Source of the DNA: Antedon mediterranea
Taxonomy: Eukaryota > Animalia > Echinodermata
DNA: 64,000 nucleotides
Direction of reading: 5' to 3'
Assembly (NCBI RefSeq): GCF_964355755.1
Contig: NC_092670.1
Location: 2,346,201 to 2,410,200, forward strand
The notes under the pieces were generated by a model. It was not told the origin of the DNA. It saw only the letters and a program-made list of their open reading frames with translations, and did no database searches. Below, piece by piece: positions 1 through 64,000 of this stretch (the stretch's first letter is position 1; each line of letters starts with the position of its first letter). Both the position numbers and the translations under genes were made by a program.

Positions 1-132
1 TAAAAATGTTAAAAAATTGTACTAAATTCATTAAAATAAATTCATTAATTGACAAATAAAATATCCAATATTATGTTTCTGTATGTAATATATTATTTGA
101 AGGTTTGCATGGCAAAATCAAATGTTGTTATA

Positions 133-311
133 AAGTTTGCAGTACACCATGTATATTTAGTTCTGAAAGAACTGTTGGGTTTCTGTACATTTCGATCAGT
201 ATACTTTGAGTGACATTCACTTCTGAGGACGATAAAAGTATATTGATCGAAACATTGAGAAACCCAACAGTTCTTTTCAGAACTATATATATGTGGTGTA
301 CTGCAAACTTT
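133..311. repeat. ~180-bp hairpin (inverted repeat) with a degenerate hammerhead core; Penelope-like relic
   Basis: aagtttgcagtacacca...gaactgttgggtttct is mirrored by agaaacccaacagttct...tggtgtactgcaaactt. The centre contains CTGAGGA-cgat..atcg-AAA. A paralog lies at ~39756-39945. Confidence 0.6.
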
Positions 312-684
312 CTGTATGTAATTTTTATAGGCCTTTTATTAAGATAATTTATTATAGGATTCTAATTATTTTATCAATGGTAATTAAAATTAATTAAGAA
401 AAGTACATTGTCAGACAATTTAATTTTTAGAAATGAAAGTGGAAAAGGATCTACAGAATATCAACGTTTCCGATGATTTCAGGTCCTGAATTTGCTTCCC
501 TAATGATTCTACGCGGCTTTTCCTTTCTTGATTGACAAGAAGAGTTGTGATAGTGACTTTTCAATTGCCATATATCTTGAAAGAAAACCTTATCAATTAG
601 TAAGAGGAGAATTTGGCACATGCCTCTTAAGATTTTCCTATTTCATTGAGTTTGTTTTGAGCGCAAAGCAACATTTTTGATTAC

Positions 685-948
685 CCTCATCCATTTTGCT
701 TTCTTTTGTTTTAGTTGATTGTGCTGGATTTTCCTTTGACTGTTCTTCTATTTTGTTTTCTTCCACATATTTCGTGGGAGCATTTTCATTGCCAAAAGCC
801 TTTTTTACTGATGCTGTTGCACCTTCTTCTTGTATCATACTATTCTTGTTATCAGAAGCATTTTCTGTTGATGCTGCTGTTGTATTTTGTTTTTCTTTCA
901 CTTGTTTCACCACTTCTCTGGCAACTGCTTCCTCATACATTTCAGAAG
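685..948 (-). CDS. ROCO paralog B, charged insert exon inside the Roc domain
   Basis: ag|CTTCTGAAATG...GATGAGG|gtaatc, phase 1-1. Encodes SEMYEEAVAREVVKQ...SKMDE. Paralog of 40914-41117. Confidence 0.75.
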
Positions 949-1219
949 CTTCAGCATAAAAGAAGTGTAATTTGCTTTTGTATATTATTGTCATGCTTGT
1001 ATATATACACAGTATTATTTTAAGAATGTTACTATCTTTTTTAAATAGGATAAGAATGGAAAAGTCTGGGACAAGGTCTTTGCACTCAAACGCAGGATTG
1101 GCTAGCATGAATAGCTAAAGCAAAAACAAAAACAACCAATCCTGTGCCTCTCTCTCTTTGGTGCTAATTTGGTTACCAATTTTGTATTTTGCATTCTTTT
1201 TTATTCTCATGTTACTTAC

Positions 1220-1323
1220 AAGTTTCTGGTGATTGTTCTTTCAAAATTGTTTCATTATCACCTTGAGTGTACACTGTTCTTGTTTCTGCTATACCATCAG
1301 TTACTTCATGGTTTGGATTAAAA
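1220..1323 (-). CDS. ROCO paralog B, Roc switch-I (G2) exon
   Basis: tag|TTTTAATCCAAAC...GAAACTT|gtaagt. Encodes FNPNHEVTDGIAETRTVYTQ. Paralog of 42309-42412. Confidence 0.8.
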
Positions 1324-1812
1324 CTACAGAAAAAATTAATAAACTAAATAATGGCCATACAGTATTTTTTGTTTTATTGTTTTATTATCATTGTCTGCCT
1401 ATATTTTAACGATTAAATGTAGTGCCCCAATGCAACCAATTGGTTGCAATGGCATTTATGTCATTAGTAAATTCCCTTAAATCCGTAATAATAAAAATGG
1501 CTAAACTGAGAGGAAATTATGTTTTTAAATATGCATTTAAAAATGCATATTGAATCTAAAATTTACACAGATATATACCCCGGGATTGAAGATAGAGTTT
1601 CAACTCAAAACAATCTCATTATACTTTTCATCTCATTTTCTGTAGATTGTTTTAAACAACATTCAAATCAAATAAAAAATAACATTTATTTCCAAAATAG
1701 TGGCATCACCAATAAAGCAAATGCTTGTGTCAGGGCTGCCAATACAAAACAGACAAAAACAAACAAAATATATAAATCACATTTAAATAAATAAATGTCA
1801 AGGTTTTCTTAC

Positions 1813-1972
1813 CGTTTCCTTAGTAAAGAGTTAATAGTAGAAGTTTTTCCTACTCCCTCTAGACCTACAAAAATAACTCTGCCCTGTTTAACTTCAGTTT
1901 TTCCTTCTTTCAGAGCTTCATTAAATGCATTAACTGCTTCTGGTCCTCGAGCCCATATCTCCACAGGTAAGT
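1813..1972 (-). CDS. ROCO paralog B, Roc P-loop exon
   Basis: tag|ACTTACCTGTGGAG...GGAAACG|gtaaga. Encodes LPVEIWARGPEA...RVIFVGLEGVGKTSTINSLL (GxxxxGKT). Confidence 0.85.
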
Positions 1973-2557
1973 CTATATACAAATTAATTAGTATAAAAAT
2001 GAATATTTTATTTCGTTGAAGGGAGAGAATAATTTCATATAATGACCGATTGACAGATTCATTAAATTCAAAGAAAATTAGGACAGTCAGGCTTTTCTCC
2101 TCATTTAATGAATGAATACTTAATAATTAATTATTTGTTTTATTTTATTGTTATAAAGTAAATTGTTACAGTATATGAACTTTAATTTTGTGATCATCAT
2201 CATCAACTTCAACTTCATCTAGGCCAATATAAAAGGATACTACAGCTCACTATGTCGGTCGGTTGGTCGGTTGGTTGTAGGTCGATCGATAAACAATAAC
2301 TTGAGCATGTGACTGCAGCCATCTATATGGCCTTGTTATATTTAACAACACATTTAGGATTGGACATTTAGTGTTTTTACAATGAAAATAATATTCTCCA
2401 TTGAACAAATTAAAACAACAAACAAATTATAACTCAGATTTTGGCTGCACTGAATAAATTATACATGTCTACATGCTCTATATGTTTGTTTTTGGTGGTG
2501 CAAAATATGGCAAAAATATATATGTGTAATAAATGCATTGTGTTCACTGTATTGTAT

Positions 2558-3199
2558 TGTAATATAATGTTGGGTTGTTGAGGTACTAATGAAGGACTCT
2601 GACTCGCTTGACTGTCGTAACACATATATTATTTATTCAGTATAATACTTCAGTACAATATACAACTATAAGTATAGATAAGGAACGGACGTCAATGATT
2701 GATGCTGTCAGTGAGGTGTGAAGTGTGTAGGTCTGCTGTGAGGTGTGTGCTCCGTGAGGTGGCTGTAAGGTGTGTGTTCCGTGGCGTGGTTGTAAGATGT
2801 GTGTTCCGTGGCGTGGTTGTAAGATGTGTCTGGGCCCTTCTGAAACTTGGGAGTATATTGGCTCAGTTCATTTGCATATGTCACTACGTAATATTAGAGG
2901 GTAACGATTGGTCCTAAGTTGGTCCAGGGGTGTTTAAGTGGGAGTGATTAACGGTATAATAAGGTATTTCTGTGATGGATGACACTGTCAAATCTGTACT
3001 TAAATAGTGTCGATCACTCGATGGGAAAGTCACAAAATTAAGCTAAGTGTTTTCTTTAGGGACTCTATTATAAACTAAATGGTCATTAAAACATCTGGAC
3101 AAACTCTCCTTCGGACTTTCTGGGTCAAGTTTGTGAACCTATTTAAATTCCGATACAAAGGTCAATTTCTTAAATATAACAGTATATCATTATATCACA
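2558..3199 (-). repeat. 3' LTR (642 bp)
   Basis: Matches 4808-5449 with no difference seen by eye. Contains an internal 27-bp tandem repeat (gtgtgttccgtggcgtggttgtaagat) and minus-strand AATAAA at 2632-2637. Confidence 0.93.
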
Positions 3200-3217
3200 T
3201 CCCTCTGTTTCCCTTTT
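3200..3217 (-). promoter_or_regulatory. Polypurine tract
   Basis: Minus strand AAAAGGGAAACAGAGGGA lies immediately before TGTGATAT of the 3' LTR. Confidence 0.85.
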
Positions 3218-3648
3218 TTTTTTTCTAATCTATTTAACATATAAAAATGGTTATAATAGTGGCATGCAAAATTAAAGTTATATAAAAGAAAAAAAACATT
3301 ATACATATATGCAAAAATTGAGTTAGCCAAAACCATTGACTCTGAAGTGTAACCTTATCACTTTCACTCTCTCTCTTCTCTCTCTTAAAAAAATGAAATT
3401 AAAAATGAATTTAGTATAAAAATTCCGGAATTTATATAAAATTTGAAACAAAAAATGTATATAAAAAAAACAAAAGTGTTCTTCAAGATCGACATAATTG
3501 TGGGTCCGTTGCTTTGGAGGCATGCTACACTCGGATTACCGAAATATAAACATCACAACGGTTGGGTTTCCCTAAAAAACATCGGTCAAGAAGTCGACTC
3601 TCGTTAATTATTTTAAATAGAAAAAAATTTATAAAGGATAAATTGAAA

Positions 3649-4533
3649 TCAATCGGTGGGTTTATATAATAATCGATAAAAACGGAATGCACTCCACGGT
3701 ATGTCCAACATGTAGGTAGTGGTGTAAGGGATCTCATTCAAATATACCATACCGCAATTCAAGCATTGGTATTTCTTGTTGAGGGATATTTGTTGGCAAT
3801 TTTTGTGAAAAAATGTTCCGCAGCATTTGTTGATTGTACAGTCAGTATGAAAGTTTTTAATTTCGGGGTTACATTGACAAATTTGGCAGGGGGTATCTTG
3901 GTATTTATTTTCCAGGTACTGCATGTTACGAATGTGCGAATATAGTTTTTTCTTATATTTAGTTACAACATATCCAAATGGTGAGTGTTCGCTAGGTTTT
4001 AATTCGTCTTGGGGTATGATGCCTGTTTGTTGTCGGACTCTTGAAAAAAATGCTGTGCATTGTGGGGCTTTGATGTCTTTTGTAATTGCTAAGAGCAGGA
4101 GGGTCATAGAATAAATATGTTGTCTGTGAAATTCATGTGTGTTTGGTATACAAGTGGCGATGCCGTCTAGATTAATGGAAAGGTCGATTGTGGAAAAGTC
4201 AAGTAGGGCTGGTTCACTCTTATGCTTCCAAATGTAGTCTATAATGGGGGAGGACATTTTGTCGAAACAACATAAATAACTGTCAATGTGTAAAAGGGTA
4301 TTTAATTTGAGGTTAGTCAGTTGGTCTACTGGACGGATGTCGCAAAGGAATAATAAAACTCTTTTCAAGGAATCTAAAGTAAATGGCATCATTTTGGTAA
4401 TATGGAGAATTACGTTTTGTTCGCTTTGGTAAAGGATTATCTTCTTTATAAGGGCACATTCTGTGGACAGGGGCGTCATTTGAATTTTGTGTTTTAAGCA
4501 TAACTGTGTAACGTCAAGCTTTTCGGATTCCAT
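3649..4533 (-). CDS. 294-aa protein with a C-terminal C4HC3 RING-variant/PHD-like zinc finger
   Basis: Intact, intronless ORF with AAAATGG start context. C-terminal motif CQIC...CCGTFFHKNC...CLNC. No RT, integrase, protease or CCHC-gag motifs. TATAAATA ~200 bp upstream (4733-4740, minus). Confidence 0.8.
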   Translation of the reverse strand: MESEKLDVTQLCLKHKIQMTPLSTECALIKKIILYQSEQNVILHITKMMPFTLDSLKRVLLFLCDIRPVDQLTNLKLNTLLHIDSYLCCFDKMSSPIIDYIWKHKSEPALLDFSTIDLSINLDGIATCIPNTHEFHRQHIYSMTLLLLAITKDIKAPQCTAFFSRVRQQTGIIPQDELKPSEHSPFGYVVTKYKKKLYSHIRNMQYLENKYQDTPCQICQCNPEIKNFHTDCTINKCCGTFFHKNCQQISLNKKYQCLNCGMVYLNEIPYTTTYMLDIPWSAFRFYRLLYKPTD

Positions 4534-4789
4534 TTTAGGGGGAAATTTGGAATTGACTAAAATTAAGATAAATAAAATTAAAATGTATTTAAAATAAACA
4601 ATATTAAACTAAATAAACGATATAAAACTCAAACAATAAAATTTCAAGTTCAACTATTATAACAATCTCACAAAAGTAAATTAACTTATAATTCGACAGT
4701 AAATACTGTATATTTGATACGCTCGTGCGACTTATTTATAGTCTGCCCATCCGGTTGTTTATATATATAGCTCGTAATTGACTCTACTC

Positions 4790-4807
4790 CGCCCGGGTCT
4801 TCCACCA
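4790..4807 (-). promoter_or_regulatory. Primer binding site
   Basis: TGGTGGAAGACCCGGGCG directly follows the 5' LTR and is complementary to a tRNA 3' end ...UCCACCA (Ala-like; identity uncertain). Confidence 0.8.
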
Positions 4808-5449
4808 TGTAATATAATGTTGGGTTGTTGAGGTACTAATGAAGGACTCTGACTCGCTTGACTGTCGTAACACATATATTATTTATTCAGTATAATACTT
4901 CAGTACAATATACAACTATAAGTATAGATAAGGAACGGACGTCAATGATTGATGCTGTCAGTGAGGTGTGAAGTGTGTAGGTCTGCTGTGAGGTGTGTGC
5001 TCCGTGAGGTGGCTGTAAGGTGTGTGTTCCGTGGCGTGGTTGTAAGATGTGTGTTCCGTGGCGTGGTTGTAAGATGTGTCTGGGCCCTTCTGAAACTTGG
5101 GAGTATATTGGCTCAGTTCATTTGCATATGTCACTACGTAATATTAGAGGGTAACGATTGGTCCTAAGTTGGTCCAGGGGTGTTTAAGTGGGAGTGATTA
5201 ACGGTATAATAAGGTATTTCTGTGATGGATGACACTGTCAAATCTGTACTTAAATAGTGTCGATCACTCGATGGGAAAGTCACAAAATTAAGCTAAGTGT
5301 TTTCTTTAGGGACTCTATTATAAACTAAATGGTCATTAAAACATCTGGACAAACTCTCCTTCGGACTTTCTGGGTCAAGTTTGTGAACCTATTTAAATTC
5401 CGATACAAAGGTCAATTTCTTAAATATAACAGTATATCATTATATCACA
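4808..5449 (-). repeat. 5' LTR (642 bp)
   Basis: Direct repeat of 2558-3199, offset 2250. Confidence 0.93.
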
Positions 5450-5909
5450 GTATTATTCTTTCCTTTTTGGTAATGAATGTAAACAATTAAATTGGTCAAA
5501 AACTTAACAAAATAAAAATGCTTTACATAATTTCATTTTAGCTGTCAAATAGAAGAAAGCATGCTCCAAGTACAACACTCATAGATCCACCACAGAGGGA
5601 CACATTTCTTTAAAATATTGAAATTCTTTCAAATATTGGATTGTATATAAGGACAGTGACTACTTGTTTTGGTCTCTATGACCAAATGTTTTTTTTTTAT
5701 TTGTTTAGTCTATGTGCATATGTTAATGTGTGATTTTGGTCAAAATAAATGTTGACTTGAAATGAAATACATCCCTTGCTCATGCCACTGCTCCTCGGAA
5801 CTGTGCTTTTCAATATAATAATATTTTTATTACAATACATTGCCTGTTAGATTTAAATTTAGTATGTCAAGTATCAACAGTCTGAAAATAATAAATATAA
5901 CATAAATAA

Positions 5910-7945
5910 TCACAATAACTTACTATCAATATTGCTTTGCCCTGGTAATTGTAATCCTCCTCCATCGTGGAAAAACGATATGTTTCTAATTGAACACTTT
6001 TCGGAAACATGGCGGATGCTGTCAGCTGATAGATTGCAATCCATCGTAAGCGTCCTCAGCTTAGGAGACATATTGAGTAATGAACTCAGTGAAGTAACAT
6101 CAAGGTTGTGAAGGTTACTACCAGAGATATCGAGATGATATAATTGTAATTGAACTTGTTTGAGGGAACATTCTGAGACAAAGTCATAAAATACATCACG
6201 TGATAGATTATGAATCCAAACACCGTCACATCTATCTTGAATGCCTAAAATGTGTGCAATAACTCTTCCCTTTCGCTCAAATGCCATCTTACTACAAAAG
6301 TAACTGATACCAAAATCATCATATTGCATACAATACAATTGCATAATTAGACGTATGAAATGCCCGTCACATTGTACACCTGGACTAATGTAATCAATGA
6401 ACATTCTTATGGAGGTAGATATATCATCCAAATGATTATTTATTTCTAAATCTTTACTTGTCATGTAATTTATTAATTCATTCATAACAGCATCTTTATG
6501 TTGTTTTTTAACAACGTTTAAATAACTTGGCAGATAGCAATATGTTGACAAACGATTTGTAACCCAGTGCTTCAGGAAACCACCAGCTTTATCACCAAGG
6601 AAACCAATTGCAAATTCTCTTGCTCTGTGTAAATGATCACTCTCTCGTATCACCTCCCACTCATCATCATCCAATGGTGTTAGTAATCGTCTTACATCTT
6701 CTGTATTCTCCTTACCTTCACTTTCACATAATTTGCACAAGTAAAATCCCACCAATGACTCTACTATCAACTTGTGAGGAGGCATGAAAATATTTTCAAA
6801 GTTAGATTTTGAAATTGGTGCTTCTTCATAAACAAATCCGAGTTTCACGGACATATCAACCAAATCTTTTTTCGTATGTTTATCATTCAAATCTCTCATG
6901 TTTATTGAAAGTTGATTCACTTTCAAGCGATCATACATACATTTTCCTAGCAATATCATAGCATTTACATACTTTGCTGGTGGGTTTTCAAATTTAGAAA
7001 GCTTTGCGAATTGTTCATGTTTGTTGAACTGATTTAAAATGTTACGAAATATTTCTTTAAAAAGTTCAGCTTTATCTGTAGGAAGGTTTTGGCTGTCTTG
7101 CCATAGCAAACAGATTGAACAAAGCAGCATTGGATTTTTGCACATTGAATATACGTCTTCATGTTTACGTTCTCGCCTATACCTATGCTGAGTATCGCCT
7201 ATGAAAATATCCAATTCCTTTTTTAAGGATTTTCCCAATTGTGGTTCTTCAAAATATTCGAAGTGTTTGTCAATATACTTTCCTATGCTCTCGTTGTTAA
7301 ATCCCTTAACTCTTACATGTACGTTACTCTCTTTTACAAATTCATCTATGTTTTCTGATCGTGAAGTAAGTATCACGGTACTTTCTTCTAGGTTTTTCTT
7401 TTTGAACAGACTAATTACGCTTGGATTATTAAATCTCAATTCGTCTAACCCATCTAGTAGCAACACCACTTTATCATCATGGGTTATTAGAAAATCTTGA
7501 ATTAACCGTGGGTCCTCTGGGAGATCTGTATCTAAATTAAAATCTTCCATATCAATTTGCTTTACAATTTGATCGAAAATGTTGTCATCCTTTTCTAAAT
7601 CCCTTACACTTAAAAGAAATACAATTTTACCTTCAAATAATTTAATTGATTGAGTAGCCGTAGCCCAGGTGTATGATAAATGCCTTAATATGGTAGTTTT
7701 ACCTATCCCACCCTCTCCATCTATAAGAGCTCTACATCCAGGTGTGGAGCTGATTACATCTACCACTTCTGTTAATGTTGTTGGTTTGCTTCCTTTATTC
7801 TTTTTAGCTTCTTTACGTAGTTCCATATCGGTAAACATCTGTGAAATGTCAACATTGTATCTCTCACGCATTATTGCTGGTGTAAATCTACTGGCCTGAC
7901 TGCACAGTCTCTTTTGTCTTTGAAGCAGATATTCTTCTATCTTTT
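5910..7945 (-). CDS. NLR-type NACHT NTPase + helical/winged-helix + ~2 LRR (large single exon)
   Basis: Walker A GEGGIGKTT, Walker B VVLLLDGLDEL, sensor-1 VILTSR, CKNPMLL (GxP-equivalent), WHD PHKLIVESLVGFY, LRR-like LYHLDISGSNL / LRTLTMDCNL. Phase-1 acceptor tttag|AAAAG at 7945. Ends either at stop 5910 or at donor GTAAGT (exon end 5924). Confidence 0.92.
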
Positions 7946-8544
7946 CTAAATATAAAGATTTTTAGCTTGATTAAACTATATAAAGTTTTATTAATATATT
8001 ATTACATTTATTTATTATGTGGTATTTCATAAAATTGTTGAATGTTTTGCATTCCTCTAATTATTTTTATGTTTTATTTTTGTATTAATTAAAATTATCT
8101 AACTTTATTGTTATAATGGTTTTTGTCACGCAATCATAATTAAGCTTCATATAGTGAGTGTGACCCAATATAATTTATGATAGATTATGGTAATAATTTT
8201 CAGAATATGAAACTTTAATTTGAAAAATATGCTCAACAGAGGGCAGCAAACAGAAAAATATAATTATCACAAAGGATTTTTATGACAATAGAAATTAAGT
8301 TGCACTTAGTTTTAAAGTAAAAAAATAAAATAACATCCAATACTGATAAAATAGTTCAGAAACCTTATAATTGTGTACAAAGCAATTATTGTAGCAGCTT
8401 GATTGGCCGGCTTAGAAATTCAATGATTATATTGTATAATTATTGTTGCAGTTGATTTATTTTTGACAATCAGGGGATTCAATAACTGAATTATAAAATG
8501 GATCTGATTTGCATTATTATGGTAAACATTACAAGTAAACTCAC

Positions 8545-8592
8545 CTGTTTCTGATTTAACCTCTTTGTTCATTGGTATCACTGGCTTTGAGT
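8545..8592 (-). CDS. 48-nt phase 1-1 linker micro-exon upstream of NACHT
   Basis: aacag|ACTCAAAG...GAAACAG|gtgagt. Encodes DSKPVIPMNKEVKSET, in frame with the NACHT exon. Confidence 0.65.
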
Positions 8593-9060
8593 CTGTTTAA
8601 TAAGCAAATGACAAGAACTGAATTTTTACAATTCTACAGTACCTCAAGAAAACCAATGCTTATAAAGGCATAAATTAAGCATAAAAGTTAAGAAATATAA
8701 TTCAATAATGTATGTGCAATATAAATGATAGTTTGTGTGAATAGTACATAATGAATAGTAAATCTTATTCATCTCCAAAAATTTATTTTAAAACTTGAAA
8801 TAGTAAATTTATTTTCTCTTACCTGCCATGTTGTCAACTTTTTAGGTCTTTGTTTCTAAAAACAAGTATTAGAGGATTAAAAAAAAAACAACTTAATTAT
8901 AAAGTCACATATTTTGCATTCCCAAAATTAATTAAAAAGATGAAAGGGGTGTGAACTTGAACATAATTAATAATATTGAAAAATAGCCAGGACAAGTTTT
9001 TAAATTGATAGTTGAATTATTTGTAAATATGTCAATATAATATATATATATATCAATACT

Positions 9061-9098
9061 TGCACTGATGAAGTGCTAGTGTTGCCCGAAAGCTCTGC
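9061..9098 (+). ncRNA. Minimal type-I hammerhead ribozyme-like motif (Penelope-type, possibly degenerate)
   Basis: tgca-CTGATGA-agtgc-tagtgtt-gccc-GAAA-gctc-tgc: conserved cores, stem I gca/tgc, palindromic AGCT helix III. Confidence 0.5.
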
Positions 9099-10094
9099 TA
9101 ACTTTTCTGGCTGTTTACTTTATCGTTTTGATTTAGCTTTTCGCTTTTTATTTTTGTATCTCCATTGAGATCCAGCCACTGATACCCACAGCATTGTCAT
9201 TTTTTTCAGTAATTTGCCTTTGGATTTATATATCAATACTAATATATTAAATGAAGAACACACATCACCAACTATTTTAATACAAGCCCGGATAGCCAGG
9301 ATTTTTACAGGGGATTCTTTTTTCCACAAAATAAGCCAAAATGGTTTTGAGGTAAGCTATAGTTAGGTCTATTTATACTGTTGATCTCTAGTTTTAAAAG
9401 GCCAGCTTTCACATCAAAACCTCAAACACCTCCACCTACGGGATTGCAATACTGAATTGTTCATTCAAATTTCATTATATCAATAGTACAGGATAAATCA
9501 TGCAATTAAAAATATCTTTTTAACAAACAATTATATAGATAAATAGATCTCAAAAAAGCTCATTTAATTAATTGAAATATAAAAATTAATGCAGACAGGT
9601 ATGCCTTCTTTTATAATCATGCTCAAGAAATAACATAATTTTTGAATAAAAATGAATTTTATCTAGAGTAGCTGAGCAAAAACTAAAAGTATATTAGAAA
9701 TTTAAAATAAAAAAACAAATAAAAATTGTGTAACTACCCTTAATTTCTTTGTATAGGCTACTACCAGAGCGTAATAATAACCTACTTCAGGGTGCTTTAT
9801 GGCTACCATTCAAATGCATATTTACACAAAACACAAAGTCAATATGATGTTCAAACATAAAATTGCCAAACTACATTAGTGATTATGTATGAAACTAAAG
9901 TCAAATCCATTGGAATTATTAAAAGACAGTAGTTTTTGTTAATCAGTCACATTTATTTATTATTTAATTATTAGTGATGTGGATGCGACTCCTTTCTCCC
10001 ACGTCCCACCTTTGAATAGTGGAAAAGAAAGAACAAAAAAATCAAACAAAAATGTATTATCGCTTGAAAATCTGTCTATTGTCCTCGCTGGTAA

Positions 10095-10429
10095 AGATGT
10101 ACGTATTGTCCCCCAAAAACATGAAAAATGAAGATTAATTAAATCAGACTTTGAATGATGTTATTTTGTAGTTTTAATAAAATTCACTTCCGTAGGAAAA
10201 AAAACGGAAAAAAATAATGTTTTCACTTATAAAATGACAAAAATAAATGGTTAAATTCAACCAAAAACTGCAGCCAATTTTAACATATTTTGGCTTTAAA
10301 TTACAGTTTTTTCAGGTAAATATATTTTTTTTCGATCCAGTTTTTGGTCAAAGTGAATAACTTTTATGTTACATTAAAATGGCATATTCAATAAAAAATT
10401 TGTTAAGAGTTATTTTTCATAATACATCT
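10095..10429. mobile_element. Short internally deleted copy of the Kolobok-like element
   Basis: Both ends match 25030-25180 and 27490-27636 (tattgtcccccaaaaacatgaaaaatgaagat; aatacatct-ttaa). Confidence 0.65.
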
Positions 10430-11474
10430 TTAATAGGTCAATGGTTCAGGATATTAAATATTGCATACAAATTATAATGTCCATGTGCATTTCCTATATG
10501 TTATTCATTGGGTACCAAAGATTCAGTCAATTGATTGACTTTGTAGTGCATTATATGATTTTAAAACCAAAATAATAAATGCGTTGATTGTTTAATGTTT
10601 GTTTTTTGTTTCATTTCAGAGAGAAATAACGATGCAAATAAAATAAAAAACTATGAAAATACTTTTTTAAAAAGGGCCTAAACATTGCCGAAAATTATCA
10701 TTTTTTTGCCATGTGAACAAATGTCAACAAAAATACAACCTCTGTTGGTGAATGCATAAATTACAAATATTTTCAAAATAATAATTGCATATAATTACGT
10801 GTATAATAATAATAATAATCATAATGTATGATTAAAATATAAACCAAACTTGAATTTACCTACTCCCCTCATCATCTTTAAACACTGTGTGCCATGGTTT
10901 GTAATAAAAACCACTAATAGCTTATTCAATTAAGTATTTAAATATATTGTTGTAGATAATGCTATTCTTATGATCAAAGATTGATTTGAATAAAAACGAA
11001 AATAGACTTCCTTTTGTAGGCCTATATCAAATAGTGCAACTAGTTACATCACATCATCAAAAACAGTGTATCATAAAATAACTACTAAAAAATCATTTTA
11101 ACATTTTAGTAACTAACCTTAATTTCTTTGTGGTATTACAGAGAAATTAGTACCTGTTTCCTCCTAATGGAAGGGTCAGTCAGTCATATACTGTAAGGTG
11201 ATATAAGGTGTGGCTGCAGACTATGCATATTGATTTTATTCAATTTTTTGATGCCTAAAATCACTCAGCCATGAACTTAGTTATAATAACAATACAATGC
11301 TGTTTATATACAATTTCTATTGGACCCTGCAAATATGAACTGCCAGAGAAGTATTAATTTATAAGAAATTTACTGCTGAACTAATAAATTCCAATTTCAT
11401 CAAAAGAAGCTGTTTTGTTTTTTAAATGTTTCCTCAGTTTATGCTATATTATCTCAGCCTATTATGTCTAAATT

Positions 11475-12180
11475 AGAAAGAACAAGTTATGGTATCCATG
11501 AATGAGGTTCTTTCCAATGCAAACTTTATAACTGTACAAATAACGTAGTCAATGGTTACAAGCATTTGATATTGTATTGTTAATAATAGAACCATCCAAG
11601 CGATATCATGGACCTGGTTATATGAACAAAAAACAAGTATGAAACGCCAAAGAATTAAACAGAATTGATTACAAGAAGCACACTGTTAAACCATGGATGT
11701 ATACATTATAGGTCCATGGTTTAACTGTGTGCTAAAAATCTAAAAAGTATATGTTTTTTATAAGGAGTAAAAGTAATGTTACTCAAAAGTTTGCTATATT
11801 GTTTATTTATGATTTAGTTCTTGATCATAAAAACTTGGTAGTATGAACAGTATGCTTTATGCTATCATTCTAAATTAAGAGATTAACAGTTACGGTATCG
11901 GGGTACAACCAATGCATATGAATGATGCATTCTATCTATTGATATCAATTGTATTGTTAATAATAGAATGATTCTAGCAATGTTTTATGAACAAAGAACA
12001 AGCATGAAACACCAAAGAATTAAAAAGAATTTATTTACAAGCACACTGTTAACTGTGTACTAAAAATCAAGTATGTTTTTTTTGAGGAGTAATAAAAAAC
12101 AAGCCCCAAAAGTTTGGTATCAGTTCATTTATTGTTAGTTCTTGATAGTTAAACCTTGGTATGATCAATATGCTTTATTA
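11475..12180. repeat. Diverged ~400-bp tandem duplication
   Basis: Shared blocks such as tgtattgttaataatagaa, gaaac.ccaaagaattaaa and agttcttgat occur at ~11480-11860 and again at ~11885-12180. Confidence 0.65.
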
Positions 12181-14419
12181 ATCAGGCCGCTCCTGTTTAA
12201 CAAAGTGAATTCATTTTTTCTACCATTCCATATAATACAAAGTTTTCCCAAACTAGCTGAATTATTGAAAGTTGAATGATAATTTTAATTATAGGCTATA
12301 CAGTTTGAAATAGAACATTATTTTTTTTAGTACAAGTTTAGGCTGCAGTATTCAGAATTGTTGTTTTCAAAATAGCACTAATCGTGTTTTTTATTTTTGT
12401 ATTCATTCTTCCTCACATCTCAAATGTGCAATAAAAATATACTGATTTTGTTAAGTGGTACTAGGTTTGACTAATCAATTTGAGATTTTTTTTCAAACAA
12501 TGGCCATTTTTTTTCTTCAAACAATGGCCATTTTTTCAATTTTTGCATTTTTTGGTGTTGAGGTGTTTTTTGTATAATGTTCTTCGGTTTTTTTAAAACT
12601 CTATACAGCTTATTTGTGTAAAACAGGTGCTTTTGTTTGGGACTTTAAAATGTACGTCAATGACTGGTTTTCCTAATTATTAGTATTAGAAATAGCCCCA
12701 ATCAAAATTCCTTGCACACGCTTTCTTGTACCATGGAGGAAATATATATTTCTTCCATGCTGAATTGTACTCAGCTTTTTTCCTTTTGTTGTACCATATA
12801 TTTGTGTAATACCTGTTTGATTACAGTATACTATTTAGAATTGGTATTGTGGTACAGGAGACATTCATAGTTGGTGATATTGTGTTCTTTCAACCAGTTA
12901 ACAAAAGTGTGTAAAATCGTACGATGCTTGAAATCCATTATGGTTATAATGAATTTTCCTTTCTTCCTTTCAACTCAACTATGAAAACAACTAACTTGTA
13001 TGAAACGCCACCGAACTGTATTGTAGAACTATCCTAAAAATATTGTGTGGAGGCAAAACTCAGTTTTATATCAGAGAGATCTGTTTTTTAATAAAGTTAT
13101 ATTTGTATAATTATTTTGAATAGAAACCTTTTATTTTCATTAAATTTATTCTCTAATTATCATTGATAAAAAAAAAACAATTGAGTTTTGGTACTGTAGA
13201 ATTGAAAGTAGAATATCCCATTTGTATGTGAGATGCAATAGTGACATTAGAGATTGATATGGTATCCTACAATTCAAGGAGTTTTTTATTATATACAATA
13301 GGCCTAATTTAATTTCTTAATTTAATCACTTAATTATTAACTATTTTTAATGATATAATGTTTATTGTTCAAATAATTGTTCAAATCATTGTTCAAATCA
13401 TTGTTTAAATCAATTTTAGGGGTTTTTATGTTTACTTTATTGTTTGTAATATTATGTTTCTTCATAAGAGATGTATACGACATTATTCTACAGAGAGAAA
13501 ATAAAGGTAGGAAATAATTGAGCATAATAAACCACCAATAGCTGATTAAGGAAATGTCCAGCTTCCTCTACCTATTTTTTAAAGGATGAAAAAAAGAAAA
13601 GAATAAAAAAGCTAACAGAAAGATTTTGGGGGTGGGGGGTGGGGTTTTGATAGAGGGCGAGATGGGGTTCTTGATCCCACTAAGAGTTAAAAAAAACACT
13701 TTAGTAATACAGAGGGGTAAAGTATAGTGGGAGGAATTGAGGTCAGCCTTACAAAATTAAAAATGATTATTGTAATGAAAATTCATCTTCATATTCATGC
13801 ATCTAGCTATTCCTACAATTTTACACACTTTTTAGACTGATTTAGACCAGGGTGTGAAAGTTCTGCCTTTTTTTTTGCTGTTAATTAGGTCAATGTGTCT
13901 AGATATGCAAGTTGTCTGTATGTGTGTCTGTGTGCATCATTATCATAGTATGTGCAATGGTTTAAGAGTGTACATGTAACAGTTTGTCTTTAGTATCAGG
14001 CGAAAAATGATTATTAAAATATTTGCAACAAATGCTATATTATATACCTATACTGCCATCAAGTCTTTTATAAAGTTATTTTCAACAGCGCCACCAATGA
14101 TTTGTAATATACAGTAACTTTGTGTTGTATCTTCTAGTTGTGTTCCCTTTCAATGTTTGTTTATTTGTATTTTACATCCTTCTATGCTTGATAACTAATT
14201 GTCATAAATATTATGATGAAATATATTAGATATAAAAGAAGAATTAATGACAAAAAAAAACTGTAAATATACATTATTTCAACTAATCATTGTCAATGTT
14301 GTCATAAGTTATCAGAGGTGATTTTGTGTAACTTTTCATATGATAGCAAGTGGTCTCAATATTTGAATATTATATCTTGTAAATAAATTATACAATTGAT
14401 ATATCTATATATAAATTTA

Positions 14420-14863
14420 CACATTAGACAAAGAACAATAATTCTAAACCGCCCGGTGATATACTGAAATTTAATTAATTAATTTGAAACGATATAGATG
14501 AGGAAATCTGTGAGAATGAGAAAAAGTTGCCCCAACTGAGACTCGAACTCGGACCGCCTGCTTGATATGCAGTTGTCCTAACCATTAAACCACTGGGGCT
14601 TTCATGGTATTGTTCAAACTCGATTGGATAGCGACTCTATAACATTCTCGGCGTGGTATGGCGGAACAGCACTAGTCCTCAGTTGTACGCACGCGCACCA
14701 GAGATCAAATTGATACGCCCTCATCTAATCAGTATTTTTGTTCACGTATATATATAAACACATTAGGCAAAGAACAGTAATTCTAAACCGCCCGGTGATA
14801 TACTGAAATTGAATTAATTAATTTTAAACGATATAGATGAGGAAATCTGTGAGAATGAGAAAA
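14420..14863 (-). mobile_element. tRNA-containing element flanked by ~105-bp direct repeats
   Basis: acacattag...ctgtgagaatgagaaaaa occurs at 14420-14525 and 14759-14863, with a tRNA-like sequence between the copies. Confidence 0.65.
14529..14599 (-). pseudogene. tRNA-derived sequence (Asp-like, loop ATC)
   Basis: GCCCCAG TGGTTTAATGGTTAGGAC...GTTCGAGTC...TTGGGGC folds as a cloverleaf with A/B boxes. It has mismatches in the anticodon and T stems and a non-canonical loop. Confidence 0.6.
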
Positions 14864-15319
14864 ATTTATTTATAAATTTATAAATATAAATTTATATATA
14901 TAATCTGTGTAGTTTTCTCATCTCATCTAAAAACCACAGGAATGTTCTTCACAGAAATGTTTTTAAAACCGCTTCGAAATAAAGCACAATAAGTATAAAA
15001 ATTGTATTTTGGTTGTCAAAATTCAATACAAATTTTTTGGGTGACCGCTTTGTGGAGGTAATTTACCATACAAAAAATCTAATTTTTAGTAAAAATAAGT
15101 GGCCGTGGCCGTTTACTAGAGGTTCAACTGTATTTAATTAATATTTAATAATTAATTTTTTATAACTCAACTATCAATTAATTTCTTAGCTTCCATTGTT
15201 GCATACAATTTACTGTATTTTTTAGTTATATAATGATATGTCATACAAAACCGTGATAAAACATAAGCAAAATGTATTCATTTTTTCACTTTTTTTTACA
15301 AAAATATAACTTTGTTATA

Positions 15320-16225
15320 ACTTTGTTATCCTTATTTATCTCAACGTATCGGTTTCTATTCTAGTCAGTCTTTTTCTAGCCTAGAATAACGGCTTGAAAC
15401 GTATCTCTTAATTTCTATTTTAGAGAACACCCTAAAATATCGATTTTCAACGAATCCTTGATAGCAAAGCCTGTACTAATTCAAGTATTTCACTAGCGTG
15501 ATAACAGAGTACGACACTTAGCTTTGTTATCTTTGTTTTCTTAGTAGTCCAACTGAGGAATTCCAGGAACATTGCTTTCTATTCTAGTCTTTTTCTAGCC
15601 TAGAATAACGGTTTGAAACGTATCTCTTAATTTCTATTATAGGGAACACCCTAAAATATCGATTTTCAACGAATCCTTGATAGCAAAGCCTGTACTAATT
15701 CGCATATTTCACTAGCGTGATAACAGAGTACGCCACTTAGCTTTGTTATCTTTGTTTCTTAGTAGTTCCGATGGGGAATTCTAGGAAAGTATCGGTTTCT
15801 ATTCTAGTCAGTCTTTTTCTAGCCCAGAATAACGGCTTGAAACGTATCTCTTAATTTCTATTTTAGGGAACACCCTCAAATATCGATTTTCAACGAATCA
15901 CTGATAGCAAAGCCTGTACTAATTCACGTATTTCACTAGCGTGATAACAGAGTACGACACTTAGCTTTGTTATCTTTGTTTTTTTAGTAGTTCCATTCAT
16001 GAATTCTAGGAACGTATCGGTTTCTATTCTAGTTAGTCTTCTTCTAGCCTAGAATAACGGCTTGAAACATATCTCTTAATTTTTATTTTAGGGAACACCA
16101 TAAAATATTGATTTTCAACGAATCACTGATAGCAAAGCCTGTACTTATCACATATTTTTACTAGCGTGATACAGAGTTTGACACTTCGCTTCATTATCTT
16201 ATTTTTTTTCCACTCAGGAATTCTT
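15320..16225. repeat. ~220-bp tandem repeat x4 (dispersed fifth copy at ~22825-23105)
   Basis: Recurring ttagctttgttatctttg, agcctagaataacggcttgaaac and gatagcaaagcctgtac with a period of ~220 bp. Confidence 0.9.
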
Positions 16226-16410
16226 CAGTTCGTTTCTTGTTGACGTACACACACAACAGTGTTAAAAGAAATGACAATCTGAGGTAGGTGTGTCTCATTA
16301 GAGTGCAATGCTGAATGAACTATACCCTAATAGGGGTTGCTATGGTTATTTATGTTAAAATTCTTGTAATATTTTCCACTCTTCGGGGAGAGAGGGGCTA
16401 TCCAGGTAAG

Positions 16411-16604
16411 CAGTGGCATAATGCAGAGGGCTGAGGCCCCTGGTTTAGGAAACCTAAGTGGTCCTCGGCCAAGTTCCAAAGCTGGAGGCCTTGGACGTTT
16501 TAAGCCTTTTTGGCATATTTTAATGCCCATTTTTCCTATGGGCCCATATAAGCTCCAGGGACCCTGGGTTTACCCAGTGAGCACTCACAGCCATTACGCC
16601 ACTG
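16411..16604. mobile_element. hAT-type MITE
   Basis: TIR CAGTGGC(A/G)TAATG and perfect 8-bp TSD CAGGTAAG at 16403-16410 and 16605-16612. Confidence 0.85.
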
Positions 16605-16689
16605 CAGGTAAGTTGCACTCATAGACTACCAACACCACAGTTGATTTGTGTAGTCTAACTTGGGTCATTGAGGGAATGGAAATAAATTA

Positions 16690-16880
16690 TCTAAACTCGT
16701 CAATGCATTAACTTCATTAATCATTTTCTTTTCATCAAGTTTCTTAAATTCTGAATTCTTGAATTCATTCATCTTGTCTCCTACTCTTGAACTTGAGCTC
16801 GCTGATTGCCATTTTGTTTAGATTTCCTTGGGCATGTTCGTTACACCATTCAGGTACTGTTAACAATCCATGTTGATAAT
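16690..16880 (-). pseudogene. Decayed DED exon remnant
   Basis: Translates GDKMNEF...DEKKMINEVNALTSL, matching the end of the DED exon at 60274 (GEKMDKF...DRKMMKEVEALTTL). The 5' part is disrupted. Confidence 0.55.
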
Positions 16881-17559
16881 TCTACAAGAAAGTAAATACA
16901 AATTGCTATGTTTTTGGTTTTATATATATAAATTTATATAAATTTGAAAAATATAAGAAATAGAAAAAAGTTTTTATTAAAATACCATAACAATAATTCA
17001 ATTTTTTAATTCAGTAATTCAATTTTTTATTTCAATAATTTAATTTCGCCATGATTTTTATTGCTGGCCTAGGTACTTTCACTTGTGCGCTCGCATCGTG
17101 CGGTTTATAGCGTAAGCCTGCCTGGAGGAGGCGTAGAATGTAAGACCACAGCGTTGATAGTCTGATTTGCAATAAGTTTATTGTTAAATTTTTAATCATG
17201 TTTTATGGCGTTCTCTTCCTGTTTTGTAATTTTTTACCTTTTGTATTGTTACATATTTTTATATATCTGTAAAACGAGCAATGAATTTCCGAAAGGATTA
17301 GTGAAAGATAATTTGAATTTGAATTTTTATTAAGCCAGTGGTTTCATCTTGGGCTTAAGTCTAGGCTTACGACCTTTATTATAATCTGCCCCTCGTATTT
17401 TCACCCATGAGTTAGATGTATATATACCATACTGTAAATAGAAAATTCCTCAATACAATCAAATAAGAACTGTAACTCACAATTAATAAATATTAATGTG
17501 AACTAGGAATTACAATTCTGCAATAATAGAACCCCCAACTCTATTGAAATAAAACATAC

Positions 17560-17604
17560 TTTCTGCATTGCTTTATGGTCCAGCTTCACTTCTTGATCGT
17601 TTAC
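17560..17604 (-). pseudogene. 45-nt linker micro-exon paralog with in-frame TAA
   Basis: tag|GTAAACGATCAAGAAGTGAAGCTGGACCATAA...|gtatgt. The paralog at 60064-60105 has TCA at this codon, and the flanking intron is also paralogous. Confidence 0.6.
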
Positions 17605-18013
17605 CTAAAAAGAAAGAATTTTAGGACAGTAATTACAATATCCATGTTGATGAATACTATTACTATATAACATTTTATTTAAACTTCCAAGAGACATTTT
17701 GAATTAATCAACAACATAAAATATTAAGATTTAACTTGTTATTTTGTGTTACTTTTTGGTAACTTTATACAACCAAACTACAATACAAGTTGCAAAATGA
17801 CATTGAAATCATTCGCTAAAGTACCACGTCAGAACATAAGTCAAACTGCACCTGATTAAACTTTAGTTATATAGCAGTTTAATAAGTTAAATTTGACTAC
17901 TATACAGTAATACTCATTTGGGTATTCATGCTTTAAAATAAAAAATAACAATGACCGAAAATTTGTTCAAATAGAATCATCATGGCACTAAAGAAAAGAA
18001 AAAAAAGACATAC

Positions 18014-18058
18014 TTTTTGGAGGACTTGATGGTTCAGCTTTTCTTTTTGATCGTTTAC
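18014..18058 (-). CDS. 45-nt phase 1-1 basic linker micro-exon (GKRSKRKAEPSSPPK)
   Basis: acag|GTAAACG...CCAAAAA|gtatgt. Paralog of the 17560 and 60064 micro-exons. Confidence 0.6.
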
Positions 18059-18156
18059 CTGTAAAAAAAGTGGTTTAAACAGTTTTGTTTTTTCCTATAG
18101 ACCTATCTCAAGTGTGATATACTGTAAAACTTTTTTTTTCTTCTTTCTAATCCATA

Positions 18157-21100
18157 TACTCTAGTAGCCAGATCAACTTTCGTATGCACTTTGAGGTCCA
18201 GAGAATTTGACTTCAGAAATTGGTTTAGGGTGGTCAAACAATCATTTTTGGCTTGGTTACACATTTTGAAAATGTGGTGAAAGGTCAAAAGGTCAGGGTG
18301 AAAGGTCATAAGACCAAACACCAATATGTCCTTAAATCTGAACAACCACTGGTCACAGCGAAGTAATTTTGGTCTCAAATTGATCAGAAGGTATACATTT
18401 ATATTCAGTCTAATGGGACATTTTAGTTTAAAATGACCGGAAATGCCATTTCTGACCTTTGACCCACAACCCAGGGCATATATTTATCTCCGTAACTACT
18501 GGTCGTAGACACTTGAATTTGGTTTTAAATTGTTCGAAATATATATTTTGTTATATGAAAAACATTTTGAAAAATGTTACAAAACGTCAAAGGGTCAGGG
18601 TCAAGGGTTATATAAACAAATAAATAAAGGTACTTGTATCTCGGCAACCACTGGTCGCAGCAAGTCAATTTTGGTCTCAAAATGTTCAGAATGCATGCAT
18701 TCATATTCCGTCTAATGGGGCATTTTAGTAAAAAATGATCAGAAATGCCATTTCTGACCTTTGACCCACATACCAGGGCATCTTCATATCTCTGTAAGTA
18801 CTGGTCGTAGAAACTTAAATTTGGTATCAAATTGTTTGAAATATACATATTTACATTCATTGTAATAGAAAATGTGGTTAAAAGATGAACAGAAAATACT
18901 ATTACTAATGTTTCAAACAAAAAACATATCTCTACACAACTTTTCACAATATGATACTTTAAATTGTTTCAATTTCAAGTAGGCCTACTAGTTATTGCTG
19001 TCCACGAGAACATTTTGATATAAACGTCAAGCTCAACAGTTCTTTTCAGAATGCTAGAAGTAACTTGCCATGTGTATCCGATTAAACGCCCCGGGCATTT
19101 ATTGTTCAAAAGGGTTTTTAGGGGGAGGAGAGGCATCTTTATTTGGGGTATAATATGGTAACATGTATAATCAAATAAATACCACCTAGATGTAAAAAAA
19201 TACAGCACAATTAATATAAAAAAATGATAACATTATGTCAAAATGCTTGGTAAATTGTAGATTATGGTAATTAATGAAATGTGTTGTGATACAATTATTT
19301 TGTAAATGCATGTGGCGGAGCGTTTATTCCACATGATGTTCTATTGGAGGGAATGGAGGCTTTTATTCAAAGCGGGTGTTAATTCGAATAAATACTCGAG
19401 CTCAACAGTTAAGAATGCTAGAAGTAACTTACTATAGTTACCCGAATAAAAGGTCCGGGTATTTAGTTATTCAGGGAAGGCGTTTATTTTGTTTGGGTGT
19501 AATAATGGTAACATGTATAATCAAATAAATACACCCCAGATAAAAAAAAAAAAAAATTAATATAATAAGAATAATAACTGGATTAAACCTCATTCTATCC
19601 TGTTGCAAGTACAATCATGTAATAAAAGGTATCACAGACAACTATAATAGACCAATTCATTGTCATTATTCCGTAACACTGTTGCATAATATTTTTGAAT
19701 GTTACCGACAAAACTTATAATATGTATAAGTTTTGTCGGTGTATATTATACACGTCTGTTCCCAGTGTAGATAATAAAACAATATATGTTTCTGGAGATT
19801 TATTATCAATACCACTAGAAACTTTGACATGTTTTAGGTACTGAATTCATTGATAATAAAAGCATCAGAAGTTATCATGATAAAATCATACTACAACACT
19901 GTACTACAGTACACAAGGGTGTTTTCAGGAAAGCTGGACATATTGTACAATAGTAATGAAGCTATGTATTGGCATTTAAAAATATGCAAAAGATTGTTGT
20001 CAAATTGTAGTCACAAACAAACAGATGATAGAATGAAGATCCATTATGAGTGCAATTGTGTCAGGATAATGATGTGTCATTGTTTTATATCATTATACTG
20101 GCACCTGGAAGAGAAGATCCATTTAATGTTATCTATGACAGTGTCACTTTTATTCTAAAAGACAGAAACATTTCGTTAAAAAGCATAAAGAAAACAACGA
20201 ATCATGTAAAGTACCTTTTATCAGTTGAGAAACGAATTATAATTATTAAAATTAGAGTATTTATTCGAATTAACACTGCACCCGCTTTGAATAAAAGCCT
20301 CTCTCAAATAAACGCCACCATTCCCTCTAATAGAACACCATGTGGAATACGCCCGCCACATGCATTTACACAATAATTGTATCACAACACATTACATTAA
20401 CTACCATAATCTACAATTTACCAAGCATTTTTTTCACTTTTTGATATTAATTGTGCTGTATTTTTTTTTTACATCTAGGTGGTATTTATTTGATTATACA
20501 TATTACCATATTATACCACAAATAAAGATGCCTCCCCTGCCCCTAAAAACCCCTTTGAACAATAAATGCCCGGGGAGTTTAATCGGATACACATGGCAAG
20601 TTACTTCTAGCATTCTGAAAAGAACTGTTGAGCTTGACGTTTCTATCAATGTTCTTGGGGTCAGCAATAACTAGTACTTGAAATTGAAACAATTTAAGTA
20701 TCAGTTATTGCATAACATTACTGTCTAAGGATAAGTTATGTAGAGATATGTTTTTTGTTTGAAACATTAGTAATAGTATTTCTGTTCATTTTTTAACCAC
20801 ATTTTCTATTAAAATGAATGTAAATATGTATATTTCGAACAATTTGATACCAAATTTAAGTTTCTACGACCAGTACTTACAGAGATATGAAGATGCCATG
20901 ATATGTGGGTCAAAGGTCAGAAATGGCATTTCTGATAATTTTTGACTGAAATGTCCCATTAGATTGAATATGAAAGCATGCCTTCTGAACATTTTGAGAC
21001 TAAAATTGACTTGCTGCGACGAGTGGTTGCCGAGATACAAGTATCTATTTTTATTTGTTCATATAACCTCTGACCTTGACCCTTTGACCTTTTGTAACAT

Positions 21101-21516
21101 TTTTAAAAATGTGCTACAAATAATAAATATTTATTTCAAACAATTTAAGACCAAATTTAAGTGTCTACGATCAGTAGTTACGGAGATACATACATGCCCT
21201 GAGGTGTGGGCCAAAGGTCAGAAATGGCATTTCCGGTCATTTTTGACTAAAATGTCCCATTAGACTGAATATAAATGTATACCTTCTGATCAATTTGAGA
21301 CCAAAATTACTTCGCTGTGACCAGTAGTTGTTGAGATTTAAGGACATATTGGTGTTTGGTCTTATGACCTTTCACCCTGACCTTTTGACCTTTCGCCACA
21401 TTTTCAAAATGTGTAACCAAGCCAAAAATGATTGTTTGACCACCCTAAACTAATTTCTGAAGTCAAATTCTCTGGACCTCAAAGTGCATACGAAAGTTGA
21501 TCTAGCTACTAGAGTA
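18157..21516. repeat. 3.4-kb inverted duplication (~1.24-kb arms, ~0.85-kb spacer) of TE-derived sequence
   Basis: 18157-19397 is the reverse complement of 20254-21516. The outer end TAGTAG..AGATCAACTTTCGTATGCAC also occurs at 62541. Confidence 0.9.
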
Positions 21517-21775
21517 ATAGGAATACTATATTTATTTTTCTGATGTACATGATCCCAAAGATGTTTGTGCACTATAATTATTGATCAGTATTAGAAGAAA
21601 TGTTATAAAATATTAAAGACATTTTTCCTTTAATTTTGGACGTTTTGTTAGAATATTGCGTATTAATGTATTACTTCAAAAATATTAAACTAGATCATTT
21701 CCTGTCTTAAATGTATGTTATTTGGTTAATTATGATGAAAAGAGAAAAAACAATGCACTTAAGCTAAGTAGCTAG

Positions 21776-22636
21776 GGGGAACAGACGATCGGGACCACGG
21801 ACGATTGGGCCCAAGACAATCGTGCCCACATTTTGCGGTCCCGAACGTCTTATGTGTTGGGCCCGATCGTCTTACTAGTTGGTCCCGATCGTCCAGTATT
21901 TTCAGAACCACGTTGGGCCCGATCGTCTTACAAGTTGGTCCCGATCGTCTTAGCGTTGGGCCCGATAGTCTTTTGTGTTATATAAAATAATGTGCCACAT
22001 TTCATTCCTAGTGCTTAGTGTCAACGTGCTTTTCTTGCGTAAATTAGATTTTAATTAAAAAGGTTAATTAGATTTTTCTGATTTTATCATAATTTTCCCC
22101 TAATTAACACTACTGGTTTTAAGAATTTCTTACCAAATATTTATGATAAATGTGATTGATTGTGATAATATTATTGTGTTGTATGTAGGCCTAGGCTAGG
22201 CCTATTCCCGTATTTAATTTTTGCTCTATACAGTGTGATATAACTTGACTTCTCTCTCGCGACAAAATTAATAGGACATGTGTGAAACCTAATTCGGTAA
22301 TGTACATATTTTCATATTTTTCTGACTTTTAAATCAAATAATTATTTTTTTCTAATTTTTGAGAATGTTTTGGGTCTGATCGTTTTATTCATTGGGCCCG
22401 ATCGTCTCTGGTCCCGATCGTCTTTCACCCTTGATGGGCCCGATCGTCTTTCACCCTTGATGGGGCCGATCGTCTGGGCCCGATCGTCTCTGGTCCCGAT
22501 CGTCTTTCACCCTTGATGGGCCCGATCGTCTTTCACCCTTGATGGGGCCGATCGTTTCACGATTTGGGCCCAATCGTCTTGAAGTGGGCCTGATCGTCTG
22601 GGCCCAATCGTCTGTGGTCCCAATCGTCTGATAACT
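21776..22636. mobile_element. Foldback/MITE with GGGCCCGATCGTCT tandem-repeat arms
   Basis: Imperfect TIRs (..CAGACGAT / ATCGTCTG..) and 8-bp TSD GTAGCTAG at 21768-21775 and 22637-22644. Confidence 0.8.
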
Positions 22637-24039
22637 GTAGCTAGCGTCAAGTGCCCTCACTTGGGCCTAGTCTATTTAGGCATGGTTTTGTAGGCCTAGC
22701 TGGTAAACAGCGGTAATATATGAACATTGTACGCTAGCTATAGGCCTATGCTGGCCTTGTCTCCTTGCTGAATTAATTGTCTTTCTTTTTTTGGAAGAAT
22801 CCTTTTGGAAATTGGGGAAAACCCTGAGTACGACACTTTCTTTGTTTTCTTAGTAGTTCAACTGAGGAATTCTAAGAACGTATCGGTTTCTATTCGAGTT
22901 AGTCTTTTTCTAGCCTAGAATAACGGCTTGAAAATTACGTATCTCTTAATTTCTATTTTAGGAAACACTCTCAAATATCGATTTTCAACGAATCACTGAT
23001 AGCAAAGCCTGTACAATTCACATATTTCACTAGTGTGATAACTGAGTACGACACTTAGTTATCTTTGTTTTTTTTAAGTAGTTCCATTCAGGAATTCCAG
23101 GAATTCTTCAATTTTTTCAATTCATTACACACATAAACAGTGTTACGAAAAGGAGTAATGACGATTTTAGGTTTTAGGTACGTTGAACAGACTATACCAT
23201 TATCCCGGAGAAGGAAATTGTAACAGTTTTCTACAATGATCTGAAAAGTTCGTAATTGGAACATCTTTGAATGTTGGTAAATACCATTGTGGCTTAATAA
23301 CGCTTTCTACATCCAGATAATTTAATAACTTAAATGAGAACACGTATTTGTATTTAAAAGGGAGAAAAAATAGGTATTCTTCGTAAAATAATCAATGAAT
23401 GACAATACAGGACTAATCAATTTTATATAGGGCTATTTAAATGATCAATAATTAGTATAGCGAGTTGCACGGCTTAATATTATTGTGTGTGCCGCTTTTG
23501 GAGATTCGTACCTATGCTAAAGTTCTGTTATTTTTATAAAATGAAAAAATGTTATTCTTAATTTTTAAAGGAAGGGGGTTGTACAGAGGGTTCCCCACAT
23601 CTTCGTATATTATCGACTGAATACTGTATTCAACATTGCGTTGAATTTCATGTTTTAATTATTACCATTTGTTTGACAGTGCATGTATAGGCTATATATA
23701 GTATGCATTGAACGCAAGTCAAAACAAAAATGCGCCACTCTGTGTGAAGAACGATCAAACAATCGGCGGTTCCCACACAGAACATGCGCATCTAATATAT
23801 GCAAAAAATGTTATGTCACCTGTGTTTACCAGATAGTTTTGCTGATTTCTGTGCGATACATGGAAGTGTTATTTCCGGGCCAACTAGAAGTGCCATTTAT
23901 CATTAAATTTATGTGCAAGAGTACCATTTCCGACCATCTAGGGGTGTCATTTTTACCTAAATTCGCTTCGCAAATACTTAGTATCTGCTCCCTAAAATAA
24001 CCCTGAAATTGGCATCACTGAGAAAAAAGTAAGACTTGT

Positions 24040-24314
24040 TTAAGGGGTTTTTTTACCTTCTAGTTCATCAACAATATGCATTTTTTCCATTTCTTTCAAG
24101 ATTTCTCTTATTTTCTCCCACTGGTCTAAACTGCTTTCCTGGTTTTCTCGCCATTGTACCAGTGCTTCAATTGTTGATTCTACAATTTCTTTTGGAAACT
24201 TTGCTTCAATCTGGTGTAATTCTGCATTGTCAATAGAAAGCCTGCAACAAAAATCTTTCCAGCGCTCGTCCATTTTTTCAGAAATCATTAAGCATCCTAA
24301 GTCTGTTATCCTTC
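24040..24314 (-). CDS. Death domain exon 3
   Basis: ISEKMDERWKDFCCRLSI...IEALVQWREN. Phase-1 acceptor at 24314 and possible phase-1 donor at 24057. Confidence 0.8.
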
Positions 24315-27300
24315 CTGTGGAATTAAATATTTATGTCATAATATTACAGTCTACAATTTAAAATTTTAACTAGATTTGAACTCGTCACGTTGACGAGTTA
24401 GACTATCGCCCAACGCATCGTAACACGCACATGTTATTTATTATGCTTAGTCTACAATAGGCTGCACTACAACGATTGTAAAGAACAGCTGGAATACATC
24501 AAAATCGTTTAATAAGTGTCAACAGTTGACGGTATTAGCATTGTAAACGGTTTAGTTGACGGTTATTTTTTATTTTACACCACTCACGTTTATTCAATTT
24601 TTTGAAAATGATGACCTTTTCAAATTAAAAAAAAAAGTTCATAAGTCTAAAAAGGAATTATTTTAGTAATAAAATATTGAAAATTGGAAGAAAATTGATA
24701 ACGTTTACGCGGTATGCGCTCTATTGAATGTGACGAACTGTGTCGAAAGAGACAAAATCCCTATATTTTACATTTGTGTGGCCATACGATGACGTCACAA
24801 CAGCCCAGAGGTAAACATTTTGCATGAATTCATATCTACAATATATCTGCTTACATATTAGGTTAAAAAAATTGGGGGTCACCAGACATCCCGGAGAGCT
24901 ATAATCGATTCAAAATAGGCATATTTTTACACAAATTTGCATAAAATTACCAATTTTCAAGCGCACGATTTTTAAAGTTTGACGTGCACGTGTGTCATTA
25001 TTTTGCATTCATAATTCATCAAATATTAAAGTTGTATTGTCCCCCAAAACATGAAAAATGAAGATCAATTAAATCAAATTTTGAATAGACCATATTGTAG
25101 CTATAATAAAGTTGTTCACTTTCGCCGAAAAAAAATCCGAAAAAAATTATTAATTTCGCTAAGAAAAAAGCAAAATAAGTTAATCAATTTTCCCAACTTG
25201 TCAGCTCAAAATGTAGGCCGATAGAGCTAACTCATAAATATGCATGATATGTTAATGAGCATCGACACAGCTGGGATCTGATCTAACAAACATGGATGAT
25301 GCACGTTGTGTACACAACACCCACAGATCGACGCGACTCGACTGGGGGTTTCCCCTGATCGTATGTAAAGCTAAGCTGTTAATTTGTCGGTAAGTAGGCC
25401 TAGACGGTTATTTTAAATATAATAATTATATATATAACGCAAACTAGACAGACGTTTGTAATAACAGGAAGGTAATTAATTAATTAACTTAGCCTGGGAT
25501 TTTTTCAGGGCTAGGCCTAGAATAATACATGCATAGGCCTAGGCTAGTAGTAGTAGTAGTAGAGGAGGCAGGCTGCTGGGACAATCGGGTCTCTGCAGAA
25601 AATGCCCAGCTAGGCCCTATACATTGTACTCTTCATAGACTGGCCTAGGCTAGGCCATCAATCCGAAAATACAGCCAGCCTGCTGTACCATATACATAAT
25701 TTACAGTTGAATCTTGTTTAACTAGTTTTTATGATAAAAATAAAACAAACATTTTTTCAGGGAAAATGGTTACAATACAACTTACAAGCCTGAAGTTGAG
25801 AACCTTCCTCCAGCAGCACTGTACAAGTAGACAGAGGGGAAAAGCCAGCTTAGCCATTTTACCACACAAACTACTGTTCTTTACCATGTAACTCTGTACT
25901 GTAGTAAGTCAAATATTTGTTTTCTCTTTATTAAGTCTTAGTTGTAATGTGTTTTACCATAGAAAGTTAGTGTACTTATTTGTCAAAGCAAGCAATTTCA
26001 CTAGCCCACATTTTGCACTAAATGTGCATGATCTAGACCTATTTATAAATACCAAATTCCAGGTTTTCGTACTTTGCCGAAATTAAAAACTTTAGATTTT
26101 GTGAAATATTTAACTTATTTATACATCATTATTTAAACATTTTTATTTAAAGACGTTGAGCTGATGAAGACTGGAACAGAGGTCACATTTGTACTTCATA
26201 AAGACAACTGATGATAGACTCTGTATATGATTGGATATTGCAAGAAAAATATTTGTGATGCTGCATTCGGCCAATATGTTCCTGTTCAGCTTGTAAAATG
26301 TTGTACAGTATAATTTTTTTTATAAAGCAATAATATTTGTACAGTATATTATTTTGTAAACATAACATTCAATAAATAAAAAATACTACTACAACAGTAC
26401 ACAGAATAAATTCTTCAATTTTACTTACACTTCATAATGTTACTGTAAATATTACATTGCAAAAGGAGTTAATAAAAAATATATATAGGCCTAGGCCTAT
26501 ATACAGTTACAGTATATCTTATTGAATTCCTGTATTGTTTTTTGTGTCAATTTGTCTACTAATATCAATGTGTTGATTGTGGCAGTAATTACGGCAGCTA
26601 TAGTCTTCTAAGATCGCTCATATCCATTACAAAGTGTCATTTTAATAGTAAGAAATGTTTCAATAAATTGTGAATGTTGCCGATACATTTTGTGTTTCTC
26701 ACTACTTCACTTGCTCTTATTGTTCAATCAATGTTAATACCTGAAAAAAAAGAAGAAAATTGTGTCAAATATCTGCATAAAATGGTTAATTGTGCAAATG
26801 TTGATTTGAACCTATTGCATTTGATGCAGAAAATATTTTTAAAATACTGTACAGTAAACATTCAAAACAATATTTAGATTTATTTGGTAATTTTCTCTGC
26901 AGAATAGATAGTTGAAATCCTAACAAATTAAACCAATTTATCAGGATGCCAAACAAAATTATAAAAAAAAAATACATCCCTCCTGGTGGTGGTCTAGCCC
27001 TAGCTAGTAGTGTACTGCCTAGCCTAGGCCTACTACCTCTACTTATAGAAACAGGAGGCAGCAGTAAGGCTACTCGAGACTGCCTGCCATGTGGTTGTGC
27101 TAGTTAGTACTAGGCCTACTAGTATGTAGTAGACTAGTATACAGTAGCAGAAAACTCGGGCCTAGGGCCTAGGCCTAGCTAGGCCTCTCCTGCTAGCGAA
27201 ACAAAAACTCACCTAAATGAATAAGATTCAACATCAAAGTTACCAACTGCAGTTCTACTTAGTATTCTGCTAGCTATAGTTTTCGTGTTTTCTTCAAGAT

Positions 27301-30300
27301 CGTCTCGCGTCACTACTCGACTCTCTCTATGCATTGCTATCGTCGCGTTGTTGGCTGTTTGTTGAGAGAACCATCATCCACAAGATGTATCCATACAATA
27401 TGAATATTTATGAGCTAACTCAGGTCAAGGGTTAAATTAAACCGGAACACGTTTGTCTTCCAGACAAATAGCTTCCGGTTGGTTAATTTTTGCTTTAAAT
27501 TACGATTTTCTCGAGTAAAACATTTTTTTTTTCGATCCAATTTCAGTTCAAAGTGAATAACTTTTATGTGCAATTAAAATGGCCTATTCAACAAAAATAT
27601 TTAAAAAAAAAATGTTTTCAGGGGGACAATACATCTTTAAAGAAATATATCATAAAACTATGAAAAACAATAATCAAGCGCAAAAACGGGCTTTCTAGGC
27701 TGCGTACGAGCGAAGTGCGCAATAGCGCGCGCGCAACGCAAATTTTTTTGAAAAATGTGAAATGCTTAAAATGTCCTGAAACGTGTAGAAAGTTGATTAG
27801 AAATTGATTTTGAGCATTTTTAACTTTCAAAGCGCGCGTACGCGCGATTTGACCAATGTTCAAAATTTTGCTGATGATACAGGAAGATGACCCTTGACAT
27901 GAAGCATACGTGTGTTAAGTGGTATTTAAAAATAGCTATTGGTTTTCAAGTTATAGTCAATCTAAGAATTTTAGAAAATCGTGCGTAGTTACGCTACGCG
28001 ACCATATTTTCATTAAACCAAAGTTTGTTGCACAACTACATATATACGTGCATCTGCTGGCCAAGTTACAACATAACTGCTACCGCCGTTTTTGAGATCT
28101 GCGTGACACAAAAATTGAGCAGAAAAAATGAAATTTGTGACAATAACAATAGGCTATCGCTCTACAGAGAGCGATAGCCTAAAAAGTAAAAAAAGGCAGT
28201 CAATCGAACTAGTTAAAACTAGAATTTTGTTTGAAAACATAAACATTAAGGTTGATACTATAAAAAGCTGACAACGTTACCCCTAGGCTAAACAAACAGA
28301 TGCAGCAGTAACCAACCTTCTTTTAATTGTTCTGTAAATACAATGACTTTTCCTTCTTTATGTTGATAGACATGTCTTGTACACAGGTCATTGCTGAGTT
28401 TGACAAGTTTTTGTTGTCTTAATGCATCGACCATTTTAGTTATCTGGTTTTCACTATTTCTATCTCTCCAGCCAACCAGTGCATCCATCATGCTATCTTT
28501 AATGTCCTTGTTATTATCTCTGATATTGTTAAGATCAAACCATTGAATTCCAAGTCGCACTGTTAGCCTTGTCCATCTTGAGTCTAACTTATCGCAGATA
28601 AATAACATGTCTTGATCATCAAAGGAATCTAGATAGTGAATATAGAATTGGGCAAGTAATAATGAGGCTATTTTCATTTTTTAGGCAAATTGCCAAGGAT
28701 AACCACAAGTGAATTCATTCACTCACTATCCTTCTCAAAGGTGGAAATCCCATTCACAAGACAAACATATACACAAGATGCTCTACATAGACATTGACAA
28801 AGACTTATTATTACAAGTCTTTGGGAGTGGAGTTACAAATTGTCATGAGAAAAAATCCTGACATATGACAGGACTTGAACCCTTTTAATAATGATACAGC
28901 TCAAAAACTTCATAAGCATGGTGCTGATAATATCCCATAATAGGTACACAAATGATTGTGGGTGGGTGCTATAAAATGTCATTTCCCCTTCATAATATTC
29001 ATTCATTCATTCATTCATTCATTCATTCAATCTTTTATTTCGGAAACTCTGGTCCATAGAAAGTAAATTACATATAAATGAAATAAATAAATAATGAAAT
29101 AAACAAAATTACTACTACTCATCTCAGGATGGCATTCCATCTGGAGAGTATCTTCGACTTAACTAAGATGTTGCTTGTATCCGTAGGCAAGATAATTTAC
29201 TTACGTTTGCCTCTCTCCAGGTGTATAAATGGGTACCCGGTTAGATCAAGAGACAACTTTGCGCTGATTACTAGCTGCATTATGGTAGTATGTTTCCATA
29301 CGTGTTTGATCCAAAAAAATGACTGAAGTAATAATGTTCAGCGCTTAGAGGTTTCACAACATTAGGCGCTATATAAATCCAGGATATTATTATTATATAT
29401 AAATGTTCATTAGAATCCAATTAAACTGTTACAGTCATTGTCACTGTCTGTCCTTGTTTGTCCAACCATCTTTTTTAGTTGTTTTAACAAGTTTTCTGAC
29501 GTGCCATCAAACTACCACTATGATAACCCTGTAAAATTAGTATTAGGGTCTGTTCTATACAACAACCTAATTTAACATCGGTTGGTGTATAGTATAAACA
29601 TAACAGAAAGAGAAAGGGATTTAAAAGGGTTAAAATTCATGTATGAACAGTTTGTGTAAAGTAAGAAAGGTGTTGAGAAAGCCAAATATGATTTCGTCCT
29701 GCAGTGGAAAGAAATAGGTTAAGAAGAAGAATAAGAAGAGATGTGGAATTAGTTTATGGTGGGAATAATAATTTGTATTGTACCTGCTTGTTTTTTTTCC
29801 TCATCTCTTTTGTCCTCCATTTCCCTTAACTGCAAATGTTTTCTATTACTATTAGCAAGATCATCTCGTCCATGTTGCACTAAGGCTCTACAAAATTCTT
29901 CAAGTTGAATCAGGTTTCTGTTGTTGGTCCTCCAATACATCATCATTTCTTCTGCAGATTTATTTGTTGTCATTTCACTACCAAACCTATTTTTCACTTC
30001 ACACCAACCAAGCCCCAAACGAACACCAAATTGTTTCCAGCCAAGGATTTTCTCTGACACTTCTTTAATAGTTTGATCATCCACATAACCTACATAATGA
30101 TTTGTATCAAATATGCATAACTTGAAAATAGACAAATTTATTTTATATAAAATAAAGATATATTTATAATTTAAAAAATTGTTAAACTACTCAAATTCAC
30201 CATTTTTGGATTTTATACCCTAGAAATGTTAAATTTAAAACAGTTTACCTTCATTGTGAGACTTTGATGACAGGGCTAAAAGGTAAATAAACAAATGTAT

Positions 30301-33300
30301 CAACCAAATGTGCACATATTTATTTATTTGTTTATTATTTATTTATGTTATTGGTCACATGTAAACATAGCTTGTGTTACAATACATATTTATGCAAAAC
30401 ATTGCCTAAAATTTCACTTATCAGAAAAACAATGAAATTCATCTGATTAATATAAATTTTACATTTTACTTAAATGCTAACATATATATACTGTACAATT
30501 GTATGTAACATAATATATACAACAATATGTATACAATTTTGTTGTTTTCATATTTATATTACACATACCTTCTTCCTGAGACTGTTGGTTAGCTATAAAA
30601 ATAATAATAATAATAGATTTAATTGCATATTGTTATACTATGAGTATTAAATATAAGAGAAAGGCATGAATTTCAGATATAAAATTTGGTTAAATAATAC
30701 TGATAGATAAATTAAAAACATGCAGCAGAAATAACACCGAAAAAAACATGACGTAGGTATGCCTATAGGATGGATTCATTTTTGATATGCATGAAATTAA
30801 AAATCGAATATAGAAATGCATGATAGACATTTTTTGGCCGCACCTTTCAATGTGTGAATCTGATACTGCCAGGGTATTTCTTTTGTTATGTCGTTTGCCT
30901 TATTGCGTCCACTTTTCAAAACGAAACGAGCTACCGTATCAAGTTTACCACCACCCCGGTGCCTGGGACGAAATGACACAACACGGATCCCGAGACAACA
31001 TTTCAAACCTTATATACAGAAGGGCACAATAGTCACGGTCCAAGCACTGACACGAATCTACAATGTTCCAGAATGGAGGTGCTCTCCACAATTCTGCTTG
31101 GCCTACGAAGAGGAGACTGGGCAGCCTCAATAGATCTCAAGGATGCGTACTTCCACGTACACATCTACGAGGCTGATCGACAGGGTGAAATTCGGGCGCT
31201 GGCAGCATTTCTGCATCGACACGGCATCCGAGTACACATGTACCTCGACGATTGGTGGGTTGTAGCCCAGTCCAGCTACTTAAATTTCGTCCTTGACGCA
31301 ACAGTAGGTTTCTTAATAAATCGGGACAAGTCGTGCCTGCTGCCGACCATGGAATAAGGAATAGAAGGATATGCATCAGTTTGAGATCAAAGCTTTCATG
31401 ACTCTAGCCAACAGAGCGTGGACCGCCCACAATGTTACAAAATAAACACAGTTTAATTAGCCGTCGTTAACAACGAAACGTGCCTAATGTATTGTTTACT
31501 GCACATGCTCAACAACCTTTAACCTTGTTGGCTATGCTTTCGCGCGCTCTTATTTTGGTAGCGTGATTAATATTTTATATATTTAGCGCTAGCTGCTATG
31601 GCGACGAATTTTATATAACTTTTCTGAATCCGAATTAAAAGGTCTCCCAGAAATATTATAAGAGTATTTAATAAATGTAATTACAAGATTAAATACAAAT
31701 TGTTTGTAAATTGTAGTACCCTTTGGGTTTAAAAAAAAATTATTTTGCCATGTTCGAAATCTGCCGCGATTGATCTACGCTAATGTTTTTATGACCTTAA
31801 AGTAGCATTTTATGACCTGTAGTATAGCCCTAAATCTGAGACAACAACTAGTTGTTTTCTCAGCCTACATGTAAAATTACAAAATCAGCAAGGATACTAG
31901 GCCCAGGCCTTCTAGGTTTACTAGTAAACCCTATGATTTGCGGGACATTGATATAGGCCTAGGTAGGCCTATTGGTAGGCTAATCGTAAGTGTAGTAGCT
32001 ACAACGTGTAATCATGATCTATATACTCATCGTTGTCTACTTCGTGTGGGAATAATAATACAGTAATAAAAGACAAGGTAGGCCTACTTTTATGCTTCGT
32101 TTGTTCATGGTTAAGTTTGCCTTGCGTCCACTTTTCAAAACGAAACGAGCGCTAGAGAGTAGTAGAGTTAGTGGTGACGTATCGCTACTATACATAGACA
32201 GCCAATCCCGGATCAGGGATCGCAGTTTTCACTCAATTAGGCCCAGTGATTGGATGTGATGTGGGTGACATAACCACTAGTCAATCACCAGGCACTACAA
32301 TTTAAATATAATCACATCGATAATTAAAGAGATTTATGAAGAAACCACTGCTTAGCCATATATTAAAAACACGATTGTTTTATGTGTGAACACCGGCCAC
32401 GCTAACAACATACATGGTCAAATGCATAATTTAATATTCTATAGATTAACGCACTTTTTAATGGCAGGAGGTGGAAGGCCAATATGATAATTCAAATATA
32501 AAAATTGCATATTTTATTAATATTACCAACTACTTAAAATTACCGGTCGTAAGAAAGTGAACTTTTCGTTGTTCAGCAATATATTGTTGTTGTCAATTAA
32601 TCATCGACGCAGACATGTCAATAGAACAATCAGACTGCGCATACGATTTCTACATGGCTACGTTTTGATCTCAGCGTTCTATAGAGGGCCGCGGTTAGAG
32701 ACACAGAGTTCAATGAGCGTGTTTGTTTGATTGGTAGCAGTGCTTTAGTATAGGCAAGCGTGTTGGAAAATCGTTTGATGTCACTGTCGATGCATATCCT
32801 TCTATTCTTTAATCTATGTGCCGACTCAGTACCTGTAATACCTTGGAGCCCGGATCGACCTGAACATATGCATGACTCGCCTGACCGAAGTGCGAGTAGC
32901 CTCGGCGCAGGCAGCTCTGACCGGCCTGCTCGCGAGTTTAGCCCCAACGGTATTCAACTGGATCGAGCAGGACTCTGGGCTTCCTCAGCAGCTTCGTCGA
33001 CCTACTTCCGTTCTGCCGGTTTAGAATAAGACCGTTGCAACTTCATCTTCTGGCGTTATATCGCCCCACTTCAGACAAAGTGTTGCCAATGTCCCCATTC
33101 GTTGCGACACACAAAAACACTGCCGGCCGTTCATTCCTGAGGTTCACGTCAGACATACGAATTACGACCGATGCCTCCGAAATTGGATGGAAAGGGCACT
33201 CGGATATACAGCACACTTCCGGCTTCTGGTGCAGTGCAGTGCACGCTAATGGCCCTCGTATCACTCAGTACGATTTTTAGATTTATAAAATGTAAAAATG

Positions 33301-36300
33301 TTTAGTATAGATAGTGACAACTTGTTTATATAGGTATATGCTGTGTAAAGCCACACTGTCAAACTTTATGTGACAAAAAAATGTGATGTGACAAAAAGAT
33401 GTGATGTGATTTGATGCCCATATAGAGACTTGATGATGTCATATCACTACCATATTTGACCATATACTACTATATGGGCGCATCATACTTTTTAAAATTT
33501 GATAGTGTAGACAAGACTTGAGTAACATTTAATTTTTTTGTTGTGCGCGAAACTATGAAAAACTCATAATTGGGTTACTTTTATTGTACTGTTACGATTT
33601 ACATATTGTAATTTGAAAAATGTTCTTGGTACCATATATACTAAACATACATAGTTTCAATCAGCTTAGTATTAAAACATTGAAATTGACTAAAAATGCT
33701 GGCAGTGGCAGTTTCTAACGGGAAAAATCTCTGGCAGTCAAAGTGTTAACATAATACTAATAACATTAATAAATCTAGTCAACTGTACTAAACTTGTTAG
33801 GCTGTGAAACGTTGCTTTTATTATCAGTCCGAATGATGGTATTGTGACAATTGGCCTGTGACGGGATCGAGGAGCTATTTAAAACGATTAAATGATTAGA
33901 ATCGACTTATATTTCACATTTTTACCGTTTAAAGACGAAAACAATTATTACATTAGGCCCATGGTATTTAACTTGACATAAAATGCAGTTTGTGAGCTTA
34001 AATTATTAAAAAAAACTATGTAGTTAAGGAAAACATAGTATATAATTGTAGATTGTCTTCAAATTAATAACAAATTTTTGATAGCATACTTCTATGGTTA
34101 TAGAAATTAAAGTAGGTGATCTGTTAAAGGATCCAGAACATGCAGATGCCAGGATGACCCAACAATGAGATTTTAATTTAGAAAATCCTATTAAAATATT
34201 CTTATCCTCATTTTGAGATTATAATGTAGCTATCAAAATAAATGAAGTTTAATGTATCAACAAAGTAATTGATTACTGCAAGTAAAAACAATTGATAAAT
34301 AAACAAGAATTCCATTTACCTTTTGGTAATACATCTTCACCAAACAATTTACGGTAAAGTTTAACTTCCATTTTATTGCTTCCACAAGGTAACTCATCTT
34401 TGTCAAACTTGCGAATAAGATGCATATGAGCATTTTCAATGTTTGTACTAAATGCACAAGGGATGTACATCCTTTCTTCAAGACCTCGAGCATCCTTCTG
34501 ACTGAATACTTTCAACTCTTCTTTAAGGAAATGAAGAACCTAAAGAATATTAGGAAGTCCATAATAAAATAACACAATTTTATATGCTAATTATTTTGGT
34601 ACTGATGACCTATAAATGTATTTTTGATATTTTTAAAATTCTAAACAAAAATACCTATCACTGTCATAGATTTATTTAGACATTTCAATTTTATCATATT
34701 AAGTTCAGTAAAATTTAATTCAGTGCAAACTTCAGTGCGCGCAGCTTTCACGCTCCAGAAATTTCACTGCAGACTTTCAGTTGTTTGGACGCTTCCATTA
34801 TTGATAGGGTAGTCACATTATAGTTTCTTCAATATTTGGACTTATATGATATGTAATTTTAAATGTATATTTATATGTGATAGTTGTATAGCTAATTTAC
34901 AATCTGGTTGCAAGACGGACGACGGACACGGAATATAATTTTCCTATCCTTTCTACAGGCTTCTAAAATCATGTTCATAATCATTTATACAAAAAACAAA
35001 AAAAATTTTTCCGACGTCATTTTTCAACCAATAGAAATAAGTTTTATATAATTTTCATGAATATTCATTTAGAAATCTAATTCCGCTTGAACCAGTGAAA
35101 TCCTAACAGTAGTTTTCAAACTACAATGGGTTTAAGTGCATGGACCACAAAGTACGGGTGGCTACACTGTAAAACTGGATTTAACACATATTTAAGTAAT
35201 TTATGAAATAATATGAAGCTTCCATTTCTACTTATTTTACCGTTTGAACCATTTAAATCCGACGATTATTAGCGGAGAAAACTAAAAAAACTGAAAAATG
35301 GTGATTTTTGCACATGTCGCTTATTTAAAAGGTAAAGGTGAGTCCCGTGTTCTCTGAACGTAGGGGAATGAGCTGTTAGGAGCTCATTGTACTAAGCCTC
35401 GGCATTATGTGGTAGGGTGGCCAGGTACTCATTTTACAGCTGAGTGGACTGGGAGTTGTCGGGCATTGAACCCGGGTCTATCTGTACGACAGTCGAGTGT
35501 CCTAACCACTCGGCTATCCAACTCCTCTAAAGGATTAAAATTGATATGAAAAACTCATCATTTTCCTTTACTGTGAGTATGTACCCTAAGAGGCCTTTTG
35601 TGTTGCAATGCAATGACAGTGTCTGAGATGGACTTGTACACTGGGGTGGGTAACTCACTCTTCCGAAAGATCAACATGGTTTATTTATGTGTTTATGTGT
35701 TTATTACGCTGGATCTCCAAGAAGACTCTCCCACCAGGACTATAGTCAAGGAGTGCCTTGAATTTGTTGATTTTATGGCTGTGGTTTATGGCTCCCTTGC
35801 CAATCAACAACTGAATTTGTTCCTGTATTATCACTTTCATATCTACTAGCCTACCTTCTTACAGACTTCAGGTAGTGGCTTAATGTCATCTTCTAGAGAA
35901 CTATCGGCATTGATGCTCTTTGTTCTGACTATTGTTGTCTGAAATATAAAAAATGAACCTTGTAAATCGTAGTTTGACACACTGTCTTGTATTTTTTATA
36001 ATGGATTGATGCTTGTTATTTCATTTGTCTGAGGTGAATACATTTAACAGATTATAGCAATCCATACAACAGACATGATCTTGATATATTATATTGTACA
36101 GATATATTTTAAATGTTTATGGGGTGAACATAGCCAAGGCAAACCTTTCATTTGTGTTTTTAATGTAGAAGATATGTGATTAAAATTGTTTTAATGAAAG
36201 TTATTGGTTATTTTTGCTGTAGAATACTAAATTATAGGGATTAAAATTTAAAAATGTATGACATAGCACTGGGTCTTTTATTTCTAGCTTTTGCTACTAT

Positions 36301-39300
36301 ATATCAAGTATGCATTTCAAAAATTTACCTGTAACATACGGCAATGTTTGATGGTAGCGACATATAGAATGACTAGATGTTCAGCATCAATATTCAATTC
36401 TACATGCTCATACGATACAAGAGGTTCAACATCTTCCATTTGGAATTTCTCAATGAATTTGGTTGCAGCACGTTGAAAGAGATCATCTGGAAGATAGCTA
36501 CCAAAATCATGAAAGAGTGAAATTGCCCGCTTGTCTTCAAATTGAGGCGGTGGTGAGGCTTCTGGTTTAAGACGTGAGAGAACGTAGAAAATGTTTTCGT
36601 CATTCTATAAAATGGAGAAAAAAAATATATCTAGTAGATGGATATTTTTTTTAAGAAGATGAATTTAATACTTGAATGCATTCCTGGTTTCAATATCAAT
36701 ACCTTTTTACTAGCACACATTAAACCAAACTTTTCCATGAGAGACACAAAGAAGTTAAAAGTCTCATCAGAATCACAAAACTCTTTCCACAGATATTTTA
36801 ACAAACCAACTTCTAAAATGCCAGTGTCCAGTCTTTGCCAAGCTTTCCACATTACTGGCTCCTATTAAAAAATAAATAAAATTCAGTGTAGTTTTCAATT
36901 AGTCAAATTATTTGGGAATATTTATTAAGAACATTAGTAAGAAGATGTTTTAATAACTCTGAATAAAATTAGGATATTGAGAATATTGATTCTTGTATTA
37001 CTGTATACCTGTATATTTATTTGTACAGTTAAATAACAAATTTCACAAAATTGTTATTGTAATGATTGTACACTGTACCTGTTGATACTGAAATAAAATT
37101 ATTTCCTAATAAAATTAAGTATGTTTTTTTTTATATTTTTATAACAAAAAAAATCTTACTTTTCACCTTTTAGCATGATGCATACTGGATTTATATATAT
37201 AGATACTAGAATAGAAATACAGATGGAGAAAGCAGTGTCAAAATACTTATTTTCTAACCATATTTTCAGGCTCTTTAACAGTGATGAATGTTTTTGACAT
37301 GTCAACTAGTTTCATCAAATCTATAACTATTATATCTCTTAGTGCCTCATCATCTGGGTAGTAGAGAATCACGCCAATGTCATGTAAATACTCGAGCAGG
37401 AATCGCTGATTTTCTTCACAGTCTTTTAGTAAATTGTGTACCTGTAAGAAAATAGGTTCATAATAAACATTTACAATCTGAAATAACTATAATGATTTTA
37501 GTACTTTATTTTCATCATTTTTGTAATTAATTTCTGAATTGCATCTATTATATATATATTATTTATAAATGTATAACATCATCAGTATAATGAAGATGCA
37601 ACATTACAGTCAATTCTATCCAAATACAGATCAAAATGGTATTTATTTTAAAAAAAAGCAAGTAATATGAATTGTTTATAAAATACTTTGTTTTCCATAT
37701 GGCAGTGATATAATAGTAATATTTGAATTTACAGAAGCGTTTATTGCTTTTCAGTGTGTACCAATTTCTTAATAATATTACATCAGCATATTTTTAAAAC
37801 GATTATTTTCATGCTTGTATTTCACCTTAGAAGCTTGTAAATAGATGTGCTCTTTTTTGAAGCTTTGGATTTCCTGCTGTCCTCGCAGCCATTTTATTGG
37901 CAATGTACGGATCATTTTCTTGGAAAAGTCCAGTATATGTTTCATGATGACAGAAGCATTGCTCTGTGCAAATGGTACACTGTTTTCAATGGTAAAGATA
38001 GTTGAAAACACCATAGCCGCATATGGTTTGTCTTTTAGGGCTTGCCATATTCTTTCCTTTATCTCTGCAAGCTGTAATAAAATTAATCATGTACATTTTG
38101 TCAACAGAATGATTATCTAACATTTATTAATTTCAAAAGTAAAAAGTTTAGTTAACATTTACAGTGAATATTCTTTATGTTGTTTTTGAAAAATATTAAT
38201 ATCAAATGATTTCCCCAGTTTACAATTATCAACAACAGAACAAATTATTTAGGACTTTGTAAAATAGAGTCTATAATGTTAAACATTCATTATACCTTAT
38301 GCTTCCTTTCTGCTTCATTTCCTTGAAGGCCATTTAAATGTGTACCTATCAGTAATACAGGAGGACAAGGCTGATCATTTATCTTTGCGTCAGGTCTACT
38401 GTTTGTGTATATGGAACGAATCCAAGAAAGAATAAACTCCAGATTTGTCATTCGATGTGGATATGTTTGACCCTAAATTTAAAAATACAATAGTAACATC
38501 TCAATCTCTTGCATTATTCTAATGTAGTAATACAGTTTTTTTAGTTTAATCTGCAAATAAACTCTTACCACATATCTTTGTGGTAGTAGACAATCACACA
38601 TTTGAAGCTTAGAAGCAAGTTCACCAGACGTATCCAAGAGAGGTATTCAAACATTTTTTAGGAAATGAAATTAATAAAATAGTTTGTTTTATGAATTATA
38701 TCATTGAGAATTCTTATAAAGCTAATAGTATAAATATAGTATTGTGACCAAATTATAATTTAAAACAAACTTATTATGATGCTGCTTACAGTTGTTGGAT
38801 CCAAAACCTTAGCTGGGGCATCAAGATCATCACAAAGGTTGAATACTACACAAATAACAGCAAAAGATACCATGAAGATCTATGAGATTAATAAAACAGT
38901 GATATTAAATAAATGGTGAATATAAACAAATTCTTTAATACCAATGACATTTAAATTTGGAATTGTTAGTGTAGTGTTTTAATTTTTGGACAGAAGAATG
39001 TTGTCTATACTGCTACTAAATTTATTACAGATTTGTGATAGAGATATTTGACCATATTGCTAAAATTCGTAAGGATAACATGTTACTTGTTGATTTTTTT
39101 ACTATATTAGTGTTGGCTTTTCCTAACTTTTGATTGTCTTATTAGAGAAAGACCTGTACAGGTAGAACTAACACGTTGACCCTTTTCTCACAGAACTGTG
39201 TGTTGGGAATATATGTGGAATATACTATACATGATTTTCTGTCAGAATGGGTTATGCAGGCACCATGAAGAATAATCTATATCCAACTTAAAGTTGGTAT

Positions 39301-42300
39301 ATACTGTATATTCTCAGCACAATAGATAGTTATATATTTATATGCTAGTAACCATGCAGGCATCAATTCCAGCATTTATCTTCCACGGCTGTGAGAAAAG
39401 GACTTCATTGAATAAAATTTAACCATTTTACCCGCTGCATCACGTGATAAATTGGTTGTCCTCCGAAATCCCAGATTTTCATCACAAATTTGTCGCTAGT
39501 CGTCTGGTCGTCGCTCAACTCAAACTCTATTAAATCTCCAATGTTTGAAGGAATCTTTGTCTGGTCATCACTTTCTTCTTTCTCAAACTCTGTCTTTGAA
39601 GGAATCTTTGTCTGGAGTTTTTCTTGCTCTATATTTAAAAATATTATACTAAATTCATTAAAATAAATTCATTAGTTGACAAATATATCCAATATTATGT
39701 TTTTGTATGTAATATATTATTTGAAGGTTTGCATGGCGAGATCAAATGTTTATATAAAGTTTGCAGTACACCATGTATATTTAGTTCTGGGTTTCTCTAC
39801 ATTTCGATCAGTATACTTTGAGTGACATTCTCACTCTTGAGGACGATCAAAGTATATTGATCGAAACATCGAGAAACTCAACAGTTCTCTACGTCTCTAT
39901 CAATATAATATAATTAATTTGATGACATATATACCGCAAACTTTCTGTATGTACTTTTTATAGGCTTTTTATTAGGATAATTTATTATAGGATTCTAATT
40001 ATTTTATCAATGGTAATTAAAAAAATTAATAATTAATGTAGAAAAGTACATTGTCAGACAATTTAATTTTTAGAAATGAAAGTGAAAAGGGTAAAGGAAC
40101 GATAGAATATCAACGTTTCCGATGATTTCAGGTCCTGGATTTGCTTTCCTAATAATTCTAGGCTGCTTTTCGTTTCCTGATTGACAAGAAGAGTTGTGAT
40201 AGTGACTTTTCAATTGCCATATATCTTGAAAAAAAACCTTGTCAATTAGTAAGAGGAGAATTTAGCACATGCCTCTTAAGATGTTCCTCATTCATTGAGT
40301 TTGTTTTGAGAATAATAACAAATATATTTTCTGGTTAAAACATGAGCAGAGGTGCCTTGAAAATAGTAGGTCTAGTTATTTCGAGACAGAGAGGCCCATA
40401 GTTTTAACAAAACAAACAAAAAATTATAGTTTTGTATATTTGTTTTGTATTATGGATCAAACATTTGAAGACACCAACTGTTCTAAAGTAAACTTCTACT
40501 CAATTTAACCACCTCTTCCATCTTTTTATTTTATCCGTCAACGGTTATTTTTATTTCAATATGACATGAATACAGAAAAGATTTACATGATAGACAATAA
40601 AGCAACTAGAATCATATTGAGGATCTATACTAGAAGAATAAATTATTCTTGTCACTTCTAAGACCCTTTTCAAACTAAAATAATATAGTTAACTAAGTAA
40701 GCATATAAAGAAAAAGAGACAATAAATCAAATATCGAATAAATGAAAAAAATCAAATAATATTAATAATAAATCGAATATCAAAGCTCAGGCCACAAGTC
40801 AGCCCATGTAAAATTCAGTGCTTGTTTTGGTAGAGCAGACAGTGAGATATTAAGTGTGAAATGTAATAATAATATGCCCTGCACTTGAAATTCCTATTAA
40901 CATTTTTTATTACCCTCATCCATTTTGCTTTCTTCTGTTTTAGTTGATTGTGCTGAATTTTCCTTTGACTGTTCTTCTATTCTGTCTTCTTTCACATGCT
41001 TCATGGGAGCATTTTCATAATTGCCAGAAGCCTGTTTTGTAGATGCTGTTGTATTTTGTTTTACTTTCATTTGTTTCACCACTTCTCTAGCAATTGTTTT
41101 GTCATACATTTTAGAAGCTTTAAAAAAAGTGTAATTTGTTTTTGTATATTATTGTTGTTTTGCTTGTACACTATGAATATGTTAATTATTTATTAAAATG
41201 TTAAAAAGGAAGAAACACACATTTAATTGATTCATTTGCCATGTCAGCTCAGGAGTCGCAAAAGCAGAAAACCCACTGTCCCCTGAAGGACGTGCGGCTC
41301 CGTACAACAAACCAACAATTTATGCAATATAGTACAAAGCTTTCAAAACAAAACATACATCACACACATTTGAATAATGAATATATCCATGATATTACAG
41401 AATAAATCCAGTTCTGTGTTATAAATAAATAATTTAGGTAAAAAGAAGCAAGTTATCAATTTATTTCAAATTTGTTTGAATTGAAGTAGTAATCAAGAAA
41501 TTGTATGTAAAACAAATTATATAAATAACATCCATAAAACAAGACAATACAACTACATAATCAGATTAAATAAATAAATATTAAACAAGAATCATACATT
41601 GTCTCTAAAACAACACAGGATTTAACATGGGATTTTTAAAGCAATAAAAGAGAAAAAAAATTACTATTTAATCACGGTGGATTGATTTGAATATTAGCCA
41701 CTTGTATGAACTAATTTTCAAAGTTTTCAATTATCTATGTTATTTTCTACGATTGTAATCCAGTTTTATTTTATTAATTTATTTTTATTTATTTAAGTTT
41801 GTCTCCAAACTTATTTTGGCCTCCTTCTGCACTCTCGTATTTTTCTACTCTTGTAATTTTGTTCCTTAGCTATAAATTTTAAATGTGTGTCCAGAAAAGC
41901 AGTTATTAGATTTAGTTTAAAATTTAGTTTCATCAAAATTTTTGTAGTTTTTACTTGTTTTATATCTATGGTTATTAACATTTTCCTTTTGTTTACCATT
42001 ACAGCATAAATAATAGAATAATCACTGATTATGCAATACACCGGCCTGGCTTACCTTTTCTGTACTTGTGACATATATATGAAGGTTAATGTATTTTTTT
42101 AAATCTTGTAAAATCAGTTATTATATTTTATAAATAATGATTTTACTGCAGCCAGAAAAATATGGGTTTGTCACAAAAGAAATATTTGCGTACTTGTGTC
42201 AATAAATGTTGGTTGATTTTGACAGTATACTTGGAATTATATGTGCTACAAACAATTTTTTAAACATCTATGGAACCATTATTTCACGCATCTTAAGATG

Positions 42301-45300
42301 ATACTTACATGTGTCTGGTAGTTCTTCTTTCAATGTTGTTTCATCGACATCATCTTGAGTGCACACCGTTGTTGTTGCTATAGCATCAGTTATGTCATGC
42401 TTTGGATTAAAACTATAAAAGAAATGTTGATTAAATTAAATATCGAATGTCAAAAATGACAAGAAAAAATGCTTTCTTGGTAGAGAATACTGTATTTGTT
42501 TATACTACGTCATATTATATTAGTTAAGTCCACAAAATGTGCTTTTTTTGTAGAAAAGGCAAAATTACATTAAATAGGTATTTATGAATTCTTGGTATCA
42601 ATGTCCGATGACTTAATGTGTTTTACACCCTTTCGTCAATCAACTTCACACTTCAGAAATAAGTTTGTATAATAGGAAATGTTGTAAAATGCGATGGTAA
42701 TGAAATGGTATTTTTATATTTTCAGTGTTTGTAATGTTCACAATTCAGTTCATTAGTGGAAACAATTCTGGATGGAGGCACACATTTATTTAGTGACATG
42801 CTTTACTTTTCTGGCAGCTATTGAAGATGTTAAGTTGTTTATAATTTTGTAAAGTGTATCTTACATATAATGTAAATAATAATAACCTTTAAACAATATT
42901 GTAACATGAAACTAAAAGAAAGTGCAAATACTTCTTTTGAGAAGTGTATTTTATTGTTACTTTATTTGAAAATCACTTTTAATTGTAATTGTATGTGTTT
43001 GCTATCTTTTAATTTGATTTTACAGTTTTAATAGATTTGCTTACCCTTTCCTTAGCAAAGCATTGATAGTAGAAGTTTTTCCTACTCCTTCAAGACCTAC
43101 AAAAATAACTCTGCCCTGTTTAACTTCAGTTTTTCCTTCTTCCAGGGCTTCATTGTATGCTCTGTACGCTTCTGGTCCCCGAGCCTGTATCTCCACTGGA
43201 GTTAAGTCTTGAAAATAAAACTTATTAAAATTAGTACACAATCAATGTAATTTACCAAATAGGGCATTCCACAGTATTTGGTCCGTGGGTTGAACAATTG
43301 TATTTACTAATTTTGATATAACTCTTGGCCATTTCTCAAAGTAGAAGTTTATTAAATAAAATTTTTTTTATTTTTCTGATATATAGTTTATAAGTTATTG
43401 AATATTAAATATGAAAAAACCATATTTCACGGACAGGACATTTTAAAATTCTATTTATTTCATAAACTATGCATCTTATTACCGTTTTATCAACAGATAT
43501 AGTTACTTTATGGTTCAATAATACATAATTCAAGTATTTAATTAAAATGTTGTTGTTTATTAATTTCATACATGCATTTCAAATTCATCGTTTTAGGCAG
43601 TTTTTTTACATTTATTTTAATGATGCCAAAAATCTTGATATTTCATTTTCTCCTGAGGACTATCATTAGATTATTAACACATTTTTTGAAAATGTTATAT
43701 TTTGATGAAAATATCATATTTAAAAAACATAGACATATAGTATCATTTAAATCCTAATTATTTCACAAACCATGAATCTTTTAAAAAAATTTTTGCCAGA
43801 TATAGTTACTCTATGTCCCTATTGTACATGGTAAAGCATTTTATAAGACATATTGTGTTTATTAAATTTCATATATGCATTTAAAAATTCATAATTGTCC
43901 CGTCCTTGCATAGTTTTGTGGTGTTTTTTACATTTCAGTTAAAAGTATTAATACCACAATTTAATATTTTTGTTTTCTCCTTTTAAGAACTATATGTAAT
44001 ACATTATAAACAAATATTTTGAAACTATCATATTAAAAAAAATATATTGATGACATTTTTCGTAGGAACTTAACGGGACAGACATTTTTGTTACGGATGG
44101 GACATAATATTATTTAAAAATATTTTATTTTATGCATCTTGTTAACATTTTTTCCCATACATATACTGTACTATTACTTTTTATTTTAAAGTAAGCTCCA
44201 ATTGTTCATAATCAAGTATTTTATTAAAATTGTTTATTAATTTCATACTTGCATTTAAAAATGCATAATTGTTAATTCTGAGACATTTTGATTAGGTTTT
44301 TCCTCACTTTTCCTCAATTATTGAAGTAATGGCTAGAATCTAAGACCACAGCGTTGATAGTCATTTTGTGTTACTTTTTGGTAACTTTATAGAACAAAAC
44401 TGTAATACAAGTTGCAAAATGGCATTGGAATCATTCACTAGAGCGTTAAAATTATAGATTAGGTTAAAAAATATCAAATTGCGTGTGATGCATGCAGGTA
44501 TGCATGGCAGGCCTTTTAAATTATTAGAATCGACTTATTTATTTATACCAGTTTAAAGACGAAAACATTATAGGCCCTAGTATTTATTTTTACATACTAG
44601 AGGGTGAGCTCGCTTCGCTCGCTCCCCCTCTAGGAAGTGTAGACGATGGTTCTCGGAATGATAATGTTCTCCTTATACATTTTCTGTCGGTTACCATTAT
44701 TGAAAATGCTTGACATTCGTAAAACTAAACTACTTTGTTTCACAGTGTTTTAGATGATTAATAACATTTTAAAGTAGGCCTATAGTTTTTATTGTTTGGT
44801 AGGGCCCTTTGGGGAGCTGAGGCGGAGGTCATTTGAGGGAGGTACTTATTCGAGGGATATACCGTATGTTAAATTTTTTAGTTCTAATAATATGGTAACA
44901 TTTATAATCAAATGAAATCCTCTCATAGATATGAAAAGTGGTAAAAAAGAATAACAAATGCTTGGTAAATTGCAGATAACAGTGCGGTGAATTCTACTAC
45001 AAATAGTATAATTGTGTTATTATAAATATGTGGATGGACGTTTATTAGATAGTTGGGTTGTGGGGGGGGGGGGGGGGGGTTATTATTCAAAGTGATGTTT
45101 TATTGGAGAGGCGTTTATTCAAATGAATACCATCCTAATAATTATTAATACATTATTTAATTTAATCATCTTTTGAAACTAACTGCCGTGACAGAGTGGG
45201 CCCAAGAAAGAAGACATTACGGCTTGCAACATGGGCAGACATCTCGGTCCTAACGGGACACAGGAAGATAGCCTACAGTTATTCCTGCAAGCTACTCAAT

Positions 45301-48226
45301 AAAACTCAGCTATCGGGATTTCACTCGAAAAATGTCTTATCAAATCTCCCTATGTAATTTTATAATACTATTCCCCACAATATATTCTGATTCTTTATGT
45401 CGTATATTTAATTTGATCTTTATTAATTTGCAGTATAATTCCTATTATTTAACTACTGTACCTTCACATGTGGTATGTTTTAAAATAAACAAAAAACTGA
45501 AATGGCTATGATTAATGGCCAATTTTTTTTTTCGTCTTCCAAAGGGACACTGTATTGATTGATGGAAAGTGCCTGTTTCCAGTCACCTTTAAGGTCAAAT
45601 CTATTATTTTAACTGCTCCCTTGTGTATAAAAGAGAGAAAATATTTGAAACTAAGTTGAACTTATCTTAAACCCGGAAATTACTTTGACCGGGAAGAATT
45701 GAAATTGAGAGGAAAATCCAATGTTGAAATCATAAATGTTGTTAAAAAACTCTTTATAACATCTTCCTAAGATATAAATATGGAACAATAGCGTCGGCGT
45801 GCACACTAATGTTATCAAATCTACGTTTCGCGGTACATCTCGGATAGATAAGGTAGGTATCCAAGGCGGAGATTTGTAGAGAAGTTTTTGCATTGTGCTC
45901 GCCTATGTCAGAATTAACCATAATTTATATATAGATAATGCAGTTTGTGACCTTATTAGATCGTTAAAATGCATACGAATGCTATTAAATAAGTACAATA
46001 CTCAAAAGCCCCTTTCTCACAGAGCTGTGTGCCAGGAATATACCATTACCATGCCGGTATGGTTTTCTGTGAGAACGGGTCGTCTTGGCATCATGCCGGC
46101 ATCGACATAGGCCATAAGCAGTAGCTCAAAAGATGCCTAGAACATGGATTTCGTTCCCACCTCTTGGATCTACATTTTGAAGTTGATATTGTGAAATGAA
46201 TATGTTACACATACTATATCAAAAGTTCTCCATGAAATACTTGTACACTTTTGAGCAATGGCCTCTCAAAGGTACCCCACTACTGCAAAAAAGGCACTTT
46301 TTGAGGTCTGGAGGTACTTTTATGGGCCAATATCTTTAAAAGTCTTTGTCCAAATGCAATTGTCTTTTCTCTGTGAGTATTCCAGTATATTGTGAACACT
46401 TATCCAAAATTTAAAATTTAAAAAATAAGTATTTTGTATGTGAGGAAAACTGAAAAATTACAATTATTTAGTTGTAATTGCACTTTTCAAGATGTTTAAG
46501 ACACAAAATCTTCGTAACTAATTGACATACCATATTTATATTTTTTTCCCAACTATTTGAGAGGGTTGTTAAACAAGATTCAAAGTTTCAGCTTGTCAGC
46601 TTCAGGGAGGTTTTATTTATGAAGATGCAAAAACTGAGATTTGGCCAATTTTATAGATAATTTTAATATCTTTTAGTCGTTTTTTGAGCAGTTATATTTT
46701 AATAATCAACTCTCACTATGTATTTATATTCATGCAATGGGTATCCTAGTGAGTTAGTGACACACAAGTGAAGTTTCAACGCAAAAGAAATTATTATGCA
46801 ATAATATGATAGTAACTTACATTGCATTTTTTTTGTTTTTAGTGCCAATTTTGTGTGAACTCGACTCAAACCGTAAAAGGCGCCTGAATAAATACTATGC
46901 CTTTTCTGTACAACTACCCGAGAGGGTTGATAAACAACCTTTTCAAACCAGCTTGATGATTTTTTTTATATAGGAAGATGCACTGCACCAGCTGAGAATT
47001 TGCTAATTTTATAGATAATTTTGATGTTTTATTTGTTTTTGAGGAGTACGTAAGCCTACATGATTTCTTAGAAAATGACTTGCCATAATAATATTTATAT
47101 TCATGCAATGGGTATGCTAGTAGGTTAGTGACATCTGAGTAAATTTTCAACACAAACAATAAATGATTATGCAATAACTTATTTATTGTAACTTAAATAT
47201 AGCATTTTTTAGGAGTTTTTAGTGCCAATTTAGGCCAGGAGCTTCCATAAAAACAACCCATTTTTTTCTGTGAAACACCAGATAAGTAGGCCTGCCAGCC
47301 CATTTTTACTGTTTTTATATTGATAACATGAATGTAAGTCTTGTGGAGAGAACTATTATTATTGATAATGATATGAGATGGACATAATATACACACAATA
47401 TACAACAAATACCTTGTAATGTATTTTCATTTATTTTTTTTTTGTTTCTTTTGGATTTGTGTTTTTTTACAACCCTACATGTTGCCCAATATACAATGTA
47501 TATAATCCTACTCTTCTCTAGATACGTTGTACCAGCATAACTAGTAGTCAAGTAGAAAAGTTGTCAATTTCAGGTGCGGCATGGCCAGTGTACAATGGAA
47601 ATAGCAAATATACTTTAACTAATTAATAAGTAATAATTACTATGTGGAATATCCTTCATAAACAGTATGTACATACTACGTGGTAGGTAGGTACAATTAA
47701 ACATAGATTCAGCAACATTTGCAGTAAGTATTTTACATTCAGCCAGTTGATGGTTTTGAAGTTTATGAAAAATTCAAGATGATGACAATTGTTTTGAAGT
47801 TGGTATCATTTCTGTAACAAATAATCAAGAATAGATTATCTAATTTATATCGATTACTTAATATTTTAGTTAAACTGAATATTATTAAATTACAATGAAT
47901 CTTTTTGGTTTTATATTTAAAAATTAGTTCAGATTTGTGGTAAACCATACACAGAAATGTTGAAACATTTTCAACTTTACTTACTCTACCACACACTTTC
48001 CATTACTATATAGTGTTTATTGACAATGCAACCTGGTATATAAAACATTTTTAAAGTAATGGATGTTTTTCAGCTATTTCTTGCATTCATTACTATTTTA
48101 AACTTTCATTACTAATTTTACTACTATTGTATATAATTATAACAAAACATAAATCATTTGGCATTTCTCATCTCTACATTAAAAAAGGATCCAAAACTTA
48201 CCAGAATCAGTGAACGTGTTCAGCAT
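24040..48226 (-). CDS. ROCO paralog A: Roc GTPase - COR - 3x death domain (multi-exon, no kinase seen)
   Basis: Frame-consistent GT-AG exons: 48202-48226, 43045-43207 (GLEGVGKTS), 42309-42412, 40914-41117, 39432-39628 (IWDFGGQ), 38790-38879, 38296-38472 (IGTHLN), 37826-38071, 37259-37441 (LEYLHDIGVILY), 36703-36861, 36329-36604, 35855-35938, 34320-34539, 30569-30592, 30249-30275, 29784-30089, 28317-28628, 24040/24057-24314. Confidence 0.85.
24369..28182 (-). mobile_element. Helentron-associated non-autonomous element (HINE/DINE-1-like)
   Basis: 5' end (minus) subTIR within the hairpin AGGCTATCGCTCT-ctgt-AGAGCGATAGCCT. 3' end has subTIR GCGATAGTCT, stem-loop AACTCGTC-aacgt-GACGAGTT and then CTAGTT. 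T-rich flanks. Confidence 0.7.
25030..27636. mobile_element. Kolobok-like non-autonomous DNA transposon nested in the HINE
   Basis: 16-bp TIR AG(T/A)TGTATTGTCCCCC, TTAA on both sides (25026-25029, 27637-27640), RR...YY termini. Confidence 0.75.
28317..28628 (-). CDS. Death domain exon 2
   Basis: ICDKLDSRWTRLTVRLGI...MMDALVGWRDRN...MVDALRQQKLVKLSNDL, phase 1-1. The donor position is less certain. Confidence 0.8.
29185..29395 (+). mobile_element. SINE fragment (conserved central domain + L2/CR1-like tail)
   Basis: ccaggtgtataaatgggtacc core and cagcgcttagag...aggcgctatataaat...(tat)n tail. Confidence 0.55.
29784..30089 (-). CDS. Death domain exon 1
   Basis: IKEVSEKILGWKQFGVRLGL...AEEMMMYWR...FCRALVQHGRDDLA, phase 1-1. 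Confidence 0.85.
30930..33280 (+). mobile_element. Fragmented DIRS/Ngaro-type retrotransposon remnant (RT 31020-31357; RNase H 33150-33260)
   Basis: SIDLKDAYFH, MYLDDW, GFLINRDKSCLLPT and ITTDASEIGW motifs, with deletions and intervening DNA. Confidence 0.75.
33345..33520. mobile_element. MITE (related copy ~52160-52292)
   Basis: acact(g/a)tcaaact...tttgatagtgt inverted ends and shared gtgacaaaaaaatgtgatgtg core. Confidence 0.6.
35330..35525 (-). mobile_element. tRNA-derived SINE
   Basis: Minus strand ATAGCCGAGTGGTTAGG (A box), GGTTCAATGCCC (B box) and CTCAGCTGTAAAATGAGTACC core. Confidence 0.7.
39432..39628 (-). CDS. Roc G3 exon of ROCO A
   Basis: ...KFVMKIWDFGGQPIYHVMQR. WDFxGQ is the Roc signature. 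Confidence 0.9.
43045..43207 (-). CDS. Roc P-loop exon of ROCO A
   Basis: LTPVEIQARGPEAYRAYNEALEEGKTEVKQGRVIFVGLEGVGKTSTINALL with canonical splice sites. Confidence 0.9.
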
Positions 48227-49040
48227 TTTTGTGCCTCCTTTCCACTAGACAACCTAGACATAAATAATTGAATATAAATTGAATTGAAATGATACAGTTG
48301 AAATGAAATAAATTATTTTTAATTAAAATTAAGCATTTATAAATAAAAATAATACCGGGCTGATGTATGAATACTAGGCCTAGTCTTCGGACCAGGCCAT
48401 CAAAATGAATGCATAATACTAAATAGGATAGCCTAGGTACAGTATAGGGAAAGCCTGCTTACTCTAGGCCAGACCAAATTAATTATTTCAAACAATTGTA
48501 ATTATTAATAATAATAAATAATAATATATTAATTTTAATGTGTATTTATTATGTTTGCTCAAAATGTACTAAAATTATGCTATCCTCACCTGTGTCTTTG
48601 TATTCCGTTTGTCGCCGTTTTAACTTAAATAGCCCATTAAGTTATAGTTTAGTAGCAGGCCTAACTGTACTGTGCTGCTGCTGGGCCTACCTAGCCTATG
48701 CTATCTTGAGAGTAGCCTAGTATACACCTCCAGACCTAGGCCAGTGTGCTACCTTAAGCCTTTAGGCTAGAGCCTAAAGACGTAGCTAGCTAGCCTAGCC
48801 TTTCTGTACGAATATTATTAATATAGCACACTGGTTTAAGTGGTAACATTCTAAAAATCCCATTTCTTATATGAGCAGGAGACTATTTCAATACAATAGG
48901 ATGATCATAAGATGCATCATTTCTTCGTTTACAGTAGCATTTGTTCGGTGGGGAATCAAACAAATTTTCCTCCACGTCTAGCTCCATTCATCATGATTGA
49001 ATATTTTTGTCCACGTGTGACGTTGCCGTGTGTGAGTTTT

Positions 49041-49051
49041 GGGGATTCCCC
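49041..49051. promoter_or_regulatory. Consensus NF-kappaB site in the putative ROCO A promoter
   Basis: GGGGATTCCCC flanked by CACGTG E-boxes (~49012, ~49088), upstream of candidate exons ending ~48590 and 48202. Confidence 0.5.
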
Positions 49052-49993
49052 TCATCTGTAAACAGAGCATGATTGGTGAAATACGATCACGTGGTACAGT
49101 TTTTAAGACGTTGCGGATAATTTGAACGTGTAACGTTCGGCCCGACCAAATCACTCACGCGGTGTATATTAAAATAAAGTACCAAAATAAAACAGTAATT
49201 TCTCAAAATTTTCTAACACGATTATGGAGAACTTTTGATATGTTGTTATTTATAAATTATTATTCTAAATATGTAAAGAAATTGTAGATCCATGACATCG
49301 GAACGAGATGAAACGTTAGAATTTACTGCTTATGGCCTAACATGACCTGCTTTAGACCTAGTAATATTACTAGGGATATTCCCCACAATGCCAGACGGGC
49401 ATTCTGTGAGAACGTAACACCGTTACATTCCGGGGTTATATTTAATTCCCGTCGAGGCTTTGACACCTTGCGCGGTCAAGTGTCACTTTGGCGCCGATTC
49501 ATTCAATTAACAATAATAATGTCGAACTGGAGGGATAAGAGAGCTGCTTAAAATAAGGGGACAAGAAGAAATTTGTAGCATTAGGCCATAGCTCTTTGTT
49601 GGTGCCTGACCCTTCGTCGCCTTGTAAATTTTACAGCCTTCTAAGGTGTTTTACAGATTGCCGATGAGATGACGGCTATTTAATTGCTGTACCTGTATAA
49701 TATATGCACAATATACTGTACATATAGCATGTATTGCATAGATATGCTATAAAGGAAGATAATAATCTGTAACTTAAAATTCGCCGCCATATATTGCTAG
49801 ACAAAAATAATAACAATAAAGCACGCCCTCAATAATTATTTGAATATGCCCGACTCTTTTCTCACAGAAAGCCGGTATATACCGGTTATATTTCCGGTGT
49901 AAGATTGAATTGTGTCCAGCATTCAAAAGTGTCCGGGTGGCGATTTTTTTTTTCGTACATAAGTTGCGGACCCCCCTCATGAAACGTCACAAA

Positions 49994-52900
49994 TAGTCCG
50001 GTCCCTAAGGGGAAATGATATTACCATAGTGGATACAAGTGTGCCCTTTGGCATGTTGATAGAACATGATATGGAGATACCAAAACAAAGTTACTGGAAA
50101 TCTGATTTGACCTCTGTGACCTCTGACCTCAATTTTTATATTTCTATCTTAAACAGCCATATCTCAGCAACGGGTTGGACAATTGAAATGATATTGGTGT
50201 CAAATAGATCAGAGGGTACATATTTATATTCGCTCTAATAGAACTTTTTTTTTTAAACGACCCGAAATGTAATTTCTGAATGTTTTGACCTTTGACCTTG
50301 GCTTACTATATCTCAATAACTACTGGTCAAAATTTCTTGAAATTTGTTCTAAATTGTTAAGAGCATACATATTTATATATACTCTAATTAAACATGTTCT
50401 TCCAAATTCACAGGAAATGTCATTTACTGACCTTTGACCTTTACTGTTTGAATATGTCTGTATCTCTGTAACCAAATGTCATAAAAAGTTCAGTTTGGTA
50501 TCAAATTGTTCAGAATGTAAACATTTATATTAACTCTAATAGAAGATGTTATCATATTTTTACTGAAAATGCCAGTTATCGCAGTTTGAGGTATGACCAG
50601 GATATACTGTTAAGCGTGCGTGTGTCATACTTATATACCCAAAATATAGATTTAATTGACCAGAACTTCACTCAATATCCTAGTTAGTTTACCTTTTACA
50701 ATTTTCTTTAAACTTAAATTTTCATTTAATTTCAATATTGAAATTATATTATAATTCCATCGCATGGTAGGCATACACCGTAAGAGCAACACTCAATATC
50801 AACATAGAAGTAGATAAACTTAAAGTTGATTAACATCAAGATCTTAAAGAAAAAAAAAGAAGAATTAACCAATGCGTTTTGATACTCATAAAACATATGA
50901 CCTAATTACCAATTCATTGCTTGAAGTATGCTGAAAAAATGAAATGTTGAAAACAGTGAGAAAAAAGCGAAGAAAAAGTGAAAAATAAAAACATATGCTT
51001 AAAATATTAGAAATCTGAAAAGGATCAAAGACAAATTAATTACAAAGCTGATTTCTTTCCAAGAACATACTGTAGTGGAATATAAAAGGAAAACGAACCA
51101 GTGAGCATTCAAAAATATTACCATCTATTCTTGTAGAGAAAGTGAAAGAGGCTTTAAGGCAAATGCAAGAAAACAAAGCTCCAACACTGATGATGAACAT
51201 GAGGCAATGACACATCCAGCTCATAACAATATACAACAAAATATTAGAAACCAGAAAAAATGAAGAGAAGCAATGATCCACAAAATCATGACAAAACTGA
51301 CATCAATCATTACCGACCAAATGAAAATTAACACATGTACAAAAAGTAATCAAAAAAATCAGAGACCGACTAGAAATAAATAAACCAAGATATAAGGCTT
51401 CATAGAGTAGGACCATCTTATAAAGTTTATCAATCAATTAAAATAAAAATGAAATGAATATCACTAAATCTTTGATTTAGAGATTATCAGAAAGCATTTG
51501 ACTCAATAAAACAGGCATTACCATATTAGAGGGAATTATTATACCTCAACAAAATAATATGGATTACGATCGCTCAAAGAGAAGTTAAGGAAGATTATTA
51601 AGACAAGGAGACACTTAAGATCTTCACTGCATTGGAAGAGGTGTTTAATCAAAGAGCTAATCTAAAAAATAGTAAATATCACTTTTAAACATTTAACCAA
51701 AACCACATTGACTTCCTGCCTATGTTTTGCTTTAAATTACAGTTTTTTAGGTGTGCACTTTATCATTTTTTTCCGATCCAATTTTTGGTGAAAGTGAATA
51801 ACTATATGTGACATCAAAATTGCATATTCAACAAAAATATTTGTACAAATTACTTTGTCAGCGGGACAATAATTATATATATAATTAATAATAATAATAA
51901 TTAATAATTATAGCATGTGATATTATTAGCAAATATTTCAAATGTAGTTTTGAAACTTTCCCATTACAAACAATTGCCATAATTCTTTACATTACAATAC
52001 ACCCATCCTCTGGGACTTATTTTCAAATGTAGCTTAAAACAGTACAATTCTGGTGGCCATTTTGATGTGTATAGAGATGCATGCAGTACAGTAGCATTGG
52101 AAAAGCAAGAGAGGGGGAGGTGGTTGGGGTGGATGGAGAGACATTTTTGTTACATGTTTGTCTACACTATCAAACTAGTTTAACAAAAAAGGTTTGATGT
52201 CCCCAAATATGGTAGTGATGATGTCCTCGTGTCCATATATGGGCACATCACATTTTTTTGTCACATAAAGTTTGATAGTGTAGACAGAGTTTAACATTTG
52301 TGTAACAAACATGTAAAAAAATATGCGTCTCTCCATCCACCCCAACCACCTCCCCTCTCTCGTTCTCTTTTTATAGATTATTAGTTGCTAAATATATACA
52401 AAACGATGGGTCATAGCTCAAATTGACATTTCCAATTGAATTCTGCCAAAATATTTTGTTACAGCAAATATAAATGTGTATATTCTGAACAATTTGACAC
52501 CAAACTGAACTTTTTAGGAAAAATAGTTACCGAGATATCGACATATTCAAACATTAGAGGTCAAGGGTCAAAAAAACTTAATTTATGGTAATTTTTTGAA
52601 AAAAGTTTGCATTAGACTAAATATTAGATTTATTTTCTTAACATTTTGAGCCCATTCTCAAATCTCTGAGATTGCGCATTATTGAGATATTAGGCGATCA
52701 AGGTCAAACTGAAAAATAAAGCCTTTGCCGCCATTTTTTTACAATTTTTTTCATTGTAGCGAATATAAATATGTATCTTCCAAGCATTTTGACAACAAAA
52801 TAAATGTAAAATGTCCATGCGTTGTCAAGATATGGCGATTTTTTGTTATATAATAGAAAAATATAAAAATTGAGGTCAAAGGTCACAGAGGTCAAATCAG

Positions 52901-53019
52901 ATTTCCAGTAACTTTGTTTTGGCATCTCCACACTATACTCTACCAAACTGCTATATTGAATAATTTGTATCCAGTCTGGTAACATCCCACCCCTTTTTCT
53001 CCCCTTAGGGACTGGACTA
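49994..53019. mobile_element. Academ-like non-autonomous DNA transposon with long imperfect TIRs
   Basis: Termini TAGTCC(G/A)GTCCCTAAGGGGA inverted and 50070-50600 mirrored at 52430-52930. Inserted in an A-run (probable 3-bp AAA TSD). The superfamily call is an inference. Confidence 0.65.
51040..51650 (+). mobile_element. Degenerate RTE-like LINE RT fragment
   Basis: Remnant motifs KVKEALRQMQENKAP, DYQKAFDSI and LRQGDT. Confidence 0.6.
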
Positions 53020-53221
53020 AAAATAAACATGAATAATTCATCAGTTAAATTTTCTTGTTCCGTGTGCACCCAAGCGTATAGCAACAAGAAGTGATTACAC
53101 AAGTGCGGTACGATTCTAGGCCTATCTCCACTGTTGTTGCGGCGTGCGATTTCATTGAAGAATAGCGGCGTTTTGTGTGGATTGTCGAAATAATCAGCCT
53201 TTAGTTTATGGTGTTTTTAAT

Positions 53222-54934
53222 GGTTCTAGGACACCTACCCCCTAGACAGTTACCCCCCGGATGTTTACCACCCGGACAACTACCCCCTTAGGACAACTAC
53301 CCCCCGGACAACTACCCCCCGGACAACTACCCCCTTAGGACAACTACCCCCTTAGGATAACAACCCCCCGGACAACTACCCCCCGGACAACCACCCCCTT
53401 AGGACAACTACCCCCTTAGGATAACTACCCCCCGGTCAATTACCCCCCGGTCAACTACCCCCCGGTCAACTACCCCCCGGTCAACTACCCCTCCCCCCCC
53501 CCCCCCAATCCAAAAGTAGACAAATATATAGGACCGGTTTCTGTAAAAATGAAATCATCTGTTTTTAACGGGTGTTTCGAAACTAGAGACCCGAGACCAG
53601 AGACCTGACACGAGACCCAATACGAAAAGGGAGACCTATATTTGGGTCTCCCTTTTCGTATATTAGGGTCTCCCTTTTCGTATAGTGTGGTCTCTCTTTT
53701 CGTATAGTGGGGTCTCCCTTTTCTAATTATAGTGGGTCTCCCTTTTCGTATATTTAGGTCTCCCATTTCGTATATTTGGGTCTCCCTTTTTGTATATTTG
53801 GTCTCCCTTTTCGTATATTTAGGTCTCCCTTTTCGTATATTAGGGTCTCCCTTTTCGTATAGTGGGGTCTCCCTTTTCGTATAGTGGGGTCTCCCTTTTC
53901 GTACGTGGGTCTCCCTTTTCGTATATTTAGGTCTCCCTTTTCGTATTGGGTCTCGGGTCTCTGGTCTCTGGTCTCGGGTCTCTAGTTTCGAAACACCCGT
54001 TTTTAACCGATTATTCTGTTTAACAGCACGCTAGACCCTAGATGTGCTAGATTTAAAGTACCGTATTTATTGAAAAAACGGCCTGGGCTGTTTATTGTTT
54101 AGGTGGTTTTTAGGTGGACATTTATTGGAAGAAAGTTGTTTATTCAATGGGAGGGGGTATAATCTAATGGAAATAGACGCCGATTATTCCATATGATGTT
54201 TCATGGGAGTGACATGGTCACCGTTTATTTGAGGGGAATTTATTTAAAGATCGACGTTTATTCGGTGAGTGAACATTGAGGTCAAATATCAAAAGTGATA
54301 TTATTCTTCAAGTGTACAAAAATACATATATGACAAATTTGAGACAAAAATTAATTCTTTTAAGACCAGTGGTTATCGAAGCATTGTCCTGACGCAAAAA
54401 TTATTATTATTATTAGCGAACCCAGTCTTTACAGTAAATACATGGAGTACTATATAATACGTTCGACTATCCTATGATCATGTGTGACAATCTTCAGTTT
54501 ATACCACCAGGCTATATTTATGTTCAATCTTTTACTTTTTTTTACAATAATGAATAGTAATTCGTCAAAGTAACGAATTAAAATATAGTTATTAATTAAT
54601 AGTTGCAGAGTCAGGTTGTTGAATGGTCTGGGTGGTTAGGGTGTTCTAAAGGGATAGTTTTCTGGGTGGTAATTGTCCGGGGGGTAATTGTCCGGGGGGT
54701 AATTGTCCGGGGGTAATTGTTCCTAGGGGGTAATTGTCCGGGGGGTAGTTGTCCAGGGGGTAGTTGTCCTAAGGGGGTTGTTGTCCTAAGGGGGTAGTTG
54801 TCCGGGGGGTATTTGTCCGGGGGGTAGTTGTCCTAAAGGGGTAGTTGTCCTAAGGGGGTAGTGGTCCAGGTGGTGGTTGTCCGGGGGGTAGTTGTCCGGG
54901 GGGTAAATGTCCAGGGGGTGAATATCCGGATACG
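53222..54934. mobile_element. Foldback/MULE-like element with (GGACAACTACCCCC)n inverted arms
   Basis: Repeat arrays at 53230-53490 and inverted at 54660-54930. 9-bp TSD GTTTTTAAT at 53213-53221 and 54935-54943. Confidence 0.8.
53570..53998. mobile_element. MULE-type MITE with internal ~21-bp repeats
   Basis: Perfect TIR GGGTGTTTCGAAACTAGAGACCCGAGACCAGAGACC, 9-bp TSD GTTTTTAAC and (ggtctcccttttcgtata)n interior. Confidence 0.88.
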
Positions 54935-55340
54935 GTTTTTAATATAATTTATTACTAAAGAATTACGTGTTAAAATTATAGTTTCTATTAATACTATAGG
55001 CCTAATTAGTAGTCTCTAAACCCATGTCTATTCTAGTAGTAGCTGTGCGGGTGTGTGTGACGTGTGTGTGTTAGGTATGACACAATCCGAGTAGTAGTAG
55101 ACCAGTAGTTTCAGAGATATAGACTGTTTAAACGAAAGTGTCCGCCATTTAAAATTATGCAAATTAGGTGACCCAAGGGGTCATTTTGCTTGGCGCCCAT
55201 CAAAAATTTAATTTGTATAGGGTGGGCAACCTGTATACCAAATTTGATGCTTTTGGAAAAAAGTGAACCAAAATATCCCTAACAGACTCCACTACGAAGG
55301 CAATCACGTGAATTGACTTCAGTTAACAAGGACTCTGTCC

Positions 55341-56180
55341 ATGATAGAATCACTACTTAAAGAAAATTGCGAACCAGATGTTTTAAAAACTTACATTATC
55401 AAGGCGGAGGAACAGTTCAGAAAAGTTGAGTTAAAACACTCTGAACTGATTGATGTAATTGAAGACCAGGGAGAATTTGAAACGGAAGAGAAATGGATGT
55501 TAGAATGTGAGATGGATTTCCTTCAAAAGTTGGTATGTGCAAAACGGGAGATTACCCTGCGCCACTCACAATCTACAGTCGATGTACCATTTTCAACTCC
55601 AACAACTCCTCTTCAAACATCAGCCTCAACGCAGCCTGCTGGTACGGTTGCCTCGCCGCCTGCATTCAGTTCACCTACACCTCGACCTGCTATGGCAAGG
55701 TCAACGCCTACCATGGCAAAGATGAAGTATCCTACATTTAATGGCAACATCCGGGATTACAAAAGATTTATAGAATTATTTACACATTGTGCAACTAATC
55801 TAACTGAGATTGAATGTTTCTACCAGCTAACTGAATCTATGATTAACAGCAAAGAAAGAAACATGGTTAAAGGATGTATCGATGTGGCTAGAGCTTGGGA
55901 AGTGTTAGATGAACGCTACGGAGACAAAGACAGAGTGGTTGATAGTCTGTTGAAGGATCTAGAGAATTTAAAGTCCTATGAAAGTAAGGACAAGATCAAC
56001 ATTCCAGCCATGAGTTTTGTCCAAACCCTTCAAACGTTTGAAACCAGCCAATTATTGTTACTTGAGAAAGCTATGCCCATGACTGAAACTGAATCATCTT
56101 CATCGTCAAAGAAGGCTTCAAATGCTGCTGTAGTGTCATCTGCAGAAGGATACAAGTCAGACTACAATAAAAATCCCTAG
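55341..56180 (+). mobile_element. BEL/Pao gag remnant (DUF1759-like)
   Basis: KMKYPTFNGNIRDYKRF...AWEVLDERYGDKDRVVDSLLKDL. Truncated, with no pol. Confidence 0.75.
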
Positions 56181-56609
56181 ATTAGAATCCTAGGCCTACT
56201 GTAGAAAGAATCGTATCGCAGTTGTTCGTGTAATCACTTCTTGTTGCTATTGGCCTACGCTTGGGTGCACACGGAACAACAAATTTAACTGATAATTATT
56301 CATGTTTATTTTGTGACGTTTCATGAGGGGGACCCCAACTTATGTACGAAAAAAAAATCGCGTTCGGGTGGACACTTTTCAGCATTGGATAGTGTCCAGT
56401 TGCATGTTTCAACGGGTTCGTGGGCGTTTTTCAACAATTTAATGCTGTCCGGCCCGTTTAATAATGTCTGACCCATGGATTGAAATGCGTCCACTATTAA
56501 ATACTGTATCATACGTTTTATGATAGGTGGTTGTTTTTATCACGCCTGCACTTGTCTTGTCTTCTTTTAATAACCAATAATACTTAATGATGCCAAACTA
56601 ATTTTTTTT

Positions 56610-57945
56610 TCTAATTAAAGATCGCTTTGCCTAAACACCTCCAATTAGGGACCATTATATTATTTGGTATGTGAAAAGACAAGAAGAATAAATAATTGTT
56701 AAGTATGTGACAAAAACAAGTAAATGAAGTGGTCCTCTTCCAATTAAAAATCACTTTACCTAAAACACCTCCAATTAGCGACCATTATATTATTTAGTAT
56801 TAATAAAGCAAGAAGAATATATAGTTATTAATTATGTGACAAAAAACAAGTAATTGTACTGGTCCTCTTTCAATAAAGGACCACTTTACTTAAAACACCT
56901 CCAATTAGCGACCATTTTATTAATTGGTATGAGTAAAGACAATAATAATTAATAGTTTTAATTATGTGACAAAATTAAGTAACTGTACTGACTGGTCCGC
57001 TTCCAATTAAAGATCACTTTACTTTAAGACACCTCTAATTAGTGACCATTTTTATTAATTGGTATGAGTAAAGGCAAGAATAATTAATAGTTTAATTATG
57101 TGACAAAATTAAGTAAATGTACTGGTCCGCTTCCAATTAAAGGTCACTTTACTTTAAGACACCTCTAATTAGCGACCATTTTATTAATTGGTAGGAGTAA
57201 ATACAAGAAGAATACATAGTTTTAATTATGATAGTGACAAAATTAAGTAACTGTACTAGTCCTCTTCCAGTTATAGATCACTTTACTTAAAGAAACCTCC
57301 AATTAGCGACCATTATATTATTTAGTATGAATAAAGACAAAAAGAATACATAGTTTTAATTTTGTGACAAAAACAAGTAATATTGTACTGGTCCTCTTCC
57401 ATTAAAAACCACTTTACTTATAGACACCTCCAATTAGTGACCATTTTATTAATTGGTATGAGTAAAGACAATAATAATTAATAGTTTTAATTATGTGACA
57501 AAATTAAGTAACTGTACTGGTCCGCTTCCAATTAAAGATCACTTTACTTTAAGACACCTCTAATTAGTGACCATTTTTATTAATTGGTATGAGTAAAGGC
57601 AAGAATAATTAATAGTTTAATTATGTGACAAAATTAAGTAAATGTACTGGTCCTCTTCCAATTAAAGATCACTTCAGTTTAAGACACTTCCAATTAGCGA
57701 CCGTTATATTATTTTGTATGAATAAAGACAAGAAGAGGAAATAGTTTATAATCATGTGATAAAAAAAAGTAATTGTACTGGTCCTCTTCCAATTAAAGAT
57801 CACTTCAATTTAAACACTTCCATTTAGCGACCGTTTTATTATTTTGTATGAGTACAGACAAGATGAATAAATAGTTTATAATCATCTGTGATAAAAAACA
57901 AGTAATTGTACTGGTCTTCTTCCAATTAAAGATCACTTTACTGTA
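56610..57945. repeat. ~120-bp tandem repeat, ~11 copies
   Basis: Recurring ccaattaaagatcactttac / acctccaattagcgaccatt / gtactggtcctctt. Confidence 0.9.
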
Positions 57946-58519
57946 AGACAGACACGACTAAAAGGTGAAATAATAATAACAAATAATAATAACAGGATTT
58001 TTATAGCGCACATACCACTCAAGAGTGCTCAAGGCGCATTCAAAAAAAAAATTTATAAAAACAAATCATACAACTCTCCCGGTCCCGAGAGCCGCTGTTT
58101 TGAGGTTGACCTGACAATTGTGGCAATTACCAATTGGGACATTACCCTTGCTGGACATCTGGTAAAAATAAATACTGATTATGCTGCCACTTTAGTACAC
58201 AAAACGATAAATAAAAAAAAATAATACAACTTGTAGCATTCCCTTTAAACTAATACAGTAGGCCCTGTTCAAAACTGCTAGTGTAGAAAAGTCAAATCCA
58301 CCAATATAATAAAACCTAGAACTAGCTAATGATGTAGAAACACCAACAGCTTATTTATTAAATAAAAATTAACATTATACTAATGTACAACTCAACAGGT
58401 AATGTAGTAACGAAAATTGCCTCACAGCTAATGTAGTTAATATCGCCAGCTAATAAAATATTATATATTTTACAAACCTAAAATGTCTAAATCGTGTGCA
58501 AATGTATTTCTCTACTTGC

Positions 58520-58840
58520 CTTCAGTCTATCCACCTCTCGTAAGTGATCGGCTTTCAAAACTTAGCACTCTGATCGTAAGCAACCACCCTTGTTAGCGAC
58601 CACCTTTAATATTTAAAAGGGACTACCTCTGTTAAAGGACCGCTTCTCACAATGGACAACCTCCTGAAGGGGTAACCACCTCTCATAACGGACTGCTTTT
58701 CATAAACTACCACCGCTCGTAGACGACCACTTCTTTTACCGACTACACCTCCCGTAAGTGACCACCTCAATAGAGGTGGTAATTTGCGAAAGGTGGTCGT
58801 TACGGAATTATGAGAAGTGGTCCCTTAGGAGAGGTGGACG
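58520..58840. repeat. GACCACCT-rich degenerate subterminal repeats (MITE-like)
   Basis: Repeated gaccacct motifs followed by inverted aggtggtc motifs. Confidence 0.5.
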
Positions 58841-60063
58841 GTTTTTTTTTTTAGATTATTCGAAAAAAACAAAAAACCGAAATACCCTTGAGTGAACGAA
58901 TAATTATGATGCGCAATTAAGGTGTTTATTTTGCCATATAAAATATAAAAAAATAAATATTTTTTGGTAATATGCATCAACAATATTTTTCAAATGTATT
59001 TTAGATAAATAAATAAATAATGTAAAATCTCTAGAAACAAAAAAAATATTGTGACTAACCAATTCAATGTTTTATTAAATAAAACCAAAAATCAGGCATC
59101 TGTGAAAAAAAATATAATGAAAAAGAACTCACGTTAACAATAGCGAACTTACTTGTTTAAAGCACTTTTGTTATCAGTTAATATTATTAAATTAGTAACA
59201 GTATTATGAATATTACAAAATAATATTTTGAGAACTGAAAAATATTTTGAGGGAACAAATATATTTAGGGAGAACAAAATAAGATTTCAAGAACTGAACA
59301 ATATAAAAAACGAATTACTACTTCGAGACAAGGAATGATCGAGAGAACGAAATAATTTCGAGGGAAATTATTTCGTTCTCTTGCGAATTAGTAATTCGAA
59401 TTCCAATGAAATAATATTTCGAGAGAACGAAAATAGGTAGGCCCTATGCCTATATGATTTAGTGATATTCATTCCCTAGAAATAATAATACAGTACCGGT
59501 AGGCTATATATTTTTTCAAGTTGTCGATTTACTTCAAATTGACAACAGGTTGTTACTCAATCAAAAACAAACAATTTAATTTGATTAGACTATATGTCTC
59601 CAGATATAATAATAGTAATATTTATTTCAATCGACTTGATATTTTGCGATTAAAGTTGGTATTCTAAGGAATTATAATTACCCTAACGGGAGTTGGTGAA
59701 CGTCCAGTGCCCTAGTTTTTACGGGGTTAATATGATGTCGATGTCGATGGTCCTACTTTTTTATCGATGAAAGCTGCCCGGGTGGTTGCAGCCATTTTCA
59801 ACAGCTGGTATTACACTATTCAATGCTGAAAATTATCCAGTGGACACTTTCAAACACCGGACACATTTAAATCTTACACTGGCACGATAGTCCAATGAGA
59901 ATGGGTATATGCCGGTAACGATACCGGTACGACGCCAGCATAATATACCGGTATATTGCAGGCACATCTGTGAGAAAGGGGCTAAAGTGAATTTGAAACA
60001 CAATGTTGACTTACATATTGCAATAACAGAAAATTCACTTGAAAAAAAAATTAAAAAACATAC

Positions 60064-60105
60064 TTTCTGTATTGCTTGATGGTCCAGCTTCACTTCTTGA
60101 TTGTT
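60064..60105 (-). CDS. 42-nt phase 1-1 linker micro-exon after the DED exon
   Basis: ttag|AACAATCAAG...TACAGAAA|gtatgt. Encodes QSRSEAGPSSNTE. Confidence 0.65.
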
Positions 60106-60273
60106 CTAATTTTAGTACAGTATTACAACATCCGTTTTGATGAATATAAAATTAAAAAGCCTTTTATCAATAATATAATTTGTTTCCCTAAAACCATTCT
60201 ACTACAGACCTATATCAAGTTATTTTTTGGATTTTTGCTGTATTTATGAATGAGCTTATACTGCTTTTTTTAC

Positions 60274-60828
60274 CTTTTAATGTTGTCAATGCCTCCACTT
60301 CTTTCATCATCTTTCTATCTGTAAGCAGTCTAATGAATTTGTCCATCTTCTCTCCTTTTGCAAGTGTGCCTTTCATTTCCAGTTTCAAGATTAACCAAAA
60401 CGGATCTGTGTCTTTGTTGACCCCCTTAATGCCTTTAAGGCGGCCAATAGTTACCATGTTCTCTGTATTCAATTGCTGACCAAACGCTATCAATTTTCTT
60501 CGATGCTCTGAAAAATGTCTGAATGGAACGGATTTGAAGTTTGGTAATTTCACAATTTTCGTAATCACGTCTTGAACTCCCTGAAGTCCGCATATATTAG
60601 TAGCTTCAACGAGGATACTAATGTCTGCCGGTCTGAGATGTCCAGAACGCTCAAGTAAACTAATCAGATCATAGGGTGTATTCTGATTATGTATTTCTGT
60701 CAAAGTGATGGTTGTATTACGATACGTGAACTCGCTAAGTAACACTCTCAGCATGTGAATGTTTCCACGTTCCTTCCACCACTTTGATACATCAGTGAGC
60801 AGTTCATTGTAATCGTCATCATTCAATT
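60274..60828 (-). CDS. Tandem death effector domain (DED-DED) exon
   Basis: YNELLTDVS...PYDLISLLERSGHL...ISILVE and FSEHRRKLIAFGQQL...PFWLILKLEMKGTL, two DED-like helical repeats. Phase 1-1 splice sites. Confidence 0.75.
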
Positions 60829-61579
60829 CTAATAATAGTAATAATATGATTTTTTAATAATAATATCATTATGTGTTAAAGAGTCAAAACTGTACCATAT
60901 AATATGTGGATTTATTGATTTTATATTCTAATATTCTTTTTTGTTATGTATATAGTATGTCTTTTTTTTTGCTAAGGATTAATATTTGACATTTATTTAT
61001 TTGTTCTTTCTTTAAACTGAAATATACTTTCAATTCAAATTTACTGATTTACAAAGTGGTTCAGTGAATACACCATATAGTAACAAATATAAAAATTAAA
61101 AAGAAAAAGGCGGATGAATGTAAGAAAAAGTTAGGTATATATAATATATATTTCCCTAAGTGAAGATTTGGAAGTAGTAAAGGACTTATTATGAAGTTCA
61201 AATTGTAATCGTTATCATTCAAATCTAATAATTAAAGAATACGATTTATTAATAATAATATCATTAGGTGTTAAAGAGTCAAAACTGTACCATATAATAA
61301 TAATTTATTGATTTTATATTTATTCTGATATTCTGTTAAGGAATTTGACCTTATTGATTAAAAAGTATTTTAACAAGTGACAACCAACTAAACTACTACC
61401 AAAAGTTAAGACTGAAAGAGCAAAGAAATTCACCACCAACTTCTGAGTTTTCAACCAATGGTAGGAAATCTTTATTTATTTTTTCGGTGCTCACTTTTCC
61501 ATTTTAATTGTTTTACATATTTGGATGTTTTTTTTATCTAATAAAATATTTCTGACTGCCGAGGATTGCAATTTCGGCG

Positions 61580-62366
61580 TGAATCAGTGGAGCGGGGTGT
61601 GGAAGCTGAAGGAGAGCAAAATGTGGATGACCGAAAAACATGCGCATCATCCACAGTTCGTAACTCTTCTAAGAGACACCGGTGTTCGAGTGCGGAGCTC
61701 AGTGCCATACCTTTGCTTAACTAACTTAGGAAGGCCTTTGTGGATGAGAGAGAGCCAGGTAAGAACTACTAAATTTTCCAACGAGGGCGAAAGTTCTTCG
61801 TCCTCCTGTATTTAGGCATCATGGTGGGAAATGCCCCCGTATTGACGTAGTAAATTATCATGGACGAAAGCAACTAAGCGCTGATAGAGATCTTCCGGCC
61901 ATTCATTATCTTGTAAATGTATATCAGCAAAATCAATAAAATGGGCGCCGGTTGACTGGAATCCATAATGAAGTTGGATTGTTTGCCAAATTTGTGAAAA
62001 AGTGAGGAGGAGCTTTTAACAATGGTATTCCGGGAAATTATAGGGCAAAAATTAGCGATCTGACCGAGCATGAGTTCAAGGATAGTGAGTTTTTGTTGGG
62101 CGGTATGACGACGTGCAACAGGTACCTCATCATTGTCGTGAGTTAAGCCGCGAAGGGGAGATGCCCTGGTTTTGGGACGCCAAATTGAACCATCTAGGAG
62201 AAATGGGGTTGGTAAGTATACACTTTTAGATATGTAAGTTAGGCCGAATACTCACTGAAAACTCAATGGACACACTGATCGACACTGATTCCGTCTCGAT
62301 ATCTATTTATCCTTTTCTCTCTAGAGGGCAGTATCACATTGCTGTGATATTACATCCCTCTCCACC
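61580..62366 (-). mobile_element. Gypsy/Ty3-type remnant: PPT + LTR start + frameshifted gag
   Basis: [36 protein letters not shown] and [18 protein letters not shown]...KQRYGTELR resemble marine-invertebrate Gypsy gag. GGTGGAGAGGGA|TGTAATATC at 62366-62346. Confidence 0.7.
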
Positions 62367-62540
62367 TTGTTTAGTCTCTATAAATTATTTGATTTAAAAG
62401 GTATTTGTTTTGCAAGTACTAAAATGCTGAGATAAAAGGATTACTCAAGTACATAAAACGCAATGCTGTTGTGGTGTAGCCAATTTGCCTAAATTAGAAA
62501 ACGATTAAAAATTGACAACTAAAACATTTGTTTCCTTTAT

Positions 62541-62775
62541 CTAGTAGCTACATTAGATCAACTTTCGTATGCACTTAGAGGTCCAGAGAATTTGACTTCA
62601 GAAATTGGTTTAGAATGGTCAAACAATCATTTTTGGCTTGGTTACACATTTTGAAAATGTGGCAAAAGGTCAGGGTGAAAGGTTTAATACCAAACACCAA
62701 TAGGTCCTTAAACCTCGACAACCACTGTGGTCACAGCAAGGTAATTTTGGTCTCAAATTGATCAGAAGGTATAAA
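62541..62775 (+). mobile_element. Partial copy of the TAGTAG-ended repeat at 18162
   Basis: Near-identical to 18162-18395. Confidence 0.75.
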
Positions 62776-64000
62776 TAGTCCACTAAAAATATGGTTGAAC
62801 CTAGAACAAATTGCAACAGAATTTTGTTTTGTTTTGTCTGGTTGATATGGTGAACAAGAACATCATATCCAAAGTTTACCAAAATCGGATATCCGGAAGT
62901 GGGTTAATTAGCATAAATTCAAAATGGCCGCCATTTGCTATTTTAAAGCCTCATATCTCCTTAACGGTTGGATTTAGACCACCTAAGTGCATTACGAGTA
63001 GATATACAGTAAATGTGATATTAAACATTCTAATTAGCATATTTAAATTCCCATATGACGTACCTATGGTCATATGGTAGTTGTGACGTCATATATTATG
63101 TTATAACTGTTTTAAATGAACTGCAAGAAAACATGTTTCTTGACATTCTAGAAGGGGGTCAATTAGCGCAGCATAAATTCCAAATGGCTGCTATTTACTA
63201 TACCATGTTGAAGCCCTGTGGGTTTAGACAGCCTATGTGCATTACGAATAGGTATATATGTAAAAACCGTTGAAATTTATCATTAAGTTTCCATTTACAA
63301 AATCTTATGAAAATAGTTATTCTACAGAACCGTATGAAAGGTGATCATCAACTAAATTTCCGAAACGGATTTGTACTCAAGCGCACATCTTGTTTTGTGT
63401 TTCCTAAAACTACCGGTACATCTTTTAGAACTTTATCTCTTTAAATTGGTAAAGGAATAAAAAAATATTGTAATGAGGCGATTGTCTGTGGGTCAGGCTA
63501 TTCATCCACAAACTCATCTCAATTCCCCAACTGGAAATTGAGATGACACATGAAATGATAAATGTCATACTGTAGTTTTCGGTATAGTCAGCATCTCCAT
63601 TCTGCTCTTTCAAAGTTGCTTTTTCATTGCATCTGTTTGGTGTCGATCTTTTATGAGACAACAACCTTTTATGATATTTTATATAATGTTTATTTTTTGA
63701 ATGCTGTTTCCAAGATTCAATGAGCATAACAAGGACACTTCATCCTAGGATGATCAACTAGGATGAAGAATCATCAGTTAATGATACAAACCAACGGAAT
63801 CCAAAAGGGGTTGTTAAGGTAATAAAGCAATTTTCAAACTTGCCACTACTAATTACAGTATTTAATTTTTCGACAAGACAGTATTCAACTTCCTTGACAG
63901 AAAATGTCAGAAAAATGAAATAGAAACTTTGAATGCAGATGGGGATCTATTAAATATCTTACTTTGCCATAATTAAAAAAAGCGATTGCGTTTTATTAGA

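What the first reader, a model, noticed from the sequence alone, without database searches (positions are those of the whole stretch)
2558..5449. Young LTR element whose only cargo is a RING/PHD-like zinc-finger gene
Seen: all cis elements of an LTR retrotransposon are intact (apparently identical 642-bp LTRs, TG..CA ends, PBS, PPT, GTAT TSD). The 1.6-kb interior holds one intact, intronless, sense-oriented 294-aa ORF with no gag/pol/env motifs, a C4HC3-spaced finger and its own TATA box. Known: TRIM/LARD non-autonomous elements are usually non-coding, and RING E3 ligases are common viral immune-antagonist genes. Inference: this is a recently active satellite or accessory-segment retroelement spreading a putative E3 ligase or anti-silencing factor, here inserted inside an immune locus.
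Basis: partly seen in the sequence, partly recalled or inferred. Interest (0 to 1): 0.8.

Follow-up and report, generated by a model that had tools for sequence, protein, structure and literature searches.

The report
Helper-dependent retrotransposon carrying orphan zinc-finger gene
A recently inserted, apparently multi-copy jumping gene, likely from a feather star, has no recognisable coat or copying genes and carries one zinc-finger gene with no known relatives, which is likely an old regulatory accessory gene of this element family rather than a proven weapon against host defences.

Summary
The element is real: identical 642-bp LTRs, PBS, PPT, 4-bp TSD, and an exact empty site in two organisms. 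Contig depth suggests about 17-18 ORF-bearing copies in the source organism and 4-6 in a relative, with the same leader-ORF-trailer layout. It is therefore a pol-less family, not a one-off deletion. The 294-aa ORF has no homologue in 1.84 billion proteins. It has a predicted helical N-half and a C4HC3 finger whose spacing fits variant RINGs better than PHD; E3 activity is untested. Divergent subfamilies show purifying selection (12 synonymous of 23, omega about 0.3-0.4, p 0.006-0.02), but the closest lineage looks near-neutral (5 of 18). ORF-less and ORF-broken derivatives also occur, some at equal or higher depth, so the gene seems dispensable in cis. The internal TATA box is chance-level. 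Best reading: a non-autonomous, probably Gypsy-mobilised LTR family that keeps an old accessory gene acting in trans. Rivals are an unrecognisable Gag (as in Bhikhari or TR-GAG) and a captured host gene. The E3 or anti-silencing role is possible but unsupported. New variant of a known kind.

The parts
2554..2557 (.). Target-site duplication, left copy (GTAT)
   Evidence: empty-site joint skips element + 4 bases
2558..3199 (-). 3' LTR, 642 bp; AATAAA at 2632-2637; 27-bp x3.5 tandem repeat at 2735-2829
3200..3225 (-). Polypurine tract abutting the 3' LTR
3226..3648 (-). AT-rich non-coding trailer (28% GC); no poly(A) signal of its own
3649..4533 (-). Single intronless ORF, 294 aa, no detectable homologue
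3754..3888 (-). C4HC3 zinc-finger motif, residues 216-260 (C-x2-C-x12-C-x4/5-C-x5/4-H-x2-C-x10-C-x2-C)
   Evidence: 0 of 5000 shuffles; weak RING likeness
3901..4533 (-). Predicted all-helical N-terminal region, residues 1-211 (low confidence, pLDDT about 50)
4534..4789 (-). AT-rich leader; TATA-like words at about 4759-4769 and 4734-4740 are chance-level
4790..4807 (-). PBS-like stretch starting TGG directly after the 5' LTR; cognate tRNA not identified
   Evidence: no self-complementary match in the element
4808..5449 (-). 5' LTR, identical to the 3' LTR
5450..5453 (.). Target-site duplication, right copy (GTAT)
5910..7871 (-). Neighbour, not part of the element: NACHT-LRR (NLR-like) ORF whose best homologues are crinoid
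1815..1972 (-). Neighbour, not part of the element: P-loop GTPase (Roc-like) exon
   Evidence: below Pfam cut-offs

Best explanation
This is a recently inserted LTR retrotransposon without recognisable gag or pol, likely copied by the enzymes of a related, probably Gypsy-type, helper element, and its single gene is likely an old accessory gene of the family whose zinc-finger protein is predicted to act in trans as a regulator or adaptor rather than as a structural part. Inferred cycle: transcription from the 5' LTR, poly(A) addition in the 3' LTR, translation of the ORF from that genomic RNA, packaging by helper Gag, tRNA priming at the PBS, plus-strand priming at the PPT, and integration with a 4-bp TSD. 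The ORF was constrained while the subfamilies diverged but seems dispensable in cis, so copies that break or lose it spread as well. Within this reading I put a variant-RING ubiquitin/SUMO-pathway adaptor a little ahead of a PHD-type chromatin reader; neither is shown.
For: Shown: cis elements and identical LTRs; exact empty site in X1 and X6. Estimated from contig depth: interior contigs 5080-5190 against about 290 for single-haplotype flanks in X1 (17-18 copies); 370-484 against 77.5 in X6 (about 5-6). Contigs in X6 cross the leader-ORF junction and the ORF-trailer junction. Selection: 19 of 43 listed differences are synonymous (omega 0.39-0.46, p 0.002-0.011); the two divergent contigs give 12 of 23 (omega 0.32-0.39, p 0.006-0.022). 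Two X6 contigs stop matching at 4535, two bases before the ATG. Dispensable in cis: an ORF-less joint 3456>4791 at depth 461 in X1; X6 contigs with a frameshift (depth 471) or a premature stop (depth 921); an LTR contig at 651 against 55 for the ORF in X5. Eight-ligand finger and no CCHC knuckle. Family-specific extra ORFs are known in LTR elements (PMC5408684 abstract).
Against: No helper was found; no genome is held. The ORF sits in the gag position, directly after PBS and leader, with about 210 predicted helical residues before a Cys/His domain, which is the layout of a Gag. The closest lineage is near-neutral (5 of 18; the deep-versus-shallow contrast is itself not significant, Fisher p 0.20), and an ORF staying open through about 35 substitutions has a chance of about 0.2 without selection. 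The finger scores far below Pfam RING cut-offs and, by recalled RING hallmarks, keeps only the hydrophobic residue of the first C-x-I-C pair. Depth is a rough proxy for copy number, 36 difference rows were not shown, and X1 may be the sample the window came from.
Confidence: 0.5

Rival explanations
1. The ORF is a highly diverged Gag and the element is an animal counterpart of TR-GAG or Bhikhari: it would make its own particle and borrow only Pol.
For: Gag position and sense orientation; predicted all-helical 1-211 followed by a Cys/His-rich domain; Bik-1's single uncharacterised ORF proved to be Gag by structure prediction (PMC12067270 section 5); TR-GAGs are under 4 kb with one ORF (PMC4350172 abstract). 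A protein that prefers its own RNA would explain ORF retention (inference).
Against: No Gag Pfam family, no CCHC knuckle, no homologue among 1.84 billion representatives although Gags usually have many (own knowledge); an eight-ligand C4HC3 finger is not a known nucleocapsid motif (recalled).
Confidence: 0.2
2. The ORF is a host mRNA captured by LTR-mediated retroposition and carried passively; the synonymous excess reflects the parent gene family and the cargo is now decaying.
For: Intronless ORF between LTR parts; such chimeras re-transpose as non-autonomous elements (PMC5131818 abstract and passages); near-neutral recent lineage; broken derivatives at high depth.
Against: No parent among the protein collections, which include crinoid proteomes; the divergent relatives are high-depth contigs, not single-copy; third-position GC (0.41) differs from the neighbouring host ORF (0.29).
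Confidence: 0.17
3. One reading: a satellite segment actively selected to spread an E3 ligase or anti-silencing factor that protects itself and its helper.
For: Same pol-less layout at multi-copy depth in two organisms with no stop among the listed differences of the main lineage; C4HC3 also occurs in a variant RING with reported E3 activity (Nse1, PMC3226483 passages).
Against: No selection detected in the pol-less lineage itself; broken derivatives reach equal or higher depth; sub-threshold RING score; TATA box at chance level.
Confidence: 0.13

Closest known systems
BHIKHARI-1/-2 of zebrafish (PMC12067270; section 5 and passages read)
   Same: Young, polymorphic, pol-less LTR family with one long ORF that was long uncharacterised; needs a partner element.
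   Different: Bik-1's 617-aa ORF is a predicted Gag with a capsid domain; here no capsid was detected and the 294-aa protein ends in a C4HC3 finger.
TR-GAG elements of plants (PMC4350172; abstract read)
   Same: Under 4 kb, all LTR cis features, a single ORF, no pol.
   Different: TR-GAG ORFs are recognisable Gag; this one is not, and the host is an animal.
TRIMs such as cestode ta-TRIM (PMC4558846; passages read)
   Same: Non-autonomous, keep LTR, PBS and PPT; 4-bp TSD; mobilised by a helper. An ORF-less 1.56-kb derivative of this family fits that kind.
   Different: TRIMs lack most or all coding sequence; this element holds an intact ORF with a record of purifying selection.
Non-env extra ORFs of LTR retrotransposons (bdelloid rotifer ORF3s, PMC5408684 abstract; plant additional ORFs, PMC7264820 and PMC11963269 passages)
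   Same: Family-specific accessory genes carried by LTR elements.
   Different: Those accompany gag-pol; none of the passages seen names a RING or PHD accessory ORF; here the ORF is the only gene.
LTR-mediated retrocopies, including maize Bs1 (PMC5131818; abstract and passages read)
   Same: Intronless coding cargo between LTRs that can re-transpose.
   Different: They have an identifiable parental host gene; none was found here.
C4HC3 variant RING of Nse1 (PMC3226483; passages read)
   Same: C4HC3 ligand order in a domain at the C-terminal end of a protein.
   Different: No sequence similarity was detected; activity here is untested.

Membership tests
Non-autonomous LTR retrotransposon | Two direct LTRs with TG..CA ends | tested here: met
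   642 bp, 0 mismatches
Non-autonomous LTR retrotransposon | PBS next to the 5' LTR and PPT next to the 3' LTR | tested here: met
   Position and TGG start shown; the cognate tRNA was not identified
Non-autonomous LTR retrotransposon | 4-6 bp TSD, confirmed by an empty site | tested here: met
   Joint skips 2896 = 2892+4 in X1 and X6
Non-autonomous LTR retrotransposon | No RT, RNase H or integrase coding capacity | tested here: met
   Only one ORF over 100 codons in the 1608-bp interior; no pol family
Non-autonomous LTR retrotransposon | An autonomous partner sharing LTR ends and PBS | not testable with these tools
   No genome held; motif and protein scans empty
Ty3/Gypsy superfamily | RT/integrase phylogeny and domain order | not testable with these tools
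   No pol. TG..CA with a 4-bp TSD is compatible (4-bp preference recalled) and excludes Troyka (CG..CG, 3 bp)
TRIM | Non-coding interior | tested here: not met
   294-codon ORF against a shuffle maximum of 170
TR-GAG / Bhikhari-type gag-only element | Short LTR element with a single ORF and no pol | tested here: met
   2892 bp, one ORF
TR-GAG / Bhikhari-type gag-only element | The ORF encodes Gag (capsid fold) | tested here: inconclusive
   No Pfam Gag or CCHC knuckle; models are single-sequence with pLDDT about 50, too weak to decide
RING / variant-RING E3 ligase | Eight zinc ligands in RING order | tested here: inconclusive
   C4HC3 present; C3HC4, RING-H2 and RING-CH patterns not matched; second half aligns without gaps to the Pirh2 RING-H2 at E 0.71
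RING / variant-RING E3 ligase | Match to a curated RING profile | tested here: not met
   zf-RING_2 10.2 bits, E 0.97, cut-off 27.3
RING / variant-RING E3 ligase | E2 binding and ubiquitin transfer | not testable with these tools
   Needs a bench assay
PHD finger | C4HC3 order with 12-21 residues between ligands 6 and 7 (spacing recalled) | tested here: not met
   Order met, but the gap is 10 residues; no PHD Pfam match at E up to 10
LTR-mediated retrocopy | Identifiable intron-bearing parental host gene | tested here: inconclusive
   None in protein searches; the host genome could not be searched

The most novel reading that the evidence does not exclude
A two-segment retroelement in crinoids: a pol-less, gag-less satellite LTR family kept in several species because its only gene, an orphan variant-RING protein, disarms host silencing or innate sensing for itself and for the helper that copies it, while ORF-less cheaters ride along.
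Probability: 0.15. Interest if true: 0.8.

Novelty: new variant of a known kind. Interest (0 to 1): 0.5.

Why it matters
Pol-less LTR elements in animals are usually described as non-coding or gag-only. A family whose only gene is a constrained, orphan zinc-finger protein would add a third layout and give a compact, young, polymorphic system for asking what accessory genes of invertebrate LTR elements do and why a non-autonomous element keeps a trans-acting gene. If the protein proves to be Gag, it extends capsid diversity to a form that current profiles miss. If it is a silencing or immune antagonist, it would be a rare animal example. Ten paper searches showed no such element, but Repbase and subscription journals were not searchable.

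Tried and rejected
No genome for a copy search. Word-indexed protein search: 0 of 227 candidates at near length and 0 of 742 at longer length. Full phmmer: 1 hit, P0001, a 31-residue Cys-rich repeat match that lacks the finger's later ligands; rejected as chance. Atlas unavailable. PDB sequence searches gave nothing significant (best E 0.12 and 0.28). NCBIfam 0 of 2; Rfam 0. LTR-PBS motif: 0 matches in metagenome contigs. ORF relatives: 0 of 6 and 0 of 52 pattern hits confirmed in viral and metagenome contigs. Fold searches on two low-confidence models: no Foldseek hit at E 0.001 or better in PDB or BFVD; best VIA Z 6.6 (rmsd 3.7, 96 aligned) and 7.2 (rmsd 4.8, 138 aligned), generic helical repeats; no capsid was listed, which does not exclude one. 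Two giant-virus RING proteins at E 0.6-3 were not counted as evidence. No RNA holder listed; X5 is only guessed to be RNA. X10 and X13 laid 0 contigs on the ORF, no proof of absence. No likeness to the window's BEL-type gag. Self-priming PBS: no complementary match. The bacterial promoter scan does not apply. A NACHT-Roc fusion gene around the element: 0 of 117 homologues hold the exon. Earlier notes: no look-alike by sequence or place. No supplements were read; element lists in the supplements of PMC13524379 could bear on the helper.

Full report
Observation. The element spans 2558-5449 on the minus strand. Its LTRs are 642 bp with no mismatch, end TG..CA and are flanked by GTAT on both sides; a TGG-starting stretch follows the 5' LTR at once and a purine tract precedes the 3' LTR. 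Zero differences in 642 sites bounds LTR divergence below about 0.5%. The 1608-bp interior is a 274-bp leader, an 885-bp ORF and a 449-bp trailer. The ORF far exceeds chance (longest of 1000 shuffles 170 codons) and holds a C4HC3 motif at residues 216-260 (0 of 5000 shuffles). The claimed internal TATA box is not distinguishable from chance (47% of shuffled leaders). The only AATAAA in the LTR is at position 563, and the trailer has no such signal, so the ORF is most simply read from the LTR-to-LTR RNA (inference).

Host and site. The neighbouring ORF 5910-7871 is a NACHT protein whose 26 best longer homologues are from two feather-star genera, so the host is likely a crinoid. The element lies between this ORF and a GTPase-like exon at 1815-1972. 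Splice phases would allow one gene, but 0 of 117 homologues hold the exon. 'Next to an NLR-like gene' is shown; 'in its intron' is not.

Is it a family? No genome is held, so I used assembled sequencing runs. Of 16 listed runs, 5 hold at least half of the words, all organism A; 4 were laid on 1800-6200 and 3 on the ORF, X6 in both. In X1 a contig crosses the insertion junction with no difference (depth 297) and another joins the flanks, skipping 2896 bases (depth 286): the insertion looks heterozygous, and the 4-bp TSD is confirmed. X1 may be the window's own sample. The same empty site is in X6, organism B (depth 77.5). Interior contigs in X1 have depth 5080-5190, about 17-18 times one haplotype, while the flanks stay near 290, so the other copies do not share these flanks. 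In X6 overlapping contigs at depth 300-484 cover all 30 bins of the ORF at about 4% difference, with one in-frame 3-base gap, and cross both ORF junctions; no single contig spans the ORF. Low-depth fragments are in X11, organism D; X10 and X13 laid nothing. The tool warns that depth is not copy number, so these counts are rough, and distinct insertion sites were not seen directly.

Derivatives. X1 holds a joint from the PBS straight to the trailer (3456>4791, depth 461), an ORF-less version of about 1.56 kb, and a 1032-base contig that shares only the leader. X6 holds a divergent contig with a 1-base gap that stops before the finger (depth 471) and another with a premature stop near codon 77 (depth 921). 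Two X6 contigs leave the ORF at different places (3902 and 4378) into the same sequence, compared by eye, which suggests nested deletions of a relative with extra internal DNA. In X5 one LTR contig has depth 651 against 55 for the ORF. The ORF therefore seems dispensable for copying in cis.

Selection. I classed 43 differences one codon at a time: all 40 rows shown (36 more were not shown) and 3. Nineteen are synonymous against 23-27% expected (omega 0.39-0.46, p 0.002-0.011). The two divergent contigs give 12 of 23 (omega 0.32-0.39, p 0.006-0.022); the closest lineage gives 5 of 18 (omega 0.8-1.0, p 0.4-0.6); 2 further synonymous differences were not assigned to either group. The contrast between the groups is not significant (Fisher p 0.20), and staying open through about 35 substitutions has a chance of about 0.2 without selection. 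The counts are crude: unpolarised and uncorrected for multiple hits. None of the 43 touches a predicted zinc ligand. Reading: a real protein gene constrained in the family's past; current selection in the pol-less lineage is not shown.

The protein. No homologue was found: 0 of 227 and 0 of 742 candidates, one rejected 31-residue hit among 1.84 billion representatives, no Pfam or NCBIfam family above cut-off. Single-sequence models have pLDDT about 50 and show eleven helices, ten of them in residues 1-211; five fold searches gave no clear match. The finger's second half aligns without gaps to the Pirh2 RING-H2 (E 0.71) and scores 10.2 bits on zf-RING_2 (cut-off 27.3). The 10-residue gap between ligands 6 and 7 is shorter than the usual PHD spacing (recalled), and C4HC3 also occurs in the variant RING of Nse1 (PMC3226483 passages). 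Of the usual E2-contact positions (recalled) only the first hydrophobic one is kept. A zinc finger is likely; an E3 ligase is only possible.

Mechanism. Shown: cis anatomy, recent insertion, empty site. Estimated: copy number and presence in related organisms. Inferred: mobilisation by a helper, probably Gypsy-type (4-bp TSD, recalled; Troyka excluded by its ends, PMC12440569 section 14); translation from the genomic RNA; a trans-acting regulatory role. I give 0.5 to an inherited accessory gene, 0.2 to an unrecognised Gag (gag position, helical region then Cys/His domain, the Bik-1 precedent in PMC12067270 section 5), 0.17 to a captured host gene (PMC5131818 abstract and passages) and 0.13 to an actively selected E3 or anti-silencing satellite.

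Comparison and novelty. It works like TR-GAG, Bhikhari and TRIM elements in relying on a helper. It fails TRIM membership (coding interior), and gag-only membership is undecided. Papers seen: abstracts or passages of PMC5408684, PMC11963269, PMC5131818, PMC3118150, PMC13524379, PMC4350172, PMC7264820, PMC3226483 and PMC4558846; one named section each of PMC12067270 and PMC12440569; no supplements. Ten searches listed no pol-less LTR element with a lone RING or PHD gene; Repbase was not searchable. Unchecked notes of this scan describe pol-less fungal LTR elements with other orphan ORFs, so the layout may recur. Verdict: a real, young, multi-species family with an orphan zinc-finger gene; new variant of a known kind; interest 0.5.

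Noticed in passing
window 9-1974 and 39635-43209: The GTPase-like exon and its flanking stretches have a paralogue at 78-89% identity about 41 kb away: a tandem gene duplication.
   Followed up: partly
window 5910-7871: The NACHT ORF ends after only one or two leucine-rich repeats, whereas its crinoid homologues carry long arrays; a GT donor lies at 5923, so the gene is truncated or continues in unseen exons.
   Followed up: partly
window 2240-2337: A short, very high-copy repeat 220 bp from the element, with many loose ends in all four runs; MITE- or SINE-like.
   Followed up: no
window 30864-33277: Fragmented reading frames with reverse transcriptase- and RNase H-like motifs (motifs recalled), possibly a decayed DIRS-type element.
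   Followed up: no
window 55341-56180: ORF with DUF1759, a BEL/Pao-type gag fragment; no likeness to the element's ORF.
   Followed up: partly
window 18148-21525, 50051-52951, 53226-54929: Three elements with long, internally repetitive terminal inverted repeats; foldback-like DNA transposons.
   Followed up: no
window 28288-28677 and 60215-60853: A death-domain exon and a frame matching the N-terminal part of a crinoid NACHT protein: further innate-immune gene pieces.
   Followed up: no
window 14528-14599: A tRNA-Asp-like sequence with the unusual anticodon ATC; likely a pseudogene or SINE head.
   Followed up: no
window 4622-4794 (X1 record 4): A 1032-base contig shares only the element's leader; a candidate for a related element with a different interior, perhaps the helper.
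   Followed up: no
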